Assembly: GCA_964454305.1 (NCBI GenBank)
Contig: CAYVXX010000001.1
Coordinates: 65,464-129,463, forward strand
From: an uncultured Syntrophales bacterium
GTDB taxonomy: Bacteria; Desulfobacterota; Syntrophia; Syntrophales; JADFWA01
Length of the DNA: 64,000 bases
Reading direction: 5' to 3'
Shown: piece by piece, positions 1 through 64,000 of the stretch
How positions within the stretch are numbered: position 1 is the stretch's first letter
Layout: each line of letters begins with the position of its first letter
Program-made: the position numbers and the translations under genes
The notes under the pieces: generated by a model
Databases searched by the model: none
The model's input: only the letters and a program-made list of their open reading frames with translations
What the model was told of the DNA's origin: nothing

Positions 1-258
1 GGGCATCGGTTTCCGTGTTGCCTTGTACTGGTCATAGGCCTCATTACGAAATGTGGGGCCCTTAACGTCAAAGGCAACAGCGATATAATCCGGCTCCCAA
101 TCACGGCAGAGTTTCATCAGCATCTTGGTAAACCCGTAAATAGCATTCGTAGGAAACCCCTTCGAGTTGGAAAGTTCCTTGATCGCGTAAAAGGCACGAT
201 AGATGTAATTACTGCCGTCGACGAGAAAGAGAGTCGGTTTTTTCATTTTTTCTGTCAT
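1..258 (-). CDS. polA: DNA polymerase I, N-terminal 5'-3' exonuclease domain (partial, runs off window start)
   Basis: Own minus-strand translation from ATG at 258 (alternative 246): MTEKMKKPTLFLVDGSNYIYRAFYAIKELSNSKGFPTNAIYGFTKMLMKLCRDWEPDYIAVAFDVKGPTFRNEAYDQYKATRKPMP. This is the classic Pol I/FEN N-terminus. It is absent from the ORF track because it is truncated by the window edge. Confidence 0.85.
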   Translation of the reverse strand, partial: MTEKMKKPTLFLVDGSNYIYRAFYAIKELSNSKGFPTNAIYGFTKMLMKLCRDWEPDYIAVAFDVKGPTFRNEAYDQYKATRKPMP

Positions 259-355
259 ACCTCTATCAATGAAATCTTGATTTTCACAATCCCTGCGAAG
301 AAATTTAATATGCCTCAAAACGCCTTTCCGTTCAACAAGTATTACGTGTACCGGA

Positions 356-455
356 TTGAAAATTATTAATATCACTTGATTTTTCTTTTTTTTCAAATTA
401 TATATCGTACGGAAACAAACAGAGTGGGGCTTGCGGGTACACTCCCAATCAAAAG
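356..455. repeat. Intergenic repeat, copy 1: a ~65-nt AT-rich unit followed by the GGGGCTTGCGGGTRC-CTCCC-TCAAAA motif
   Basis: 356-420 (ttgaaaattattaatatcacttgatttttc...ttcaaattatatatcgtacggaaa) closely matches 4771-4847. 424-455 (gtggggcttgcgggtacactcccaatcaaaag) matches 57449-57480 and 60273-60304. Confidence 0.6.
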
Positions 456-539
456 ACAAAAAAATCCCTTTAGGAAAACGGACTTCCCCCTTTTGCTCTT
501 CGGAAATGAGGGAACATCCATGATTCTCCAACTTTTTAC

Positions 540-567
540 TTGACTTCTATATTTAAGTATGTAATTT
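540..567 (+). promoter_or_regulatory. Candidate sigma70-type promoter (TTGACT-N16-TAATTT) for the leader transcript
   Basis: TTGACT at 540-545 and TAATTT at 562-567. It faces the leader ORF and the UbiD-type operon. Motif match only. Confidence 0.35.
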
Positions 568-605
568 CCTACACAATAAGAAAAGCGAAAGGGCTATTTT
601 ATTAC

Positions 606-674
606 ATGATACGTTTTGATATTGAAAACAGAAACTTCTGGTGGTGGCAGGCCCACATAGGTCTGCCCATGTAA
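606..674 (+). CDS. Candidate 22-aa leader peptide MIRFDIENRNFWWWQAHIGLPM with three consecutive Trp codons
   Basis: Own translation. TGG TGG TGG lies at 639-647 and the stop at 672-674. A weak Shine-Dalgarno-like GAAAGGG sits 12 nt upstream. The ORF is followed by alternative hairpins and two intrinsic terminators. It is too short for the ORF track. Confidence 0.5.
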   Translation: MIRFDIENRNFWWWQAHIGLPM

Positions 675-704
675 GCTTAACAATAACATAACTACGATTT
701 TAAG

Positions 705-740
705 CCATGGGTGAAGAAAGGTCTTTCCCACGGTTTTTTT
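705..740 (+). terminator. Intrinsic terminator 1 (segments 3:4 of the attenuator)
   Basis: CCATGGG (705-711) pairs with CCCACGG (727-733) with one mismatch, followed by T7 (734-740). Confidence 0.6.
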
Positions 741-755
741 GTGGATACACAGTAA

Positions 756-787
756 CCGTCATGGGAAGTCCCCATGGCGGTTTTTTT
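756..787 (+). terminator. Intrinsic terminator 2 (segments 5:6)
   Basis: A 10-bp stem, CCGTCATGGG (756-765) with CCCATGGCGG (771-780), a 5-nt loop, then T7 (781-787). Confidence 0.8.
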
Positions 788-830
788 ATTTTTGCAGCTT
801 TTTAACATTGGCATCAGCAGGATAAATACC

Positions 831-1358
831 ATGACTTTCAAGAATTCAGACATGCATCAACGAGGTGAGTTCCATGTCAAGACAACGGAAGGTTCTTACG
901 ATATTGAGGCTCACGTGAGATTGATCGGGAAGGATCTTTTAGTCGCCATAAGTGGCGGAGAAAAACCGCACATCGGGGCTGTTTCCGTTGCTCAGCCCCG
1001 TCAGAGCCTCAAAAATCCCGAAGACACAAGCGCTACGGCGTCTGTCATCTGCATTATGGGACACAAGGAAGACGAACTGGCAAAAAAAGCTTCAGAATTT
1101 TTAGCGGCGGCTTTGAATACCCGGGTTGTGGTCACGGCCGGCATACACTTCGATGCCATCAACGAAGAAGGAATCCGAAGAGTCATTCAAAACAGTGAAC
1201 TCATTGTCAAGCAAATCCTGGCTAAAATCATAACGGAATCAAATTCACAAATGGAAAAAAAGAATAGAGGGGAAAGCCATGTCGAAACGAATTGTTATCG
1301 GGATAACAGGAGCAAGCGGCGTGATATACGGTGTAAAGACGCTTCAATTACTCGCTGA
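831..1358 (+). CDS. Small UbiD-partner protein (LpdD-like, putative prenylated-flavin chaperone/accessory subunit)
   Basis: ORF 774..1358. Its first 19 codons overlap terminator 2, so ATG 831 is preferred. The motif GGEKPHIGAVSVA and the position directly upstream of ubiX/ubiD resemble the LpdD-type partner (recalled, not searched). The 3' end overlaps ubiX by 80 nt. Confidence 0.5.
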   Translation: MTFKNSDMHQRGEFHVKTTEGSYDIEAHVRLIGKDLLVAISGGEKPHIGAVSVAQPRQSLKNPEDTSATASVICIMGHKEDELAKKASEFLAAALNTRVVVTAGIHFDAINEEGIRRVIQNSELIVKQILAKIITESNSQMEKKNRGESHVETNCYRDNRSKRRDIRCKDASITR

Positions 1359-1884
1359 AAAAGAATTTGAAACTCATTTAATCATATCCGAGACGGGAAA
1401 ACAAAACATCGAGATTGAAACACCATATAAAGCGCGAGATGTGGAGGCTATGGCTAACTACACTTACGACATAGATGACGTTGGCGCATCTCTCGCGAGC
1501 GGTTCGTTCTTAACGGAGGGTATGATAATCGCACCATGTACCATAAAAACCCTGTCAGGAATTGCCAATTCATATACGAGCAACCTCCTCGTGCGGGCCG
1601 CGGATGTCACTCTGAAAGAAAAGCGAAAACTTGTTCTGGTGGTAAGAGAAACGCCGCTCCACAAGGGACATATCAGACTTATGGGCATGGCTGCCGACTA
1701 CGGCGCCCATATTCTCCCTCCTGTACCCTCTTTTTATCATCAACCGAAAACTATTGACGATATTATAAATCAGACAATCGGCAAGATTTTTGATTACCTT
1801 GGCATCAAACATGATCTTTTCACGCGGTGGGGTGAAAAGCATATCGAACCGGTGGAGCTCGATAACATTCGATGCCTTGATTGA
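1279..1884 (+). CDS. ubiX: Flavin prenyltransferase UbiX
   Basis: MSKRIVIGITGASGVIYGVKTLQLL...APCTIKTLSGIANSYTSNLLVRAADVTLKEKRKLVLVVRETPL is the typical UbiX/Pad1 flavoprotein pattern. The RBS GAGGGG lies upstream. Confidence 0.9.
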   Translation: MSKRIVIGITGASGVIYGVKTLQLLAEKEFETHLIISETGKQNIEIETPYKARDVEAMANYTYDIDDVGASLASGSFLTEGMIIAPCTIKTLSGIANSYTSNLLVRAADVTLKEKRKLVLVVRETPLHKGHIRLMGMAADYGAHILPPVPSFYHQPKTIDDIINQTIGKIFDYLGIKHDLFTRWGEKHIEPVELDNIRCLD

Positions 1885-2007
1885 GCTTAAACGAAATGTG
1901 AGACCGCCCCGAGTCACACAATGACGATCATACGCCACGGCACCGGAGACAATCTCCAGGTCTGTGTCAGTTGATATATTCTAAATTAACAGGAAAGGAG
2001 TTCAGAA

Positions 2008-3447
2008 GTGAAAAAGAAACAATATTTTACTGCATTGAGTATCATTATCTTTTTGATACTGCTGTTCTGCCCGGTTCAGTCGAAAGCAAAAATGTTCAAC
2101 GACCTTGATGAATTTGTCAGTTTCTTGAAGCAGAAAGGTGAATTAGTCACCGTAACGAAGGCGGTCAACTCAAAATTTGAAGCTGCAGCCGTCCAATCGA
2201 AAGTCCTCAATGAAATGGATAAGGCCGTTCTATTTAGCAACGTGGACGGGCAGGGGAAGAGGATGCTCGGCAATATTTACACATCACGGAAAATGCTGAG
2301 CTACATGTTTGACACAAAACCCGAAAAGCTGGTTGACAAAGTTCTTTCTTACAAGGGAGCGAAGAGATACCCTGTCAAATTCGTTGAAAAGGCGTCATGT
2401 CAGGAAGTAGTCAATAAGGATTTCAAGGACATTTTAGACGTAGTTCCAATTCCATGGAATTATGAAAAGGACGCGAATCGTTACATAACCGCCGGCATAG
2501 TCGTCACGAAAGACCCCGAAACGGGAAAGATAAATACGGCGATTCAGCGAATCATGTATAAAAAAGGGCGGCAGTTAAATCTCTTTTTCGCTCCGATGCA
2601 GCATAACTGGATGATATTTAACAAATACAAGGCATTAAAAAAAGATATGCCCGTGGCTGTTATCATAGGCGCGGATCCGATTATGATGTTCGCTTCAGAG
2701 TCGGGGATTCCATACGAAGAGAATGAGTTCGAGTATGCCGGCGCAATGAGGGGGAAATCGATAGAAGTTGTTAAATGCAAGACGGTCGATCGTTATGTCC
2801 CGGCTAACGCGGAATATATTATTGAAGGAACTGTCCCCTGGGACAAAAAATCGATGGAAGGGCCCATGGGAGAAAATCAGCGGGTCTACGGATATGCTCA
2901 GGAAAATCCCATTATAGAAGTTTCTTGTATTACTCATAAAAAAAATCCGATCTTCCAGAATATACTGCCCGGCACTTCCGAAGAGCATTCACTGCTGGCA
3001 ATACCGATGGAAGCCAGAATGCTTGAAAGATTGAGGCAGGTATCCCCACGCGTTATTACCTTAAACTTACTTCCTAATTTCATGAATTGCGTAATCAAGC
3101 TTGACTACTATCCTCCGGTTCAACGAGGCCTGGGCAAAAATGTGCTTCTGGCCGCCCTATCCGATCCATGGATAAAATATGCCGTCGTTGTCAACAAAGA
3201 TGTAAATATCGATGATGCAGATGAGGTTAACTGGGCAATCTCCGCCAGGGCCAACCTTTCAAAAGATCTTGTGCTCATTGAGAAAACATGGGGGTTCGTC
3301 ATGGATCCAAGCAGAAAAGACCGCACCCAGCCCGTAACGAAACTGGGTATCGATACAACAGTTGACCCGCTCGAAAGAGAAAGGTTTATAAAGGCGGATG
3401 TTTTAGGGTATGATAAGGTTAATCTAAAAGACTATTTATCCAGATAG
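2008..3447 (+). CDS. UbiD-family (de)carboxylase with an N-terminal hydrophobic extension
   Basis: UbiD-like features are present: FVSFLKQKGELVTV, ITAGIVVTKDPETGKINTAIQRIMY, IIGADP, EGPMGE. A GTG start at 2008 has a strong RBS (GGAAAGGAG, 7-nt spacer). The canonical UbiD N-terminus begins at Met29 (ATG 2092), which lacks an RBS. Confidence 0.85.
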   Translation: MKKKQYFTALSIIIFLILLFCPVQSKAKMFNDLDEFVSFLKQKGELVTVTKAVNSKFEAAAVQSKVLNEMDKAVLFSNVDGQGKRMLGNIYTSRKMLSYMFDTKPEKLVDKVLSYKGAKRYPVKFVEKASCQEVVNKDFKDILDVVPIPWNYEKDANRYITAGIVVTKDPETGKINTAIQRIMYKKGRQLNLFFAPMQHNWMIFNKYKALKKDMPVAVIIGADPIMMFASESGIPYEENEFEYAGAMRGKSIEVVKCKTVDRYVPANAEYIIEGTVPWDKKSMEGPMGENQRVYGYAQENPIIEVSCITHKKNPIFQNILPGTSEEHSLLAIPMEARMLERLRQVSPRVITLNLLPNFMNCVIKLDYYPPVQRGLGKNVLLAALSDPWIKYAVVVNKDVNIDDADEVNWAISARANLSKDLVLIEKTWGFVMDPSRKDRTQPVTKLGIDTTVDPLERERFIKADVLGYDKVNLKDYLSR

Positions 3448-3588
3448 CAGACATTTCCGGGAGGGGTGAACGGGAGCTTTCACCCCTCTTTTTTACCAAA
3501 CTCACCATGATAGGAGAGCTTTGAATTTTGTCATTTCGAGGAGTGTTAAAATGACAGATAATGATAGTTATTCAAAGCTCTCGACAGG

Positions 3589-4737
3589 TTGCCAATGGGA
3601 AACATTCTAATATATTGCGCAAAATTTCTCATTACGTCGTACACAAGTATTTTAGCACCCTTACTGCCCCTTTTAATGACGGAAATGCACCTTTCCCTCA
3701 CCCAGACAGGCGCGCTGGTTTCCGTATTCTCTCTCTTTAACTCTCTCCTGCAGCCCCTTTTCGGCTGGACACAGGATCGAATCGGATTTTACTTCTTTCT
3801 CTGTTTCGCTCCACTCTGGACCGGCATATTCATGGGAGCAATCGGAATAGCCTCCAGTTACGGATTCCTTATCCTGTTTCTGTTGCTTGCCGGGCTCGGG
3901 ATCTGTGCCTTCCACCCTGCTTCATTTGCTTCAATGGGGAAAATCGATCCCGAACGCAGAGCAATTACAATTTCGTTCCTTCTGATGGCGACTTCTCTCG
4001 GTTTCGTCGTAGGGCCGATGGCGATCTCCTTTTTCGTTACCTTTTTTGGAATACATAAGCTCTATCTCATTGCGATACCGGGGATACTTATAACGCTGGC
4101 CCTTTTCAAAACCGTTGAGCACAGTAAAAACAGACCACCGGCAGGCACACATAACGGTTTTTATCAAATTAAAGCAATTACAATCTCGATATTCCCCCTC
4201 TTCGCATTTGCTCTCTGCATAAGCATTACCCTTATGAATTTATTCAGCTTCATACCGTTTCTTCTACGGGAAAGAGGCGCCGCAATGACTATTGTCGGGT
4301 TCTTTCTTTCGGCCTTAGCCCTCGGTTCCGCTATTGGTCCTCTTCTGGGATCACTGATGGTAAAACACATCGGAAGGGTTAAAGTCCTCGTTATATCGGC
4401 AATCTCTTCACTCGGTTTTCTTTTATTATTTCTTCTGCCGGCAATCGGGCCTATCCTGCAGATTATTTTCCTTTCTTTCCTGGGACTTGCCCTCATGTTG
4501 CCATTTTCGATTCTCATAGACATGGGGCAGGAAAGGGTTCCTCAATACCTAAGCACGGTCTCCTCACTGCTCGGAGGATTCGCTTGGGGCAGCGGGGGTA
4601 TACTGATCATCGTCTTCGCTAAAATTGCCGAAACCGTAGGGTTTGAAAATATAATAAGAGGTCTGATTGTATTCCCTGTCATCAGTTTGTTACTGGTGTA
4701 TTTTACCGACCTGCGTTATTCCGGAAAGCCAAACTGA
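3589..4737 (+). CDS. MFS transporter
   Basis: A 382-aa polytopic protein with about 12 hydrophobic segments. The start is TTG 3589 or ATG 3595. It is the last gene of the UbiD-type operon. Confidence 0.8.
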   Translation: MPMGNILIYCAKFLITSYTSILAPLLPLLMTEMHLSLTQTGALVSVFSLFNSLLQPLFGWTQDRIGFYFFLCFAPLWTGIFMGAIGIASSYGFLILFLLLAGLGICAFHPASFASMGKIDPERRAITISFLLMATSLGFVVGPMAISFFVTFFGIHKLYLIAIPGILITLALFKTVEHSKNRPPAGTHNGFYQIKAITISIFPLFAFALCISITLMNLFSFIPFLLRERGAAMTIVGFFLSALALGSAIGPLLGSLMVKHIGRVKVLVISAISSLGFLLLFLLPAIGPILQIIFLSFLGLALMLPFSILIDMGQERVPQYLSTVSSLLGGFAWGSGGILIIVFAKIAETVGFENIIRGLIVFPVISLLLVYFTDLRYSGKPN

Positions 4738-4770
4738 CCCGCCATATACCACGCACCGGGCACTTCACTG

Positions 4771-4847
4771 TTGCAAATTATTGAATATCACTCGATTTTT
4801 CTTATCTTTCAAATTATATATTTTACGGAAAAGCAACAAAGGGGGGG
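4771..4847. repeat. Intergenic repeat, copy 2 of the AT-rich unit seen at 356-420
   Basis: ttgcaaattattgaatatcactcgatttttcttatctttcaaattatatattttacggaaaagcaacaaaggggggg aligns with 356-430 with few mismatches. Confidence 0.6.
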
Positions 4848-5248
4848 ATTTTATAACTTTTCTACTTAGCCTCTGCGACAAACTCATTTCACACATATTC
4901 GTTGACCTGCTAATAATACTCACCTGAATCTCCCGCGTCATCTGAGCCACCCCTGAAATGCACAGTTAAAACCACGACCACATTCAGTCCCCTGAAGAGT
5001 GATAATGAGTAAAGGGCAAACTTGCCGGAAAATACATCCAATATCAACTTATCAGGGCGAATCGGCCTGATAAGCACTGGTCCTCCCCTCGCTTCGCTCG
5101 GGGAGAACCAGTCACTCGAGACCGACCGCTTCGCGGCGGCTTAGTTCCGCATTCACTTCCATAAAGTGACTGAATTAAAAGTTTGCAGTTCCTGATGTGT
5201 TTTGATAAAATCTTACTGGTAAGAAAATAAATCCTTGAGGTAAAATTT

Positions 5249-5512
5249 ATGGCAAACCTTGCTACAACGAAAATGTCGTCAAAAGGGCAAGTGGTTATCC
5301 CTGAGGGAATTCGCAAGCGTCTTAAATTAAAAACGGGGACTCAATTTGTTGTTGTTGGTGACAATGATGTCGTTATTCTTAAAAATATTACTCCTCCCTC
5401 AATTGAGGAGTTCGACGAATTAATTGCAAAAGCCCGCAAAACTGGCAAACAAACAAGACTGAAAAAAAACGATATAAAAGAAGCCATTAGTAAAGTTAGA
5501 AGGATTAAATGA
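5249..5512 (+). CDS. AbrB/MazE/SpoVT-family antitoxin
   Basis: MSSKGQVVIPEGIRKRLKLKTGTQFVVV is a swapped-hairpin AbrB motif. There is a 4-nt ATGA overlap with the downstream PIN gene. Confidence 0.8.
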   Translation: MANLATTKMSSKGQVVIPEGIRKRLKLKTGTQFVVVGDNDVVILKNITPPSIEEFDELIAKARKTGKQTRLKKNDIKEAISKVRRIK

Positions 5513-5913
5513 AAATTGTCCTTGATACCAATGTCTTTATCTCCGGTATATTTTTTAGTGGACCACCCTCAAAAATTCTTCAAGCATGGAAAGACTCAAA
5601 AGTTCAAATCATTCTCTCCGAAGAAATACTTGAAGAGTATCAACGTGTTGCGGAAGAATTATCATCTAAATTTTCTGCGGTTCATATTGATCGAATAATC
5701 GAACTGCTCACAATTTATGGGGAAGTCTTTGAAACAAAAGATATTTCTGTATCTGTTTGTAAAGATCCTGATGACAATAAATTTATAGAGTGTGCAATTG
5801 CAGGTAACAGCAAGTTAATAGTCAGCGGAGATAAGCACCTATTAAATGTCACCGGTTATCAGGGTATTTCGGTTTTGAAGCCCAGGGATTTCATAGATAA
5901 CCACTTGAAATGA
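5509..5913 (+). CDS. PIN-domain toxin (VapC-like, PIN_3 type)
   Basis: MKIVLDTNVFISG...DPDDNKFIECAIAGNSKLIVSGDKHLL carries the acidic PIN residues and has the typical toxin-antitoxin arrangement. Confidence 0.8.
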   Translation: MKIVLDTNVFISGIFFSGPPSKILQAWKDSKVQIILSEEILEEYQRVAEELSSKFSAVHIDRIIELLTIYGEVFETKDISVSVCKDPDDNKFIECAIAGNSKLIVSGDKHLLNVTGYQGISVLKPRDFIDNHLK

Positions 5914-5999
5914 GATGTATAGGGCCCAAGCCTCCCTTTGACCTTTAGACTGATAACAGTTCTACCGCTAACGACCGGCTGAACGGGCATTTTAAATAT

Positions 6000-6038
6000 C
6001 AGAGCGGAATGTTTGCGAGCTTTTTCTTGACAGATAAC
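6000..6038 (+). repeat. 39-bp direct repeat, copy 1 (contains TTGACA)
   Basis: cagagcggaatgtttgcgagctttttcttgacagataac is identical to 7441-7479 except for one base. Confidence 0.9.
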
Positions 6039-6062
6039 ACATGAAAGGAAGGTGAAATCAAA

Positions 6063-7373
6063 ATGAAAAAGGTAATTAACAGGACGAAATTTATTTTCGC
6101 GATACTAATATTCGCCGTAATGGTTCTTCCCGCAAGCACAGTCTTTTCAGCGGACAATAACCATAAGCAGATAACCCGGGAACTTATAAATTTAGTGGAG
6201 ACAAATCCGGAAATCAAAAACATGCTGGAATCATCCATCGCGGAAGCCCAAAAAATCAATCCCGACCCGAAGACGAATCCTGTTCAGAGCTTACCGGAAT
6301 ATTATGATTTCATAGACGAAGCATCGAAGCTCCTTCCTCAGGAGATAGTTGGAGGCCCAGCCGGTTCTGTACGTGACCAGATGCTGCAAGGTCTTTGTTA
6401 CTTCTATTTTCTTGTTGACCAGCCCCTGCCTGAATTAAAAGACAAAGGCCTGTTCAAAAATGCGCTTCAGTACTACCCGCCTTTTTCCTCCTGGCTTCGT
6501 AAATTTGCCAACGCCTGGGGAGAGTTCCTTGATACTGAAGAGTCATGGAATGAAGAGATTTACCGGCAGATTTATAACGACCCCAAATTCGGTTTGCAGG
6601 AAGGGTGGTATGAGCCCCCATCCAACTGGAAGACCTTCAATGATTTTTTCGCCAGATATTTAAAGTCGCCTGATGTGCGGCCCATTGCTTCGCCGGATGA
6701 TCCGGCCGTCGTTGTCCTGCCGGCCGATTCCGTTTCTCAAGGAGTATGGGCAATTGATGAAAATTCAAATATTCAAGTAGAGGGTGGATTAAAAGTCAAA
6801 CTCTTGACTTATTACAGCATCAGGGAGTTGCTTGGTGAGGACAGCCAGTACAGGGATGCATTTGCCAATGGCGTGCTCACTCATACCTTTCTGAACGTAA
6901 ATGACTACCACCGTTACCATTTTGCCGTTGGTGGAATCATTAAAGAAAAGAAGATCATATCGGAAAACGTTGCCTTGGAGGTGAACTGGGATCCGGAGCA
7001 GGGAAAATATGATCCCATTGACTCCACAGGCTGGCAGTTTTCCCAGACCCGTGGTTATGTGATAGTGGATACGGGAAAATACGGACTGGTGGCACTTATT
7101 CCCATGGGTATGGCCCAGGTGTCTTCTGTCAACTTTGAGGGTAATGTCAGGCCGGGAATCACTCATAAGAAAGGCGACATGCTCGGTAATTTCCTATTCG
7201 GGGGATCTGATTTCATTATGCTTTTCCAGAAAAAGGCCGGGTTTGAAATCACGGCAGCGACAGAAGATAAAGCAGTTACGAAATCCGGTCCCGGCCATGG
7301 AAGCGAAGTAACGACCTATAAACATGCTCTTATGGGCGAGGAGTACGGCGTAATGAAGGGACAGGCAAAATAG
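6063..7373 (+). CDS. Secreted phosphatidylserine-decarboxylase-family (pyruvoyl) decarboxylase, long form
   Basis: The N-terminal signal peptide is MKKVINRTKFIFAILIFAVMVLPASTVFSA. PSD motifs DYHRYHFAVGG and the FLFGGSDFIMLF G-S self-cleavage site are present. Confidence 0.75.
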   Translation: MKKVINRTKFIFAILIFAVMVLPASTVFSADNNHKQITRELINLVETNPEIKNMLESSIAEAQKINPDPKTNPVQSLPEYYDFIDEASKLLPQEIVGGPAGSVRDQMLQGLCYFYFLVDQPLPELKDKGLFKNALQYYPPFSSWLRKFANAWGEFLDTEESWNEEIYRQIYNDPKFGLQEGWYEPPSNWKTFNDFFARYLKSPDVRPIASPDDPAVVVLPADSVSQGVWAIDENSNIQVEGGLKVKLLTYYSIRELLGEDSQYRDAFANGVLTHTFLNVNDYHRYHFAVGGIIKEKKIISENVALEVNWDPEQGKYDPIDSTGWQFSQTRGYVIVDTGKYGLVALIPMGMAQVSSVNFEGNVRPGITHKKGDMLGNFLFGGSDFIMLFQKKAGFEITAATEDKAVTKSGPGHGSEVTTYKHALMGEEYGVMKGQAK

Positions 7374-7440
7374 GATGAAAAATCGGCGACTAAATATTTT
7401 TCCTGTTCGAAAAGAGTGCGATCTGTTACTCAAGCACTTA

Positions 7441-7479
7441 CAGAGCGGAATGGTTGCGAGCTTTTTCTTGACAGATAAC
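7441..7479 (+). repeat. 39-bp direct repeat, copy 2 (contains TTGACA, possible promoter of speD-speE)
   Basis: cagagcggaatggttgcgagctttttcttgacagataac. TTGACA lies at 7468-7473, with an A/T-rich TATATG-like -10 about 16 nt downstream. Confidence 0.9.
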
Positions 7480-7548
7480 GATTTTTTATTATATGAAAAT
7501 TCTCTTTTACCAGCTGAATTTTATTTATAAGGATATGGAAGACCGCCA

Positions 7549-8625
7549 ATGAAACCGACAGGAAAACAGTTCATAGCAGAATTTATCAACTGCTCGGCCG
7601 ATATTCTAAATGATCAACAGACCATTGAACGGATTTTAAGTGAAGGGATTGTGAAATGCGGGATGAATCTCGTCAGCATAAACAGTCATAGCTTTAATCC
7701 GATAGGCGTTACATCTATCGCGATTGTCTCCGAATCTCACATTGCCATTCATACGTATCCCGAAGCCCGTCATGCCTCACTTGATATCTTTACCTGCTCT
7801 GATGAATCCCAACTGTCCATTGATCTGCTGGATTTCCTGAAAGATGAGCTTGACCCGGATACGGTGAGGGTCGCTGAAATGAAGAGAGGAAATCCTCTCG
7901 AAATAATACACACCGACTGGATAACAGATTTTTGCGAGTCCATAGGATTTGAAGTCCGGTACCATGTTGAAGAAAAAATCCTCGACACACGGTCAGAATA
8001 TCAGCAAATCAATGTCATAAAGAATGAGACCTTCGGCAGGATGATGTTTCTCGATGGAGAGCTGCAGATCGCGGCCGCTGATGCCCATATCTATAATCAA
8101 AGCATGGTTTCCCCCCTGATTGAGGCCGGTAACAGTTTAAACAATGTGGCAATCCTTGGTGGCGGAGACGGTGGAGTCCTTTACGAGCTGCTGAAACACA
8201 ATCCCGGGAGAGTTACGCTCATCGACATCGACAAAGAAGTGATAAATATCGCCAGGAAATATCTGAAAGATATATGTTTCGATGCCTTTGATGATCCAAG
8301 TGTTACGATCATAAACGATGATGCAAATACTTTTCTCGACGAGAAACACGACTTCGATGCCATTGTCTACGATTTAACGATGCATCCCGAATCATTCATC
8401 AATGTAGATAGAGAAATATATCTGGATGGAATTTTCTCAAAGATTAAAGATAATCTTAAAATGGGTGGTGTGCTAAGCGTACAGTGCTGTTCCCAATTTG
8501 ACGCGACAACGCTCGGCATTATAACCGTAATTTTAAATAAACATTTTTCCGACGTTACATTTAAAAAATCGTATATTCCATCTTTTTGCGTGAGTTGGGT
8601 ATTCGCATCCGCTAAAAGAAAGTAA
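7549..8625 (+). CDS. Fusion protein: S-adenosylmethionine decarboxylase (SpeD/SpeH type) + aminopropyltransferase (SpeE)
   Basis: The N-terminal part has VTSIAIVSESHIAIHTYPE, the pyruvoyl AdoMetDC ES cleavage motif. The C-terminal part has YQQINVIKNETFGRMMFLDGELQ...ILGGGDGGVLYELLKH...LIDIDKEV, the spermidine synthase fold. Confidence 0.85.
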   Translation: MKPTGKQFIAEFINCSADILNDQQTIERILSEGIVKCGMNLVSINSHSFNPIGVTSIAIVSESHIAIHTYPEARHASLDIFTCSDESQLSIDLLDFLKDELDPDTVRVAEMKRGNPLEIIHTDWITDFCESIGFEVRYHVEEKILDTRSEYQQINVIKNETFGRMMFLDGELQIAAADAHIYNQSMVSPLIEAGNSLNNVAILGGGDGGVLYELLKHNPGRVTLIDIDKEVINIARKYLKDICFDAFDDPSVTIINDDANTFLDEKHDFDAIVYDLTMHPESFINVDREIYLDGIFSKIKDNLKMGGVLSVQCCSQFDATTLGIITVILNKHFSDVTFKKSYIPSFCVSWVFASAKRK

Positions 8626-8676
8626 GCTGATTCCCTTGCCGGAAAAGCCTCCCGGTAGAAATCTTCGTATTAATTT

Positions 8677-8732
8677 GTCATTCTGACTTTATTTCAGAAT
8701 CTCACGAGATCCTGAAACGAGTTCAGGATGAA
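8677..8732. terminator. Twin hairpins between convergent speDE and thrC (bidirectional terminator / REP-like unit)
   Basis: ATTCTGA (8680-8686) pairs with TCAGAAT (8694-8700). ATCCTGAA (8709-8716) pairs with TTCAGGAT (8722-8729). Confidence 0.55.
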
Positions 8733-8747
8733 ACAAACAGTCATTTC

Positions 8748-10142
8748 TTAAGGGCTTTTTGTCTTGAGGTTATCCTGGAGATATTCCTTAAATGTCGCGT
8801 AGTCACCGGGCAACTCAGATGGTTCCCCTACCCTGCTATCGATATCCTTCATGCTTTGCGGAAGCTCGGGCATTATGCCGAGGAGTTCCTTTATCTCATC
8901 GGGAAATTTGGCCGTATGAGCCGTCTCCAGAGATACACACAGCGGAAAATCACCGGACTCTTCAAGATAGATTTCAAGTCCCTTCCAGCCAACCGCTCCG
9001 TGAGGTTCGAGGACAACTCCATATTTGCTGTAAACTCTTTCTATGGTCTGCCGTGTAACAGTATCAGATACGCTCACTGAAAAAATTTTTTCTCTCATCG
9101 CATCGATCGCGGGATATGCATGAACGGTGCCGAGCCTGTCAACAGTGCCGCCATATAAATCGAAGAACCTGGCCAGGTTGCTCGGATGGCCGACATTCAT
9201 CGCATTGGACAGGCACGCCCTGGACGGCGACACCTTCTCATAGCGGCCCGTTTTCAGATATCGGGGGAATTCATCATTTTCATTGGTTGGCATGACAAGC
9301 TTTTTTACCGGTATCCCCATTCTCCTCGCATATTCGCACCCAAGCGCATTCCCAAAATTACCCGAAGGAACGGAAAAAACGATCTCCTCCTCCTTTTCGG
9401 CAAGCTGCGCATAGGCGTAAACATAATAGACAATCTGCGGGAGTATTCTGCCGAAGTTTATCGAGTTCGCCGATGTCAGGTAGAGATAGTCGAGTCCCGG
9501 CTCTGAAAAGGCCTGTTTGACCAGATTCTGGCAATCATCGAACTTTCCCTGAATGGATATCGCCCGCACGTTTTCGCCGATCGTATCCAGCTGTTTCTTC
9601 TGCCTCCCGCTCACCTCATCCCTCGGATAGAGGATGTTAACATCAATGCCGGGGACGCCTTTAAATGCCTCGCCAACCGCACTCCCCGTATCTCCCGATG
9701 TCGCCACAAGGACATTCAGTCTTTTGCCCCTGTCCCGGAAATGACTCATCAGCCTCGCCATCATCCTGGCGGCAAAATCCTTAAAAGAAGCCGTCGGACC
9801 CTGGTCAAGCCTCATTACGTATTTTCGGTCGAAGACCCTTTCCAGGGGAACGGCAAAATTGTAGGAGTCTTTGACTATCTCTCTCAGCCGATCAGATGAA
9901 ATCTCATCATGCAGAAATGCCCAGGCTACAAGCATTGCCGTTTCCGGATACGGCGCCCCCTTCAATGCCATAACATCCTCCGGAGAAATTTGAGGGATGA
10001 CATCGGGCATAAAAAGTCCCTCATCAGGAGCCTGCCCCTTAAGAAGCGCGTCCTTGAATGAAACGGATTCTTTAAACGGCACGATTCCCGGAGTGCCGGT
10101 GAGGTTTCTGTTCGTGCTGTAATAGCGTATTTTGTTCCCCAT
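8748..10142 (-). CDS. thrC: Threonine synthase
   Basis: GPTASFKDFAARMMARLM supplies the PLP lysine. The length (464 aa) and overall pattern fit the long-form ThrC. Confidence 0.9.
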   Translation of the reverse strand: MGNKIRYYSTNRNLTGTPGIVPFKESVSFKDALLKGQAPDEGLFMPDVIPQISPEDVMALKGAPYPETAMLVAWAFLHDEISSDRLREIVKDSYNFAVPLERVFDRKYVMRLDQGPTASFKDFAARMMARLMSHFRDRGKRLNVLVATSGDTGSAVGEAFKGVPGIDVNILYPRDEVSGRQKKQLDTIGENVRAISIQGKFDDCQNLVKQAFSEPGLDYLYLTSANSINFGRILPQIVYYVYAYAQLAEKEEEIVFSVPSGNFGNALGCEYARRMGIPVKKLVMPTNENDEFPRYLKTGRYEKVSPSRACLSNAMNVGHPSNLARFFDLYGGTVDRLGTVHAYPAIDAMREKIFSVSVSDTVTRQTIERVYSKYGVVLEPHGAVGWKGLEIYLEESGDFPLCVSLETAHTAKFPDEIKELLGIMPELPQSMKDIDSRVGEPSELPGDYATFKEYLQDNLKTKSP

Positions 10143-10183
10143 TTCTTAAATACCACCTCATAAAAGTCTAAGAATTAAACATT

Positions 10184-11104
10184 TTACACCGCGTAGTCCT
10201 TCGCAAATTCCAGAAACAATTTATGATAATGCATTAAACTGAATTGCTTCTTATAAATCAAATAAAAATGTCTCTGAACGGTACAGTCCTGAATCGGCAC
10301 TTCACAAAGAACCCCCTGCTGTAATTCCCGTTTTATAGCATGAACGGAGAGGATGGAGACACCGAGGCCGGCAATGATCGCCTCTTTGACCGCTTCAGAG
10401 CTTCCCATCTCACAGACACAATTGAACATGGAAAGGCTCCTGTCAGTATTTTTACGCAAGTAGTCTTCCAGGATTTCGCGGGTAGCTGAACCCCTCTCTC
10501 TGATAACAAAGGGGGCTTTTGAAACCTCACCCAGTGTCACATATTTCTTTTTAACCCAGAGATGGTCTGCCGGTACAGCTAAAACAAGTCTGTCCTCCCA
10601 GAGGGATTCGACATGCAATCTTTTGTCAAACGTCTGTTTGCCTATAAAACCTATCTCCGCCTGATCATACAGGATCATCTCCAGGGTTTCTTCGCTATCA
10701 GAGGTTTGAACGTAAGCCCGAATATCAGGAAAAAGCTTTTTGAAATCATTCAAAAGGCGCGGAAGGATATATGTTGCCGGTATGGTGCTGGCACGGATAA
10801 AGATACTTCCTGATTCATTTTCCTTCATCCTTGAAATTTTTTCCTTTGCCTCATCTCTTAATCTGAGGATCTTTTTAGCATAATCATAAAGTATCTTCCC
10901 CTCAGGCGTTAAAAATATTCCCCTGTTTCTCCTGTTAAGAATCCTGGCGTTGACCGATTCTTCCAGATTTTTAATATGCTTGGTCATAGACGGCTGGGTC
11001 AGAAATACCTTCTTGGCAGCTCGGCTGAAGCTTCCTTCTTCAACGATACGGACAAGAGATTCCATTTGTTGAATAGTGATATTCTTGAATTGATCGTAAC
11101 TCAT
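10184..11104 (-). CDS. LysR-family transcriptional regulator, divergent from yedE
   Basis: The N-terminal HTH is MSYDQFKNITIQQMESLVRIVEEGSFSRAAKKVFLTQPSMTKHIKNLE, followed by a LysR substrate-binding domain. Start at Met10 of ORF 10184..11131. Confidence 0.85.
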   Translation of the reverse strand: MSYDQFKNITIQQMESLVRIVEEGSFSRAAKKVFLTQPSMTKHIKNLEESVNARILNRRNRGIFLTPEGKILYDYAKKILRLRDEAKEKISRMKENESGSIFIRASTIPATYILPRLLNDFKKLFPDIRAYVQTSDSEETLEMILYDQAEIGFIGKQTFDKRLHVESLWEDRLVLAVPADHLWVKKKYVTLGEVSKAPFVIRERGSATREILEDYLRKNTDRSLSMFNCVCEMGSSEAVKEAIIAGLGVSILSVHAIKRELQQGVLCEVPIQDCTVQRHFYLIYKKQFSLMHYHKLFLEFAKDYAV

Positions 11105-11131
11105 GGAAAAGTTAACTACCATAAATTTCAA

Positions 11132-11154
11132 TTATAATCAACGAAGAATTATAA
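11132..11154. promoter_or_regulatory. Candidate LysR box TTATAA-N11-TTATAA
   Basis: This dyad fits T-N11-A and lies in the LysR/yedE divergent region. A near copy (TTATAA-N11-CTATAA) is at 23579-23601. Confidence 0.4.
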
Positions 11155-11231
11155 CTATTATGAATTTGACTTATTCCTTAAATTTAGGTAGTTGCATAAG
11201 ACCATCAGATACGGGAAAGGAGACGATGATA

Positions 11232-12311
11232 ATGGCAGGTAAATTCTGGACGCAAAAAACATGGATTATTCTTGGAGGCCTGATTTTAGGTGCACTTGCA
11301 ACCCTGCTCACAAAATGGGGAAATCCTGCAAACATGGGCATCTGTGTTGCGTGTTTTTATCGTGACATTACAGGCGGACTCGGCCTGCACAGGGCAGGAG
11401 TGGTACAGTATATCAGACCGGAAATAATAGGTTTCGTATTCGGCGCTCTTATCTCAGCTTTCGCCTTCAGAGAGTTCAGACCAAAAGGGGGCTCCTCTCC
11501 GATAATACGTTTTCTGTTGGGCGCCTTTTTCATGATCGGCGCGCTGGTTTTCCTGGGCTGCCCAATCAGGGCGCTGATAAGACTTGCAGGTGGTGACCTC
11601 AACGGTATTACCGCTCTCTTAGGGATCATCGTTGGTGCATTTATCGGCATTCAGTTTTTAAAAGGTGGTTATAACCTTGGGCGGGCCGGAAGTGCATCGA
11701 AAATATCTGCCTTGATGATACCACTTATTATGCTTGGCCTTTTTCTCTTGATAGTTTTCAAACCGCATTTCCTCTTTTTCAGTCAAAAGGGGCCGGGTGC
11801 AATGCATGCTCCCATCCTGATTTCACTTATTGCAGGAATCATCGTTGGCGTCATCGCTCAAAAGACAAGAATGTGTTTCGTCGGGGGCTGGAGGGATATT
11901 ATGCTGGTTAGAGACTTCTACCTCTTCAGCGGAATCGCAGCCTTCTTTGTCGGTGTTCTGGTTTGCAATTATGCACTGGGCAATTTTGCTTCAGGATTCT
12001 ACCACTGGGGGTTTGAACATCAACCCGTTTCCCATAATAATCATTTATGGAATTTTCTTGGAATGGTACTGGCGGGCCTGACTGCAACACTTCTGGGTGG
12101 ATGTCCCCTGCGCCAGACAATCCTGGCAAGCGAGGGGGATACAGACGCTGGGATTACCATACTTGGCCTCATTGTCGGCGCTGCCTTTGCCCATAATTTT
12201 TTGCTTGCATCGAGCCCCAAAGGCCCGGGTGAATTCGGGCCCCTGGCAGTAATTATAGGTTTAATATTCTGTTCGGCTGTCGGCGTTTCAATGATGGAAA
12301 GAGGAAAATAA
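11232..12311 (+). CDS. yedE: YedE-family membrane protein (putative selenium/sulfur compound transporter)
   Basis: GNPANMGICVACFYRDITGGLG and a polytopic membrane profile. The RBS AAGGAG lies 9 nt upstream of ATG 11232 (alternative ATG 11226). Confidence 0.75.
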   Translation: MAGKFWTQKTWIILGGLILGALATLLTKWGNPANMGICVACFYRDITGGLGLHRAGVVQYIRPEIIGFVFGALISAFAFREFRPKGGSSPIIRFLLGAFFMIGALVFLGCPIRALIRLAGGDLNGITALLGIIVGAFIGIQFLKGGYNLGRAGSASKISALMIPLIMLGLFLLIVFKPHFLFFSQKGPGAMHAPILISLIAGIIVGVIAQKTRMCFVGGWRDIMLVRDFYLFSGIAAFFVGVLVCNYALGNFASGFYHWGFEHQPVSHNNHLWNFLGMVLAGLTATLLGGCPLRQTILASEGDTDAGITILGLIVGAAFAHNFLLASSPKGPGEFGPLAVIIGLIFCSAVGVSMMERGK

Positions 12312-12312
12312 C

Positions 12313-12849
12313 ATGGTCTTCGGAATAAAAAGAAAGCCCCGCTTTGAGGGAGGAGGTCTTTTTCTCTTTGAAAAGGTAGAAGATGCCATAAAAGCGGAAA
12401 GGGTTCTTAAATCGGCAGACTATATGGTCAAGCTCGTAGCGCCGCCCCCTGCTCTGAGGAAAGGATGCGACCTGGCGGTTGAGATAAATCTGGTTGAGCA
12501 GATGGGTATAGAAAGGCTTTTCAAGCAGAAAGATGTAAACTATATCGAGGTCGTCCCCATGAAGGGTAGCGGAAATCTCCTCGAAATCGTAAAGATAACC
12601 GATTTCGGTGACGCAGTAATGGTAAAGGCAGGTAATATGAAGCTTACATTTGATAAGAATACCGGAAAAATCTTGAACACCTCCGGAGGGGGCTGTCCCG
12701 ATATCCCCTATCTTCATTCCGAACTCATCGATAAAAAACTAACAGATGCACCGAGGCCGAAGGATATAGGCTTTACCTTATGCGCTCTTATGATGGACCG
12801 GGCTTTTCTTGAATGTCTGGATCTCTGGAAAAGTAAGGTGGAAAATTGA
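12313..12849 (+). CDS. DUF3343-like domain protein with a C-terminal Cys-containing extension
   Basis: The N-terminal part, LFLFEKVEDAIKAERVLKSADYMVKLVAPPPALRKGCDLAVEI, resembles the small Se/S-carrier-like DUF3343 fold. The C-terminal part carries SGGGCPDIPY. Confidence 0.5.
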   Translation: MVFGIKRKPRFEGGGLFLFEKVEDAIKAERVLKSADYMVKLVAPPPALRKGCDLAVEINLVEQMGIERLFKQKDVNYIEVVPMKGSGNLLEIVKITDFGDAVMVKAGNMKLTFDKNTGKILNTSGGGCPDIPYLHSELIDKKLTDAPRPKDIGFTLCALMMDRAFLECLDLWKSKVEN

Positions 12850-12850
12850 A

Positions 12851-13744
12851 ATGATGCTCATCTGTGGAACAGTCCCGATAAAGGGCTTCCCGCTGACGCT
12901 GGGAGAGATTAAAACTAAAGCGGGATCATTGGTCATAAATGATCTGGAAATCCCGTGCACACAAGGCACTGCCGCCCTGATCAGCGCCGCATCAGCTACC
13001 ACCTGTCATCTGAACATCACTCCACCCCGGGCATTATTAGTTGGCGACAATGGTGAAGGAAAAGGAAGTAGATTACTTTATGAGTATTTGATAAAGAATA
13101 TTTCCGAACTTTCACCGGCCGTGCTGGTACTTCACTATTGCCTTCCAGTTATGGGCTTGATGAGACGGCTGTGTGAATCTATAGAAAAATGTTCTAAAAA
13201 ACCGATTATGATCGCGGATGCATCTTCGATGTATGCAGCAAAAGCAGCAGGATTGGCGGCAAAATTTGACATCTTCACTCCGGATTTCTGTGAAATGGCC
13301 TTTTTAGCCGACCCCGATGCCACACATCCCGCTTATATCAGCAGGCACCTTTTCGATGCCGATATAACGCAGGCTTCCGAATTGGTAGCTGATGCTTATC
13401 GTAACAATAACGCAGCAAAGATGTTGCTTATTAAGGGAGCGGCTGATTATGTGGTTGAAAATGGTAAAATCCTGGACACTATTACTGCGCCTGATATACC
13501 GGAGCTTGAAGCCATAGGGGGAACGGGTGATACTATTACGGGTATGGTTTCTGCTTTTGTCTATGCTGAACTGGAATTACATCAGGCAGCAATTATTGCA
13601 ACCAGGGCAAATCGTATGGCCGGAAAATACGCACAGGCTACACCGGCTACCAGAATTCACGAAATTACTTCCCAGCTTCCGGCGGTTTTTAAGGATCATT
13701 TATGCGAGTGGAGCGGTATCTGTTATACCGCAGTTCCGGATTGA
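12851..13744 (+). CDS. Ribokinase-superfamily (YjeF_C/ThiM-like) kinase-fold protein
   Basis: LLIKGAADYVV...AIGGTGDTITGMVSAFVY resembles the GG(S/T)GD anion-hole motif of NAD(P)HX dehydratase/HMP/thiazole kinases. Start at ATG 12851, just after the upstream stop. Confidence 0.5.
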   Translation: MMLICGTVPIKGFPLTLGEIKTKAGSLVINDLEIPCTQGTAALISAASATTCHLNITPPRALLVGDNGEGKGSRLLYEYLIKNISELSPAVLVLHYCLPVMGLMRRLCESIEKCSKKPIMIADASSMYAAKAAGLAAKFDIFTPDFCEMAFLADPDATHPAYISRHLFDADITQASELVADAYRNNNAAKMLLIKGAADYVVENGKILDTITAPDIPELEAIGGTGDTITGMVSAFVYAELELHQAAIIATRANRMAGKYAQATPATRIHEITSQLPAVFKDHLCEWSGICYTAVPD

Positions 13745-13827
13745 CAGTTTTAAGATAACAGAAACCGGGTTTTCCCAGTGGCTGAAAGCGAAAGCTATTA
13801 GACAAATAAAGAAGAGAGGTGGTAGAG

Positions 13828-14043
13828 ATGAAGTATGGCGCCAGAAACCAATTGTCGGGAAAGGTAGTCGAAATCAAGAAAGGGACTTTAATGGGACAGA
13901 TAAAAGTAAAGATGCCTGGCGACTATACTATATCGTCGGTAATGACCCTGGATTCCCTGAATGATCTCGGCATAAAAGAGGGAGACAAGGTTAAGGCAAT
14001 AATTAAGGCAGTAAATGTATTGTTGGTAAAAGATGAAATTTAA
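13828..14043 (+). CDS. TOBE/Mop-domain oxyanion-binding protein
   Basis: MKYGARNQLSGKVVEIKKGTLMGQIKVKM...GDKVKAIIKAVNVLL is the typical Mop/TOBE pattern. Confidence 0.75.
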   Translation: MKYGARNQLSGKVVEIKKGTLMGQIKVKMPGDYTISSVMTLDSLNDLGIKEGDKVKAIIKAVNVLLVKDEI

Positions 14044-14063
14044 TAAGTGAGGAGGGAACAGCA

Positions 14064-14285
14064 ATGGTTGAGATTGATGTAAGAGGTTTTGGTTGTCCTA
14101 TTCCCGTGGTGAAAACAAAAAAAGCTATTGAGGGAAACCCGAACGAAGAGATAATTGTCCTTGTAGAAACTGCGGTCTCAAAGGAAAATGTATCCCGGCT
14201 TGCAGAAAGCAAAAAATATTCAGTACGGGTGGAAGAAACAGCCGGGGATGAGTATCGAGTATTGCTTACACCTCCAAAAAACTAA
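14064..14285 (+). CDS. TusA/SirA-like sulfur(selenium)transferase
   Basis: IDVRGFGCPIPVVKTKKAI carries the CPxP active-site motif. Confidence 0.8.
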   Translation: MVEIDVRGFGCPIPVVKTKKAIEGNPNEEIIVLVETAVSKENVSRLAESKKYSVRVEETAGDEYRVLLTPPKN

Positions 14286-14314
14286 GACGCAATTAAGAAG
14301 AGATACCAAGGATT

Positions 14315-14926
14315 ATGGCTAAAGAAATCGATGTTAGAGGCCTCCCCTGTCCTCGACCGGTTATCAGTACCAAAAAGGCACTGGAAGAAATAAAAGAGGG
14401 CACAATTACCGTCCTGGTGGATAATCCGGAAAGTAAAGAGAATGTGCAACGATTTGCTATAAGCCAGGGGTGTGAGGTCAAGGTAGAAGAAAAAGAGGGT
14501 ATCTTTTACCTGCAAATTTCCAAGAGTTACCCTGGTAAGAAAGAAAAGGGATTAGAGGCAGAAGTTGAAAAGGAGTTCGATAAGACAATGAATGCGGATG
14601 TTGTCTGTATTACTACCGACCTGTTTGGAACAGGAAATGAGGAATTGGGAGAAATACTGATGAAGGCGTTCCTTAATACCCTGTGGGACTACCAGCCCCG
14701 ACCGGCCAAGTTATTGTTTATCAACAGAGGCGTAATGCTGACCACCGAAGGTTCTGATGTCCTGGAGGTCTTGGAACTTTTAGAAAAAGAGGGTGTTGAA
14801 ATATTTTCCTGCGGTACCTGCCTGGCCCATTATGGAATAAAAGACAAATTGAGGATCGGCAAAGCAACCAACATGTATGAGATGGTTGATGCCCTCTTAA
14901 CTGCCGGTAAGGTGGTCAATATATAA
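14315..14926 (+). CDS. yedF: YedF-type selenium metabolism protein (TusA-like N-domain + DsrE-like C-domain)
   Basis: IDVRGLPCPRPVISTKKAL at the N-terminus. The ~110-aa C-terminal domain ends in FSCGTCLAHYG. The 203-aa architecture matches YedF. Confidence 0.75.
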   Translation: MAKEIDVRGLPCPRPVISTKKALEEIKEGTITVLVDNPESKENVQRFAISQGCEVKVEEKEGIFYLQISKSYPGKKEKGLEAEVEKEFDKTMNADVVCITTDLFGTGNEELGEILMKAFLNTLWDYQPRPAKLLFINRGVMLTTEGSDVLEVLELLEKEGVEIFSCGTCLAHYGIKDKLRIGKATNMYEMVDALLTAGKVVNI

Positions 14927-14985
14927 GAAGTAACTATCGGACATAAAAGGAATAATCGCCCTGCAAGGGCAATGCAAAAACCCTT

Positions 14986-15145
14986 CCATAAGGAGTTTGG
15001 TCATGTATGAATTTTTCGGCTTTACCTGAGCTGCGATCGAAATTCTACCTGGGTTAGGTAGGCACAGGGCCAAACTGGAAACTCAATTTTCCTCCCTTCA
15101 TTTCTAATCATCACGTTTCAAACCTTTCCGGTCTGGCTCATATGC
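14986..15145 (+). promoter_or_regulatory. Structured leader, copy 1, with embedded sORF MYEFFGFT (15003-15029)
   Basis: About 85-90 percent identical by eye to 23657-23815. The outer stem AGTTTGGTC/GGCCAAACT, the inner stem GAATTT/AAATTC and the hairpin CTACC-N7-GGTAG are all conserved. The RBS AAGGAG lies 7 nt upstream of the sORF. Confidence 0.5.
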
Positions 15146-15361
15146 TTCTCTTTGAGTCAGACTTCGATCTCAAGAGAATAGCCGGGGTTCAAGCTTATTG
15201 CGATGCTTTGAAGAGGCTACAGAATTGTCTACAACTGCTTTGATACCTCAACATTGCATACACAAGAAATCCCATACCAGGACCCGAACCATGCTGTTGA
15301 ATTTACCCGCAGGCGGGAAGGTCTGCAGGATTACTAAATAAAACTTATACAAGGAAACAGG

Positions 15362-15630
15362 ATGAGTAAAGTCCATGGCCTGCGGATTAAAGAATTAATG
15401 AACGAGAAGCCGCATGTTAAAACAGGTTTTGGGAGAAGGAACGATTCTCTTTGCCGATGGTGTGGCACGAAATCCCTGCGTTCACGGGTTGTTGGAAGAG
15501 GTAAGAGGTACTCGGACAAAAGATTATAATACCTGAAGACCCGCAGATGGTGGGAGCTCTGGGGGCGGCCATTCTGGCGGGCAAAACAGGCACCCTGACC
15601 GGTAGAGGGGAAGTGGTTATCATGTTTTGA
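15362..15630 (+). pseudogene. Remnant fusing the 5' end of the dehydratase-like gene to the 3' end of its activator ATPase gene
   Basis: 15362-15410 matches 24039-24090 (MS.VHGLRIKELM.EK). 15436-15600 matches 25786-25925 (IFAGGVARNPC...PQMVGALGAA). The frame is broken, and there is a 7-nt AGAGGTA tandem duplication. Confidence 0.8.
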
Positions 15631-15684
15631 TAAGAGTTTGTGGTCAGCTCACGATAATTTTAAGAAAAATTTCTCCAAAAAGTA

Positions 15685-15731
15685 TTGACAGAAGGGTAAT
15701 ATTCGGGTATATGTTATGTCAAAAATGACAT
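15685..15731 (+). promoter_or_regulatory. Candidate hydA promoter (TTGACA-N17-TATATG) followed by a perfect palindrome ATGTCA-AAAA-TGACAT
   Basis: TTGACA at 15685-15690, TATATG at 15708-15713, palindrome at 15716-15731. Confidence 0.4.
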
Positions 15732-15829
15732 GAGCTAAAAATAGCATAGCCAGTTCTCTTCCATCTAAGAAAGTTGGAAGACTGGTGAAAATTAAAGATT
15801 TGCGTAAAAAACAAAGAAGGGAGGAAATC

Positions 15830-17083
15830 ATGAAACAAATTGAAAATGTTTTAGAATTAAGCAATGCACCTGATTCAAAAGACTATGATAACGTCTTTTT
15901 TATTCAGGTGGACGAGAACAAGTGCCAACAATGCGGTGTATGCGAAACTCACTGCGCGACAGGGGCAATTCAACCAAGGGATGGAAAGGACGGCCCCCGG
16001 ACGGTGGTGGATCCCGCGGCATGCATGAACTGCGCTCAGTGTCTCATCAACTGTCCATACGGGGCAATTTATGAGGGTGTTTCATTTGTAGATGAGATTT
16101 TCAAGGCCCTTAAAGATCCGGATACGATCGTTGTCTCCATGCCCGCGCCTGCTGTTCGTTACGGCCTTGGCGAGCCGTTCGGCTATCCTACGGGGACCTA
16201 TGTGGGGGGGAAATTGTTTGCGGCGCTCCGAAAGCTTGGTTTCGATCGCATCTGGGACAACCAGATGACCGCCGATGTTACCATTATGGAAGAAGGAACC
16301 GAGCTTGTCGGCAGACTTACCGGCAAGATCAAGAAACCCCTTCCGCAATTTACCTCCTGCTGCCCAGGATGGATCAAATTTATGGAGACGTTTTATCCCG
16401 AGCTGTCTCCCCACCTGTCCACATGCAAGTCACCCATCGCTATGCTGGGACCTCTCTCAAAGACGTACGGCGCCGAGGTTTCAGAGACACCGGCAAAAAA
16501 TATGTATACGGTTTCCATTATGCCCTGCGTGGCCAAAAAGTATGAGGGGCTGAGGCCTGAGATGGCTGACAGCGGCTTCAGAGATATTGATGCCACCATA
16601 ACAACCCGGGAGCTTGCCTATATGATCAAGAAGGCCGGCATCGATTTTAAAAGCCTTCCCGACGAGAAACCGGATTTTGAACTGGGAGAATCCACAGGCG
16701 CCAGCACCATCTTCAGCAACAGCGGCGGCGTCATGGAGGCAGCCCTTCGTCTTGCCTACGAGGTCGTATCCGGTAAAAAACTAAAAGATCCTGATATTAA
16801 AGCTGTTCGAACCCATAAAGGCGTCAAAGCAGCCAAGATAAATATTCCCAAATTCGGTGATCTGAGTGTCTGTGTAGTAAGCGGACTTGGCAACACGATA
16901 CCCATTCTTGAGGATATCAAAAAAGGGAAGTGTAAATACCACTTTATCGAGGTTATGGCATGCACTGGCGGTTGTATCAATGGCGGCGGGCAGCCTCTTT
17001 TCCCCGATGCGCGCGAGGCCTCTTTGTTCAGAACAATAATTGCAACAATGAATAGAAGATTTAACATGAGAAGAGTGGCTTAA
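15830..17083 (+). CDS. hydA: Periplasmic [FeFe]-hydrogenase large subunit
   Basis: Two ferredoxin-type Cys clusters are present, along with H-cluster motifs TSCCPGW, MPCVAKKYE and ACTGGCINGGGQP. It is collinear with the Desulfovibrio-type HydA as I recall it. ATG 15830 has the RBS GGGAGG; GTG 15785 is less likely. Confidence 0.9.
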   Translation: MKQIENVLELSNAPDSKDYDNVFFIQVDENKCQQCGVCETHCATGAIQPRDGKDGPRTVVDPAACMNCAQCLINCPYGAIYEGVSFVDEIFKALKDPDTIVVSMPAPAVRYGLGEPFGYPTGTYVGGKLFAALRKLGFDRIWDNQMTADVTIMEEGTELVGRLTGKIKKPLPQFTSCCPGWIKFMETFYPELSPHLSTCKSPIAMLGPLSKTYGAEVSETPAKNMYTVSIMPCVAKKYEGLRPEMADSGFRDIDATITTRELAYMIKKAGIDFKSLPDEKPDFELGESTGASTIFSNSGGVMEAALRLAYEVVSGKKLKDPDIKAVRTHKGVKAAKINIPKFGDLSVCVVSGLGNTIPILEDIKKGKCKYHFIEVMACTGGCINGGGQPLFPDAREASLFRTIIATMNRRFNMRRVA

Positions 17084-17096
17084 CAGGAGGAGTGAC

Positions 17097-17426
17097 ATGA
17101 AAGATATTGCTAAAATGACGAGACGTCAATTCGTCAAAATTTCCGGAATTACTGTTGGGGCAGTATTGTATAGTTGGAATTTCGCTAAATTTACTTATGC
17201 GGCAGTAAAAGACTATCTTACTGAAAGGCAGACATCCGTCTATGTGCATGACACAAAAATGAAATTCAGGAAGTCCCAGGACAGTCCGGCGGTTCACAAG
17301 ATTTACAAGGATTTTCTTCATGAACCTTGTTCTCATATGTCGCACCGGCTCCTGCACACCCATTACATTGACCGTTCCGGCAGGGTAAAAAGGCTTAAGG
17401 AAGGTGGTCTCAAACTCAAAGTGTAA
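17097..17426 (+). CDS. hydB: [FeFe]-hydrogenase small subunit with twin-arginine signal
   Basis: MTRRQFVKISGITVGAV is a Tat motif, and the gene lies directly after hydA. Confidence 0.85.
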   Translation: MKDIAKMTRRQFVKISGITVGAVLYSWNFAKFTYAAVKDYLTERQTSVYVHDTKMKFRKSQDSPAVHKIYKDFLHEPCSHMSHRLLHTHYIDRSGRVKRLKEGGLKLKV

Positions 17427-17493
17427 AATATTTTAATCTGTAAGGCAGCCTGCGGTGAGGATTTCATCTGAACCCAAGGGCGGGGAGAAAATA

Positions 17494-17531
17494 AAAAACC
17501 CAGCCCTTTTAACTCAGGCTGGGTTTTTTAT
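17494..17531 (+). terminator. Intrinsic terminator after hydB
   Basis: AAAAACCCAGCC / GGCTGGGTTTTT stem followed by a T-run. Confidence 0.8.
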
Positions 17532-17543
17532 TTGGAAGGAAAA

Positions 17544-17801
17544 ATGGAAAAAAAACGGGTAGGTATTGTTGGAATTATTATTCATAACAGGAAGGATCGC
17601 GCCCCGAAGGTAAATGATATACTCACTCAATATGGTGATATCATTGTGGGAAGGATGGGCATTCCCTACCATGAACGGGGATATAATGTAATCACGCTTA
17701 TTGTAGATGGGACGACCAACGAGATAGGAGCGATGACGGGAAAGCTCGGTATGATTGAAGGGGTTACAGTCAAATCAGCGATGGCAAAAGAAAATGAATA
17801 A
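17544..17801 (+). CDS. TM1266-family putative iron-only hydrogenase system regulator
   Basis: KRVGIVGIIIHNRKDRAPKVNDILTQYGDIIVGRMGIPYHERGYNVITLIVDGTTNEIGAMTGKLGMIEGVTVKS matches the recalled family pattern, and the gene sits in a hyd maturation context. Confidence 0.7.
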   Translation: MEKKRVGIVGIIIHNRKDRAPKVNDILTQYGDIIVGRMGIPYHERGYNVITLIVDGTTNEIGAMTGKLGMIEGVTVKSAMAKENE

Positions 17802-19173
17802 CCTGCGTCTGGAACACGATTTTCTCGGGGAGATGAAGCTCCCGGGTGATGTTTACTGGGGCATACATACACAAAGGGCTCTTTGCAACTTCCAGATTAG
17901 CGGTTACATGGTAAATCCATCACTGACTAAGGCGATGGCGATGGTAAAAAAGGCATGCTGCATGACCAACTTTGAGTTGGAATACCTGCATGAGAAAAAG
18001 GCAAAGGCGATAATCGCCGCCTGTGATGAGATTGTTGATGGCAGGTTTTTGAACCAGTTTCCCCTGGATGCCCTCCAGGGCGGGGCGGGCACGTCAACAA
18101 ACATGAATGTAAATGAGGTTGTCGCCAACAGAGCAATAGAAATTCTGGGCGGAGAAAAGGGAGATTATTCTCTCGTCCATCCCCTCGAAGACGTAAATCT
18201 TCACCAGTCAACGAACGACACGTACCCGACAGCGATAAAGATAGCCTGCATAAACTCTTTGAGAAATCTTAGCCAAAAGATTACCGATCTGCAGGGTGCC
18301 TTTCAGGAAAAGGAAAAGGCCTTTGGAAAAACGATCAAGCTCGGAAGGACGGAACTTCAAGAGGCCGTTCCCATCACTCTGGGGGCGGAGTTTTCCGCAT
18401 TTGCCGAGGCCGTTTCCAGAGACAGATGGAGGACATTCAAGTGCGAAGAGAGGTTGCGGGTGATTAATCTAGGCGGAACAGCGGTAGGAACCGGGCTTAC
18501 CGCTCCACGTAACTATATCTTTCTGGTTATAGAAAAACTGCGGGATATTACCGGTCTGGGTCTCTCCCGGGGAAAAAACGTAATGGGGGAAACAGCCAAT
18601 GCCGATTCCTTCGTCGAGGTTTCCGGTATCCTGAAGGCACATGCTGCAAACCTGATAAAGATATGTAATGATTTGAGGTTGCTGAATCTTTTGGGTGAGA
18701 TAAAACTACCTGAGCTCCAGGCGGGCTCATCCATCATGCCCGGAAAGGTCAACCCTGTCATGTTGGAAGCGGCAATGCAGGCGGGGATAAAGGTAACTGC
18801 CAATGATCACGTAGTAACGGATGTAGTGAGCAGGGGAACGCTGCAGATAAACGAATTTCTTCCCCTCCTTGCCCACGCGATTTTAGAGTCTCTGGATATA
18901 CTTATAAACATAAATGATCTTTTAGCAGGACATGTAAAAAAAATAGGTGCTGACGAAGAAAAATGCAGGGAATACTTTGACAAAAGTCCTATGATTATCA
19001 CAGCGCTTTTACCGGTTATCGGTTATGAAAAGGCGACAGAGTTGATCAGCGAGTTTCTTCCAACCAATCAAAAAGATATGAGAAGGTTTCTGGAAAATAA
19101 ACTGGGGAAAGAATTGGTTAAAAAGACATTTTCTCCAGACAGAATAACAGCCCTCGGATATAGTAAATTATGA
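17794..19173 (+). CDS. Aspartate ammonia-lyase/class II fumarase family protein (hyd-cluster associated)
   Basis: LRLEHDFLGEMKLPGDVYWGIHTQRA...GAGTSTNMNVNEV...GSSIMPGKVNP is the signature sequence. Start at ATG 17794. Confidence 0.85.
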   Translation: MNNLRLEHDFLGEMKLPGDVYWGIHTQRALCNFQISGYMVNPSLTKAMAMVKKACCMTNFELEYLHEKKAKAIIAACDEIVDGRFLNQFPLDALQGGAGTSTNMNVNEVVANRAIEILGGEKGDYSLVHPLEDVNLHQSTNDTYPTAIKIACINSLRNLSQKITDLQGAFQEKEKAFGKTIKLGRTELQEAVPITLGAEFSAFAEAVSRDRWRTFKCEERLRVINLGGTAVGTGLTAPRNYIFLVIEKLRDITGLGLSRGKNVMGETANADSFVEVSGILKAHAANLIKICNDLRLLNLLGEIKLPELQAGSSIMPGKVNPVMLEAAMQAGIKVTANDHVVTDVVSRGTLQINEFLPLLAHAILESLDILININDLLAGHVKKIGADEEKCREYFDKSPMIITALLPVIGYEKATELISEFLPTNQKDMRRFLENKLGKELVKKTFSPDRITALGYSKL

Positions 19174-20453
19174 ATGAGACACCAAAAGGGAATAGATTGC
19201 AAATTGCCCTCTTCGGCAGGACAAATGTGGGAAAATCGAGCCTGCTCAATCTTATCATGGGACAGGATATAGCCATCACATCGCCCATCGCGGGAACAAC
19301 CACCGATATTGTGGAAAAGGCGATGGAGCTCCTCCCCCTGGGGCCGGTACTTTTTATCGATACGGGAGGCCTGGATGACGTATCCATCCTTTCAACCCTG
19401 AGACTGAAGAAGACTCATAACATCTTTGACAGGGCGGATGTCGTCCTGCTCGTTACGGAACCTGATATATGGACAGATTTTGAAGAGGAAGTACTGCGCG
19501 AAACAGAGAAGAGAAAAACTCCCACAGTCGTTGTGATAAACAAGATAGATATAAGAAACCCGGCACCTGAATTTGTAACACGGATTTCAGAAAAGACCGA
19601 ACGTATGGTTCTCGCATCCAGCGTAGATTGGGGGAAAAGAGATGACTATCTCGAGCCCCTGAAGAGGCACCTGATTGAAATCTGCCCGGATGATTTCATC
19701 CAGCCACCGCCGATAATCGGAGACCTTCTCACTCCGGGAGGACTGGCCGTTCTCGTCGTTCCCATAGACCTTGAGGCACCAAAGGGGAGACTCATACTGC
19801 CCCAGGTTCAGACGATAAGGGACGCGCTGGATAGCGACGCGGCGGCACTGATTGTCAAGGAAAGAGAACTATCCTATACATTGAGCACCTTAAACAGGCC
19901 ACCCGACATCGTCGTCTGCGATTCCCAGGTTGTCCTGAAGATGTGTGCTGACACGCCGAAAGATGTTTCAGCCACCACATTTTCTATCCTTTTTGCAAGA
20001 TACAAAGGGGACCTGGTAGAAGCGGCAAGGGGCGCCGCCTTCATAGAAAGCTTAAAACCAGGCGACAAGGTATTGATAGCGGAGGCATGTTCCCATCATC
20101 CTGTCCAAGACGATATTGGAAGAGTAAAGATACCAAGATGGCTGCGGCAGTATGTGGGAGCTGACCTGGATATTGATGTTTGCGCCGGAAGAGACTATCC
20201 GGAAAACCTGAGAGAATACTGCCTTATTATTCACTGCGGGGCATGCATGCTGACCAGAAGAGAGATGTTGGGCAGGATTCAAAAGGCGTGTGAGGCAAAC
20301 GTGCCAGTCACAAATTATGGAGTAGCCATCTCCCATCTCCAAGGGGTGTTGAAAAGAACACTGACTCCCTTCCCCGCGGCACTGGTTGCCTTTGACAAGA
20401 AAATGAAAGAAATCAAGGAGGATTTAAAAAATGAACGTAGGATCAACTCTTAA
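19170..20453 (+). CDS. hydF: [FeFe]-hydrogenase maturation GTPase HydF
   Basis: The GTPase P-loop is FGRTNVGKSSLLN. C-terminal Cys residues are present (CSHH...HCGAC). There is an ATGA overlap with the upstream gene. Confidence 0.85.
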   Translation: MNETPKGNRLQIALFGRTNVGKSSLLNLIMGQDIAITSPIAGTTTDIVEKAMELLPLGPVLFIDTGGLDDVSILSTLRLKKTHNIFDRADVVLLVTEPDIWTDFEEEVLRETEKRKTPTVVVINKIDIRNPAPEFVTRISEKTERMVLASSVDWGKRDDYLEPLKRHLIEICPDDFIQPPPIIGDLLTPGGLAVLVVPIDLEAPKGRLILPQVQTIRDALDSDAAALIVKERELSYTLSTLNRPPDIVVCDSQVVLKMCADTPKDVSATTFSILFARYKGDLVEAARGAAFIESLKPGDKVLIAEACSHHPVQDDIGRVKIPRWLRQYVGADLDIDVCAGRDYPENLREYCLIIHCGACMLTRREMLGRIQKACEANVPVTNYGVAISHLQGVLKRTLTPFPAALVAFDKKMKEIKEDLKNERRINS

Positions 20454-21924
20454 CAAATTAGAGTTAAACTGGGCAAAAAGTGTTATCGAAGAGGATGAAA
20501 TAACAAGGTACATGATCAACGGAAAAGACTTTATATCCGACGATAAAATATGGGGGGAAATTGCAAGTAATAAAAATCCCGAATCTCAAAAAGTAAGAGA
20601 GATCCTTCAAAAATCCCTTTCCATAGAAACACTCAGACCGGATGAAACCGCAGCGCTACTGAATGTGCAAGATGAAGAGTTATGGAATGAAATGTTTGAG
20701 GTGGCAGGTGAGGTGAAGAGAAAGGTTTATGATAACCGTATCGTAACATTTGCGCCTCTCTACTTTGGCAATCTTTGCGTTAACGATTGTCTCTACTGCG
20801 CTTTCAGGAAAGACAATCTAAAGGAAGTGAGAAATCGATTATCTCTGAATCAGATACGAGAGGAAACAAAGGCGATGATTTCCATGGGCCATAAGCGTCT
20901 TATGCTGGATTGTGGAGAACATCCCAGCATGGATGCCGATTACATTGCCGATGTGCTCCGTACTATCTACGAAACAAAAATTGGAAGGGGTGAAATAAGA
21001 AGAATTAATATAAATGTTGCCTCTATGAGCATTGAAAAGCTCAGGATGCTAAACGAAGTGGGCATAGGGACATATCAGGTATTTCAGGAGACATACCACC
21101 ATAAAACCTATAGGGATGTTCATCCCAACCCCGAAGGACCAAAATCAAATTATGGGTGGAGACTCTATTCTCTGCATAGGGCAATGGATGCAGGCATAGA
21201 TGATGTGGGCATAGGCGTGCTCTTCGGTCTGTATGACTGGAGATTCGAGGTTATGGGTTTGTTGTACCATGCCTTGAATTTAGAAGAGCAATTTGGGGTA
21301 GGGCCTCATACTATTTCAATTCCAAGACTACAGCCGGCAGAGAACACGCCCTTTATAAGCTCAACCGATTATAGGGTTTGTGATGATGACTTTAAAAAAC
21401 TGGTCACTATAATAAGGCTTTCAGTTCCATACACGGGTCTTATTCTAACGGCAAGGGAAAGCGCGCAGCTACGCCGTGAGGTTATCCCGCTGGGGGTTAC
21501 TCAAGCGGATGCAGGTACAAGAATCGGTATTGGTACCTATAGCGAGAGGTATGATAAGCAGGAGGCAAAAAGGCAGCAGTTTCTTCTGGGTGATCCAAGA
21601 AGCCTGGATGAGTTCATAAAAGAGCTTGCCGAGATGGGGTATATTACATCTTTCTGCACAGCGGGCTACAGATGCGGGAGGACTGGCGAACTTATTATGA
21701 AGCTCCTGAAATGCGGACAGGAGGGTCGTTTCTGCAAGCTCAACGCGGTGCTCACCTTCAGGGAATGGCTGGATGATTTTGCCAGTGAGGAGACAAAGAA
21801 GACGGGCGAAAAAGTAATAGAAAAAGAGATGGATGAAATCAAAGAACAAATGCCTTCTATATACCCGAAATTGATGGAATACTGCGAGAGGATTGAAAAT
21901 GGTGAAAGGGATCTCTATTTCTAA
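20431..21924 (+). CDS. hydG: [FeFe]-hydrogenase maturase HydG (radical SAM tyrosine lyase)
   Basis: The CVNDCLYCAF radical-SAM motif and a C-terminal Cys-rich domain (CTAGYRCGRTG). Confidence 0.85.
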   Translation: MNVGSTLNKLELNWAKSVIEEDEITRYMINGKDFISDDKIWGEIASNKNPESQKVREILQKSLSIETLRPDETAALLNVQDEELWNEMFEVAGEVKRKVYDNRIVTFAPLYFGNLCVNDCLYCAFRKDNLKEVRNRLSLNQIREETKAMISMGHKRLMLDCGEHPSMDADYIADVLRTIYETKIGRGEIRRININVASMSIEKLRMLNEVGIGTYQVFQETYHHKTYRDVHPNPEGPKSNYGWRLYSLHRAMDAGIDDVGIGVLFGLYDWRFEVMGLLYHALNLEEQFGVGPHTISIPRLQPAENTPFISSTDYRVCDDDFKKLVTIIRLSVPYTGLILTARESAQLRREVIPLGVTQADAGTRIGIGTYSERYDKQEAKRQQFLLGDPRSLDEFIKELAEMGYITSFCTAGYRCGRTGELIMKLLKCGQEGRFCKLNAVLTFREWLDDFASEETKKTGEKVIEKEMDEIKEQMPSIYPKLMEYCERIENGERDLYF

Positions 21925-22195
21925 GGAAACCCTGACAGAAAAATTTGCCTGCATAGCAGACCTTGTTAAGGAAAAATATGGTGTTAATATATGGTTTGCC
22001 AAGATATTAGGGGAAAGGTGGTCATATATTGCAGGACAGAGAGAAGTGGAAATTTCCCTTCTTCCCTCGGAGCGCACCCGGCTGAATAAACGATTCGGCA
22101 TTGTTTCGTATAGATGGGAGGAAATCCCCGCCAATGAAAGAGAAGCGCTTCTATCACCACTGAAAGAGCAAATAAAGATATATGAACAGGGATGA
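21893..22195 (+). CDS. Hypothetical 100-aa protein translationally coupled between hydG and hydE
   Basis: The ORF overlaps the hydG end by 32 nt and the hydE start by 14 nt, with ordinary amino-acid composition. No motif recognised. Confidence 0.45.
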   Translation: MKMVKGISISKETLTEKFACIADLVKEKYGVNIWFAKILGERWSYIAGQREVEISLLPSERTRLNKRFGIVSYRWEEIPANEREALLSPLKEQIKIYEQG

Positions 22196-23195
22196 AATCT
22201 TATACTATTTGAAAACCTCAGGCACAGATGAAGAACTGTTTCAGAAGGCTGATGAAGTAAGAAAAAAACATTGCGGTGATGAAGTACACATCCGGGGCAT
22301 CATCGAATTTTCCAGCTATTGCTGCCGTAACTGTCTTTATTGCGGACTTCGAAAAGACAACAACAATCTGAACAGATACCGAATGGATGAGGAAGAAATA
22401 ATAGGCCTTGCGCTACAGATCACGTCATTCGGCATCAAAACCATTGTCCTTCAATCGGGTGATGATTTTTATTTCACCCAATCCATGCTCTGCCGGATCA
22501 TAGAGCGCATAAAAGAACATGCTGATGTTGCAATTACCCTGAGTGTTGGGGAGAGACCATTTGAGGACTACAGGGCGTTTAAACTATCTGGAGCAGACCG
22601 CTACCTGCTCAAGCATGAAACAGCCAGTGAAGAGCTGTACAAAAAGTTTCACCCCTACCAGTACCTTAAACACAGGATACGCACTCTGGAATATTTACGG
22701 GAAACAGGATACCAGATTGGAACCGGAAACATTGTAGGACTTCCAGGTCAAAGCATAAATGATCTTTATGCGGATATCCTGCTGCTGAAGGAACTGGATA
22801 CGGATATGTTGTCCATCGGTCTTTTTATTCCTCAGCACGATACGCCTTTGTCACAGGTTCCGCAAGGAGATTTATCATTAGCGTTGAGAGTTCTTGCACT
22901 GGCACGAATCGTGACCAGAGACTCTCATATGCCCGTGACTACGGCAATTGCAACCGCCGATCCTGAAAGGGGGCTTTTCCGTGGATTAAAGACAGGAGTA
23001 AATGTCATTATGCCCGATTTCACGCCTGACCGTCACAGAAAAGATTACACAATCTACGACAACAAGGCACACATAACATTAGAAAAAGCTAAAGAAACAA
23101 TCCTGAAGGCAAAGAGGGTTATTTCATCTCACAAAGGTGATTCTCTCAAATACTCACCAATAAAATTTTCAAAGTCTGTAGGATCAAGAAAATAG
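22182..23195 (+). CDS. hydE: [FeFe]-hydrogenase maturase HydE (radical SAM)
   Basis: CCRNCLYCGLRKDN radical-SAM motif, BioB-like fold, 337 aa. Confidence 0.85.
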   Translation: MNRDEILYYLKTSGTDEELFQKADEVRKKHCGDEVHIRGIIEFSSYCCRNCLYCGLRKDNNNLNRYRMDEEEIIGLALQITSFGIKTIVLQSGDDFYFTQSMLCRIIERIKEHADVAITLSVGERPFEDYRAFKLSGADRYLLKHETASEELYKKFHPYQYLKHRIRTLEYLRETGYQIGTGNIVGLPGQSINDLYADILLLKELDTDMLSIGLFIPQHDTPLSQVPQGDLSLALRVLALARIVTRDSHMPVTTAIATADPERGLFRGLKTGVNVIMPDFTPDRHRKDYTIYDNKAHITLEKAKETILKAKRVISSHKGDSLKYSPIKFSKSVGSRK

Positions 23196-23215
23196 CAGTT
23201 AATCGTATTCAGCTT

Positions 23216-23348
23216 TTATCCAATATCTGATAATTCGAGCATGGTTACTTCTTTTTCCGATCTGATTCGTCCCCACAAATCCAGTTCGTAGCTGCCAGCA
23301 ATGTCAAGGGAACTATCTTTTGTCGTCGAGGTTTTTGCAACAGTCGCG
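23216..23348 (-). pseudogene. Fragment of an outer-membrane efflux (NodT/TolC-family) gene
   Basis: Own translation: ...SSLDIAGSYELDLWGRIRSEKE... then stop. The ELDLWGRIR motif is characteristic of OMF proteins. Only about 44 codons remain. Confidence 0.45.
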
Positions 23349-23365
23349 TTATGTCAGATCCGGGC

Positions 23366-23551
23366 TTAGTGTTTAATATAAGTAAGGCCAGCCTCATGGA
23401 AAAATGCATCCAGATTCTTAGTGTACTTGGTCAGAAACGGTTGGGTCAGAAATACCTTCCTGGCAGCACAGCTGAAGTTTCCTTTTTCAACAATAAGGAC
23501 AAGAGATTCCATCTGTTGAATAGTGATATTCTTGAATTGATCGTAACTCAT
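23366..23551 (-). pseudogene. Truncated duplicate of the LysR regulator 5' end
   Basis: MSYDQFKNITIQQMESLVLIVEKGNFSCAARKVFLTQP matches the first ~38 aa of the 10184..11104 protein, then diverges and stops. Confidence 0.8.
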
Positions 23552-23656
23552 AAATAACTTAACTATCATAAATTTCAGTTATAATTAGCTACGAACTATA
23601 ACTATTATGAATTTGACTTATTCCCTAAATTTAGGTAGTCGCATAAAACCATATTA

Positions 23657-23815
23657 AAAGGAGTTTGGCCATGTATGAATTTTTCGGCTTTACCTGAACC
23701 ACGATTCAAATTCTACCCGGGTTCGGTAGGCACGGGGCCAAACTGAAAAACCAATTCCCTTCCTTTTATTTCTAATCATCACTTTTCAAATCTTTTCAGT
23801 CTGGCTCATGCGCTT
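23657..23815 (+). promoter_or_regulatory. Structured leader, copy 2, with embedded sORF MYEFFGFT (23671-23697)
   Basis: The RBS AAGGAG lies 7 nt upstream of the ATG. Stems are AGTTTGGCC (23662-70)/GGCCAAACT (23736-44), GAATTT (23677-82)/AAATTC (23708-13) and CTACC-N7-GGTAG (23713-29). It precedes the intact dehydratase-like operon. Confidence 0.5.
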
Positions 23816-23889
23816 TCTTAATCGGATTCAGTCGCAAACAGAGTGATGTGCGAGTGCTTCTAAAATAAAAACTTACAGGAGGAAAGAGA

Positions 23890-25167
23890 ATGAGCGAAGA
23901 TTACAAAAGTATGTGGGAAAATTTAGGACTTGATCTTGCGGCGCACGATGCCCTGCTGGAGGTTCTTGGTAAAGGCTATCAGGATATTTATCTCGCCCAG
24001 AAGAACCGGCCGGAGGGAATGGGATATTTTGATTTCGTCATGAGCGAAGTTCACGGCCTGCGAATCAAAGAATTGATGGACGAAAAGGCGGCCGGCCGAA
24101 AGGTAATCGGATCCTTCTGCGTCTTTGTGCCCGAGGAGATCGTGCGGGCTGCCGATGCTACACTGGTTGGTCTTTGTACAGGAGCTGATTTTGCAATGGA
24201 AGAAGTGGAAAAACTTCTGCCCCGCAATACCTGCTCCCTCATCAAGTCGGCCTTCGGATTCAATCTGGCAAAAGTCTGTCCCTACATTGAGTGTGCGGAC
24301 ATGATTGTGGGAGAGAATACCTGCGATGGTAAGAAGAAGTCCTATGAGACACTGAATGCTCTCGTTTCTAATCTCTATGTTATGGATCTGCCACAGGTAA
24401 AATCCGCTGAAGGAAAAGCTCTTTTAAAAGCAGAATATCTCCGCTTCAAGAAGGCTGTTGAAAAACTTACGGGCATAACCATTGATGCGGATAAACTCAA
24501 GAAAGGTATTGAGATCGTCAACAACAAGCGGAAGGTTATTCACAGGCTTTCATGTCTGCGAAAAGCAAACCCGGCCCCAATCTCAGGACTGGACGCACTT
24601 TTGGCTAATCAGGTCTATTTCTATGATGACCCTGTACGTTTTACCGATTCGGTTAATAATATCTGCGACGAACTGGAAGCACGTATCGAGAAGAAGGAGG
24701 GGGTCGTTCCGGAATCAGCTCCAAGAATCTTAATATCCGGCTGCCCCATGGCCGTTCCCAACTGGAAGCTCCCCTGGATTATAGAGACTGCCGGTGCCGT
24801 TATTGTGGGGGAAGAGTCATGTGTGGGTGAGCGGGGCACGCGCAACCTGACCGATGACTCCGGAAATACTCTGGATAAACTTATGGAGGCCGTTGTTGAC
24901 CGCTATTTCAAGGTAGACTGCGCCATCTTCACACCAAATCCGGATCGTTTCGATCATATTGTTGAGATGGTTGAAAAATATCAGGCAGACGGCGTCATCC
25001 ATTACGGTCTGCAATTCTGCCAGCCCTATCTCATGGAAGCCATGCTTGTTGAAAAAGCCCTTGAAGCAAAGAATATTCCCACACTTAGGATTGATACGGA
25101 CTACAGCATGGAGGATGTGGGACAGCTCAAAACAAGAGTCGAGGCGTTTGTTGAAATGATAAGATAG
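23890..25167 (+). CDS. 2-hydroxyacyl-CoA-dehydratase/BCR-superfamily protein, single-subunit (double-cubane-cluster-protein-like)
   Basis: A 425-aa HGD-D-type protein with conserved Cys (FCVFVPEE, GLCTGADF, NTCSLIK, ENTCDGKKK). It is paired with only an activator ATPase, the architecture recalled for DCCP/DCCP-R. Confidence 0.7.
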   Translation: MSEDYKSMWENLGLDLAAHDALLEVLGKGYQDIYLAQKNRPEGMGYFDFVMSEVHGLRIKELMDEKAAGRKVIGSFCVFVPEEIVRAADATLVGLCTGADFAMEEVEKLLPRNTCSLIKSAFGFNLAKVCPYIECADMIVGENTCDGKKKSYETLNALVSNLYVMDLPQVKSAEGKALLKAEYLRFKKAVEKLTGITIDADKLKKGIEIVNNKRKVIHRLSCLRKANPAPISGLDALLANQVYFYDDPVRFTDSVNNICDELEARIEKKEGVVPESAPRILISGCPMAVPNWKLPWIIETAGAVIVGEESCVGERGTRNLTDDSGNTLDKLMEAVVDRYFKVDCAIFTPNPDRFDHIVEMVEKYQADGVIHYGLQFCQPYLMEAMLVEKALEAKNIPTLRIDTDYSMEDVGQLKTRVEAFVEMIR

Positions 25168-25181
25168 GAGAGGCGGCCTGA

Positions 25182-25931
25182 ATGCGACTTGCCGGTATCG
25201 ACATCGGTTCCCGAACCATTGAACTGGTAGTGTTAAACGAAAGAGGGATTATTGAAAGCAAGCAGGCAGAGTCCGGCTTTGATCCGATGACGCAGACAAA
25301 AGAACTCCTTGAAGGGGTTCAGTATGACCGCATTATGGCTACCGGTTATGGACGTCATCTCTTTGAACTTTCTTTTGATGCCCCAACAGTTACGGAGATC
25401 AAGGCCTATGCTGTGGGCGCAAGGTCTCTGTTTCCTGAAGTCAGGACAATACTGGATATCGGAGGTCAGGACTCCAAGGCTATTTCGGTTAGTGATGAGG
25501 GAAAAGTTGTTAAGTTCGAGATGAACGACAGATGTGCAGCCGGGACTGGAAAATTTTTGGAAATTATGGCGACCACTCTCGGCTTTAGTTTAGATCAGTT
25601 TGGTGTGGAGGCACTTCAGGCAACCAAAGATATCCGGATAAATAGTATGTGTACCGTGTTTGCGGAATCGGAAGTCACCTCCCTTGTAGCTAAAGGAGTT
25701 AACCGGCGAGATATCGCCCTGGGTCTGCACCACTCTGTAGTACGCCGGGCCGTGGGAATGTTAAAAAGGGTCTCGGTTAAAGAACCTATCATCTTTGCCG
25801 GGGGCGTGGCAAGAAATCCATGCACGCGCCATCTGTTGGAAGAGGTACTCGGACAAAAGATTGTGATACCTGAAAACCCGCAGATGGTGGGAGCACTTGG
25901 TGCGGCATTGCTCGCAGGTGAAAAGGGATAA
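25182..25931 (+). CDS. BcrAD/BadFG-type activator ATPase (CoA-enzyme activase / DCCP-R-like)
   Basis: The sugar-kinase/actin fold motif AGIDIGSRTIELVV, plus NDRCAAGTGKFLE and MCTVFAESE cluster-bridging Cys motifs. Confidence 0.85.
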   Translation: MRLAGIDIGSRTIELVVLNERGIIESKQAESGFDPMTQTKELLEGVQYDRIMATGYGRHLFELSFDAPTVTEIKAYAVGARSLFPEVRTILDIGGQDSKAISVSDEGKVVKFEMNDRCAAGTGKFLEIMATTLGFSLDQFGVEALQATKDIRINSMCTVFAESEVTSLVAKGVNRRDIALGLHHSVVRRAVGMLKRVSVKEPIIFAGGVARNPCTRHLLEEVLGQKIVIPENPQMVGALGAALLAGEKG

Positions 25932-25989
25932 ATTTTATTTGTATAGGTAAAATGACACTATTTGTTTACATTAAAGAAAGAGGATAAAA

Positions 25990-26880
25990 ATGAATGGCAA
26001 GAAAGGATTTACACTTGGTTTATGTGCTGTATTTATGTTCGCATCGTTGAGCATAGCTACGCCATCTTATGGGGAAAGTGTGCTCAATAAGATAGAGAAG
26101 ACAGGCAAGGTCAATATGGGCTTTCGAGAAGGCTCCGTTCCCTTTGGTTTTATGAATCAAAAAGGGGAATGGGTGGGCTTTGGTCTGGACCTTGGGAAGG
26201 AAATCGTGAAGGCCTTAGAGCAGAAATTTGGAAAAAATATCAAACTGGTCAAGAAACCGATCAATCCCAAGACCCGGATTCCCCTGGTCGTAAACGGTAC
26301 GGTCGATATCGGCATCGGATCAACAACCATTACCCTGGCCAGGGAAGAAGTCGTCGACTTCAGCCTTCCCTATTTTCTCACAGGGACCAGGCTTTTGGTT
26401 CCAAAGGACAGTCCCATCAAAGATTTTCCGGATCTGGCAGGCAAGCGGGTCGGTATGGGTAGCGGATCCACCGCAAATATTAAAGGGATAGACAGAGCAG
26501 TCGCATCGGGTCTTATCAAACCAGCCTGTAAGAAGGTACTCTTTGAAGAGCATAACAAGGGTTTCCTGGCACTGCAACAGGGTAAGATTCATGCCTATTT
26601 CACGGATGCCAGCATACTGGCCGGTATGAAGACAAAAGCCCGGAATCCAGGCAATTGGAAAATTGTTGGTAGATACCTAACATATGAACCCTATGGAATC
26701 ATTCTTCCTGAAAATCAGGGTGAATGGCGTGATTTCGTGAACGCCACGCTTATTAAAATGATTAAAAGCGGCAAGTTTGAGGAAATCTACGACAAATGGT
26801 TCGGTCCGAACGGTGAGGTACCATTGCCTATGAGTGATGAGTACAAGACTTTACTTAAGGCTCTGAGCTATCCGGATTAG
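25990..26880 (+). CDS. Amino-acid ABC transporter substrate-binding protein (family 3, Glu/Asp-type)
   Basis: A signal peptide, then KTGKVNMGFREGSVPFGF...GFGLDLGKEI, the typical SBP_bac_3 pattern. Confidence 0.8.
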   Translation: MNGKKGFTLGLCAVFMFASLSIATPSYGESVLNKIEKTGKVNMGFREGSVPFGFMNQKGEWVGFGLDLGKEIVKALEQKFGKNIKLVKKPINPKTRIPLVVNGTVDIGIGSTTITLAREEVVDFSLPYFLTGTRLLVPKDSPIKDFPDLAGKRVGMGSGSTANIKGIDRAVASGLIKPACKKVLFEEHNKGFLALQQGKIHAYFTDASILAGMKTKARNPGNWKIVGRYLTYEPYGIILPENQGEWRDFVNATLIKMIKSGKFEEIYDKWFGPNGEVPLPMSDEYKTLLKALSYPD

Positions 26881-26927
26881 AGCGCCGAAAAGGCCGAGGC
26901 CCTCATCAAGATCATAGCTTTCTGTGG

Positions 26928-26961
26928 GAAAGGCGTTTCAAAGAATGGACGTTGGCCTTTC
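26928..26961 (+). promoter_or_regulatory. Intercistronic hairpin after the SBP gene
   Basis: GAAAGGC (26928-34) pairs with GCCTTTC (26955-61). This is the usual position for differential mRNA stability or partial termination in ABC operons. Confidence 0.4.
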
Positions 26962-27050
26962 GTGTATTTGTGCAAGAATTGGTTGCAAACAACGCTGTTC
27001 AAAAGTGATTGTTAGCAATTGTCAGTGGTTTCTCCGGTGCCGGATAGGTT

Positions 27051-27779
27051 ATGGATTTTTTTAATTATACCTTTGATTGGAGTGTTCTCTGGCGTCATCC
27101 ATATGGCGGTTTGTTAATCAAGGGTATCCTAACAACCCTCCACTTATCACTACTGGCCTGGATGATCGCCGTGGTATTGGGTGTCACGATTGGCATTTTT
27201 CGGGTTTTACCGTTCCGGTTGGTCCGTTTCGCAGGAAGCGCCTATGTGCAGCTCTTTCGCAACGTACCCTTTCTGGTTCAACTTTTTTTCTGGTATTTCG
27301 CAGCGCCTCTATTACTGCCCAAACCAGCGCAGGAGTGGTTGTACGATAATGTGCCCAATTATTCATATTGGGCCGGAGTTATCTCCCTGGGAACATATAC
27401 AGCTTCTCGGGTAGCAGAGCAGTTTCGTTCCGGTCTCTTGTCAATTTCGCAAGATCAATACCGGACTGCATATTCCACGGGTCTTACAACCTTGCAGACT
27501 TACCGTTACGTCATTGCTCCATATGCCTTCCGAATCATTATACCACCCTTTACTACTGAATTTCTGACTTGTTTTAAAAATTCGGCTCTAACGATGACCA
27601 TAGGCGTAATGGAGATCACACATACGGCCTATTATATCGATTCATTTACCTGGCACGGCCTGGAGACGACCACGGCGGCCAGCCTGGTCTATTTATGCAT
27701 CGCGCTATGCGTTGTGCTCTTTATGTCGTTTATAGAAAAAAGTATTCATATTCCAGGTATGATTGCCAGGGAACAATGA
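27051..27779 (+). CDS. Amino-acid ABC transporter permease
   Basis: A polytopic protein of the His/Glu/Gln/Arg/opine permease type (SISQDQYRTAYSTGLTTLQTYRYVIAP, EAA loop). Confidence 0.85.
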   Translation: MDFFNYTFDWSVLWRHPYGGLLIKGILTTLHLSLLAWMIAVVLGVTIGIFRVLPFRLVRFAGSAYVQLFRNVPFLVQLFFWYFAAPLLLPKPAQEWLYDNVPNYSYWAGVISLGTYTASRVAEQFRSGLLSISQDQYRTAYSTGLTTLQTYRYVIAPYAFRIIIPPFTTEFLTCFKNSALTMTIGVMEITHTAYYIDSFTWHGLETTTAASLVYLCIALCVVLFMSFIEKSIHIPGMIAREQ

Positions 27780-27782
27780 GCT

Positions 27783-28436
27783 ATGGACCTGAGCGTCATT
27801 TCAATAAACTTTAAATTCATGATAGGAGGTCTTGTTCTAACTTTTGAGTTAGCCCTGATAACCATGGCGGGAGGTTTGATAGTCGGCATTATTCTGGCAA
27901 TGGCTCGCCTTTCACCCAGACACTGTCTCTATTATCCGACCACCATCTACATCCATTTTTTTCGCGGTCTGCCTCTGATTTTGGTGATTTTCTGGTTATA
28001 CTTTCTGTCGCCCGTTATTACAGGAAGATCGCTGGGAGCATTCTCCGCTGCTGTCATTTCTTTTATTGTATTTGAGGCTGCGTATTTCGCTGAAATTATA
28101 CGTGCCGGGGTACAATCCGTTTCCCACGGACAGGCCATGGCCGCCTACTCCAGCGGGCTGACCTTTTATCAAACCACACGTTATGTAATTCTGCCGCAGG
28201 CGCTGCATAATATGGTGCCTGCACTGGTCAATCAGGCCGTAATCATTTTTCAGGATACATCCCTGGCCTATGTCATCGGACTGAGAGAATTCTTGCGCCG
28301 GGTCAATTTGGTTGATGCCCGGGAGGCGCGGTCCGTTGAACTCTATCTCTTCGCCGGCTTGGTCTATTTCACAATCTGTTCCGCAGGTTCTCTGGCCAGC
28401 CATCGGCTCGAAAAGCGGCGAGCAAGGAGTTGTTAG
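27783..28436 (+). CDS. Amino-acid ABC transporter permease
   Basis: The EAA-loop region is [28 protein letters not shown]. Confidence 0.85.
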
Positions 28437-28437
28437 A

Positions 28438-29166
28438 TTGATTAAAATTAAAGGCGTGAGCCTGTGGTATGATAAAGGATTTAAAGCGCTTGATAATATC
28501 ACTGAAACAATACAAAGAGGCCAGACAGTCGTCATATGTGGCCCCAGTGGTTCAGGAAAAAGTTCACTGCTCAGGTGTATGAACGGCCTGGAGCGTTTCC
28601 AGGAAGGCGAGATTTTTGTCGATGGAGTATCCGTGCAGGATCCCGAAACAGATATCCATAAACTCCGCTCTGATATCGGTGTGGTATTCCAGCGTTTTGA
28701 GCTCTATCCTCACATGACAGCAATGCAGAATATAACCTTGGCGCCTATCCGGGTTCGTCACAAATCAAAAAGAGAGGCTGAGGAAAAGGCCATGGAGCTA
28801 CTCGAACGGGTGGAGATCCCGGAACAAGCTTTTAAATACCCGGAAGAACTTTCTGGAGGCCAGAAGCAGCGGGTAGCCATCGCCCGAGCCATGGCTATGG
28901 AACCCAAAACTATGCTTTTTGATGAGCCTACTTCGGCCCTGGACCCGGAAATGATTAAAGAGGTCCTCGATGTCATGATTAACCTGGCCAGGGAAGGAAT
29001 GACCATGGTTGTGGTAACTCATGAGATGGGATTTGCCAGGGAAGTGGCCAATGAGATCATCTTTATGGATGAGGGGAGGATCATTGAGCGGGGCGCTGAT
29101 CGCAGCTTTTTTGATAATCCGAAAAATGAAAGGACCCGTCAGTTCTTAAGTCGTATCTTGATATAG
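28438..29166 (+). CDS. Amino-acid ABC transporter ATP-binding protein
   Basis: Walker [10 protein letters not shown], signature LSGGQKQR, Walker [16 protein letters not shown] start at 28438 with RBS AAGGAG is preferred over the long ORF starting at 28312. Confidence 0.85.
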
Positions 29167-29200
29167 AATGATGGGGGTCAAAACCAGAGGGCCGTGTTAA

Positions 29201-30037
29201 ATGAAAAAAAGTGTCAAAATTTCCATATTGTGCGAAGATCAAGCCAAAATGGGATACATGGACAAAATATTTTTAGGCCAACATGGATTTTCTGCTTTTA
29301 TAGAAGCCGGGGAAAAGATTTTATTTGATACTGGTTCTACTGATGTTATTATCTATAATGCAGCTTTGCTTGGAATCAATTTGAATGCCACAGACTTGAT
29401 TGTATTAAGCCATGGACACTGGGATCATGCCAATGGACTGAAAGCACTCCATACAAAGGGAATAAAGAAGAAGCTTTTAGTCCACCCCGGCGCATTTATC
29501 GACAGACGCAAGGCAACAGGGGAATATAACGGCATGTCGTACAACCAGGAGGAAACGGCAGAAAAATTTGATTTGGTCTTATTAAAAGAGCCCTATCAAA
29601 TTTCAGATAATATTTACTTTTTGGGAGAAATCCCCAGGGTCAATGAATTTGAAGCTAAAAAAACTACATTTTTTTACATGAATGAAGGGGAGAAACTTCA
29701 AGATTTCATTATGGATGATACAGCTCTTGCCATAAAAACTGAAAAAGGATTGGTGATTGTTACCGGATGTTCACATGCAGGTATCTGCAATATTGTTGAG
29801 CATGCCAGAGAAGTTACCAATCAGGATAAAGTATATGTTGTTATGGGCGGCTTTCATCTGTTAGGAGATCAGTGTCAATTGCAAAAAACGATCGATTATT
29901 TCCTGAAAAACAGGGTTGAGCATTTGTATCCCATGCATTGCACTGATTTACCATCTCTATCGAGGTTTTATGAAACGTTCGGAATCAAAAAGTTATGCGC
30001 CGGGGATACCATTGAAATCAATCACCGATCATTTTAG
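29201..30037 (+). CDS. MBL-fold metallo-hydrolase
   Basis: The LSHGHWDHANG metal-binding motif. Confidence 0.75.
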   Translation: MKKSVKISILCEDQAKMGYMDKIFLGQHGFSAFIEAGEKILFDTGSTDVIIYNAALLGINLNATDLIVLSHGHWDHANGLKALHTKGIKKKLLVHPGAFIDRRKATGEYNGMSYNQEETAEKFDLVLLKEPYQISDNIYFLGEIPRVNEFEAKKTTFFYMNEGEKLQDFIMDDTALAIKTEKGLVIVTGCSHAGICNIVEHAREVTNQDKVYVVMGGFHLLGDQCQLQKTIDYFLKNRVEHLYPMHCTDLPSLSRFYETFGIKKLCAGDTIEINHRSF

Positions 30038-30119
30038 GGGAAGTGGTGTTTGGTGCACTCCAAGGCTTGCATAGAAACGGGGAGGAGATTCAAATTTTGT
30101 TTTTAAAGGAGGTCAACCA

Positions 30120-31241
30120 ATGATCTATCTTGATTACAATGCCACCACCCCTGTAGCCCCGGAAGTGGCCGAGGCCATGATGCCCATTATCCTGGATAAC
30201 TTTGGAAATCCAAGTAGTTCCTACAATCTGGGAAGGAAGGCAAAGCAGGCGCTGGAAAAGGCCCGCGGCCAGGTGGCCGGACTTTTGGGGTGCGAGCCAG
30301 ACGAGATTGTCTTTACAAGCGGGGGGAGTGAATCAAATAACACAGTACTGAAGGGTGTGGCCGTGAGCCTGCGTGATAAAGGTCGTCACATCATTACAAC
30401 CGAGATCGAACATCCCTCCATATCCAATCCTGCCATATTTCTCATGGAAAATGGCTGGGATGTAACCTTTCTTCCCGTTGATCAATACGGCCAGGTGGCG
30501 CCGGATGATGTGAAAAAGGCCATCAGGAAAGATACAGTGCTCATCACGGTCATGCATGCCAACAATGAGACGGGAACCATCCAGCCTATTCCGGAGATCG
30601 GACATATTTCCAGGGAACAGGGAATACTTTTACATACCGATGCCGCCCAGTCTGTCGGCAAGGTGGAGATCGATGTAGATAACCTGTGTGTGGATTTTCT
30701 AACCGTGGCCGGCCATAAATTATATGCACCCAAGGGAGTTGGTGTGTTATATATACGCAATGGCATAGAGATTGAACCTCTGATTCATGGAGGCGGTCAG
30801 GAGATGGGCCACAGATCCGGCACCGAGAATATCATACTCAATGCAGGTCTGGGGGAGGCATGTGAACTGGCCGGGAGGAACATTAAGGATGACATGATTC
30901 GTCTCGCCGCCCTTCGCGATCGACTCCATGATAAGATAGTCGCGCAAGTTCCCGGAGCAAGGCTGAACGGTCATCCCGAAAACCGTCTTCCGAATACTCT
31001 CAATCTCTCCTTTCCCGGCATGACCGGAAGCGATATCCTGGATGGGATTCCCAGACTGTGTGCATCTACCGGCGCTGCCTGCGAGGACCGTTCTATAACA
31101 ATTTCTCATGTCCTTGCCGCCATGGGTGTCTCCCGGGAGACAGGGATGGGCGCTGTTCGACTTACCCTTGGCAGGCCTACGACTGAGACCGAGGTTGATC
31201 AAGCGGCAGAGTGGATAATAGAAAAGGTGAAATATGGATGA
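30120..31241 (+). CDS. NifS/IscS-type cysteine desulfurase (possible selenocysteine lyase)
   Basis: IYLDYNATTP, the PLP lysine in AGHKLYAPKGVG, SGTEN, and the active-site loop CASTGAAC. The stop overlaps the selD start. Confidence 0.85.
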   Translation: MIYLDYNATTPVAPEVAEAMMPIILDNFGNPSSSYNLGRKAKQALEKARGQVAGLLGCEPDEIVFTSGGSESNNTVLKGVAVSLRDKGRHIITTEIEHPSISNPAIFLMENGWDVTFLPVDQYGQVAPDDVKKAIRKDTVLITVMHANNETGTIQPIPEIGHISREQGILLHTDAAQSVGKVEIDVDNLCVDFLTVAGHKLYAPKGVGVLYIRNGIEIEPLIHGGGQEMGHRSGTENIILNAGLGEACELAGRNIKDDMIRLAALRDRLHDKIVAQVPGARLNGHPENRLPNTLNLSFPGMTGSDILDGIPRLCASTGAACEDRSITISHVLAAMGVSRETGMGAVRLTLGRPTTETEVDQAAEWIIEKVKYG

Positions 31242-32286
31242 CAAGTCAAAAATACGTCTTACGGAAACAGTACATGGTGCCGGGTGAGCCTGTAAGATAG
31301 GTCCGGGAGACCTTGACAAGGCTTTACGTGGACTGCCACTCCAGTCCGATCCGAACCTGATCGTGGGAATAGAAAGTGCTGAGGATGCAGGTGTTTATAA
31401 GTTGAGCGATGACCTCGCCATTATTCAGACACTCGATTTCTTCACACCCATCGTCGACGATCCCTATACCTTCGGCCAGGTTGCTGCGGTCAATTCTCTA
31501 TCAGATGTCTATGCCATGGGGGGGAAACCCATTACGGCCATGAATATAATCTGTTTTCCGATAAACAAGATGGATGTAGGGGTACTCCAGCAGATACTTC
31601 TTGGTGGCCTGGACAAGATGCAAGAGGCGGAAGTAGTTCTGGTCGGTGGACACAGTGTGGAAGATGATGAGCTAAAGTATGGGCTATCTGTTACCGGGAT
31701 TATCCACCCTGACAAAGTGCTTTTCAACAGGGGAGCAAGAGTCGGTGATAACCTTATCCTGACCAAACCTCTGGGAACAGGGATTATCAACACAGCACTG
31801 AAGGGGGAGATGGCCGACGATTATCTGGTAGCCGAATCCATAAAATGCATGCTCACTTTAAATAAAAGGGCTGCGGAGTTGATGGCGGAATTTGCCGACA
31901 TTCACGCGTGTACTGATGTAACCGGTTTCGGGTTTCTCGGCCATGCCTGCGAGATGATAGAAGGAAGCGATGTGGGAATGATTATTGATTCCTCACAGGT
32001 CCCCTACTTCCAGGAAATCCAAGAGCTGGTAGAGATGGGGTTAGTGCCGGGGGGATTGCACAGAAACAGGGAATTTCGCATACATATGATCAAGGCAGAT
32101 CCCGATTGTCCCGCCTGGATGGTGGATGTCCTCTTCGATCCGCAAACTGCCGGCGGTTTACTCATCGCCTTACCTTCAGAACAGGCAGAAAAGCTATTGA
32201 GAAGGATGCATGATGAGGGTATAGAAGAAGCACGCATCGTTGGTGAGATAGTATCGAAACCGAAAGGAGAAATCGTAGTATTATAA
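31234..32286 (+). CDS. selD: Selenide, water dikinase SelD with in-frame UGA (selenocysteine) at codon 18
   Basis: Own translation from ATG 31234: MDDKSKIRLTETVHGAG-U-ACKIGPGDLDKALRGLPLQSDPNLIVGIESAEDAGVY... It is in frame with ORF 31363..32286. The TGA at 31285-31287 sits exactly at the Cys/Sec position of the SelD G-x-G-(C/U)-x-C-K motif. Confidence 0.9.
31288..31322 (+). other. Candidate bacterial SECIS hairpin
   Basis: Lower stem GCCT (31288-91)/AGGC (31319-22). Upper stem AGGTC (31299-303)/GACCT (31309-13), with apical loop CGGGA starting 17 nt after the UGA. Confidence 0.55.
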
Positions 32287-32391
32287 ATAATTGACAGATA
32301 CGATAATATAGGCTTGACATGATATTTAAACTAATATAGATAGTCTATTCTTTAAAAATAATCTCGGCTAAAAATAAGGGGGAGTTTTTTA

Positions 32392-32667
32392 TTGGCAACA
32401 CATAAATCCGCAGAAAAGAGAAACAAACAGAATGAAAAACGGAGGATGAGAAACACATCGATAAAGACCCATGTAAAGACGAAGGTCAAGGCGGTTCTCG
32501 GGTCCGTTAAAGATAAGGATATCGAAGGGGCAAAGAGCGCCCTTGCCAGTGTTATACCTGTTATAGACAAGGCCTCAGCCAAGGGTGTCCTTCATAAAAA
32601 TACTGCATCGCGAAAAATTTCAAGACTGACCAAGAAAGTAAATACCCTTCATACTTTAGAATCCTGA
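32392..32667 (+). CDS. rpsT: 30S ribosomal protein S20
   Basis: ATHKSAEKRNKQNEKRRMRNTSIKTHVKT, with a TTG start. Confidence 0.9.
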   Translation: MATHKSAEKRNKQNEKRRMRNTSIKTHVKTKVKAVLGSVKDKDIEGAKSALASVIPVIDKASAKGVLHKNTASRKISRLTKKVNTLHTLES

Positions 32668-33192
32668 CATAATATATCGATATGTCTTTTTAGCTGTGTC
32701 TTCAGCGAGTTTCTTGAGGGCAGTTGTTCTATTAGTTTCAGTTGTATTCGGGCTACTTTCATCAACCAGGTAATCTTCTTTCTCTGAAAGATTCTTGTTG
32801 GCCCAGATAATCGTTTTGCTTTCTCTCTCCTCAAACACAACCTCCATGGTCACGATTACACGGTTTTCCTTAGCCAGCTCGGTTGTGCTGTAAGCAAGGT
32901 GAGGAGTGACAAGGCTGTTTATACTTCCCTTTAATACAGTATCGGCAAGGTTTTTACTGTTTACCAGCTTGAATCTGCTTCCTTTTCTAAACTGATCAAT
33001 AAATGAGTTCCTGAAATAGTTTTCAATATTTGCCTCACTGGTATTGTTGGAAAAATTATCAACAAAAACCGTTTTAAGTCTTTTATCTATATGCTCACCT
33101 CCTGGAGAGAAGTGATATCCGCAACCAGCGGCAAGAAAAGAAACTACCACGATAACTGTCAGAAAATTTGTTTTCAGTATTCGCCAAATCAT
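32656..33192 (-). CDS. lptE: LPS-assembly lipoprotein LptE-like
   Basis: The lipobox is FLAAGCGYHF, and the position immediately downstream of leuS is the conserved leuS-lptE arrangement. Confidence 0.65.
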   Translation of the reverse strand: MIWRILKTNFLTVIVVVSFLAAGCGYHFSPGGEHIDKRLKTVFVDNFSNNTSEANIENYFRNSFIDQFRKGSRFKLVNSKNLADTVLKGSINSLVTPHLAYSTTELAKENRVIVTMEVVFEERESKTIIWANKNLSEKEDYLVDESSPNTTETNRTTALKKLAEDTAKKTYRYIMSGF

Positions 33193-33202
33193 CGGTAAAC
33201 TC

Positions 33203-35788
33203 CTAACCCTTTACAACAATATTAACGAGCTTTTTAGGAACGTATATCTCTTTCACCACCTCTTTGCCAGCGATAAGTTTACTTATCCTATCATCAGAGA
33301 GCGCTTTTTCTTTTATTTTTTCGTCAGATTCAGCCGCGCTTACCATAATCCTGCTCCTCAGCTTTCCATTTATTTGCACGACTACTGTAATCTCCTCTTC
33401 CACAACAACCGCGTCATCATAGTCCGGCCAGGTAACATCGGAAAGTTTTTCACTTTTTCCAAGCATCTTCCAGAGCTCCTCCGTAATATGGGGAACAATC
33501 GGGGCAAGCAGGATAATTATATTTTCAACGGTTTCTCTTATGACGGAGAGAGCTTTAGCATCCGACCTATCAGGATGTTTTACCTGATACAGCGTATTGA
33601 CAAGCTCCATTACAGCACTTATGGCAGTATTGAAGTGAAATCTTTCTTCTATATCATTGGTTACCCTCTTTATTGTCTGGTGAGTCTTTCTTCTCAGGTT
33701 TTTAAGATCCCCTTCAAGCTCTTCCCTTCCGTCAAATGGCTCAACCTCTTTGATGTCATCAAGATACTCCATAACAACACGCCATACCCTGCCGAGAAAC
33801 CGGAACGATCCCTCCACTCCCTGGTCGTTCCACTCCAGATCTTTCTCGGGGGGTGCGGCAAAGAGGCAGAACAGCCTTGCGGTATCGGCACCATACTCCT
33901 CAATAAGATAATCGGGATCGATCACGTTCTTGAGAGACTTGGACATTTTCTCCGTCTTACCTATCGTCACCTCACACCCGCAGTGTACACATTCACCATC
34001 CTTTGCCTCGTCAGGGTAAAGGTACCCGTGTTCTTTACATCTCATGGTTTCCTTACATACCATGCCCTGAGTAAGGAGATTCGTAAATGGCTCATCTACT
34101 CCTAATATACCGAAATCCCTGAGCATCTTCGTGTAAAATCTTGCGTAAAGAAGGTGCATTATGGCATGTTCAATCCCACCGATATACTGATCCACAGGCA
34201 TCCAGTAATCTACCTTTTTCCTGTCAAGACCCGGATTATCTGAATAGCCCGCACAGCAAAATCTGTTAAAATACCATGAAGATTCCACGAAAGTATCCAT
34301 CGTATCGGTCTCTCTTTTTGCAACCCCCTTGCACCTTGGACACTCTGTTTCTACAAAGAACGTGTGGTTTGCCAGCGGGGATCCACCTTCGCTCTTAAGT
34401 TCCACGTCCTCTGGAAGAACCACGGGAAGGTCAAATTCAGGCACCGGTACAGTACCGCATTTTTCGCAGTAAATAACAGGAATTGGAGCTCCCCAGTATC
34501 TCTGCCTCGATATACCCCAGTCCCTCAAACGATATTCTACCGTTCTTTTTCCCCGGTCAATGGATTCCAAATAATCTGCTATTGCATCGAGGGCTTTCAT
34601 GTTCTCCATACCATCGAACTGATCTGAATTAACAAGGACCCCTTCATCAACGTACGCCTCGGTCATTGTTTCCACATCAAGCGGATTGTCCGGATTTTGA
34701 ATGACCACGATCATCGGAAGGCTGTATTTCTGAGCAAATTCAAAGTCTCTCTGGTCATGAGTCGGAACCGCCATAACACAACCGGTGCCATAGTCGGCAA
34801 GGACAAAGTTTGCGGCATAAATAGGCATTTTATTGTTGGTTACAGGATTAAGGCAGTAAGCATCCAGAAATATCCCTTCTTTCTCGTAATACTCGGATGT
34901 CCTTGTCATCATGTCTTGTTTCTTTACCTTTTCAACGAATTCCCTGACATCCTTCTCCACCGGTTTTCCCTCTACCAGTTCCATTACAAGGGGATGCTCA
35001 GGGGCAATCAACATGAAAGTGGCTCCGAAAAGAGTGTCTTGCCTGGTGGTAAAAACCTTTATCTCGCTATCTCCTTTCGCCATCGGAAAGGTTATTTCAA
35101 GCCCTTCGCTTTTACCTATCCAGTTTTTCTGCATGGTTAGAACTCTCTCGGGCCAGCCGGTAAGTTTGTCACAGTAATCGAGAAGTTCTTCTACATAAGA
35201 CGTTATACGGAAAAACCACTGTTCAAGATATTTTTCTTCAACCTCGGTACTGCATCTCCAGCAGAGCCCCGCTTCTACCTGCTCATTTGCCAGAACAGTC
35301 TTGCAACCACTACACCAGTTAATTGCTGATTCTTTTTTATAGACCAGGCCTTTCTCAAACATCCAGAGGAAGAATAGTTGCTCCCATCTGTAATACTCCG
35401 GATCGCAGGTTGACAGTTCCCTGTCCCAATCGTAGCTGAAACCCATCCTCTTGAGCTGCTTTTTCATGTTCGCGATGTTTTCGTTCGTCCACTCTAAAGG
35501 ATGAATCCCGCGTTCAATAGCGGCATTTTCCGCCGGCATACCAAAAGAATCCCAACCCATCGGATGCAGCACATTGTATCCCCTCATCATTTTATACCGT
35601 GCCACCACATCACCTATAGTATAGTTTCTCACGTGTCCCATGTGAATCCTGCCGGAGGGATATGGAAACATTTCCAGAAGGTAGTACTTCCTCTTATCGG
35701 GATCCTCTGTAACCTTAAAGGTTTTTTCTTCCTCCCACCGTTTTTGCCACTTTTCCTCAATCTCATGTGGTCTGTACTTCCTGTTCAT
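33203..35788 (-). CDS. leuS: Leucyl-tRNA synthetase
   Basis: [14 protein letters not shown] (HIGH region), KMSKSLKN (KMSKS region), 861 aa. Confidence 0.95.
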
Positions 35789-35909
35789 AAATATCTCCAG
35801 TATTCAGGGATCTGCCTTTGATAATTTGATAAATGGTCAACCGCCTTCTACCATAAATCTCCCAACAATTAAAGTGAGATTGTACTCTTTTATAGGATTT
35901 TTAATGAGA

Positions 35910-37100
35910 TTAAAGCGGGGGCAACCTGCCTTTAAAGGCAACTTTGAGAGACGAAGAAAAATCACATAGAAATTGTGAGAAAATATTAGCGAATCTCCGT
36001 AACAAGTTTAAAGAAGAAGGAGAAAAAGAAGGAAATATCTGGTTCATTATTTCATTCTTTGGAAAGATATTTTCTGTAATGAACTGAATTCTTTTCCCCC
36101 ATCCCCTTATCTGGAACAGCCATAAAATTTCCGTTGTTAATCCTAATGGAGCATTTGCTAATCGAAGCCTCAGGGTATATTTCTCAAAAGCTGAAAGATT
36201 ATTTTTTCCAAGAGCGTCCAGCACATAATCGGGAACATTCATTTCCAGAAGGTGTTTTGCAAGCAGTAAAAAATAGAGCAGATTTTTTTCAGCCCCAACC
36301 ATCCGGAAATGTCGTATCAGATCCAACCAATCAAATTTTTCGTTGTTTCTTTCAATAGATTCTTTAATATCAACAAACCAGATAAGTCGCCTTAATCCAT
36401 GCTTTAAAAGATGGGATGAGAGGGAAATAAGGTTATCGTACAATGAAAGCCGGAATAAAGAGGAATCATTATCCCTGATAGAAATCGCTCTTGTCCACAC
36501 ATCTTCATATTGAATATTCATTATTTCCCGGCGACTCCGTATTCGGTGCGTGGAGAGGAAATCAGTGTGCAGATCTATGGAAATGATGCCCCTTCTATAA
36601 GTATTCGGGTAAAGCTGATCCGGGTAAAAACCCATATCCTTCAGAATTTTCCTCACGTCATCCAGACTTTCCGGTTGAACCATAAGGTCAATATCCTCCA
36701 TGGGCCGAAGACCAATATCCGAATAAACCCGTTCCAGTAAGGCTGCACCCTTGAGGACAATTACCGGAAATTCATATTTTTTCAGGTGTTCCCCCAGCTC
36801 TTCAAGGACTTTTATCATGTGCCTATTTATGAGCAACGTTTCAGCATATATACGGGCTAACAACTTCCGGGAGGATTCGGGCAGGTTCGTTAAAATGCTG
36901 AGATTGCGGCAATGAAAATAAAGAAATGAAGTGAGTCCTTCCTCGAGGGCTTTATCTATAACGACAGGCCAGTCTATACTCTTTCTTATGTTTTCTTTGA
37001 GCCATGTAGCATCATCCCCGCTCAGTGTCTGCCGGGCTATGATTTTTAAGAGTTTATTTTCGATTTCTGACCCCATAGTGACACACGGCATAGCAGACAC
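35910..37100 (-). CDS. NTP_transf_5-type uncharacterised nucleotidyltransferase (last gene of the RiPP-like operon)
   Basis: The pattern LKGAALLERVYSDIGLRPMEDIDLMV...SIDLHTDF is typical of the nucleotidyltransferase family found next to HPr-kinase-like and PqqD genes (recalled). Confidence 0.65.
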   Translation of the reverse strand: MSAMPCVTMGSEIENKLLKIIARQTLSGDDATWLKENIRKSIDWPVVIDKALEEGLTSFLYFHCRNLSILTNLPESSRKLLARIYAETLLINRHMIKVLEELGEHLKKYEFPVIVLKGAALLERVYSDIGLRPMEDIDLMVQPESLDDVRKILKDMGFYPDQLYPNTYRRGIISIDLHTDFLSTHRIRSRREIMNIQYEDVWTRAISIRDNDSSLFRLSLYDNLISLSSHLLKHGLRRLIWFVDIKESIERNNEKFDWLDLIRHFRMVGAEKNLLYFLLLAKHLLEMNVPDYVLDALGKNNLSAFEKYTLRLRLANAPLGLTTEILWLFQIRGWGKRIQFITENIFPKNEIMNQIFPSFSPSSLNLLRRFANIFSQFLCDFSSSLKVAFKGRLPPL

Positions 37101-37106
37101 CGGTAT

Positions 37107-38465
37107 TTATGCCTTTGAAATTATCAGCACCCGGAAACTCTGTGGATTTACCGTTGCAGATGCCTTCGAAATATCAGCAAAACGAAGGCCGTGAATCCGA
37201 GCTAAAAACTCTTTTCCTACAGCTTTCCCCAGGCTCTCCTCCGTATAGGCAAGCTGGGATATACTCCTGTTGAAAAAAGGCAACAAATGCTCCTTCAGAG
37301 CAATGAAGGAAAGATAATCAAGGACCTTTTCATCCTCGTTAAATCCGAGAAAGTCCAGCATATTCGAAAATTCGGCATTAAAGCCCAGCGTTTTCGCAAC
37401 TTCAATCAGATGACCGAAGTGAATGGAAAATTCCGTATGGGCCCTGAGTTCAGAAGCATTTGGGTAAAGGTGAAGATCCCCATATTCGACAACAATGGCA
37501 TTTCCGTCAGAAGATAAGATTTCTTTTAATTTAGTAATGAAATTAAAAGCCCCTATGTTGACCAGAAAGTCTTCAAAGGCGTCTTCAAAATTCAAGTTGC
37601 ATCTCTTACAAAATGCCACCGTCTCCGCCAGAGATTCCGGCGGCTTTTCATCTGAAAAAAAATAGTTTTTTTTCAACTTTGCCACTCCGAGATCTGCTAT
37701 CATTTCATTGGAAATAACAAAATCAAAAACGGAATGACCAAATTTGTAATTTTCTATATTGCCCTCAATGAAAGAGGTTATTTTTTCATGGGATATATTT
37801 GTCTCTTTCTGAGACGAGAGTAAAACCGGGGAAAGATCAAAAAAAGTATAATGGATCGTGTCATAAATGTCCGGGCGTTTTTCCCTTAAATACGAGAGAA
37901 AAGCATTCCCGAAAAAACCTGTCCCTCCACCTACCTCCAGAATATTAGCACGGGCATTTATCAAGCCTTTTCTGCAGCATACCTCCGCAAATTTTGCACC
38001 ATAGCTTATTCCTCCCAGGGCAGGATGGGGAAAGCGATAAACATGGGAGAGGGTAATTTCCTCATCCTCAAATTGCTTCCCGGGATCTGTAATCCCTTCA
38101 CGGTGGTAATCGATAAGACTATGCTGATGCCGGGTCAGGCAAGCAGCTGATGAAAATTCCCGGAAAAGGGACAAAAACGGCTTTTTTGATTTACCCTCTT
38201 CTTTGCCATGTGAACTCTCCTTGATGATAATACCTTCATCCATCCACTTCAAAATCTTTTTAATCTTCTCATCATCCAGGACATTTGCATGTTTATTTTG
38301 ATAGATAAGAGAGAGAAGCTTAACGTCCTCAAGATTTGATAAAAGAAGTTTGCAAGCTCTTTCACTGCTTAGATTAAGGATCAGCAGTGGATCCCCTGTG
38401 AAGAAAAGTGTCCCATAATTTACTTTGATTTCTGATAAGTCACACGTTTTATCCATCCGAATCAC
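37107..38465 (-). CDS. Class I SAM-dependent methyltransferase-like protein (MidA/DUF185-like) with an N-terminal extension
   Basis: Motif I is ILEVGGGTGFFGNAF, followed by TFFDLSPVLL. 452 aa. It overlaps the upstream PqqD-like gene by 17 nt. Confidence 0.55.
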   Translation of the reverse strand: MIRMDKTCDLSEIKVNYGTLFFTGDPLLILNLSSERACKLLLSNLEDVKLLSLIYQNKHANVLDDEKIKKILKWMDEGIIIKESSHGKEEGKSKKPFLSLFREFSSAACLTRHQHSLIDYHREGITDPGKQFEDEEITLSHVYRFPHPALGGISYGAKFAEVCCRKGLINARANILEVGGGTGFFGNAFLSYLREKRPDIYDTIHYTFFDLSPVLLSSQKETNISHEKITSFIEGNIENYKFGHSVFDFVISNEMIADLGVAKLKKNYFFSDEKPPESLAETVAFCKRCNLNFEDAFEDFLVNIGAFNFITKLKEILSSDGNAIVVEYGDLHLYPNASELRAHTEFSIHFGHLIEVAKTLGFNAEFSNMLDFLGFNEDEKVLDYLSFIALKEHLLPFFNRSISQLAYTEESLGKAVGKEFLARIHGLRFADISKASATVNPQSFRVLIISKA

Positions 38466-38760
38466 TTGCCTTCACAACGACACCCTTGTCCTCCATATCT
38501 GACAGGAGATCACGTATATCACTTAACAGCCGTTCCCGATCTGTGTCATATATTGCCAGCAACTCCTCACCTATGTCATTTAATGTTTTCTTCCCGTCAA
38601 GTCTCTTCCAGACCTCCCGTCCCACCTCATTTAAAGTGTAATAAATGATCTTATTCTCAATATTTTTCATATTTGATGGAATTATAAGAAAGGTATCGTC
38701 CAGCTCTCTGAAGGCAAATTTGGGTGATCTTTTATACATTACAGATAATGAACGTTCCAT
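38449..38760 (-). CDS. PqqD-family peptide-binding protein (second RRE)
   Basis: FRELDDTFLIIP...YYTLNEVGREVWKRLDGKKTLNDIGEELLAIYDTDRERLLSDIRDLLSDMEDKGVV is the canonical PqqD pattern. Confidence 0.8.
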   Translation of the reverse strand: MERSLSVMYKRSPKFAFRELDDTFLIIPSNMKNIENKIIYYTLNEVGREVWKRLDGKKTLNDIGEELLAIYDTDRERLLSDIRDLLSDMEDKGVVVKASDSDG

Positions 38761-38833
38761 GACTAATCATTGCTGGCGGTTTCGTAAAAACAAGGTACGG
38801 GCGGGGATAACAAATGTGGGTAATTTTGATTTT

Positions 38834-39325
38834 TTACGATGCCGTAAAGCTTCTTGTATCCCGTATTTCTATCATACTTTGATGCCCGATAATAGTCACC
38901 TTTCCTGATCTGATTCCGGCAAATTCCTGTATTTTCCGGGGAATTAAGACGTGTCCATTATCCATTATTTCAACATTTTCCTCGTGTAAGAACGGCGTTT
39001 TTTTCTTGAAAAGCCTGGAGTTCTTTATCTTTTTAAACACCTTCATTTGAGGAGTGTCCCCAGGGATAAGGAGCACAAAACCATTGTTCTCCGGCGCCAC
39101 AACATGAAATTCATATTTTCTTAACGAAAATATGAATTCTTCGGGCATCAAAATCATGTCATCCATTATTTCTCCGGAATAAGAACCGGAAAAGTTGTAA
39201 TGCTGTATATCCGGGTAACTCGATGCCAGTGCATCTTTCCCTTTAAAACGAAAAAGTCTCTCAGGAAACCCGTAAATCACGGGTATGGCAAAAAGACCTA
39301 TCCTTATAAAATCCCTTCTCTTCAT
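38834..39325 (-). CDS. Hypothetical protein with Tat-like N-terminus and C-terminal AbrB/MraZ-like swapped-hairpin motif
   Basis: MKRRDFIRIGLFAIPV at the N-terminus. The C-terminus GHVLIPRKIQEFAGIRSGKVTIIGHQSMIEI resembles SpoVT/AbrB/MraZ. Weak assignment. Confidence 0.4.
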   Translation of the reverse strand: MKRRDFIRIGLFAIPVIYGFPERLFRFKGKDALASSYPDIQHYNFSGSYSGEIMDDMILMPEEFIFSLRKYEFHVVAPENNGFVLLIPGDTPQMKVFKKIKNSRLFKKKTPFLHEENVEIMDNGHVLIPRKIQEFAGIRSGKVTIIGHQSMIEIRDTRSFTAS

Positions 39326-39759
39326 AATAAATTCCCTCCTTCATTTTGGGAATTATGTAGATTCGCGAGTAGACATCTCCGACTGTCGTGATTCGTGATA
39401 TTTCCCCTTAAAAAGCGTTTTAAATATTCCTTAAACCTGGAGACAGTCCAGAAATACCACTCCCTTGACACACTAAAACGTATAAATTTTCCATTTCTTA
39501 TAATTCCTATTGCCTTTCCCTCAACGGAATTCATTTCCACTGACTCCGTTTTAAGGTTGTAACCGTCTCCCCTCAGGCACACAAAGTTGTCACCTATCTT
39601 CTTAACCAGTCTGTGGATGATATATCCCCCTTCTTTATCTTCGAATACGAGAAGATTGCCCTTCCTAAAACTTTCGAAAGGAAGTTCCCTTGCTACCACA
39701 AGATCATCCTCCCTTAAAAAGGGATACATGGAGTTTCCTTTAACCCTGTACAATCTCAT
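39322..39759 (-). CDS. S26-family signal-peptidase-like protease, Ser/His (SipW/Sec11) type
   Basis: GNSMYPFL supplies the nucleophile Ser box, IIHRLVKK has His where bacterial SPase I has Lys, and a RGDGYN box is present. Confidence 0.65.
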   Translation of the reverse strand: MRLYRVKGNSMYPFLREDDLVVARELPFESFRKGNLLVFEDKEGGYIIHRLVKKIGDNFVCLRGDGYNLKTESVEMNSVEGKAIGIIRNGKFIRFSVSREWYFWTVSRFKEYLKRFLRGNITNHDSRRCLLANLHNSQNEGGNLL

Positions 39760-40432
39760 TTAGCATCTCCCTGAAAAGAGAACTATCCCCACGAAGATCC
39801 TGCCCCCAGCATACCTCAAAGGCCGGATAATCGCACAGCTTTTCCAACAATCTTTTCTGTCTTTCCTGTTCCTTCCTGTTATATGACCATAAAAGCTGGG
39901 GCGTCAACCTCCTTAATAAATCTATCTTTTTTTTCGTTTTTTTAACAAAAGTTGGGCCGCTGATGGCGCTCGGAAAAAGGAAGTATTTCAGGATGGCCGG
40001 TTTAAACTGTTCAGGTTCGGGAACAATCGCCTCATCATTTAAAAAAATAGTGGAGTAAAAAGGGAGTATCTCAATGCCATTGGCGGATTCCTTCAACAGT
40101 GTAATATCATCACTCAAGAGGGAAAATCCATTCTTCATGGCAAGATAACTCATGGTCGATTTGCCGCAATCAGAGGGTCCTACGACAAGATGCCCTCCTT
40201 TAAAGTGAAATCCACCGGAATGTATTGCCCATATGCCTATTTCGGCAAGATACCGGTAAAAAAGCCCCCCTATTTCCTGGGCTACCTCTTCCTTTATGAA
40301 GTCAAGGTTTACCTCAACCTTTTCAACATGCTCTATTAAGAAGAATTTGAGCAGGCCGGCGACCTCTTCTTCATCGTTGCGGCTTATAAAGTTTACCCGC
40401 GCTCTTAATCCATAGATGTTAAAGTCAAGCAT
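39740..40432 (-). CDS. HPr-kinase/phosphorylase C-terminal-domain-like protein (RiPP kinase-like)
   Basis: The P-loop VVGPSDCGKSTMSYLAMKNGFSLLSDDITLL resembles the HprK core. Confidence 0.7.
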   Translation of the reverse strand: MLDFNIYGLRARVNFISRNDEEEVAGLLKFFLIEHVEKVEVNLDFIKEEVAQEIGGLFYRYLAEIGIWAIHSGGFHFKGGHLVVGPSDCGKSTMSYLAMKNGFSLLSDDITLLKESANGIEILPFYSTIFLNDEAIVPEPEQFKPAILKYFLFPSAISGPTFVKKTKKKIDLLRRLTPQLLWSYNRKEQERQKRLLEKLCDYPAFEVCWGQDLRGDSSLFREMLNEIVQG

Positions 40433-41442
40433 TGTGTCCAGGGTGAATCAGGATAGTCTTTTAGCCAGTCTAATTTGCCAAATTGATAAAAACACCAGTT
40501 GCATAAGGAAAGCGGCGCCTTCTTAATAGCATCTTTTCTTTCAAAGCGCCATTTAAGAACTTCCGGCAAATAATTGAGATGCCTTACAATGAGATCCTTC
40601 AGTGGAAATTCTTCAATGCCGCCCAGGCATTCCTTCCCTTTATAGCTCTCCTCTGTGGTTCCCACATTACTTAAGTTGTTGCAGAAGAGATAGTTCCCCA
40701 CCTCATCGACGCCGAATTTATAAAAGGCATTACAGGCAAAAAGGTCATTAGCTGTATTGAATGCCTCAAGTTTTAACCGGGGATATATCCGGCGCCAATC
40801 CGTAAGTTGCGTGAAAAGCCGGTATATCTCATCCGGATCCGGAATGAGTCCCTCCTCTATGAGCCTCTTTGTAGGCTGGATGAAGATAAATGACTGTGAA
40901 ACGGCCCCGAGGCCTGAAGTAAACAGGAGTATATCCCTCAATTCGTTCTTGTTTAAGTTTGTCACCGCTGTTTTTATATAAAAAGGTATTCCCAGCAGAC
41001 GACAGAGTCCTATAGCCTCTACCACCCTTCTGAAACCACCTTCCTTTCTGTTCCCGTCATGAACATCTTCTCTTGCGCTATCCAGGCTGAATCCTATCAG
41101 TTGAATCCGCTTCCTTATCAAAGGATTCCTAATTAAGGGGAATATTTTCTCTTTGAATAAATAACCGTTTGTAAGTATTTCAAAATCGATATTGTTTTCC
41201 GCCAGGCTTAAAAAGATACCCTCGAGCTGGGGGTGGAGTGATATTTCTCCCGACCCTGTAATACCCGCATATTTGAATCCCAGATATCGGAGCTCTCTCA
41301 TAAGATGAGAAAAAAGATCTTTGTCCATATACTCAGGCTTTGCGGACTTCTCCACAAGGCAGTGCCGGCATGAAAAATTGCAAAAATTGACAATATCAAT
41401 TGTAGGGGCTCTCATATTCTTTAATCCAGTCCATTTTATCAA
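40405..41442 (-). CDS. Radical SAM enzyme with C-terminal SPASM/twitch-like Cys motifs (paralog 2)
   Basis: CNFSCRHC, then ACNAFYKFGVDEVGNYLFCNNL and CNWCF. It is a paralog of the upstream gene. The usual GGEP is replaced by GSGEISLHP. Confidence 0.8.
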   Translation of the reverse strand: MIKWTGLKNMRAPTIDIVNFCNFSCRHCLVEKSAKPEYMDKDLFSHLMRELRYLGFKYAGITGSGEISLHPQLEGIFLSLAENNIDFEILTNGYLFKEKIFPLIRNPLIRKRIQLIGFSLDSAREDVHDGNRKEGGFRRVVEAIGLCRLLGIPFYIKTAVTNLNKNELRDILLFTSGLGAVSQSFIFIQPTKRLIEEGLIPDPDEIYRLFTQLTDWRRIYPRLKLEAFNTANDLFACNAFYKFGVDEVGNYLFCNNLSNVGTTEESYKGKECLGGIEEFPLKDLIVRHLNYLPEVLKWRFERKDAIKKAPLSLCNWCFYQFGKLDWLKDYPDSPWTQCLTLTSMD

Positions 41443-42379
41443 AAAGTTTAAAACATGCTACGCAGTTTCTTGTCTGATGCCCTTTGAGGTTTGAATCTAT
41501 TGTCTTTTCCATAAACCATGCAAAAGTCCGGTAATGTCTTATTATCCCCTCCTCAATGCCGATTTCTTTGATATTTCCAAGAAACTCCTTCCCGAATGTA
41601 TCCGTCCTGTCTCCTGCCGTCGGGTGAGAAAGGTTGCAGCAAAAAATAAAGTTTCCTTCATGGTCGATGGAAATTCCCTGGGCGGGGTTGCAGAAGGAAA
41701 CTTTGTAATCGGGATCAGCATACCCTTCGATATTGATTACCATGGAAAATGAAGGAATAATTCTACCCTTGATATACCTCGTGACATCCATGTATTCCTG
41801 AGGCGAGGGCATCAATTTTTCCGATATTAAACGCGGTGTCGGAGTTAGAAGGACAAACCCGAGGCTCCCGACACCCTTGGAGGCGCATAAACAGGCAACA
41901 TCGGTTATTTCTTTTACGTTCTCTCTATGAATAACACTTTTGACGGATACAGGAATGTACTCTCTTATACAGACATCGATGGCTTTAATTACTTTTTCAA
42001 AACTCCCCTCGTGCCTAAGCATGTCGTGGGAAGCGGACGTTGCGCCGTCAAGGCTGAAGCAGACGCCGGAAAAATACTCCCTCACTTCCGAATCAATAAG
42101 AGGAAGAATCCTTTCCTCAAAAAGAAACGCATTGCTTACCAGACTGAATCGCATCCCATATTCTTTTATGAGCCTGAAGATTTGCTTAAGATCCGGGTGA
42201 AGCGCCGGCTCGCCGCCTGTCAGACAGACTTCCCTTATGCCAACGGATGAAACCTCTCTCAGCATAAACTCCAGCAATTCAGTCTGTATATGCGCCTTGG
42301 GAAACAATTTATCCCTGAGGCAGTGGATACAATCAAAATTACAGTGATTAGTAATATCTATGGCAATATTGTTTATCAT
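41396..42379 (-). CDS. Radical SAM enzyme with C-terminal SPASM/twitch-like Cys motifs (paralog 1)
   Basis: CNFDCIHC, LTGGEPALHP, FCNPAQGISIDHEGNFIFCCNL and CVACF. Confidence 0.8.
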   Translation of the reverse strand: MINNIAIDITNHCNFDCIHCLRDKLFPKAHIQTELLEFMLREVSSVGIREVCLTGGEPALHPDLKQIFRLIKEYGMRFSLVSNAFLFEERILPLIDSEVREYFSGVCFSLDGATSASHDMLRHEGSFEKVIKAIDVCIREYIPVSVKSVIHRENVKEITDVACLCASKGVGSLGFVLLTPTPRLISEKLMPSPQEYMDVTRYIKGRIIPSFSMVINIEGYADPDYKVSFCNPAQGISIDHEGNFIFCCNLSHPTAGDRTDTFGKEFLGNIKEIGIEEGIIRHYRTFAWFMEKTIDSNLKGHQTRNCVACFKLFDKMDWIKEYESPYN

Positions 42380-42451
42380 TGAATGGTCTAATCAGATGGA
42401 TAGTAAGCCTTTTACAGCTGGATCAAGGCAAATTGCAACACCCGGCAGGCG

Positions 42452-42691
42452 TTAAGGACGCCTGCTGAATACACGGGAAAGGACGGTTTGTAGCGCAACA
42501 CTGGACCGAGTAATAATCTCCTGCGTCGCCTGTGAGGTCTGGCTGATGCTTTCAACAATAGTCTGTAACGCAACGCTGGTTTCCGTCGTAGCCTCTGCCA
42601 ACTGATATTGTGTGGTTGTTACCCATGCTCTCACGGTAAGGATCTGGGACTCTTCCCTTATTTCAGGCTTTATATATTTCTTTTTCCCCAT
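42452..42691 (-). CDS. Candidate 79-aa precursor peptide (Cys-free, Thr/Ser/Gln-rich, internally repeated)
   Basis: MGKKKYIKPEIREESQILTVRAWVTTTQYQLAEATTETSVALQTIVESISQTSQATQEIITRSSVALQTVLSRVFSRRP. A YxxPxI motif lies near the N-terminus, and TETSVALQTIVES is repeated as TRSSVALQTVLSR. The ORF sits between the RRE gene and the radical-SAM genes, with a hairpin at its stop codon (42446-42464). Confidence 0.55.
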   Translation of the reverse strand: MGKKKYIKPEIREESQILTVRAWVTTTQYQLAEATTETSVALQTIVESISQTSQATQEIITRSSVALQTVLSRVFSRRP

Positions 42692-42927
42692 GATATCGCC
42701 TTTTCTTCAAGTAGTTCCAAAAACTTTCGGATATCTTTTTCCACCTCATTTTCATCAACATCGTATTCCTTTGAAATAACGGCTTTTATTTCCTCTTCAC
42801 TCTTACCTTCCTTCGACATCTTATATATGAGAAGAGCCGTCTCATTCAAAAAATGGCTGGTACCTCTTTCTACATCTATAATCATGCCTTCCCCATCAAC
42901 TTCCGCCAGAATTACATCATCTTCCAT
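42670..42927 (-). CDS. PqqD-family RiPP recognition element protein (first gene of the operon)
   Basis: VILAEVDGEGMIIDVERGTSHFLNETALLIYKMSKEGKSEEEIKAVISKEYDVDENEVEKDIRKFLELLEEKAI is the canonical PqqD pattern. Confidence 0.8.
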   Translation of the reverse strand: MEDDVILAEVDGEGMIIDVERGTSHFLNETALLIYKMSKEGKSEEEIKAVISKEYDVDENEVEKDIRKFLELLEEKAISWGKRNI

Positions 42928-43142
42928 AAAAGTCCTGCACTTTCCTGATCACCATGAGCCAACTTCAAGAAAACTTAATATTCCTTATGTAAGTATAACA
43001 CACTTTCCCTCAGGAATAAAATACGTTTTAATAACCCTTCAACGGCTACTGATATCTCTGCGAAGCAACCGAACAAATTTATTCTCCCCATAAATGTGTG
43101 TTGATTGAAATCGAGCACCTTTTTTAAATGTTCAGTTCAATT

Positions 43143-44594
43143 CTACTTCTTCCAGAATTCCGGGACCAGAAGTATAATAACGGTATAAATCTCAAGCCGT
43201 CCAACCAGCATACAGAACGACAGAACCCACTTTCCAATACAAGGAATTTCACTGTAAGTCGAAACAGGACCCACCATCCCGAATCCCGGCCCCACATTGC
43301 CGATAGTCGCCGCAACCGAGGAAAAGGCCGTCATCATATCCAACCCAAGTGAAGACATAATCAGGACAGCAACAACAGTCAACGAAAGGTACAGGAAGAA
43401 AAAACCCCAGATGCTCCCCATCACCTCTGAGGATACTGTGTTTTTCCCGAGTTTAACCGTAGCCACTGCATGAGGATGTATAAGCCTGTACAGTTCTTTA
43501 TAGCTGTGTTTTATTATAAGGAGTATTCTGAGACACTTTATGCTTCCACCAGTGGAACCTGCCGATCCCCCTATAAACATCAACAGAAGTAATATAATCT
43601 TGGAGAGTGCGGGCCAGTTGGCAAAGTTGTCTGTTGTATAACCTGTTGTGGTAAATATGGAAACCACCTGGAATGAGGCATAGCGGAAAGCTTTTGCCGT
43701 CTCGTCAAAGAGATTCATACGCAGATTCAGCGTTACTATAATTGTTGCAACAAGTGCAACTCCGAGAAAAAAGCGGAGTTCGCCGTTCTTAAAGAAGTCC
43801 TTAAAGTTTCCTGTCAGAAGGCTGTAATGAAGAGAGAAGTTGATTCCGGCCATCAGCATAAATACGGTAATCACAGCGTCTATGTATGCACTGTGGAACG
43901 AGGCTATACTGGCATCACTTGTAGAGAAGCCACCTGTAGCCATTGTTGTAAACGTATGACACATGGAATCAAAAACACTCATCCCTCCGAAAAGGAGCAG
44001 AATAAATTCAACTGTTGAGATAATAAAATAAACGATCCAGAGAGTCCTAGCCGTTTCTATAATACGCGGCTTAAGCTTGTCCTTTACCGGACTGGGGAGT
44101 TCCGCTTTATACAGTTGCATTCCACCTACTCCGAGGAACGGAAGAATGGTAATTGACAGTATAATAATACCCATGCCACCCAGCCACTGTGTGAAAGAAC
44201 GCCACATAAGTATCCCATGTGGAACGTCTGCTATACGTGTAATAACCGTTGCCCCGGTAGTTGTAAACCCGGACATCGATTCAAAAAACGCATCGGTAAA
44301 TGTAGGAAAGATCCCATGGATAAGGTAGGGAAGAGATCCGAAAGCCGCGGCAAGTATCCATCCGCCAGCTACTATTACAAAACCTTCTTTGTGGGTTAAC
44401 GATATCCTCTCCTCAAGCGGCCTGAAGATAAAATAAAAAAAAGCACCTGTGGCACAAGTAAGCACGAGGGATAAGATAAGGGCATTGAGGTCTCCTTCTC
44501 CGAAATAAACAGACCAGCCTATGGGAAGGAGCATGGCAAGACCAAAGTAGAAGAGGAATGCCCCTAAGATGTGGAAGATGTTCTCTATCTTCAT
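43143..44594 (-). CDS. trkH: Potassium uptake protein TrkH
   Basis: A 483-aa polytopic protein with repeated TTGAT/TTGYT/ATGGFS selectivity-filter-like motifs, adjacent to trkA. Confidence 0.85.
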   Translation of the reverse strand: MKIENIFHILGAFLFYFGLAMLLPIGWSVYFGEGDLNALILSLVLTCATGAFFYFIFRPLEERISLTHKEGFVIVAGGWILAAAFGSLPYLIHGIFPTFTDAFFESMSGFTTTGATVITRIADVPHGILMWRSFTQWLGGMGIIILSITILPFLGVGGMQLYKAELPSPVKDKLKPRIIETARTLWIVYFIISTVEFILLLFGGMSVFDSMCHTFTTMATGGFSTSDASIASFHSAYIDAVITVFMLMAGINFSLHYSLLTGNFKDFFKNGELRFFLGVALVATIIVTLNLRMNLFDETAKAFRYASFQVVSIFTTTGYTTDNFANWPALSKIILLLLMFIGGSAGSTGGSIKCLRILLIIKHSYKELYRLIHPHAVATVKLGKNTVSSEVMGSIWGFFFLYLSLTVVAVLIMSSLGLDMMTAFSSVAATIGNVGPGFGMVGPVSTYSEIPCIGKWVLSFCMLVGRLEIYTVIILLVPEFWKK

Positions 44595-45958
44595 TCAAAA
44601 TAATCCAGTTTGACTGTCAAGATCTTTTCTACCTGCGGAATTGCGCTACGGAGGGTAAAAATCACAACATGGTCTCCAGGAAGGATAACTGAGTCGCCAC
44701 CTGGAATGATAACTTCATCTCCTCGCATGATGGCACCTACTATCGTACCCTTGGGGAATTTGATCTCTTTTAAGGGTTTATTCGTTATTTCTGACGTCTC
44801 CAGTGCTACAACTTCAAAGATTTCCGCCCTGTCATCGTACAAAGGTGCGGCCGAAATAATCTTTCCCTTCCTTATGTAGTGTAATATCGTGCTGATTGCG
44901 GCATGTCTCGGGTTTATAACACCATCTATACCAACCGTAGAGATAAGATGAACGTAATCCGCCCTGCTTATCAGAGACATCACTTTTTTTGCTCCAAGCC
45001 GCTTTGCCAGAAGGGCACCCAAAATATTCGCTTCTTCATCATTTGTCACTGCAATAAAATAATCCGTATCCTGAATATTCTCCTCCTTTAGCAGTTCCTG
45101 GCTTGTTCCATCACCATGGAGACAAACGGTCTTATTTAATTGGGACGCCAGGATTTCACACCTGTCCTGCCTTTTTTCGATAATCTTGGTGGAAATACCT
45201 CTCTTCTCGAGGAGTTCAGCCAGCATAAAACCCGTTATCCCCCCCCCCATTATTATCACCCTCTTGGGAGGGTCGAGATCCTTGCCGAAGAAATTAAGTA
45301 CTTCCCTGACTTCAGTCGATTCTGCCACAGCAAACAGATAATCGTTTTCCTCAATAACAGAATTACCGGTCGGTACAATCAGCTTATCCCCCCGGGTTAT
45401 CGATACAATCAAAACTTTCCTTCCACCGCTCAGCTCTCTAATTTTACTCAGTTTTTTCCCTATCACAACACAATCGCCATCAACATTAAACCCTACAAGC
45501 CGAATGAGACCTCCGGCAAAATCGATAATCTCTGAAGCACCGGGAAATTCCATGAGATTCACGGCATTTTTTACCGCTTCACGCTCCGGATTTATGCAAA
45601 GGTCTATATTAAGATGGTTTTTGTCGAAGAGTTCATGTTTTTCGTTTAGTTCCGGACTTCTTATCCTGGCAATCTTGAGAGGCACATTCGATTGCGTAGC
45701 GGCAAGCAGACAGGCTATCATATTTATCTCGTCACTATCGGTTACGGCAACAATCATATCAGAGCGATCAAGACCAGCCTCTCTCAAAATATGTGGACTG
45801 CTTCCGCTCCCCAATATCGCCTGTACATCCAGGCTTTCAGAAACCATCTTTAACTGCTTTTCATTTTTATCTATAATGACAACATCGTTACCCTCTTTAG
45901 AAAGGATATCTGCTATGTTGTAACCGACCTCGCCTGCGCCTATTATTATTATTCTCAC
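44591..45958 (-). CDS. trkA: Potassium uptake protein TrkA (two RCK/NAD-binding domains)
   Basis: MRIIIIGAGEVGYNIA and a second VIIMGGGITGFMLA Rossmann motif. Confidence 0.9.
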   Translation of the reverse strand: MRIIIIGAGEVGYNIADILSKEGNDVVIIDKNEKQLKMVSESLDVQAILGSGSSPHILREAGLDRSDMIVAVTDSDEINMIACLLAATQSNVPLKIARIRSPELNEKHELFDKNHLNIDLCINPEREAVKNAVNLMEFPGASEIIDFAGGLIRLVGFNVDGDCVVIGKKLSKIRELSGGRKVLIVSITRGDKLIVPTGNSVIEENDYLFAVAESTEVREVLNFFGKDLDPPKRVIIMGGGITGFMLAELLEKRGISTKIIEKRQDRCEILASQLNKTVCLHGDGTSQELLKEENIQDTDYFIAVTNDEEANILGALLAKRLGAKKVMSLISRADYVHLISTVGIDGVINPRHAAISTILHYIRKGKIISAAPLYDDRAEIFEVVALETSEITNKPLKEIKFPKGTIVGAIMRGDEVIIPGGDSVILPGDHVVIFTLRSAIPQVEKILTVKLDYFE

Positions 45959-46004
45959 CTTTGTGCATCCTCCGGTAAGGTATCAGATAGTGGCATTTGA
46001 TATT

Positions 46005-46562
46005 TTATATCAAATCTGAAATATTAATCTTGACCTTCTCCTTGACGCTCACCTTAAACTTGTGCAAGCCAAGAACAATTTCGTCAAGACAGGCCTCATC
46101 ACCCAGTATACAGGGTGAAACTGAACCCCATTTCTCGACATTCTTAAAAAGAAAATCAAAGCATCCCGTAATCATGGCCTCTGTCATCAGCGGTACTTCC
46201 AGGTTGCACCTGCCGAAGGCCGGGATGTCAAAGGCAAAGTCAACGCAATTTATTTTTGTGATTGTATGAGAAATATCATATCCTGCCATATATAATGTAT
46301 CATAGGTTAGTTCAGTCGCTTCTCCTAAACCAAAAAGCAACACTTTTGAAGAGGGGATTCGTTGATGAGGGGCAATAAGAACTTTTTCCATGAAGATGCC
46401 GGTAATTTTACCATTCGCAATCTTTGTTGAAATCATGCCGTTGAGACGCCAATCAACAAGGCCACAGTAACCTCTCGGCGGTCTTTCGTTAGAAAAGCAC
46501 CCGAGAATCAGCCCTTCATGATCGAGTATGTCCGGTGGTTTTGTCGATATCCTAATCTGCAT
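46005..46562 (-). CDS. Conserved hypothetical protein (possibly M17-aminopeptidase-N-terminal/macro-like fold)
   Basis: An ordinary 185-aa ORF with an 11-nt overlap with the nusB end. No firm motif recognised. Confidence 0.4.
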   Translation of the reverse strand: MQIRISTKPPDILDHEGLILGCFSNERPPRGYCGLVDWRLNGMISTKIANGKITGIFMEKVLIAPHQRIPSSKVLLFGLGEATELTYDTLYMAGYDISHTITKINCVDFAFDIPAFGRCNLEVPLMTEAMITGCFDFLFKNVEKWGSVSPCILGDEACLDEIVLGLHKFKVSVKEKVKINISDLI

Positions 46563-46971
46563 TTTCCCTTTGCAACCTTACATACAAGGCATCCAGAATA
46601 CCGTTTATAAAAGAACCTGAATTCTCTGAACCATAATTTTTCCCAAGATCTATTGCCTCATTAAGGGTTACCTTGTAAGGAATGTCATGGCAGTATAAAA
46701 GCTCATATGTGGCCATTCGGAGTATATTCCTATCCACTTTTGCCATTCTTCCGAGAGACCAGTTTTCGGAACAACTGTCAATAAGCTTGTCTATCCCTTC
46801 TCTGTGATTCGATGTACCCTCTATCAACTTGAAAGAAAATTCACTTGCCTCTTCCGACACTTCAAAATTGCTCCAGAAAAGCTGGATGGCCTCTTTGGCA
46901 TCAACCTTTAAAACATCAATCTGATAAAGAACCTGTAAGGCAATCTCTCTTGCCTTTCTCCTGCGACCCAT
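46552..46971 (-). CDS. nusB: Transcription antitermination factor NusB
   Basis: MGRRRKAREIALQVLYQ. Start at Met28 of ORF 46552..47052, which avoids overlap with ribH. Confidence 0.9.
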   Translation of the reverse strand: MGRRRKAREIALQVLYQIDVLKVDAKEAIQLFWSNFEVSEEASEFSFKLIEGTSNHREGIDKLIDSCSENWSLGRMAKVDRNILRMATYELLYCHDIPYKVTLNEAIDLGKNYGSENSGSFINGILDALYVRLQRENAD

Positions 46972-46997
46972 TAATCTTCCTAAATATACGTGAGTTC

Positions 46998-47468
46998 CTA
47001 TAACTTCCTGAAAAGATCGACCATTTCTATAGCAGAGATTGCGGCATCCCATCCCTTGTTACCAGATTTTGAACCTGCTCTTTCTATCGCCTGTTCAATT
47101 GTATCCGCAGTAATGACACCAAAGGCTATTGGAATTTCGGTCTCTAATGCCACAACGGCAATTCCCTTCGAAACCTCGGCACTAATGTACTCAAAATGAG
47201 GAGTGGCTCCCCTTATCACAGCACCAAGACATATAACGGCATCAAATTTACCGCTCTTTGCAAGCTTCTTGGCTGTCAGCGGTATCTCAAAAGCTCCGGG
47301 AACTTTCACAATATATATATCTTTTTCATCCGCTCCAGCCCTTTTAAGGGCATCTTCGGCACCACCTATGAGCCTCTCACAAATGAAATCATTAAAACGG
47401 CTGGCGACCAGGCCAAACTTCATACCCTTTGCAATAATTTTTCCTTCGATTATTTTCGACATCATCAT
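46998..47468 (-). CDS. ribH: 6,7-dimethyl-8-ribityllumazine synthase
   Basis: [12 protein letters not shown]...VPGAFEIP...[17 protein letters not shown]. Confidence 0.95.
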
Positions 47469-47487
47469 TTCTCCATTCTTCTTTTAT

Positions 47488-47590
47488 AAAAACAGAAAAC
47501 AGAATTCAGGAGCAAGGAGTCAGAATAAAAAGATTATAAATAATATATTCCGATTCCCTTCTGAATTTTGAATTCTGGCTTCTGACTTCT
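47488..47590. repeat. Inverted arrays of heptamer repeats (NNCAGAA / TTCTGNN) flanking an AT-rich centre
   Basis: The left array (47488-47527) reads aaaacag aaaacag aattcag gagcaag gagtcag. The right array (47558-47590) reads ttctgaa ttttgaa ttctggc ttctgac. It lies between ribBA and ribH. Confidence 0.7.
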
Positions 47591-47593
47591 TTT

Positions 47594-48796
47594 TTATATA
47601 TCCAGCAGGTGTCCCATCCGCTCCTTTTTCGTCGTAAGATAACGGACGTTATTCTCGCTGGGCTTGATTTCTATAGGAACCCTCTCGATAATCTTAACAC
47701 CGTAACCCTGAAGCCCGACAATCTTTTTGGGATTATTCGTTATCAATCTCATCTTTTTCACACCCAGGTCAACGAGTATCTGGGCGCCTATCCCGTAATC
47801 CCTCAGATCTTCTTTAAATCCGAGTTCGATATTTGCCTCAACCGTATCTCTCCCCAGTTCCTGTAAATGATAGGCCCTTATCTTATTTGCCAGACCAATG
47901 CCTCTTCCTTCCTGATGCATGTATATAATGATCCCCTTGCCCTCTTTTTCCACCATCTTCATGGCAGCATGTAGCTGATCACCGCAGTCACATCTCTCTG
48001 AACCGAAGACATCACCCGTCAGGCACTCAGAATGAACCCTCACCAGCACCTCATCCTCATGTCTAATGTCACCCTTAACCAGAGCAACATGCTTCAAGCT
48101 GTCAACATCATTTTCATAAACTATTACATTAAACTCGCCTCCATAGCTGGTTGGAAGAACAGCAGTTGCAATTCTTCTAACAAGAGATTCGTTTTGTAAC
48201 CTGAAGTTGATTAAATCAGCAATCGTTACTATTTTTAATCCGTGTTTTTTCGCAAATATCTCCAGATCAGGCATCCTCGCCATGGTACCATCTTCATTCA
48301 TAACCTCACAGATGACACCAGAAGGTTTCAGTCCAGAGAGCCGCGCGAGGTCAACAGAACCCTCAGTCTGTCCGGTTCTCACGAGAACGCCCCCTGTCTT
48401 GGCACGGAGAGGAAATACATGTCCCGGACTTACGATGTCATCCGGACTGGCATCATCAGCGACGGCTGTCAGTATCGTGGTTGCTCTATCGGCTGCAGAG
48501 ATCCCCGTGGTAACACCCTGCCTGGCTTCGATAGAAACTGTGAACGCCGTCTGGAAACGGGATCTGTTGTCCTGCACCATCAAGGGAAGTTTCAGCTTGT
48601 CGGCGCTTTCGTTATCAAGCGAGAGGCATATTAATCCCCTGCCATACTTTGCCATAAAGTTAACCGCCTCTGGAGTAATATGCTCCGAGGCTATACATAG
48701 ATCACCCTCGTTCTCCCTATCTTCATCATCCACCAGGATAACCATCTTACCATCTTTAATATCTTCAATGGCTTCTTCAATCGTACTAACACTCAT
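47594..48796 (-). CDS. ribBA: Bifunctional 3,4-dihydroxy-2-butanone-4-phosphate synthase / GTP cyclohydrolase II
   Basis: DDEDRENEGDL (RibB) and VHSECLTGDVFGSERCDCG (RibA). Start at ATG 48796, directly after the ribE stop. Confidence 0.95.
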   Translation of the reverse strand: MSVSTIEEAIEDIKDGKMVILVDDEDRENEGDLCIASEHITPEAVNFMAKYGRGLICLSLDNESADKLKLPLMVQDNRSRFQTAFTVSIEARQGVTTGISAADRATTILTAVADDASPDDIVSPGHVFPLRAKTGGVLVRTGQTEGSVDLARLSGLKPSGVICEVMNEDGTMARMPDLEIFAKKHGLKIVTIADLINFRLQNESLVRRIATAVLPTSYGGEFNVIVYENDVDSLKHVALVKGDIRHEDEVLVRVHSECLTGDVFGSERCDCGDQLHAAMKMVEKEGKGIIIYMHQEGRGIGLANKIRAYHLQELGRDTVEANIELGFKEDLRDYGIGAQILVDLGVKKMRLITNNPKKIVGLQGYGVKIIERVPIEIKPSENNVRYLTTKKERMGHLLDI

Positions 48797-48797
48797 A

Positions 48798-49445
48798 TTA
48801 CCCTTTCTCCTCCTGTACAAAGCCGTGTTCGGCTAAAAATGCCATATCAATTCCCTTATCACGGCGCAACAGTTTTTCCACATATTTTCCCAATATATCC
48901 GTCTCTATATTTACCGGATTAGCGACGTTTTTGAATCCCAGCGTTGTAACGCGGGCGGTATGGGGGACTATATTAACATAAAATCTGTTCTTTTCACACC
49001 TGTTTACCGTAAGGCTGATACCATCAACGGTTATAGACCCTTTCTCCACCATATACTTGCTAAATGCTGAATCTATCTCAACGCCGAATATTATGGAGTT
49101 TGATTTTACGACCTTTTCACAGATTTTTCCGACACAGTCAACATGTCCCAAGACGATATGCCCTCCTAGAAAATCATTCACTTTTAAGGACTTTTCCAGG
49201 TTTACCCTGTCTCCCCTTTTTAACATCCTCAGAGTTGTTTTTGACAGCGTTTCCGCTGAAACATCAACGGTAAAACTATCACCGGTTTTGACAGTCACCG
49301 TAAGACACACTCCGCTCACCGAAATACTGCCTCCAATCGCCACATCATCAAGGCTCATGGAGGTATCTATCTCCAGAAGGGCATCCTCTCCCTTCTTCGA
49401 CATCCTCCTGACATTTCCCATTTCTTCTATGATACCGGTGAACAT
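48798..49445 (-). CDS. ribE: Riboflavin synthase alpha chain
   Basis: MFTGIIEEMG...SVSGVCLTV, repeated as VDGISLTV. Confidence 0.95.
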   Translation of the reverse strand: MFTGIIEEMGNVRRMSKKGEDALLEIDTSMSLDDVAIGGSISVSGVCLTVTVKTGDSFTVDVSAETLSKTTLRMLKRGDRVNLEKSLKVNDFLGGHIVLGHVDCVGKICEKVVKSNSIIFGVEIDSAFSKYMVEKGSITVDGISLTVNRCEKNRFYVNIVPHTARVTTLGFKNVANPVNIETDILGKYVEKLLRRDKGIDMAFLAEHGFVQEEKG

Positions 49446-49465
49446 CTTAATACAATTAGCCTATC

Positions 49466-49927
49466 CTATCTATCTTTAGTACTCAAGAGATCCTTCAGTT
49501 CATCCAAAAATTCACTAACATCCCGAAACTGCCTGTATACCGATGCAAATCTTACATAGGCGACTCCATCAACATCGTGAAGCTCCGCCATAACTCTCTC
49601 TCCTATAAGAGATGAAGGAATTTCCCTCGCAGGAAACTCTTGACAGGCTTGCTCGATCCTCTCAACCATATTTTCGATAATATTGATACTGATGGGACGT
49701 TTTTCACAAGCCTTTTTTATTCCGGACAGTATTTTTACTCTGTCGAACGTCTCTCTCCTGCCGTCCTTTTTTACCACCACCGGAAGGCTTTCCTCCACAA
49801 ATTCATAGGTGGTAAATCTTTTTTTACAGGCAAGACATTCTCTTCGTCTCCGAATAGCATTACCATCCTTGCTTATTCGAGAATCAATAACTTTGTTTTC
49901 TGCATTTGCGCAAAAAGGACACTTCAC
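49466..49927 (-). CDS. nrdR: Transcriptional repressor NrdR
   Basis: [17 protein letters not shown] zinc ribbon plus an ATP-cone. Confidence 0.95.
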
Positions 49928-50424
49928 AATTTCGATACCTTAATACCAGCTTCCCTCAACATCTCCGCTGACAGCTTATCACTATAACCTTCCAGATAAA
50001 CAATACCGATTATGCCAGCATTTATTATCATCTTTGAACATATTATACAGGGGTGATTTGTACAGTACATTACAGCATTTTTAGTGCTGACTCCATGGAG
50101 GGCAGCCTGAATGATTGCATTCTGTTCCGCATGTAATCCCCGACAAAGTTCGTGTCGTTCGCCGGAAGGAACGCCCAATTGTTCCCGTAAACAACCTGTA
50201 TCCACGCAATGGCGAACCCCTGTCGGCACACCATTGTACCCTGTAGCAAGTATCCTTTTATCTTTTACTAAAACGGCCCCTACGTGGCGCCTCAAACATG
50301 TGGAACGCCTCGACACGAGTCCCACTATGTCCATAAAATATTCATCCCAATCCGGCCGCTCAGTTCCGAGTTCCGAGTTCTGAGTTCTGAGTTCCGGGTT
50401 TGGGGTTCCGGGTTTTATTACCAT
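49924..50424 (-). CDS. dCMP deaminase (ComEB-type cytidine/deoxycytidylate deaminase)
   Basis: WDEYFM...[12 protein letters not shown]...HAEQNAI...[14 protein letters not shown]. The N-terminal ~20 codons are encoded by heptamer-repeat DNA. Confidence 0.85.
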
Positions 50425-50520
50425 TGAACTTGTTCTCCTGATCTCTCTCTATGCTCCCTGTAGTGAGTCGAAACTTTGAACTCTAAACTCTAAACTTTAA
50501 ACTTTGAACTCTAAATTCTA
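50361..50520. repeat. Inverted arrays of heptamer repeats (GTTCYGA ... TYTRAAC)
   Basis: The left array (50361-50417) reads gttccga gttccga gttctga gttctga gttccgg gtttggg gttccgg and lies inside the 5' end of the deaminase ORF. The right array (50469-50520) reads tttgaac tctaaac tctaaac tttaaac tttgaac tctaaat and reaches the glyA stop. Confidence 0.7.
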
Positions 50521-51755
50521 TCACTGTAAAGAGGAAACTTCTCACAGAGAGATCTGACTTCTTCCCTCACTTCCACCAACCGTTTCTCGTCATTAATGTT
50601 CTTGAGAGTGTCGGAAATTAAGCGGGCTATGATTTTCATTTCCCCTTCTTTCATTCCTCTTGTCGTCACGGCAGGTGTCCCGATCCTGATTCCGCTGGCA
50701 ATCTGCGGTCCTTTTGTATCAAAGGGGATGGTGTTTTTGTTGACTGTTATGCCGGCCCTGTCAAGAGTTTCATCGGCATCCTTTCCGGTAATCCCTTTAT
50801 CTGTAAGATCAATGAGAAAGAGATGATTGTCTGTTCCTCCGGAAACGAGGCGAAATCCAAGAGAAATCAACTCGTCCGCCATGGCCTTCGCATTCTTTAC
50901 AATCTGTCCCTGATACTCTTTAAACTCATCAGTCAACGCCTCTTTTAATGCCACCGCTTTGGCGGCAATGACGTGCATAAGGGGGCCTCCCTGGCTTCCG
51001 GGAAATACACGGCTGTTCATCACTTTAGCATAATCCTCCATGCACATAATAAGTCCTCCCCGTGGACCCCGTAGTGTCTTGTGGGTGGTTGTCGTCACAA
51101 ACTCACAGAGGGGAATCGGCGTCGGATGAAAGCCCGTAGCCACAAGACCCGCAATGTGGGCGATATCCGCCATGACGACTGCTCCCACCTTGTCCGCTAT
51201 TTCTCTGAAGGATTTAAAGTCTATCGTCCTTGGATAGGCACTCGCCCCTACCACGATTATCTTAGGCTTGTGCTTCTTTGCCTGATCCTCAACTTCACTG
51301 AAATCTATCGTCTCCGTCTCTTTGTCCACACCGTAGGAAACAACATTGTAAAGTCTTCCGGAAAAGTTGACCGGACTCCCATGTGAGAGATGCCCACCAT
51401 GAGAGAGATTCATTCCTAAAATGGTGTCTCCCGGTTGGAGCACCGAAAAATAGACGGCCATATTTGCCTGTGTTCCAGAGTGCGGCTGAACGTTAACATG
51501 ATCAGCACCAAAAAGCTGTTTTGCCCGCTCTATCGCAAGGGACTCTACGATATCGACGAATTCGCAACCCCCGTAATATCTCTTTCCCGGGTAACCCTCC
51601 GCATATTTGTTAGTCATGACGCAACCCTGGGCCTCAAGTACAGCCTCACTGGCAAAGTTCTCTGACGCAATCAACTCCAGCTTTCCCGCCTGCCGTTTCG
51701 TTTCATTTAATATCGCCTTGAAAACCTCCGGGTCAGTCTTCTCTAAAATAGACAT
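50511..51755 (-). CDS. glyA: Serine hydroxymethyltransferase
   Basis: LIASENF...[14 protein letters not shown]. Start probably at [10 protein letters not shown] (Met8 of the ORF). Confidence 0.95.
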
Positions 51756-51891
51756 TGTTAATATTTTTCCTCCCATGATAAATTTATTGTTAATACTATA
51801 AACAATTAATAATATCTTATATTTTAGATTTTCTCAAGTTCTCTGCTCGGTGAACACGCTCTCCACATTCCGCTTCGAAGAGATGTAATAC

Positions 51892-52362
51892 TTAAGTTAT
51901 CTGTAATTGTTTCTCTATATCGGTGATTTTGTTGAGCCGCCTACTATGCCGTTCCCCTTCGAATTCAGTTTCCAGCCATGTTGTGATAATGACTTTCGCT
52001 GTCTTAATATCCGTTCTCCTCCCGGCGAGGACAAGGACATTTGTGTCGTTATGTTTCCTGCTCATGCGTGCCGTCTCACTATCAAGACACAGTACTGCCC
52101 GGACACCTGAAAATTTATTTGCCACTATCGTCATCCCGACACCTGAACCACATACCAATATCCCTCGTACGAATTCTCCCGAAGAGACCTTTTCAGCAAC
52201 CTTCGCACCGAAGTCAGGATAGTCCACCGATTCATCACTGTGTGTACCCACATCCAGCACCTCCAGACCCATTTCACTAAGAAATTCCCTCACATCCTCT
52301 TTGAGGAAAAACCCGGCATGGTCGGAACCTATAATAATCCTGAGAATATTGCTGATCTTCAT
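51892..52362 (-). CDS. rpiB: Ribose-5-phosphate isomerase B
   Basis: IIGSDHAGFFLKE...ILVCGSGVGMTIVANK. Confidence 0.9.
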   Translation of the reverse strand: MKISNILRIIIGSDHAGFFLKEDVREFLSEMGLEVLDVGTHSDESVDYPDFGAKVAEKVSSGEFVRGILVCGSGVGMTIVANKFSGVRAVLCLDSETARMSRKHNDTNVLVLAGRRTDIKTAKVIITTWLETEFEGERHSRRLNKITDIEKQLQIT

Positions 52363-52408
52363 CGGTTTTCCGATACGTCACTCCTCATTTTTTAAATACC
52401 AATAAAAA

Positions 52409-53353
52409 CTATCGCCCGTTGAAAAAATGCGCGGTTTTTTCAAGGGAGGCGGTATCTTCAACATTTAACAATTTGATACTTCTATCTATTCTCCTTACGA
52501 GGCCGGAGAGTATTCGCTTCGGACCAATCTCAACTATGGTGTCAATCCCCATTTCTGCCATTTTTTCTATCGTCTCCTGCCATCTGACAGGAGAGCTGAT
52601 CTGTTTTATCAAAAGCTCTCTGGTAGTATCCTTTGAATGGAACATCTCAGGGTTGAAATTGGGAATAACGGGAATTTCACAATCTCTCAATTCGACCTGG
52701 CGCAGATTTGTTTCAAACATATCAGCCGCCTTATCCAACAGACTGCAATGACAGGGAACACTGACAGACAGTTTGATTACTCTCTTTGCCCCCTCCATCT
52801 TTGCCCTGGTCATTGCTTTCTCAACGGCAGTCGAGTGACCGGAGATCACAATCTGTTGATCAGTGTTGAAAATCGCCGCAGAAACCAGACCATCATCTCC
52901 ACTGATATCATGACATATCGTTTCCACCTGTCCTTTACTCAGACCTATGATCGCGGCCATGCAACCGGCACCTGTCGATACTGCCTCCTTATGATATTTT
53001 CCCCTCGCATAAACAAGCTCCAGGACATCGGCAAGATCAATAGCTTCTGCAGCATAGAGGGCACCATATTCCCCGAGACTGAGACCTGCCATCGCGATTG
53101 GTTTAACCCCAACCTCTTCTTTGAATACTTTGTATGCTGCAATATTTACCGCCAGAATAGTGATTTGCGTATTTGTCGTCAGATCGAGTTCTTCCTGGGG
53201 ACCATCAAAGCAGAGTGAGGCAATATCAAAACCGAGGATTTCGTGGGCTTCGGCAAAAAAATCTTTTACCGTCTGAAAATTACTGTGTAAATCGCGACCC
53301 ATCCCGACATATTGTGCTCCCTGCCCGGAGAAGACAAGACCTACTTTATGCAT
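52409..53353 (-). CDS. fabD: Malonyl-CoA-ACP transacylase
   Basis: FSGQGAQYVGMG and the GLSLGEY active site. Confidence 0.9.
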   Translation of the reverse strand: MHKVGLVFSGQGAQYVGMGRDLHSNFQTVKDFFAEAHEILGFDIASLCFDGPQEELDLTTNTQITILAVNIAAYKVFKEEVGVKPIAMAGLSLGEYGALYAAEAIDLADVLELVYARGKYHKEAVSTGAGCMAAIIGLSKGQVETICHDISGDDGLVSAAIFNTDQQIVISGHSTAVEKAMTRAKMEGAKRVIKLSVSVPCHCSLLDKAADMFETNLRQVELRDCEIPVIPNFNPEMFHSKDTTRELLIKQISSPVRWQETIEKMAEMGIDTIVEIGPKRILSGLVRRIDRSIKLLNVEDTASLEKTAHFFNGR

Positions 53354-53382
53354 GATTTCCTCTCAAGTTTTACTACTGTCTC

Positions 53383-53568
53383 TCAAGAAATCTTTTCGAT
53401 GGGGACAACTTCCCGTCCCTTATAGGTACCACAGTGGGAACAGGCACGATGTGGCAACTTCGGCTCATTGCACTGGGGGCACAGAGAAGTTGCTGGTTGT
53501 GTGAGAAAATCATGAGATCTTCTCTTGTTTCTTCTTGTTTTTGAGTGTCTTTTGACTGGATTTGGCAT
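53383..53568 (-). CDS. rpmF: 50S ribosomal protein L32
   Basis: MPNPVKRHSKTRRNKRRSH...CPQCNEPKLPHRACSHCGTYKGR. Start at Met14 of the ORF. Confidence 0.9.
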   Translation of the reverse strand: MPNPVKRHSKTRRNKRRSHDFLTQPATSLCPQCNEPKLPHRACSHCGTYKGREVVPIEKIS

Positions 53569-53602
53569 GAAATATCCTCTTTTAAAATTAGTTTGATACA
53601 CT

Positions 53603-53773
53603 CGCAAAAGTCAGTTTTCTTCGCTCAGAACCACTTTGGGGATGCTGTTATTGCCCGGCTAAAAATCTAAAACTCGTGCTTATGCACTCAAACAGTTAGA
53701 TTTTCTTAACGCCGGTCACTACCACCATCTTTTCCCCAAAATGCTTGAATTCGCTCTGAAAAGACTTTTTGCG
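53603..53773. repeat. Long imperfect palindrome (~80-nt arms) between yceD and rpmF
   Basis: The left arm cgcaaaagtcagttttcttcgctcagaaccactttgggga... matches the reverse complement of the right arm ...tccccaaaatgcttgaattcgctctgaaaagactttttgcg. The centre is gtgc-ttat-gcac at 53676-53687. Confidence 0.65.
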
Positions 53774-53806
53774 AACTTGTCAAGTTTATCATTAATTGTA
53801 AATTTG

Positions 53807-54355
53807 TTATTTCTCTTTTAAAACCTTAACATTCTTTAAAACGGCAAGCCTGAAATCAACCGCATTCACCTGACATTGACAGGTTTCTTCATTAAGATTC
53901 ACTCCACAATGCTGACAGAGCCCCTTGCACAAATCACTGCAAAGCGGTTTAATTGGGATCTGAAGCAATATTTGCTCAAAAATAACCGGGCCCAATTCAA
54001 TAACGTCATTTTTGTAATAGCCGGATAAGAGGTCTTCGCTGGTCAATTCTACTTCTTCTTCAAACTGTTCTTCAAACTGTTCCTCAGCAGGGGAGAGAAT
54101 ATATTGAAACTCGGCTTTTATCGGGAAGGTAAACCCTTCCAGACATCTACAGCACTCCAGATCGACCACCGTTTTTGCTTTAACCTCAAGGGACACAGTT
54201 TTACCGACTTTTTTTACTGAAAGGCAAACATCGACCCTATGAAGGGGGAAAACAGGTCTCTCCTCCTCTGGCAATACTTGACGGAACCAATCCCCATCTT
54301 TGAAAAACTCAAGATCAAGCCCCTCTTCCGGTATATTTCCTACCTTGATCTTCAA
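53807..54355 (-). CDS. yceD: YceD/DUF177 family protein
   Basis: The C-terminal CxxxC...C motifs (CSDLCKGLCQHCGVNLNEETCQC) and the conserved position upstream of rpmF. Confidence 0.8.
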   Translation of the reverse strand: MKIKVGNIPEEGLDLEFFKDGDWFRQVLPEEERPVFPLHRVDVCLSVKKVGKTVSLEVKAKTVVDLECCRCLEGFTFPIKAEFQYILSPAEEQFEEQFEEEVELTSEDLLSGYYKNDVIELGPVIFEQILLQIPIKPLCSDLCKGLCQHCGVNLNEETCQCQVNAVDFRLAVLKNVKVLKEK

Positions 54356-54542
54356 AATTTACCCTCTCTTTTTAGAGAAGAAGTCCTTATATCAAGAAAG
54401 GTACATAATAGCTAATTAAAAATCACTATTGTTGTCAAGAAAAATCTCCTCATAAAATTCCTCACCTTATAAAAACCAACTTGACAAAAGTCAGACATAA
54501 GTCATATTAAGGGTCAGTTATAAAATAAATGGTGTATGGAAA

Positions 54543-55958
54543 ATGCCTAAAAAAGAAGCTAAAGGCGTAAGAACAAGATTTGCCCCGTCTCCCACCGGGG
54601 TTTTACACATCGGGGGTGCGAGAACAGCCTTATTCAACTGGCTTTATGCCAGGCATAACGGTGGAAAATTCATCCTCAGAATAGAGGATACCGATCAACT
54701 CCGCTCGACAGAGGAATCTACTAAGGCCATTTTAGACGCCATGAGGTGGCTCGGCCTTGACTGGGATGAAGGCCCCTTCTTCCAGACTGAAAGGGTCGAG
54801 ATCTACAGGGAGATGGTACAAAAACTCTTAAATGAGGGGAAGGCATATTACTGTACATGTACCGCGGAAGAGTTGGGAGAAAAGAGGAAAAAGGCGCTTT
54901 CAAATGGGGAAAAACCGAAATATGACGGCAAATGCCGGGACAAAAATCTTGGCAAGACTGCAAATTCAGTAGTCAGATTCAGATGTCCGCAAGTTGGTAT
55001 TACGATTGTTAGTGACCTCATTAAGGGCGGCATCCGTTTTAATAATGAAGAACTGGACGATCTGATCATTGAACGGAGTGATGGATACCCCACGTATAAC
55101 TTTGCCGTTGTTGTTGACGATGCACAAATGGGGATTACCCATGTTATACGTGGTGATGACCATCTCAATAATACACCGAGACAGATTCTTCTCTATGAAG
55201 CCCTGGGGTGCAGGCTGCCCGAATTTGCACATGCGCCGATGATCCTGGGAGCCGACAAGGCACGGTTAAGCAAGCGCCATGGCGCAACATCGGTCATGGA
55301 ATACAAGGAGATGGGGTATCTCCCGGAAGCCCTTGTCAATTATCTGGTAAGACTCGGCTGGTCTCATGGGGATCAGGAAATATTTTCCCTCGATGAGCTG
55401 GTTGATTTATTTACTCTCACTGTGGTCGGCAAATCTGCTGCGGTCTTTAATCCGGAAAAACTCCTCTGGCTTAACCAGCATTATATAAAGGAATATACCA
55501 CCGAGAGACTTACTCGGGAATTAACTCCTTTTCTGGAAAAATCAGGCCTGGACACGTCAGACAAAAACTTGGTGAAGAAAGTCGTCCTTGATCTGAAAAC
55601 CAGATCAAAGACCCTTGTCGAGATGGCAGATTCAGGAACATTCTACTTCGAGGACGAAATAGACTACGAAAAGGCGGCCGCAGATAAATTTCTGAAGGTT
55701 GAGTTTGCAGAACACATGGAGGCCGTCATAGAAAACCTCCACCTCCTGCAGGATTACACAGAAGAAGGGATTGAAAATTTGCTCAGGGAAATCGCAAAGG
55801 AAAGGGATACAAAGCTGAAATTCATTGCCCAACCGATAAGAGTTGCCCTCACAGGTAAAACCGTGAGCCCTCCCATTGATCAGGTTATGATAACCCTGGG
55901 GAAAGAAAAGGTTACTCAAAGAATAAGAAAAGCGTTGGACTTCATAAAAAATCATTGA
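54543..55958 (+). CDS. gltX: Glutamyl-tRNA synthetase
   Basis: RFAPSPTGVLHIGGARTALFN (HIGH) and RLSKRHGA (KMSKS equivalent). Confidence 0.95.
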   Translation: MPKKEAKGVRTRFAPSPTGVLHIGGARTALFNWLYARHNGGKFILRIEDTDQLRSTEESTKAILDAMRWLGLDWDEGPFFQTERVEIYREMVQKLLNEGKAYYCTCTAEELGEKRKKALSNGEKPKYDGKCRDKNLGKTANSVVRFRCPQVGITIVSDLIKGGIRFNNEELDDLIIERSDGYPTYNFAVVVDDAQMGITHVIRGDDHLNNTPRQILLYEALGCRLPEFAHAPMILGADKARLSKRHGATSVMEYKEMGYLPEALVNYLVRLGWSHGDQEIFSLDELVDLFTLTVVGKSAAVFNPEKLLWLNQHYIKEYTTERLTRELTPFLEKSGLDTSDKNLVKKVVLDLKTRSKTLVEMADSGTFYFEDEIDYEKAAADKFLKVEFAEHMEAVIENLHLLQDYTEEGIENLLREIAKERDTKLKFIAQPIRVALTGKTVSPPIDQVMITLGKEKVTQRIRKALDFIKNH

Positions 55959-56024
55959 AGTTTCCTGCGACAAAGTAAACACTATCTGCGAATTAGCAGA
56001 ATATGACATTCAAGGTATAATGTT

Positions 56025-56948
56025 ATGATACTTTTTGTCCCGTTAGATAAAGAAAGTGGAAGAAGAACTTTTTGGATATTTTTTGCATTGTGTTCCATTC
56101 TTCCCTTACTAATCATGATCTTTTTCATTTTTTATTATATTCTGCCTGTCCTCGAACCTGGCCAGACTGACAACTTAACGAACACATTTATATATGCTCT
56201 TTCTTCCATGTCTATTTTCCCCTTCCTCTGTTTCCTCCTGATGTCTCGCTGGATGAGATCACTGGAAGCCTTGACAAAAGAAGTTAAGGAAAAATCAATT
56301 CAGATAACAGGAGAAAAGAAGAAATTTAAAGAAGAAAACGAACTCATAACTCTCAAACATCTTTTCAATGAACTGTACGGTGAACTTCAAGGTAAAATAA
56401 GTCAACTAAGTGAATATTCAGATAATCTAATTGATTCCAGCCTTGAACTTTCAGCACTTGCTATAATAGATGACTTAACTACTTTATATAATCGCCGCCA
56501 TTTTGATTTACGGTTGGCTGAGGAAACAAACAGGGCAAAGAGGTACCATCTTGAACTTTCACTCATCATGCTCGATATCGACGATTTTAAAGAATATAAC
56601 GACTCACTTGGTCACCAGACTGGCGACAATTTATTAAGGAAATTAGGACTGTTGATTCGAAAATCCTTGCGTAAATCGGATATTGCTTTTCGTTACGGCG
56701 GTGATGAATTTGCCATCATTTTGCCGGAATGTGGTATGAAGGAAGCAGAGGTTGTAAGTAATAAATTAGCTAATATCATTTCAGATTACCAGTTTGATGA
56801 TCTGAAAAAAACAAATTTCAGCAAGGTAACGATTAGCTGTGGTGTGGCTTGTTATGCGCAGAGTTCAAATTTGGAGGAATTTGTCAGAAAGGCCGACAGC
56901 TTATTATTGAAAGCAAAGGGGGCAGGTAAAGGACGTGTTATGTGTTAA
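56025..56948 (+). CDS. Membrane-anchored diguanylate cyclase (GGDEF)
   Basis: Two N-terminal TM segments, a coiled region, DDLTTLYNRRHF and the RYGGDEFAII active site. Confidence 0.85.
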   Translation: MILFVPLDKESGRRTFWIFFALCSILPLLIMIFFIFYYILPVLEPGQTDNLTNTFIYALSSMSIFPFLCFLLMSRWMRSLEALTKEVKEKSIQITGEKKKFKEENELITLKHLFNELYGELQGKISQLSEYSDNLIDSSLELSALAIIDDLTTLYNRRHFDLRLAEETNRAKRYHLELSLIMLDIDDFKEYNDSLGHQTGDNLLRKLGLLIRKSLRKSDIAFRYGGDEFAIILPECGMKEAEVVSNKLANIISDYQFDDLKKTNFSKVTISCGVACYAQSSNLEEFVRKADSLLLKAKGAGKGRVMC

Positions 56949-57088
56949 ACAGAAAATAATACTTGAGCTCATAATCAATAAAATATGATCCCGGCTCTTA
57001 GACTAAAGCGTAAGAAATTAAATCTTGACATCTCAAGATTATTTGTCTATGCGGTATCACTCAAAAGCACCTTCAAAAGCACCTTTAT

Positions 57089-57162
57089 TGGGGGATCGTC
57101 TATCGGTATGACTCGGGTCTCTCGAATCTGCTACTCGGGTTCGAATCTCGGTACCCCAGCCA
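57089..57162 (+). tRNA. Atypical tRNA-like gene: Gln-type body (UGGGG...ACCCCAGCCA) but anticodon loop CU-CUC-GA
   Basis: A hand-folded cloverleaf. The acceptor is TGGGGGA/TACCCCA with a G6-A67 mismatch. The D arm is GTC-N9-GAC. The anticodon stem is CGGGT/ATCTG (two G-U pairs) and the T arm is TCGGG-TTCGAAT-CTCGG (two G-U pairs). The anticodon-arm sequence resembles a copy of the T arm. Confidence 0.5.
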
Positions 57163-57163
57163 T

Positions 57164-57238
57164 GGTCCCATCGTCTAGGGGTTAGGACGCTGGCCTCTCA
57201 CGCCGGAAACAGGGGTTCAATTCCCCTTGGGACTACCA
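57164..57238 (+). tRNA. tRNA-Glu (anticodon CUC)
   Basis: GGTCCCATCGTCTAGGGGTTAGGACGCTGGCCTCTCACGCCGGAAACAGGGGTTCAATTCCCCTTGGGACTACCA is collinear with the canonical bacterial tRNA-Glu. The anticodon loop is CT-CTC-AC. Confidence 0.85.
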
Positions 57239-57240
57239 GA

Positions 57241-57280
57241 AAAAAAAGGGTTAGCCGTTATGACGGTTATCCCTTTTTTT
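57241..57280 (+). terminator. Intrinsic terminator after the tRNA pair
   Basis: GGGTTAGCCGT / ACGGTTATCCC stem followed by T7. Confidence 0.75.
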
Positions 57281-57448
57281 GTGTGACTACAATGTGATCA
57301 TGCGATGACCAAGCTGTGAAGCTCCCAAACCACAGGGCGGGGCTTCCCGGTAAGGCAATCGAAGATTCATAAGCGAATAATCGGAGATAGTGAGCTGTTG
57401 CGAACAATATGTTTGTTTTATATTGCGCCCCTTACCCCTCCTACAAAA

Positions 57449-57480
57449 GGCGGGGCTTGCGGGTGCGCTCCCGGTCAAAA
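57449..57480. repeat. GGCGGGGCTTGCGGGTGCGCTCCCGGTCAAAA motif, copy 2
   Basis: Near-identical to 60273-60304 and similar to 424-455. It abuts the stop codon of the hydrolase gene. Confidence 0.7.
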
Positions 57481-58695
57481 AAGCTCATCCAGCCAGTCCA
57501 GGTAGACTGCATTTGCAAAAGACAGATTGCCTACCTGGCAGTGGGAATCGGCTCCTTCTTCCTGAGTGAAAAGACGGGATGCAACCGGGCCGGAAACCCC
57601 ATCACAGAAGACTTTGAACTGTCTTTGCGGTTCTACCCCCTCGCCGATCCCGGCCATCGCGAAACATGGACATGAAATATCTTTCAGAGCTTCTCCAACA
57701 CTGAATTGACGCATATATTGGAACGTCTTCTTAAATGATGGCTGGCCGAAGCGGCCCATCAGGTTCCCGGCAAGCTCCTTCATCTGGATTGGCATCACCT
57801 CCTCAGGAATTTCCGGTAAATCCTGAGGTCTAAAGTCTTCATCGTCTGGCATCTCTGCCGGATCAAGGCCAACGAAACCAATCATATATTTGTGGAGATC
57901 AATTATCGGAGAATTGGCTACAAGCGCTTTTATTCGAGGCTCACGGGACACAGCACGAGTTGCGAAGTATCCACCGAAGCTTATGCCCAGCAGCGCTATC
58001 CGTTTGGTGTCCACATCGTTCCTGCCGGTCGCATAGTCGAGCACCGTGCTGACAGGGTTTTCAAAATCCGGCTCAAAAAACGTATCCGGGTGAAACCGTA
58101 GGGTATCCATCTGTCCGGGTCCGGCGAAGAAAATGATGTTGAACCCTCGTTTCAGGGCGGCATAGCCCGTCTGAAGATACTCTTCTTCCGTGGTACCATC
58201 AAAACCACTGACGATCATAAGAGTTTTACGTTTTTTGCCATCTTTTGACGGAGACATAAAGTATAAGGGCAGGGTAATATTTCTAAAGGGAAGGTCTTCC
58301 GATTCAAACGTATGATCGGCAAACTTCATTGCTTCCGCAAAGCACTCTCGGCTTTTAATGCCCAGTTCTCTATGCACGGGGTCCCGGTAATTTGTGTAAT
58401 ATTCAGCGGCACGATAAGAGTTACATGCTTTTAAATACTGCTCGCGTGCACTGATCCTGTGGCCTTTTACGGCTCTCTCATCGGCATCTGTCTTCTGCAT
58501 CTGTGCCAGCTTTGCAAATTCTTCTACCCAGCTCGACGGAATGCCGTCTCTGATACGTTCTACAATAGCCAGACACTCGCCGACGGATGCTCCGCCGTAA
58601 GCAGTCGATCCAAGTTGACGAATAAGCTGAAAATCCATCTCGGCATCACTGAAACCTTTTACCCTCGTCTTGCTCCGCTCTGTCTCTGACCCCAT
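57475..58695 (-). CDS. Alpha/beta hydrolase (FrsA/DUF1100-like esterase family)
   Basis: The nucleophile elbow LLGISFGGYFA. 406 aa. Confidence 0.7.
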   Translation of the reverse strand: MGSETERSKTRVKGFSDAEMDFQLIRQLGSTAYGGASVGECLAIVERIRDGIPSSWVEEFAKLAQMQKTDADERAVKGHRISAREQYLKACNSYRAAEYYTNYRDPVHRELGIKSRECFAEAMKFADHTFESEDLPFRNITLPLYFMSPSKDGKKRKTLMIVSGFDGTTEEEYLQTGYAALKRGFNIIFFAGPGQMDTLRFHPDTFFEPDFENPVSTVLDYATGRNDVDTKRIALLGISFGGYFATRAVSREPRIKALVANSPIIDLHKYMIGFVGLDPAEMPDDEDFRPQDLPEIPEEVMPIQMKELAGNLMGRFGQPSFKKTFQYMRQFSVGEALKDISCPCFAMAGIGEGVEPQRQFKVFCDGVSGPVASRLFTQEEGADSHCQVGNLSFANAVYLDWLDELF

Positions 58696-58712
58696 TATTC
58701 CAGTTCCTTATT

Positions 58713-60002
58713 TCACTGATAAAAACTAATCTTGTCTATCCACATTTTCCCTTTTACCGGGGGGTTATTCAAACTGGGAAGACCTATTGATACAATCTCA
58801 ACACGGTCAAGACGCAACACCTGATCTCCATATTTTGCGCCATACTTTTCAGCGCCTTTCTTTATCCATCTCCTTCCAATCGTTAAACTGTCAAATGGTA
58901 TTCTTACCTTTTTCCACTGTGTGTCTGTATCAAAATTTCCTGTCCATGCATCCATACTATTAGGATCATCCGGATTTGATGTCGCAATCCAAAACGTACC
59001 GGTAAGCAACCGAGTTGACTTCACGTAAAATTCCACTCCACTGTATAAATACAGATCCCTTTTCTCCCTGTTTTCTGCCCTGGCAAAGACCATGTCAGAT
59101 CTTTCTTTAAAATTAAACTGTAATTCCAGAGAATGCCTGGAATCTCCAGCTCCCTCGGCAGTAGCCAGACCGACACGAAAACCGCCTCTCCTTTTATAAC
59201 CTGTATTCCACGAAGGATCGACAACATCTGATTCAAAATCCGCATTCAATGGTCCGGAGTCTCTCATCTCCGAAGGTCTGAACAATTTTGTCTGCATTGT
59301 AATTGCAGCCACGGCCTGCCCTGTCTTTACATTCAAAAGCCTGAGGTTTATATCCCATTTTCCTCTCATTTCTGCCAGTGTTCCTGTAAGTATCAAGTCT
59401 GCCATTTGCAGTTGACCAACCTTATCCATAGATGACTTGCTCATGAGGCCTGTCATGCCTAATTTAAGTTCATCGATGATTGTTTTCAGCTTTGCCCTCT
59501 CAACAACGTTGAAATGACCGGAATCAATTAGTGCAGATGTCAGTTTTTCAAGTGTAACCCTTCCGGCTTCTTTTTGTTTGCCTCGAATTACTTCGAAATC
59601 CACAATTGCAATTGTCTTTTGGGGAATTTTCAAATTTACGGTGGAACCGACAGGATAGGACATGGGTTTTTTCAGCAAAACCTTGACGATATTTCCATGT
59701 ACTTCTTTCACGACCACCGATGTACCTTCAATTTCTGTTGTGAGCTCTTCGATGAAAAGTCCTTTTCGAATAACCTGTTGGGCTATCTCGCCGATAAACG
59801 GATCTGCCGACTTTTTGAATTCGGGCAAATGTAGCGTTAAGACAATTTCATCGTCCAAGACATTCTGCACTGTCGCTTCAATATAAAGCTGTTCGATTTT
59901 TTCGGATTCCTTTGAAGTCTGCATGGCTGCACATGAACAAAAGAGAAAGGCGGTGATCATGGTAGTAATGAAAAATACATAACAATGTGTCATCTTTTTC
60001 AT
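58713..60002 (-). CDS. Lipoprotein with CsgG/LpoB-like N-domain and CIA30/CBM-like C-domain
   Basis: The lipobox is LFCSCAA. IAIVDFE...HFNVVERAKLKTIIDELKL...ADLILTGTLAEM resembles CsgG-type lipoproteins. The C-terminal domain assignment is weak. Confidence 0.5.
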   Translation of the reverse strand: MKKMTHCYVFFITTMITAFLFCSCAAMQTSKESEKIEQLYIEATVQNVLDDEIVLTLHLPEFKKSADPFIGEIAQQVIRKGLFIEELTTEIEGTSVVVKEVHGNIVKVLLKKPMSYPVGSTVNLKIPQKTIAIVDFEVIRGKQKEAGRVTLEKLTSALIDSGHFNVVERAKLKTIIDELKLGMTGLMSKSSMDKVGQLQMADLILTGTLAEMRGKWDINLRLLNVKTGQAVAAITMQTKLFRPSEMRDSGPLNADFESDVVDPSWNTGYKRRGGFRVGLATAEGAGDSRHSLELQFNFKERSDMVFARAENREKRDLYLYSGVEFYVKSTRLLTGTFWIATSNPDDPNSMDAWTGNFDTDTQWKKVRIPFDSLTIGRRWIKKGAEKYGAKYGDQVLRLDRVEIVSIGLPSLNNPPVKGKMWIDKISFYQ

Positions 60003-60272
60003 ACGATCTTCCCCCTTCGAGCAAGTTGTGATTTGTGTAAACTAACAAGAATTGTAGTCAATAAAAACCATAGACGCAAGGAAAAACCAGGTAAAAATTT
60101 GAGACTCCCCGCAACAAGTTGCGGGGAATGTGCTCACTGTTCAGTTCAAGGTATTACTTTATGCAAGTTGTATGGGTGACCGAATAGTGACAGTGTATGA
60201 CAAATGCCTCAAATTTTTTGAGTGATGGGTTTTATCCCGGCATTATTCGACACTTGGCACAGTATCAAAAAA

Positions 60273-60304
60273 GGCGGGGTTTGCGGGTGCTCTCCCGGTC
60301 AAAA
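60273..60304. repeat. GGCGGGGTTTGCGGGTGCTCTCCCGGTCAAAA motif, copy 3
   Basis: See 57449-57480. Confidence 0.7.
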
Positions 60305-60307
60305 TAA

Positions 60308-60345
60308 AAGGGCTAACCCTCTTCAGGTTAACCCCTTAATTTTTC
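60308..60345 (-). terminator. Intrinsic terminator of the tpiA-secG-tRNA-Leu unit
   Basis: AAGGGCTAACC / GGTTAACCCCTT hairpin. On the minus strand it is followed by TTTTATTTT. Confidence 0.65.
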
Positions 60346-60348
60346 TTA

Positions 60349-60435
60349 TGGTGCCGAAGCCCGGACTTGAACCGGGACGGGCGTAACCCACTACCCCCTC
60401 AAGATAGCGTGTCTACCATATTCCACCACTTCGGC
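60349..60435 (-). tRNA. tRNA-Leu (anticodon GAG)
   Basis: The reverse complement is GCCGAAGTGGTGGAATATGGTAGACACGCTATCTTGAGGGGGTAGTGGGTTACGCCCGTCCCGGTTCAAGTCCGGGCTTCGGCACCA. It has a long variable arm and the anticodon loop TT-GAG-GG. Confidence 0.85.
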
Positions 60436-60470
60436 ACGATACGGAGTATCGGGAGCGGACCCCCGAGCTA

Positions 60471-60800
60471 CTATTGCTTTGTGTTCTGAGGGGTATTTCC
60501 AGTTCCGCCTTGATCGTTGGGAACCGTTTGTTCAACTGCCGGCCTGGCAGACCCCTCCATAACTGAACCCTTGTGAGTATAGGAGTAAGCAAGCCATAGA
60601 GACGTTATCATAAAGACCGCGGCAATGACGGCTGTCACTTTTCCAAGAAATGTTCCCGGCCCACTGCTTCCGAAAATAGTCTGACTTGATCCACCACCGA
60701 ATACAGCTCCCATGTCCGCCCCTCTTCCTCTCTGAAGGAGAACAATGAGAATCAACATTATGCATGCAACAACATGCACAACAGCTAAAAATACATACAA
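60471..60800 (-). CDS. secG: Preprotein translocase subunit SecG
   Basis: LLQRGRGADMGAVFGGGSSQTIFGSSG, the typical SecG pattern. Confidence 0.9.
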   Translation of the reverse strand: MYVFLAVVHVVACIMLILIVLLQRGRGADMGAVFGGGSSQTIFGSSGPGTFLGKVTAVIAAVFMITSLWLAYSYTHKGSVMEGSARPAVEQTVPNDQGGTGNTPQNTKQ

Positions 60801-60826
60801 TTTAGGAATACCTCTTTATCTTTAGA

Positions 60827-61576
60827 TTAGAATTTTACGACCTTAATAAATTTTTCAACATCCAGACTCGCCCCTCCAACAAGGGCACCATCTATATCCG
60901 GCTGACTCATAAGGTCAGCTATATTATCCGGATTGACGCTTCCCCCGTAAAGGATCATCGTCTTCCCGGAAACATCTGTCCCATGAATCTCTGTTATCAT
61001 GTTTCGAATAAAACTATGTACTTCCCCAGCCTGATTAGGTGTAGCCGTCCTACCCGTACCAATAGCCCAAACCGGTTCATAAGCGATAATTATCTGCCTT
61101 ATATCATCAGACGCAAGATCAATCAATCCATCTTTCAGCTGTTTTTGAATAACGGCAAACGTCTTTCCCGATTCCCTCTCATCCAACGTTTCCCCTATGC
61201 AGAATATTGGCCTCAGGTTGAACTTCAGGGCAATTTTTATCTTCCGATTTATGTCGCCATCGCTCTCATTAAAAAGGGCCCGGCGTTCAGAGTGGCCTAT
61301 TATAACATACTTACAGCCAACATCAACCAACATCACGGCGGATACTTCACCTGTATACGCCCCTTTTTCGTCCCAGTGAAGATTCTGGGCAGAAAGATGA
61401 ATGGCAGATTCCCTCAACACTTCCGCTACAGGATAAAGTGATGTAAATGGCGGTGCAATTACGATATCGCTGTTAGCAGATTCGGAAATTTTGCCAATCA
61501 GCTGATGTGCAAAATCGACAGATTCCTCGACCGTTTTATGCATTTTCCAGTTTGCAACCATACAGGGTTTTCTCAT
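60827..61576 (-). CDS. tpiA: Triosephosphate isomerase
   Basis: VANWKMHKT, IIGHSERR, AYEPVWAIGTG. Confidence 0.95.
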   Translation of the reverse strand: MRKPCMVANWKMHKTVEESVDFAHQLIGKISESANSDIVIAPPFTSLYPVAEVLRESAIHLSAQNLHWDEKGAYTGEVSAVMLVDVGCKYVIIGHSERRALFNESDGDINRKIKIALKFNLRPIFCIGETLDERESGKTFAVIQKQLKDGLIDLASDDIRQIIIAYEPVWAIGTGRTATPNQAGEVHSFIRNMITEIHGTDVSGKTMILYGGSVNPDNIADLMSQPDIDGALVGGASLDVEKFIKVVKF

Positions 61577-62032
61577 TTCACAGTCTCCAAAGAAGGTATC
61601 TATTCTGTCTGCTCAACCATATCCATGTCAAAAAATTTAGTCAACACTTTTATTGCGAAGTTATTCCTGTTCACCATAATGTCATCAAGTTAGGCTCACT
61701 GCTATTTTAGCAAACCGCTTTTGTTTCCCCTTGGAAAGAAAGCGTTACCGTTCGGTTCACAACGGACTTCTCGCTTTTGTTCCCCCCGGTTAAAACAAAA
61801 AAAACTTGACAATTATCGAGAGTTGTGATTAAGAAACCGCTGTTTTAACTCAGGGGTTATGAAGGACTTTCTTAGTGCGATCACACAGAGAATTGAGATA
61901 TCAAAATATATTTTACAGATATTTGCAAGCCGTTATTTTAAGTTGGCATTAGTTTAGTTTAACCGGGTCAATCTTTATTTGCTCGGTTTTTCAGTTTTTA
62001 ATTTAAGGATCTTCCTAATGAGGTAATTGGCA

Positions 62033-62461
62033 ATGGTAAACCTTGATTATACGATCTTCATTCAAATGTTTAATTTCCTCTTCCTGATTTTCTTATTGAA
62101 TATCTTCCTCTATAAATCAATCCTGAAAATAATCGGCAAGAGAAATCAGCAGCTTCAAGATTCTGATGAAGAAGTAAAGAAGCTCAATCAGACCATTGAA
62201 CAAAAAATGGCTGAATACGAGGAAAAGGTTCGCCAAGCAAGGCTCGAAGCAATTGGTCAGAAGAATGAAATAGAGCAGGCGGGATCTGAGGTAGGCGGGA
62301 AAATAATCGAGGAAGCAAAAAGTAAAATCTCACAGATGATTCAAGAACTCCATGGAAAGATAGAAAAGGAAATGGACGAGGCGAGAGATTTCTTGAGAAA
62401 ACAGTCCCTGAATACGTCGATTGAGATTGCTGAAAAAGTGTTGGGAAGGAGCATTCAATGA
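62033..62461 (+). CDS. atpF: ATP synthase subunit b' (F0)
   Basis: A single N-terminal TM segment plus a long charged helix. Start at ATG 62033 (RBS GAGGT) or TTG 62027. Confidence 0.75.
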   Translation: MVNLDYTIFIQMFNFLFLIFLLNIFLYKSILKIIGKRNQQLQDSDEEVKKLNQTIEQKMAEYEEKVRQARLEAIGQKNEIEQAGSEVGGKIIEEAKSKISQMIQELHGKIEKEMDEARDFLRKQSLNTSIEIAEKVLGRSIQ

Positions 62462-63093
62462 AAGAATTGTTTTCAACAAATCTATACAAACGACCTTTCG
62501 TACGTTCCCTGCTACCCGCTTTGATGATTCTGATTGTAACTTCCTCAATGGTTTACGCTTCAGGAGGGTCTGGTGAAGGCTCCGATCATGGAGGACAATT
62601 GCTCGACTTTGGATGGAGGGTTATAAACTTTATTATATTTGTCGGACTTGCTTACTGGCTGTTTAAAGACAGGATAAAGGAATTTTTCTCCGGAAGGCGG
62701 GCAGACATCAAACTTTCTCTGGAAGAAGCAATGGCCGCAAAGGAGGAAGCTGAAAAGAAATTTAAAGAGTACTCCGCTAAACTGGACAAGGCTACAGAGG
62801 AGATTAATGAAATCTCTGAGATGATACGGGCACAGGGATTGGCAGAAAAGGAAAAAATTATTGAAAATGCCAAAATAGCTGCTGAGAGAATGAAAGATGA
62901 TGCCCAGTCCAGAATTGAACAGGAGACCAAGAAGGCTAAAAGTCAATTAAGGGCTGAAGCGGTTGAACTTTCCATTCAAATGGCTGAAGAAATTCTAAAA
63001 AAGAACGTTAGCAAAAAAGATCACAAAAATATAGTTGAAGATTATCTGAAGAGTATTTCTTCTCAAACTCGTTCAGGACAGACGGACACTTAA
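62458..63093 (+). CDS. atpF: ATP synthase subunit b (F0)
   Basis: One TM segment plus a charged coiled helix (AKEEAEKKFKEYSAKLDKATEE...). There is an ATGA overlap with the b' gene. Confidence 0.8.
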   Translation: MKELFSTNLYKRPFVRSLLPALMILIVTSSMVYASGGSGEGSDHGGQLLDFGWRVINFIIFVGLAYWLFKDRIKEFFSGRRADIKLSLEEAMAAKEEAEKKFKEYSAKLDKATEEINEISEMIRAQGLAEKEKIIENAKIAAERMKDDAQSRIEQETKKAKSQLRAEAVELSIQMAEEILKKNVSKKDHKNIVEDYLKSISSQTRSGQTDT

Positions 63094-63119
63094 ACGCGTG
63101 TAAACTTTCTTATGATAGG

Positions 63120-63677
63120 GTGGTGAAAAAATTGATTGGTAGTGGTATTGCAAAGCGTTATGCAAAGGCCTTCTTTAATATAGCCAGAGAAGGAGACAAC
63201 TACGAAAAGTACTACAGTGAATTGAAAAGTTTTTCGTCTGTACTTGAGGAAAACGAAAACCTGAAGGAATTTTTAGCTAATCCCATTTTTGACCAGAGCG
63301 ACAAAAAGGCTATCATCGAAGAAGTGTTAAAAAGTTTTGACATTTCAGATATGACCGCTAATTTTCTTAAGCTGCTGGTAGATAAGCGGAGGATTGATAT
63401 TCTTCCCGACATTGAAAGTTGTTATCGGGAATTTATTGACAGCACCCTCAAGAAGGTAAGGGCTGACATTAAAACAGCTTTTCCTTTATCCACGGAATTA
63501 TCCGAAAGTATTAAGAACAAATTAGAAGAGCTTACCGGTAAGGCGGTCGATGTGACTATTGAGGATGATTCAACTCTTCTGGGTGGTGTTGTTGTAAGGA
63601 TTGGTGATACTGTCTACGATGGAAGCATAAAGACTCAATTGAACAACATAAGGAATCTCTTGGGGGAGGATATATAG
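63120..63677 (+). CDS. atpH: ATP synthase subunit delta (OSCP)
   Basis: IAKRYAKAFFNIA...LGGVVVRIGDTVYDGSIKTQL. GTG start. Confidence 0.9.
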   Translation: MVKKLIGSGIAKRYAKAFFNIAREGDNYEKYYSELKSFSSVLEENENLKEFLANPIFDQSDKKAIIEEVLKSFDISDMTANFLKLLVDKRRIDILPDIESCYREFIDSTLKKVRADIKTAFPLSTELSESIKNKLEELTGKAVDVTIEDDSTLLGGVVVRIGDTVYDGSIKTQLNNIRNLLGEDI

Positions 63678-64000
63678 ATGGGAAGAATCAGGGCAGAAGA
63701 AATAAGCGAAATAATTTCCAGGCAGATAAAGGATTATGAGAAAAAACTTGATGTAAGCGAAACCGGGACTGTTCTGTCCGTCGGGGACGGCATTGCGCGA
63801 ATCTATGGAGTGGAGAACGCAATGGCAATGGAACTACTCGAATTTCCCGGCGGGTTATTAGGAATGGTTTTGAACCTGGAAACCGATAATGTCGGTGTTG
63901 CCATCCTCGGACAGGATACGCACATCAAAGAAGGAGACATCGTCAAAAGGACAGGCAAGATTGCCCAGGTTCCTGTCGGGGAAGGCGTATTGGGCCGAGT
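63678..64000 (+). CDS. atpA: ATP synthase subunit alpha (partial, runs off window end)
   Basis: Own translation: [59 protein letters not shown]... Confidence 0.9.

Follow-up and report, generated by a model that had tools for sequence, protein, structure and literature searches.

The linear polyphosphorylated peptide (LPP) system of Paenibacillus alginolyticus (lppA-K-B-S-D-N) comprises a RiPP recognition element (RRE), an HPr-kinase-like kinase, a SpI-like leader peptidase and an NTP_transf_5 protein, without a cyclase, and has been reported as restricted to Bacillota (Popov et al., Nat Commun 2026, PMC13381572). Its kinase polyphosphorylates Ser3 of the core, LppK not accepting Thr at position 3; its peptidase requires the RRE and cuts after T-1; N33 and D70 of its RRE, LppB, hold the Pro kink and the Tyr of the leader; and its NTP-transferase was inactive in the heterologous system (PMC13381572). 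An RRE, an HprK-like kinase and an NTP-transferase also occur together with phosphorylated and glycosylated lasso peptides (paeninodin, pseudomycoidin; PadeK/PsmK, PsmN), where the kinase acts on a precursor with a YxxP/WxxP leader and phosphorylates a Ser hydroxyl of the linear precursor; hexose addition to phospho-Ser depends on PsmN, which the paper on it lists as an NTP transferase yet to be characterised. SynChlorMet (SCM), made up of ScmC, ScmD, ScmE and ScmF (TIGR04249-04251, TIGR04248; PF27840), is computationally defined, and our literature search found no paper on it. To our knowledge its TIGRFAMs description identifies no precursor for SCM. Multi-site radical SAM (rSAM) RiPPs, such as His-Xaa-Ser (HxsB/HxsC), rotapeptides and epipeptides (YydG), have paired maturases and combine RRE-guided SPASM/twitch-type rSAMs with Cys-free or repeat cores. 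Rotapeptides may offer a comparison in Thr-Gln ether chemistry, and epimerisation may offer another.

We analysed a 64 kb stretch of DNA, referred to here as the window, from an uncultured Thermodesulfobacteriota bacterium. Between trkH/trkA and leuS lies a block at 35910-42927 for which an earlier note had claimed ten minus-strand ORFs. All ten were recovered when the coordinates were checked:

42670..42927, minus strand: PqqD1, 85 aa, discrete RRE (Pfam PqqD, E 8.9e-13)
42452..42691, minus strand: precursor, 79 aa, an ORF also predicted by independent gene callers; predicted leader at about residues 1-22, MGKKKYIKPEIREESQILTVRA; predicted core at about residues 23-79, with TSVALQ-type repeats at residues 38, 52 and 63
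41396..42379, minus strand: rSAM1, 327 aa, radical SAM peptide maturase with a twitch-like C-terminal Cys motif (Radical_SAM, E 2.3e-20)
40405..41415, minus strand: rSAM2, 336 aa, paralogue of rSAM1 (Radical_SAM, E 8.8e-17)
39740..40432, minus strand: P-loop kinase, HPr-kinase/ScmC-like by AlphaFold and Foldseek, 230 aa
39322..39759, minus strand: SpI-like peptidase, 145 aa, a soluble Ser/His leader peptidase of the archaeal-type signal peptidase I / S26B-like kind
38834..39325, minus strand: p163, 163 aa, Tat-like twin-arginine N-terminus and MraZ-fold double AbrB-like domain
38449..38760, minus strand: PqqD2, 96-103 aa, second discrete RRE, accessory module (PqqD, E 1.5e-16)
37107..38465, minus strand: methyltransferase-like tailoring enzyme, class I SAM-dependent, accessory, 452 aa
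35910..37100, minus strand: NTP_transf_5 nucleotidyltransferase-fold protein, LppN/PsmN-like, 396 aa (PF14907, E 5.2e-44)

Seven of the gene junctions either overlap by 4-47 nt or lie 6 nt apart, and the reading frames of rSAM2, the kinase and the peptidase overlap one into the next. The earlier description of all the genes as overlapping or abutting was slightly overstated, because two junctions (precursor/rSAM1 and p163/PqqD2) are gaps of 72-73 nt. The longest ORF for rSAM2 spans 40405-41442 with a TTG start at 41442; the ATG at 41415 is the likelier start because independent gene callers report 336 aa. Promoter-like and terminator-like sites were not commoner within the block than in shuffled sequence. 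The proposed domain assignments (PqqD twice, Radical_SAM twice, NTP_transf_5 and Methyltransf_28) were borne out by Pfam, and no operon protein reached an NCBIfam equivalog cut-off. The absence of a lasso cyclase, a B2 protease and an exporter also held for the operon and for 10 kb on either side; the sole ABC match in the remaining window is ATPase-only and lies about 7 kb from the operon. No partner dehydrogenases were found near the operon, and no exopolysaccharide genes in the 64 kb. What the data give directly is gene content, homologies, fold assignments, precursor conservation and synteny. The ten-gene block is a real operon whose product is a ribosomally synthesised peptide that undergoes chemical modification, as the earlier note had proposed.

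The 79-aa ORF, previously put forward as a candidate, is a genuine precursor. Beside the enzymes of loci L001-L015 and L019 it is 50-80% identical, and it is conserved next to them in 16 other genomes, with one precursor type per locus (two copies each in L009 and L013). A Shine-Dalgarno-like AAGG lies 9-11 nt 5' of its start. The leader is almost invariant across 32 homologues (Y-[IV]-[KR]-P-[ED]-I-REES-x-ILTV-R-A-W-V-T), with Y, P, L13, T14, A17 and T20 identical in 32/32 sequences and an invariant A-W-V-T junction. The cores vary in length and in the number of repeats, the unit being an 11-residue h-T-x-[TS]-[SN]-[VY]-A-L-Q. Cysteine is absent from the window precursor and its 31 homologues; a count of 0 Cys across all 32 excludes sacti-, ranthi- and SCIFF-type thioether chemistry, in agreement with the first reading of the locus. 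The family is rare and patchily distributed: sixteen precursor representatives were found among 1.84 billion proteins. Small ORFs with a YxxP leader were also found in related Chloroflexota and Nitrospiraceae loci.

Four of the operon's proteins, the RRE, kinase, peptidase and NTP_transf_5, are homologous to LppB, LppK, LppS and LppN. PqqD1, whose best NCBIfam matches are lasso PqqD chaperones, matches LppB by BLASTP at E 5e-6, its N28 and D65 aligning with N33 and D70, and its gene lies immediately 5' of the precursor in every complete locus. PqqD2 matches LppB at E 4e-8, carries N44 and D81 where Tyr and Pro would be bound, and is confined to the window lineage, L001 and L008. The kinase has no significant sequence match. 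Its AlphaFold model (pLDDT 93) resembles HPr kinase/phosphatase and PEPCK, the top PDB matches in Foldseek (E ~1e-6), which upholds the earlier call of an HPr-kinase-like P-loop protein; neither the Walker A motif GPSDCGKST nor the SDD motif varies, and by hhalign its profile matches a ScmC domain at 92.6% probability and LppK at 79.7% (E 1.5e-5). The best NCBIfam match of the peptidase is TIGR02228 (34 bits). Its BLASTP match to LppS (E 4e-14) covers 124 residues and pairs S10 and H49 with the catalytic S29 and H68; the family shares conserved GNSMYP, HR and GD motifs, and the window protein has no N-terminal membrane anchor. The NTP_transf_5 protein, present in 10 related loci, matches LppN at E 3e-9 over 228 residues, LKG...EDIDL aligning with PKG...SDIDL.

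The resemblance to LPP extends to the precursor, which has a Y-x-x-P-x-[VI] leader, a conserved N-terminus and variable C-terminus, and a conserved hydroxyl three positions beyond the small residue at the predicted cleavage site; in both systems the macrolactam cyclase is absent and the cluster often adjoins polysaccharide export genes. In its -1 to +3 spacing the window junction A22|W-V-T25 agrees with the LPP site, whereas the LPP spacing from Tyr to cleavage would put the cut after R21. Unlike LPP, for which no rSAMs are reported, the window has two between precursor and kinase; the leader ends in ILTVRA|WVT rather than IxFET|xxS, and the core is an ordered 11-residue T/S-V-A-L-Q repeat, whereas the two LppA sequences compared have Gly/Asn/Pro-rich cores. 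The hosts are Thermodesulfobacteriota, and relatives occur in Chloroflexota and Acidobacteriota, rather than in Bacillota, and in the window and most relatives the MsbA-type exporter is missing, with a Tat-signal MraZ-fold protein in its place. The proposed trio of lasso-type accessory genes was likewise supported; compared with the lasso clusters, however, the window lacks the Asn-synthetase-like cyclase and the transglutaminase-like B2 protease, a serine peptidase would trim the leader, rSAMs are added, and the lasso phospho-site, a C-terminal Ser, is not conserved here.

The two rSAMs are paralogues, as claimed (33% identity, E 6e-58). rSAM1 has its CX3CX2C at residues 13-20 and retains C230, C247, C248, C306 and C309 in 15/15 orthologues; its nearest solved structures (BlsE, SkfB, PqqE, MoaA and YydG) match the N-terminal half only. 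rSAM2, the best conserved protein of the cluster (57-94% identity across loci), retains C21, C25, C28, C237, C254, C314 and C317 in 10/10 orthologues and C272 in 9/10. The label SPASM did not survive: the seven-Cys motif is absent from both (Pfam SPASM E 0.054 for rSAM1, no match for rSAM2), and the sole conserved C-terminal pattern, CX11GX4C(C)...CX2C, is twitch-like (4-5 Cys) or a partial SPASM. Relatives at 34-39% identity adjoin PqqD-tail fusion ORFs, which, like the small YxxP-leader ORFs of related loci, favours a peptide as the rSAM substrate. YydG and HxsC are among the weak matches, but no cut-off of a multi-site rSAM family was reached and the repeat motif differs.

The set of a PqqD protein, two paralogous PqqE-like rSAMs and an HPr-kinase-like P-loop protein is shared with SCM, which occurs in overlapping taxa (Syntrophobacter-type Deltaproteobacteria); ScmE is the top NCBIfam match of rSAM1. 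The scores, however, are far below the cut-offs (ScmE 94.5 bits vs 400, ScmF 73 and 60 vs 400, ScmD 17-33 vs 100), the window kinase has no ScmC match in NCBIfam, and the window cluster has a clear precursor and adds NTP_transf_5 and the MraZ-fold protein. In L085, a ScmC-like cassette beside the cluster also has an S24-like peptidase.

The small protein p163 has the Tat signal and AbrB-like character ascribed to it: its N-terminal M-x-RRDF[IL]K, with the canonical RRDFLK motif, is invariant in nine orthologues, and residues 41-160 of its AlphaFold model (mean pLDDT 86 in 10-residue blocks) match MraZ in Foldseek (E 5.5e-7, TM 0.5-0.66), the profile also matching PhS018 (PDB 2glw). It occurs in 9 related loci. 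The methyltransferase (Methyltransf_28, E 8.4e-8, above the gathering score) is restricted to the window lineage and L001; L015 has a different, PRMT-like methyltransferase at the analogous position.

To our reading it is fairly probable that this is one RiPP operon in which two enzyme sets, the LPP-type set and the paired rSAMs, are merged on a single precursor. Related loci were compared in 16 Thermodesulfobacteriota-type genomes; all relatives are metagenome-assembled genomes. The order is PqqD1-precursor-rSAM1-rSAM2-kinase-peptidase-(p163)-NTP_transf_5, and the eight-gene core of RRE, precursor, rSAM1, rSAM2, kinase, peptidase, MraZ-fold protein and NTP_transf_5 is collinear in 10/16, the other six having contig-end cuts or missing members. 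In six genomes the cluster adjoins an exopolysaccharide export locus (HD-GYP and Wza-Wzc-Wzy_C) in two arrangements. The product could accordingly be non-diffusible, the modified peptide forming part of, or regulating, a capsule or biofilm matrix, with the phosphate (or a phospho-sugar) linking it to polysaccharide. LPP and paeninodin clusters are themselves embedded in capsular polysaccharide loci, the authors raise a biofilm role, and expression of an exopolysaccharide gene rose together with that of the lpp RRE gene (PMC13381572). We nevertheless consider a matrix role unlikely: exopolysaccharide genes are not near the cluster in the window, L001 and several other loci, and the association is limited to related Syntrophales-like lineages and could be an inherited neighbourhood. 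Such a role would be compatible with the single-operon proposal, because it concerns function and not biosynthesis.

The two enzyme sets are separable, because in L011 and L012 the rSAMs and peptidase occur without the kinase and NTP_transf_5, and L015 has no NTP_transf_5. It is conceivable that they form two separate modules, an SCM-like cassette (PqqD1, precursor, rSAM1, rSAM2) making the peptide while the kinase, peptidase and NTP_transf_5 serve another substrate, such as a different peptide or an exopolysaccharide-linked acceptor; LPP clusters function without rSAMs, and the window carries a second RRE. This seems to us rather improbable, since each locus has a single precursor type, with an LPP-type YxxP leader and an invariant A-W-V-T junction that fits both peptidase and kinase, and since gene order and the overlapping rSAM2-kinase-peptidase frames are fixed in at least ten genomes. 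The second RRE is missing from most loci, and loci that have lost the kinase still keep the peptidase beside the rSAMs.

The analogy, drawn in the earlier note, to a PQQ- or mycofactocin-type pathway for a peptide-derived redox cofactor is now disfavoured. An RRE, rSAMs, a peptidase and a transferase with no transporter in the window would suit it, and the weak NCBIfam matches include rSAM models for mycofactocin and PqqE, but the scores (49 bits vs 381 for PqqE, 62 vs 265 for MftC) are far lower than the cut-offs. Core sequence and repeat number vary widely and the leader is fixed; cofactor precursors (PqqA, MftA) generally show the opposite pattern. The lack of nearby partner dehydrogenases, the ABC exporter of L015, the operon-encoded Tat-signal protein, the exopolysaccharide neighbours in six genomes and the rare, patchy family also make a cofactor very improbable. 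Anti-phage defence built on viperin-like rSAMs with a kinase and nucleotidyltransferase is scarcely credible, given that the PADLOC pVip matches (E 1e-17 and 2e-11) span the generic rSAM core only, the NCBIfam prokaryotic viperin score is 55 bits vs a cut-off of 180, no other protein matches a PADLOC defence model, and the RREs and conserved leader-core peptide indicate a peptide substrate.

For the single merged operon, we infer the order of steps and the modified residues as follows. PqqD1 would bind the YIKPEI part of the invariant leader, and the paired twitch-type rSAMs, held by the leader, would act on the Cys-free core, most likely with one modification for each 11-residue repeat; a C-C cross-link, an ether cross-link and epimerisation are candidate products. 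The kinase would phosphorylate a hydroxyl near the leader/core junction. The leading candidate is invariant Thr25, by analogy with LppK on core Ser3, although this site is a guess because LppK did not accept Thr at that position. NTP_transf_5 may extend or cap the phosphate, a role taken in pseudomycoidin by the homologous family, and the second RRE and the methyltransferase may add a tailoring step in this lineage only. The peptidase, with the substrate presented by the RRE, would remove the leader at or beside the invariant V-x-A22|W23.

The cluster appears to join the LPP enzyme set to two rSAM enzymes on one precursor. The earlier view that it belongs to no described class holds in part: the RRE-kinase-peptidase-NTP_transf_5 architecture is already assigned to LPP (PMC13381572), while its combination with two rSAMs had no match in the literature searched. 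Three features appear to be undescribed so far: the merging of the two sets on a single precursor, the repeat core, and the Tat-signal MraZ-fold protein replacing the MsbA exporter. The ABC exporter of L015, the RRDFLK motif of p163 and the exopolysaccharide neighbours suggest that the product probably exits the cytoplasm and would act at the cell surface, perhaps linked to exopolysaccharide.

The ten minus-strand ORFs that the earlier note described as a RiPP-like operon are present where it placed them, between trkH and leuS. The following features of the 64-kb window are referred to in the analysis.

28441-29145: ATPase domain, the sole ABC match in the window
33203-35788: leuS
35910-42927, minus strand: ten-gene operon (PqqD1, precursor, rSAM1, rSAM2, kinase, peptidase, p163, PqqD2, methyltransferase, NTP_transf_5)
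41396-42379, minus strand: rSAM1 in its 327-aa reading
42443-42470, minus strand: 8-bp GC-rich hairpin (GCAGGCGU...ACGCCUGC) across the precursor stop codon
43143-44594: trkH
57089-57235, plus strand: two adjacent tRNA genes; Rfam gave no other match in the window

Seven of the operon junctions overlap by 4-47 nt or stand 6 nt apart, and two are gaps of 72-73 nt, located behind the 79-aa ORF and behind the 163-aa ORF. Within the operon, the frequency of promoter-like and terminator-like sites did not exceed that of shuffled sequence. Identical contigs occur in several metagenomes, and the independent gene calls made there include the 79-aa ORF. The nearest named relative, a Thermodesulfobacteriota metagenome-assembled genome (L001), is approximately 90% identical and has the same trkA-trkH-cluster-leuS synteny. 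The flanks otherwise consist of housekeeping genes (riboflavin synthesis, nusB, trkA/trkH, leuS, lptE, rpsT), so that the cluster, whose GC content is slightly lower (0.405-0.424 vs approximately 0.44), sits as an insertion within a conserved neighbourhood of the core genome. The stop-codon hairpin is common to the window and L001 and is missing from the other loci. It could give a higher level of precursor mRNA in the window lineage; we dropped it as a feature, its fold z-score being -0.7, not significant against shuffles, and its conservation not extending beyond L001.

Related loci were located by scanning a single genome for each species and then running tblastn. The gene order PqqD1-precursor-rSAM1-rSAM2-kinase-peptidase-(p163)-NTP_transf_5 recurs in 16 further genomes (L001-L015 and L019), mostly Syntrophales or Desulfobacteraceae assemblies, with the complete enzyme set in 10 of the 13 related loci whose contigs extend far enough. 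The 79-aa ORF is kept next to the homologous enzymes in these 16 genomes and is a real precursor. Two genomes carry two precursor copies each; no additional copy was found in the window. The precursor family is rare: HMMER, run exhaustively on 1.84 billion representative proteins, returned only 16 relatives. An alignment of 32 precursor sequences gave the leader consensus Y-[IV]-[KR]-P-[ED]-I-R-E-E-S-x-I-L-T-V-R-A-W-V-T, in which Y, P, L13, T14, A17 and T20 are invariant, and none of the 32 contains a Cys. Core length ranges from 38 to 74 aa, with 160 aa in a single variant. Ser and Thr together account for 20-35% of the core, which consists of one to four copies of the 11-residue unit h-T-x-[TS]-[SN]-[VY]-[AS]-[LV]-Q-x-h at a spacing of 11 or 14 residues. 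A conserved leader joined to a variable core is a RiPP signature, which speaks against a cofactor precursor; the RiPP reading of the operon is supported.

We scanned all ten proteins against Pfam, NCBIfam and PADLOC. The Pfam/NCBIfam assignments were PqqD (twice), Radical_SAM (twice), NTP_transf_5 (E 5.2e-44) and Methyltransf_28, and none of the enzymes reached a curated equivalog cut-off in these scans. The closest counterpart for much of the operon is the linear polyphosphorylated peptide (LPP) family, which was defined in Bacillota by Popov et al. (Nat Commun 2026; PMC13381572) and is restricted to that phylum according to the authors. Its core genes are LppS, an archaeal-type signal-peptidase-like leader peptidase; LppB, a discrete RRE; LppK, an HprK-like kinase; LppN (NTP_transf_5); and an MsbA-like exporter (PMC13381572). 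The same paper gives the leader motif as YxxPxVLxHQxIxFET|xxS with a variable C-terminus, and reports that N33 and D70 of LppB fix the leader Pro kink and Tyr, that LppS needs the RRE and cuts after T-1, that LppK polyphosphorylates core Ser3 and rejected Thr at core position 3, and that the clusters are frequently embedded in capsular polysaccharide loci. In its domain table the kinases are annotated TIGR04249 (ScmC) or TIGR04352, and NTP_transf_5 appears in 140 cases (PMC13381572).

Window proteins were compared with the Lpp sequences from the supplement of PMC13381572. The peptidase matched LppS over residues 6-129 (BLASTP E 4e-14), with S10 and H49 falling on the catalytic S29 and H68; its family alignment takes in three SpI sequences from the LPP paper, and its best NCBIfam match, TIGR02228 (archaeal-type signal peptidase I), was sub-threshold at 34.4 bits vs a cut-off of 51.85. 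PqqD1 (Pfam PqqD, E 8.9e-13) matched LppB (BLASTP E 5e-6), and its N28 and D65 coincide in the alignment with N33 and D70. The NTP_transf_5 protein (PF14907, E 5.2e-44) matched LppN (BLASTP E 3e-9) and had no match among PDB sequences. The P-loop protein was without a significant sequence match. For this kinase and for p163, single-sequence and profile searches of the PDB were nearly uninformative, and folds were taken from structure prediction, run on database homologues, and Foldseek. The AlphaFold model of the kinase (pLDDT 93) resembles HPr kinase/phosphatase and PEPCK, and its Walker A (GPSDCGKST) and SDD motifs are invariant; its profile aligned to LppK with 79.7% probability (hhalign, E 1.5e-5), and its match to TIGR04352 reached only E 0.004. 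Because of the Lpp homologies of these four proteins, we assign the non-rSAM half of the operon to an LPP-type set. The two leaders agree in Y and P, in [IV] at position 6 and in I at position 12, and both place a hydroxyl residue three positions past a small residue, whereas the H-Q and F-E-T of LPP are replaced by E-S and T-V-R-A in the window. The window system also differs in lacking an MsbA-like ABC exporter in the operon and its 10-kb flanks, and in possessing two rSAM maturases, in contrast to LPP, which is characterised by a linear product with polyphosphorylation as its primary modification and by the absence of any further class-defining maturase.

The two rSAM proteins are paralogues with 33% identity, are integral to the operon, and are kept in every related locus. 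In strict form the SPASM domain is a seven-Cys motif, CX9-15GX4C...CX2CX5CX3C...C, that carries two auxiliary clusters, as known from anSME and BtrN. In the C-terminal half of both window proteins only CX11GX4C(C)...CX2C is conserved (C230, C247, C248, C306 and C309 in rSAM1; C237, C254, C272, C314 and C317 in rSAM2), and Pfam SPASM gave E 0.054 for rSAM1 and no match for rSAM2. By these generally held motif definitions the Cys pattern is twitch-like, with a single predicted auxiliary cluster, and the SPASM label of the earlier note should be replaced accordingly. The nearest solved structures (BlsE, SkfB, PqqE, MoaA and YydG) matched the N-terminal core only. Relatives with 34-39% identity occur in two-gene units with PqqD-tail fusion ORFs, a neighbourhood that supports a peptide-directed rSAM family. 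In public gene calls rSAM1 starts at an internal TTG (L081, a database contig, 8126-9037), which yields 303 aa and removes the CX3CX2C motif; the 327-aa reading is the version backed by homologues. Several database homologues of 290-300 aa are apparently truncated likewise.

Another known system is the SynChlorMet (SCM) cassette, defined computationally as ScmC/D/E/F. Its arrangement is mirrored by the PqqD, two-rSAM and HprK/ScmC-like half of the operon, and the window kinase profile aligned to the ScmC domain with 92.6% probability (hhalign), in agreement with the TIGR04249 annotation of LPP kinases in PMC13381572. This homology is remote and at profile level only, with no match of the kinase to ScmC (cut-off 125 bits) at E <= 0.1. 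The scores of the other proteins set the operon apart: rSAM1 gave 94.5 bits (ScmE) and 72.6 bits (ScmF) and rSAM2 60.1 bits (ScmF) and 54 bits (ScmE), each vs a cut-off of 400 and over the N-terminal half only, and ScmD gave 17 and 33 bits vs a cut-off of 100. An analogy with the cofactor pathways for PQQ and mycofactocin had also been proposed; it finds no support in the equivalog scores, which are far under cut-off (PqqE 49 bits vs 381, MftC 62 vs 265), or in the precursor, whose leader is conserved and core variable, where those pathways have a precursor with a conserved core. A lasso peptide cluster is rejected because the Asn-synthetase-like cyclase (C) and transglutaminase-like B2 are absent, all ten ORFs belonging to other families, and neither was found in the flanks by Pfam annotation, so the absence noted earlier holds. 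Sactipeptide, ranthipeptide and SCIFF chemistry lacks core Cys as thioether donors in all 32 precursors, and an anti-phage defence system is dismissed since only the generic rSAM core resembles viperins in the PADLOC scan. In full-text literature searches we found no description of clusters combining rSAM, HprK and NTP_transf_5, nor of SynChlorMet or HPr-rel-A, and the term 'radical SAM' does not occur in the main text of PMC13381572 or in the part of its supplement text that was searched. The earlier view that the operon matches no described class thus holds in one respect, the LPP-type set together with the rSAM pair being undescribed in the literature searched, and fails for the non-rSAM half, which is the LPP-type set. 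The parts of the operon are now recognisable: it is an LPP-type platform fused with an SCM-like rSAM maturase pair on a new repeat-core precursor.

The remaining genes bear on tailoring and export. The p163 protein begins with an invariant M-x-RRDF[IL]K, a textbook twin-arginine motif and thus a predicted Tat-type signal, and its folded domain resembles full-length MraZ (AlphaFold model and Foldseek). PqqD2 also retains the LppB-type N and D residues; it occurs together with the methyltransferase only in the window and L001, and a second RRE alone is present in L008. No exporter was found among the ten operon genes or in the 10-kb flanks, as the earlier note had it. An ABC_membrane+ABC_tran exporter occurs only in the Spirochaetia-binned variant L015, where it and a PRMT-like methyltransferase replace p163 and NTP_transf_5. 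In six genomes (clusters L003, L004, L006/L086, L010, L085 and L087) an HD-GYP (HD_5) gene and a locus for Wza (Poly_export), Wzc (GNVR/AAA_31) and Wzy_C adjoin the cluster, either upstream and divergent or downstream after inversion. This polysaccharide context is shared with LPP by the six related genomes; no HD-GYP or Wza-Wzc-Wzy_C genes were found in the 64-kb window. The L015 exporter, the Tat-type signal of p163 and the polysaccharide neighbours suggest an extracytoplasmic, possibly matrix-related role, which we infer entirely from these features.

We infer most steps of the following mechanism, and the chemistry of the operon throughout. PqqD1 would bind the YIKPEI of the leader, the rSAM pair would modify the repeat core, and the soluble Ser/His peptidase would remove the leader. 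By analogy with LPP, the kinase may phosphorylate a hydroxyl close to the leader/core junction. The -1 to +3 geometry of A22|W-V-T25 in the window equals that of LPP T|A-Q-S3, and T25 is invariant; against T25 as the phospho-site, however, LppK rejected Thr at that position (PMC13381572), and against a cut at A22|W23, the LPP Tyr-to-cut spacing would favour R21|A22. NTP_transf_5 may then elaborate the phosphate, a step for which there is precedent in the requirement of PsmN for hexose addition on phospho-Ser (pseudomycoidin paper). PqqD2 and the methyltransferase would form a lineage-specific tailoring module. A far more specific proposal, which taken as a whole we consider improbable, is a distinct RiPP class in which two twitch-type rSAMs put a not-yet-described modification in each Cys-free 11-residue h-T-x-T-S-V-A-L-Q repeat (e.g. 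Thr/Ser-Gln ether, C-C cross-links or patterned epimerisation), the same peptide is phosphorylated and phospho-glycosylated or nucleotidylated, export proceeds without a transporter by hitchhiking on the Tat-signal MraZ-fold protein, and the product acts with the exopolysaccharide machinery.

Looser combinations, in which related rSAM genes occur with HprK-like, NTP_transf_5, PqqD and/or S24-like genes, are found in several other phyla:

Dehalococcoidia: L016
Chloroflexota: L035
Nitrospiraceae: L044
gammaproteobacterium: L049
Pyrinomonadaceae and other Acidobacteriota: L038 and others

None of the distant rSAM loci L016-L080 has the window-type leader motif, indicating that those clusters use other precursors, and different candidate precursors with a YxxP leader are present in some of the loose-combination loci. 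Minimal two-gene units, with an ORF of approximately 150-200 aa upstream of an rSAM relative, were observed at L088:5522-6990 and L062:9516-10966, and such an ORF also lies upstream of the rSAM match in L017-L037. In the upstream ORF a PqqD-like domain is followed by a fused C-terminal tail; in L062 and L088 this tail (AKKITYTRPIMEVEGEHFHKIGAVVTGRVSSAVRQ...) is similar to the window leader together with a single repeat, and in Desulfobaccales it closes with another conserved motif, Y-x-LDF-x-VN-x-x-G-x4-K-x-P. These ORFs look like RRE-precursor fusions. On a Syntrophales-like contig (L085:56-7260) a second RiPP-like cassette lies directly upstream of the cluster. It comprises a 70-aa ORF, an rSAM-ScmC fusion (PF27840; TIGR04249 47.7 bits, sub-cut-off), an rSAM, a PqqD protein, an S24-like peptidase, a third rSAM and an ABC exporter, indicating that S24-like peptidases also accompany ScmC-type cassettes. 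A variant precursor of 189 aa with a long Pro/Thr/Arg-rich C-terminal tail occurs in L011 (343-912) and L012; rSAM1, rSAM2 and the peptidase are present at this locus, the kinase and NTP_transf_5 are absent, and the downstream region encodes an ABC-2 transporter in convergent orientation as well as an NPCBM_assoc/CARDB protein. Two tandem 50-aa ORFs (MKE..KKPYAEPKVLATYG...GCGCGGGS) were seen in the Nitrospiraceae genome (L044:6426-6578 and 6739-6891), near an rSAM-PqqD-NTP_transf_5 locus; their leader is of the YxxPxV type, their C-terminus is rich in Cys and Gly, and they probably belong to a different RiPP, of thioether type, built on a related platform.

LPP was first described only in 2026 and was thought confined to Bacillota (PMC13381572). 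The LPP-type platform of RRE, kinase, SpI-peptidase and NTP-transferase is now found in anaerobic Thermodesulfobacteriota, with looser relatives in Chloroflexota and Acidobacteriota, and in the window locus it is wired to an rSAM pair. LPP is thereby linked to SynChlorMet-type cassettes through a common HprK/ScmC-like protein and S24-like peptidase. For this branch the operon supplies a clear precursor built on a simple repeat motif, which the literature searched does not describe for such rSAM cassettes. The combination is directly testable and of interest to RiPP and radical SAM specialists: it offers a compact system for rSAM chemistry on a Cys-free Thr/Ser/Val/Gln repeat, and the same operon is a test case for the reaction of the NTP_transf_5 family and for the reason these peptides are associated with polysaccharide export genes.
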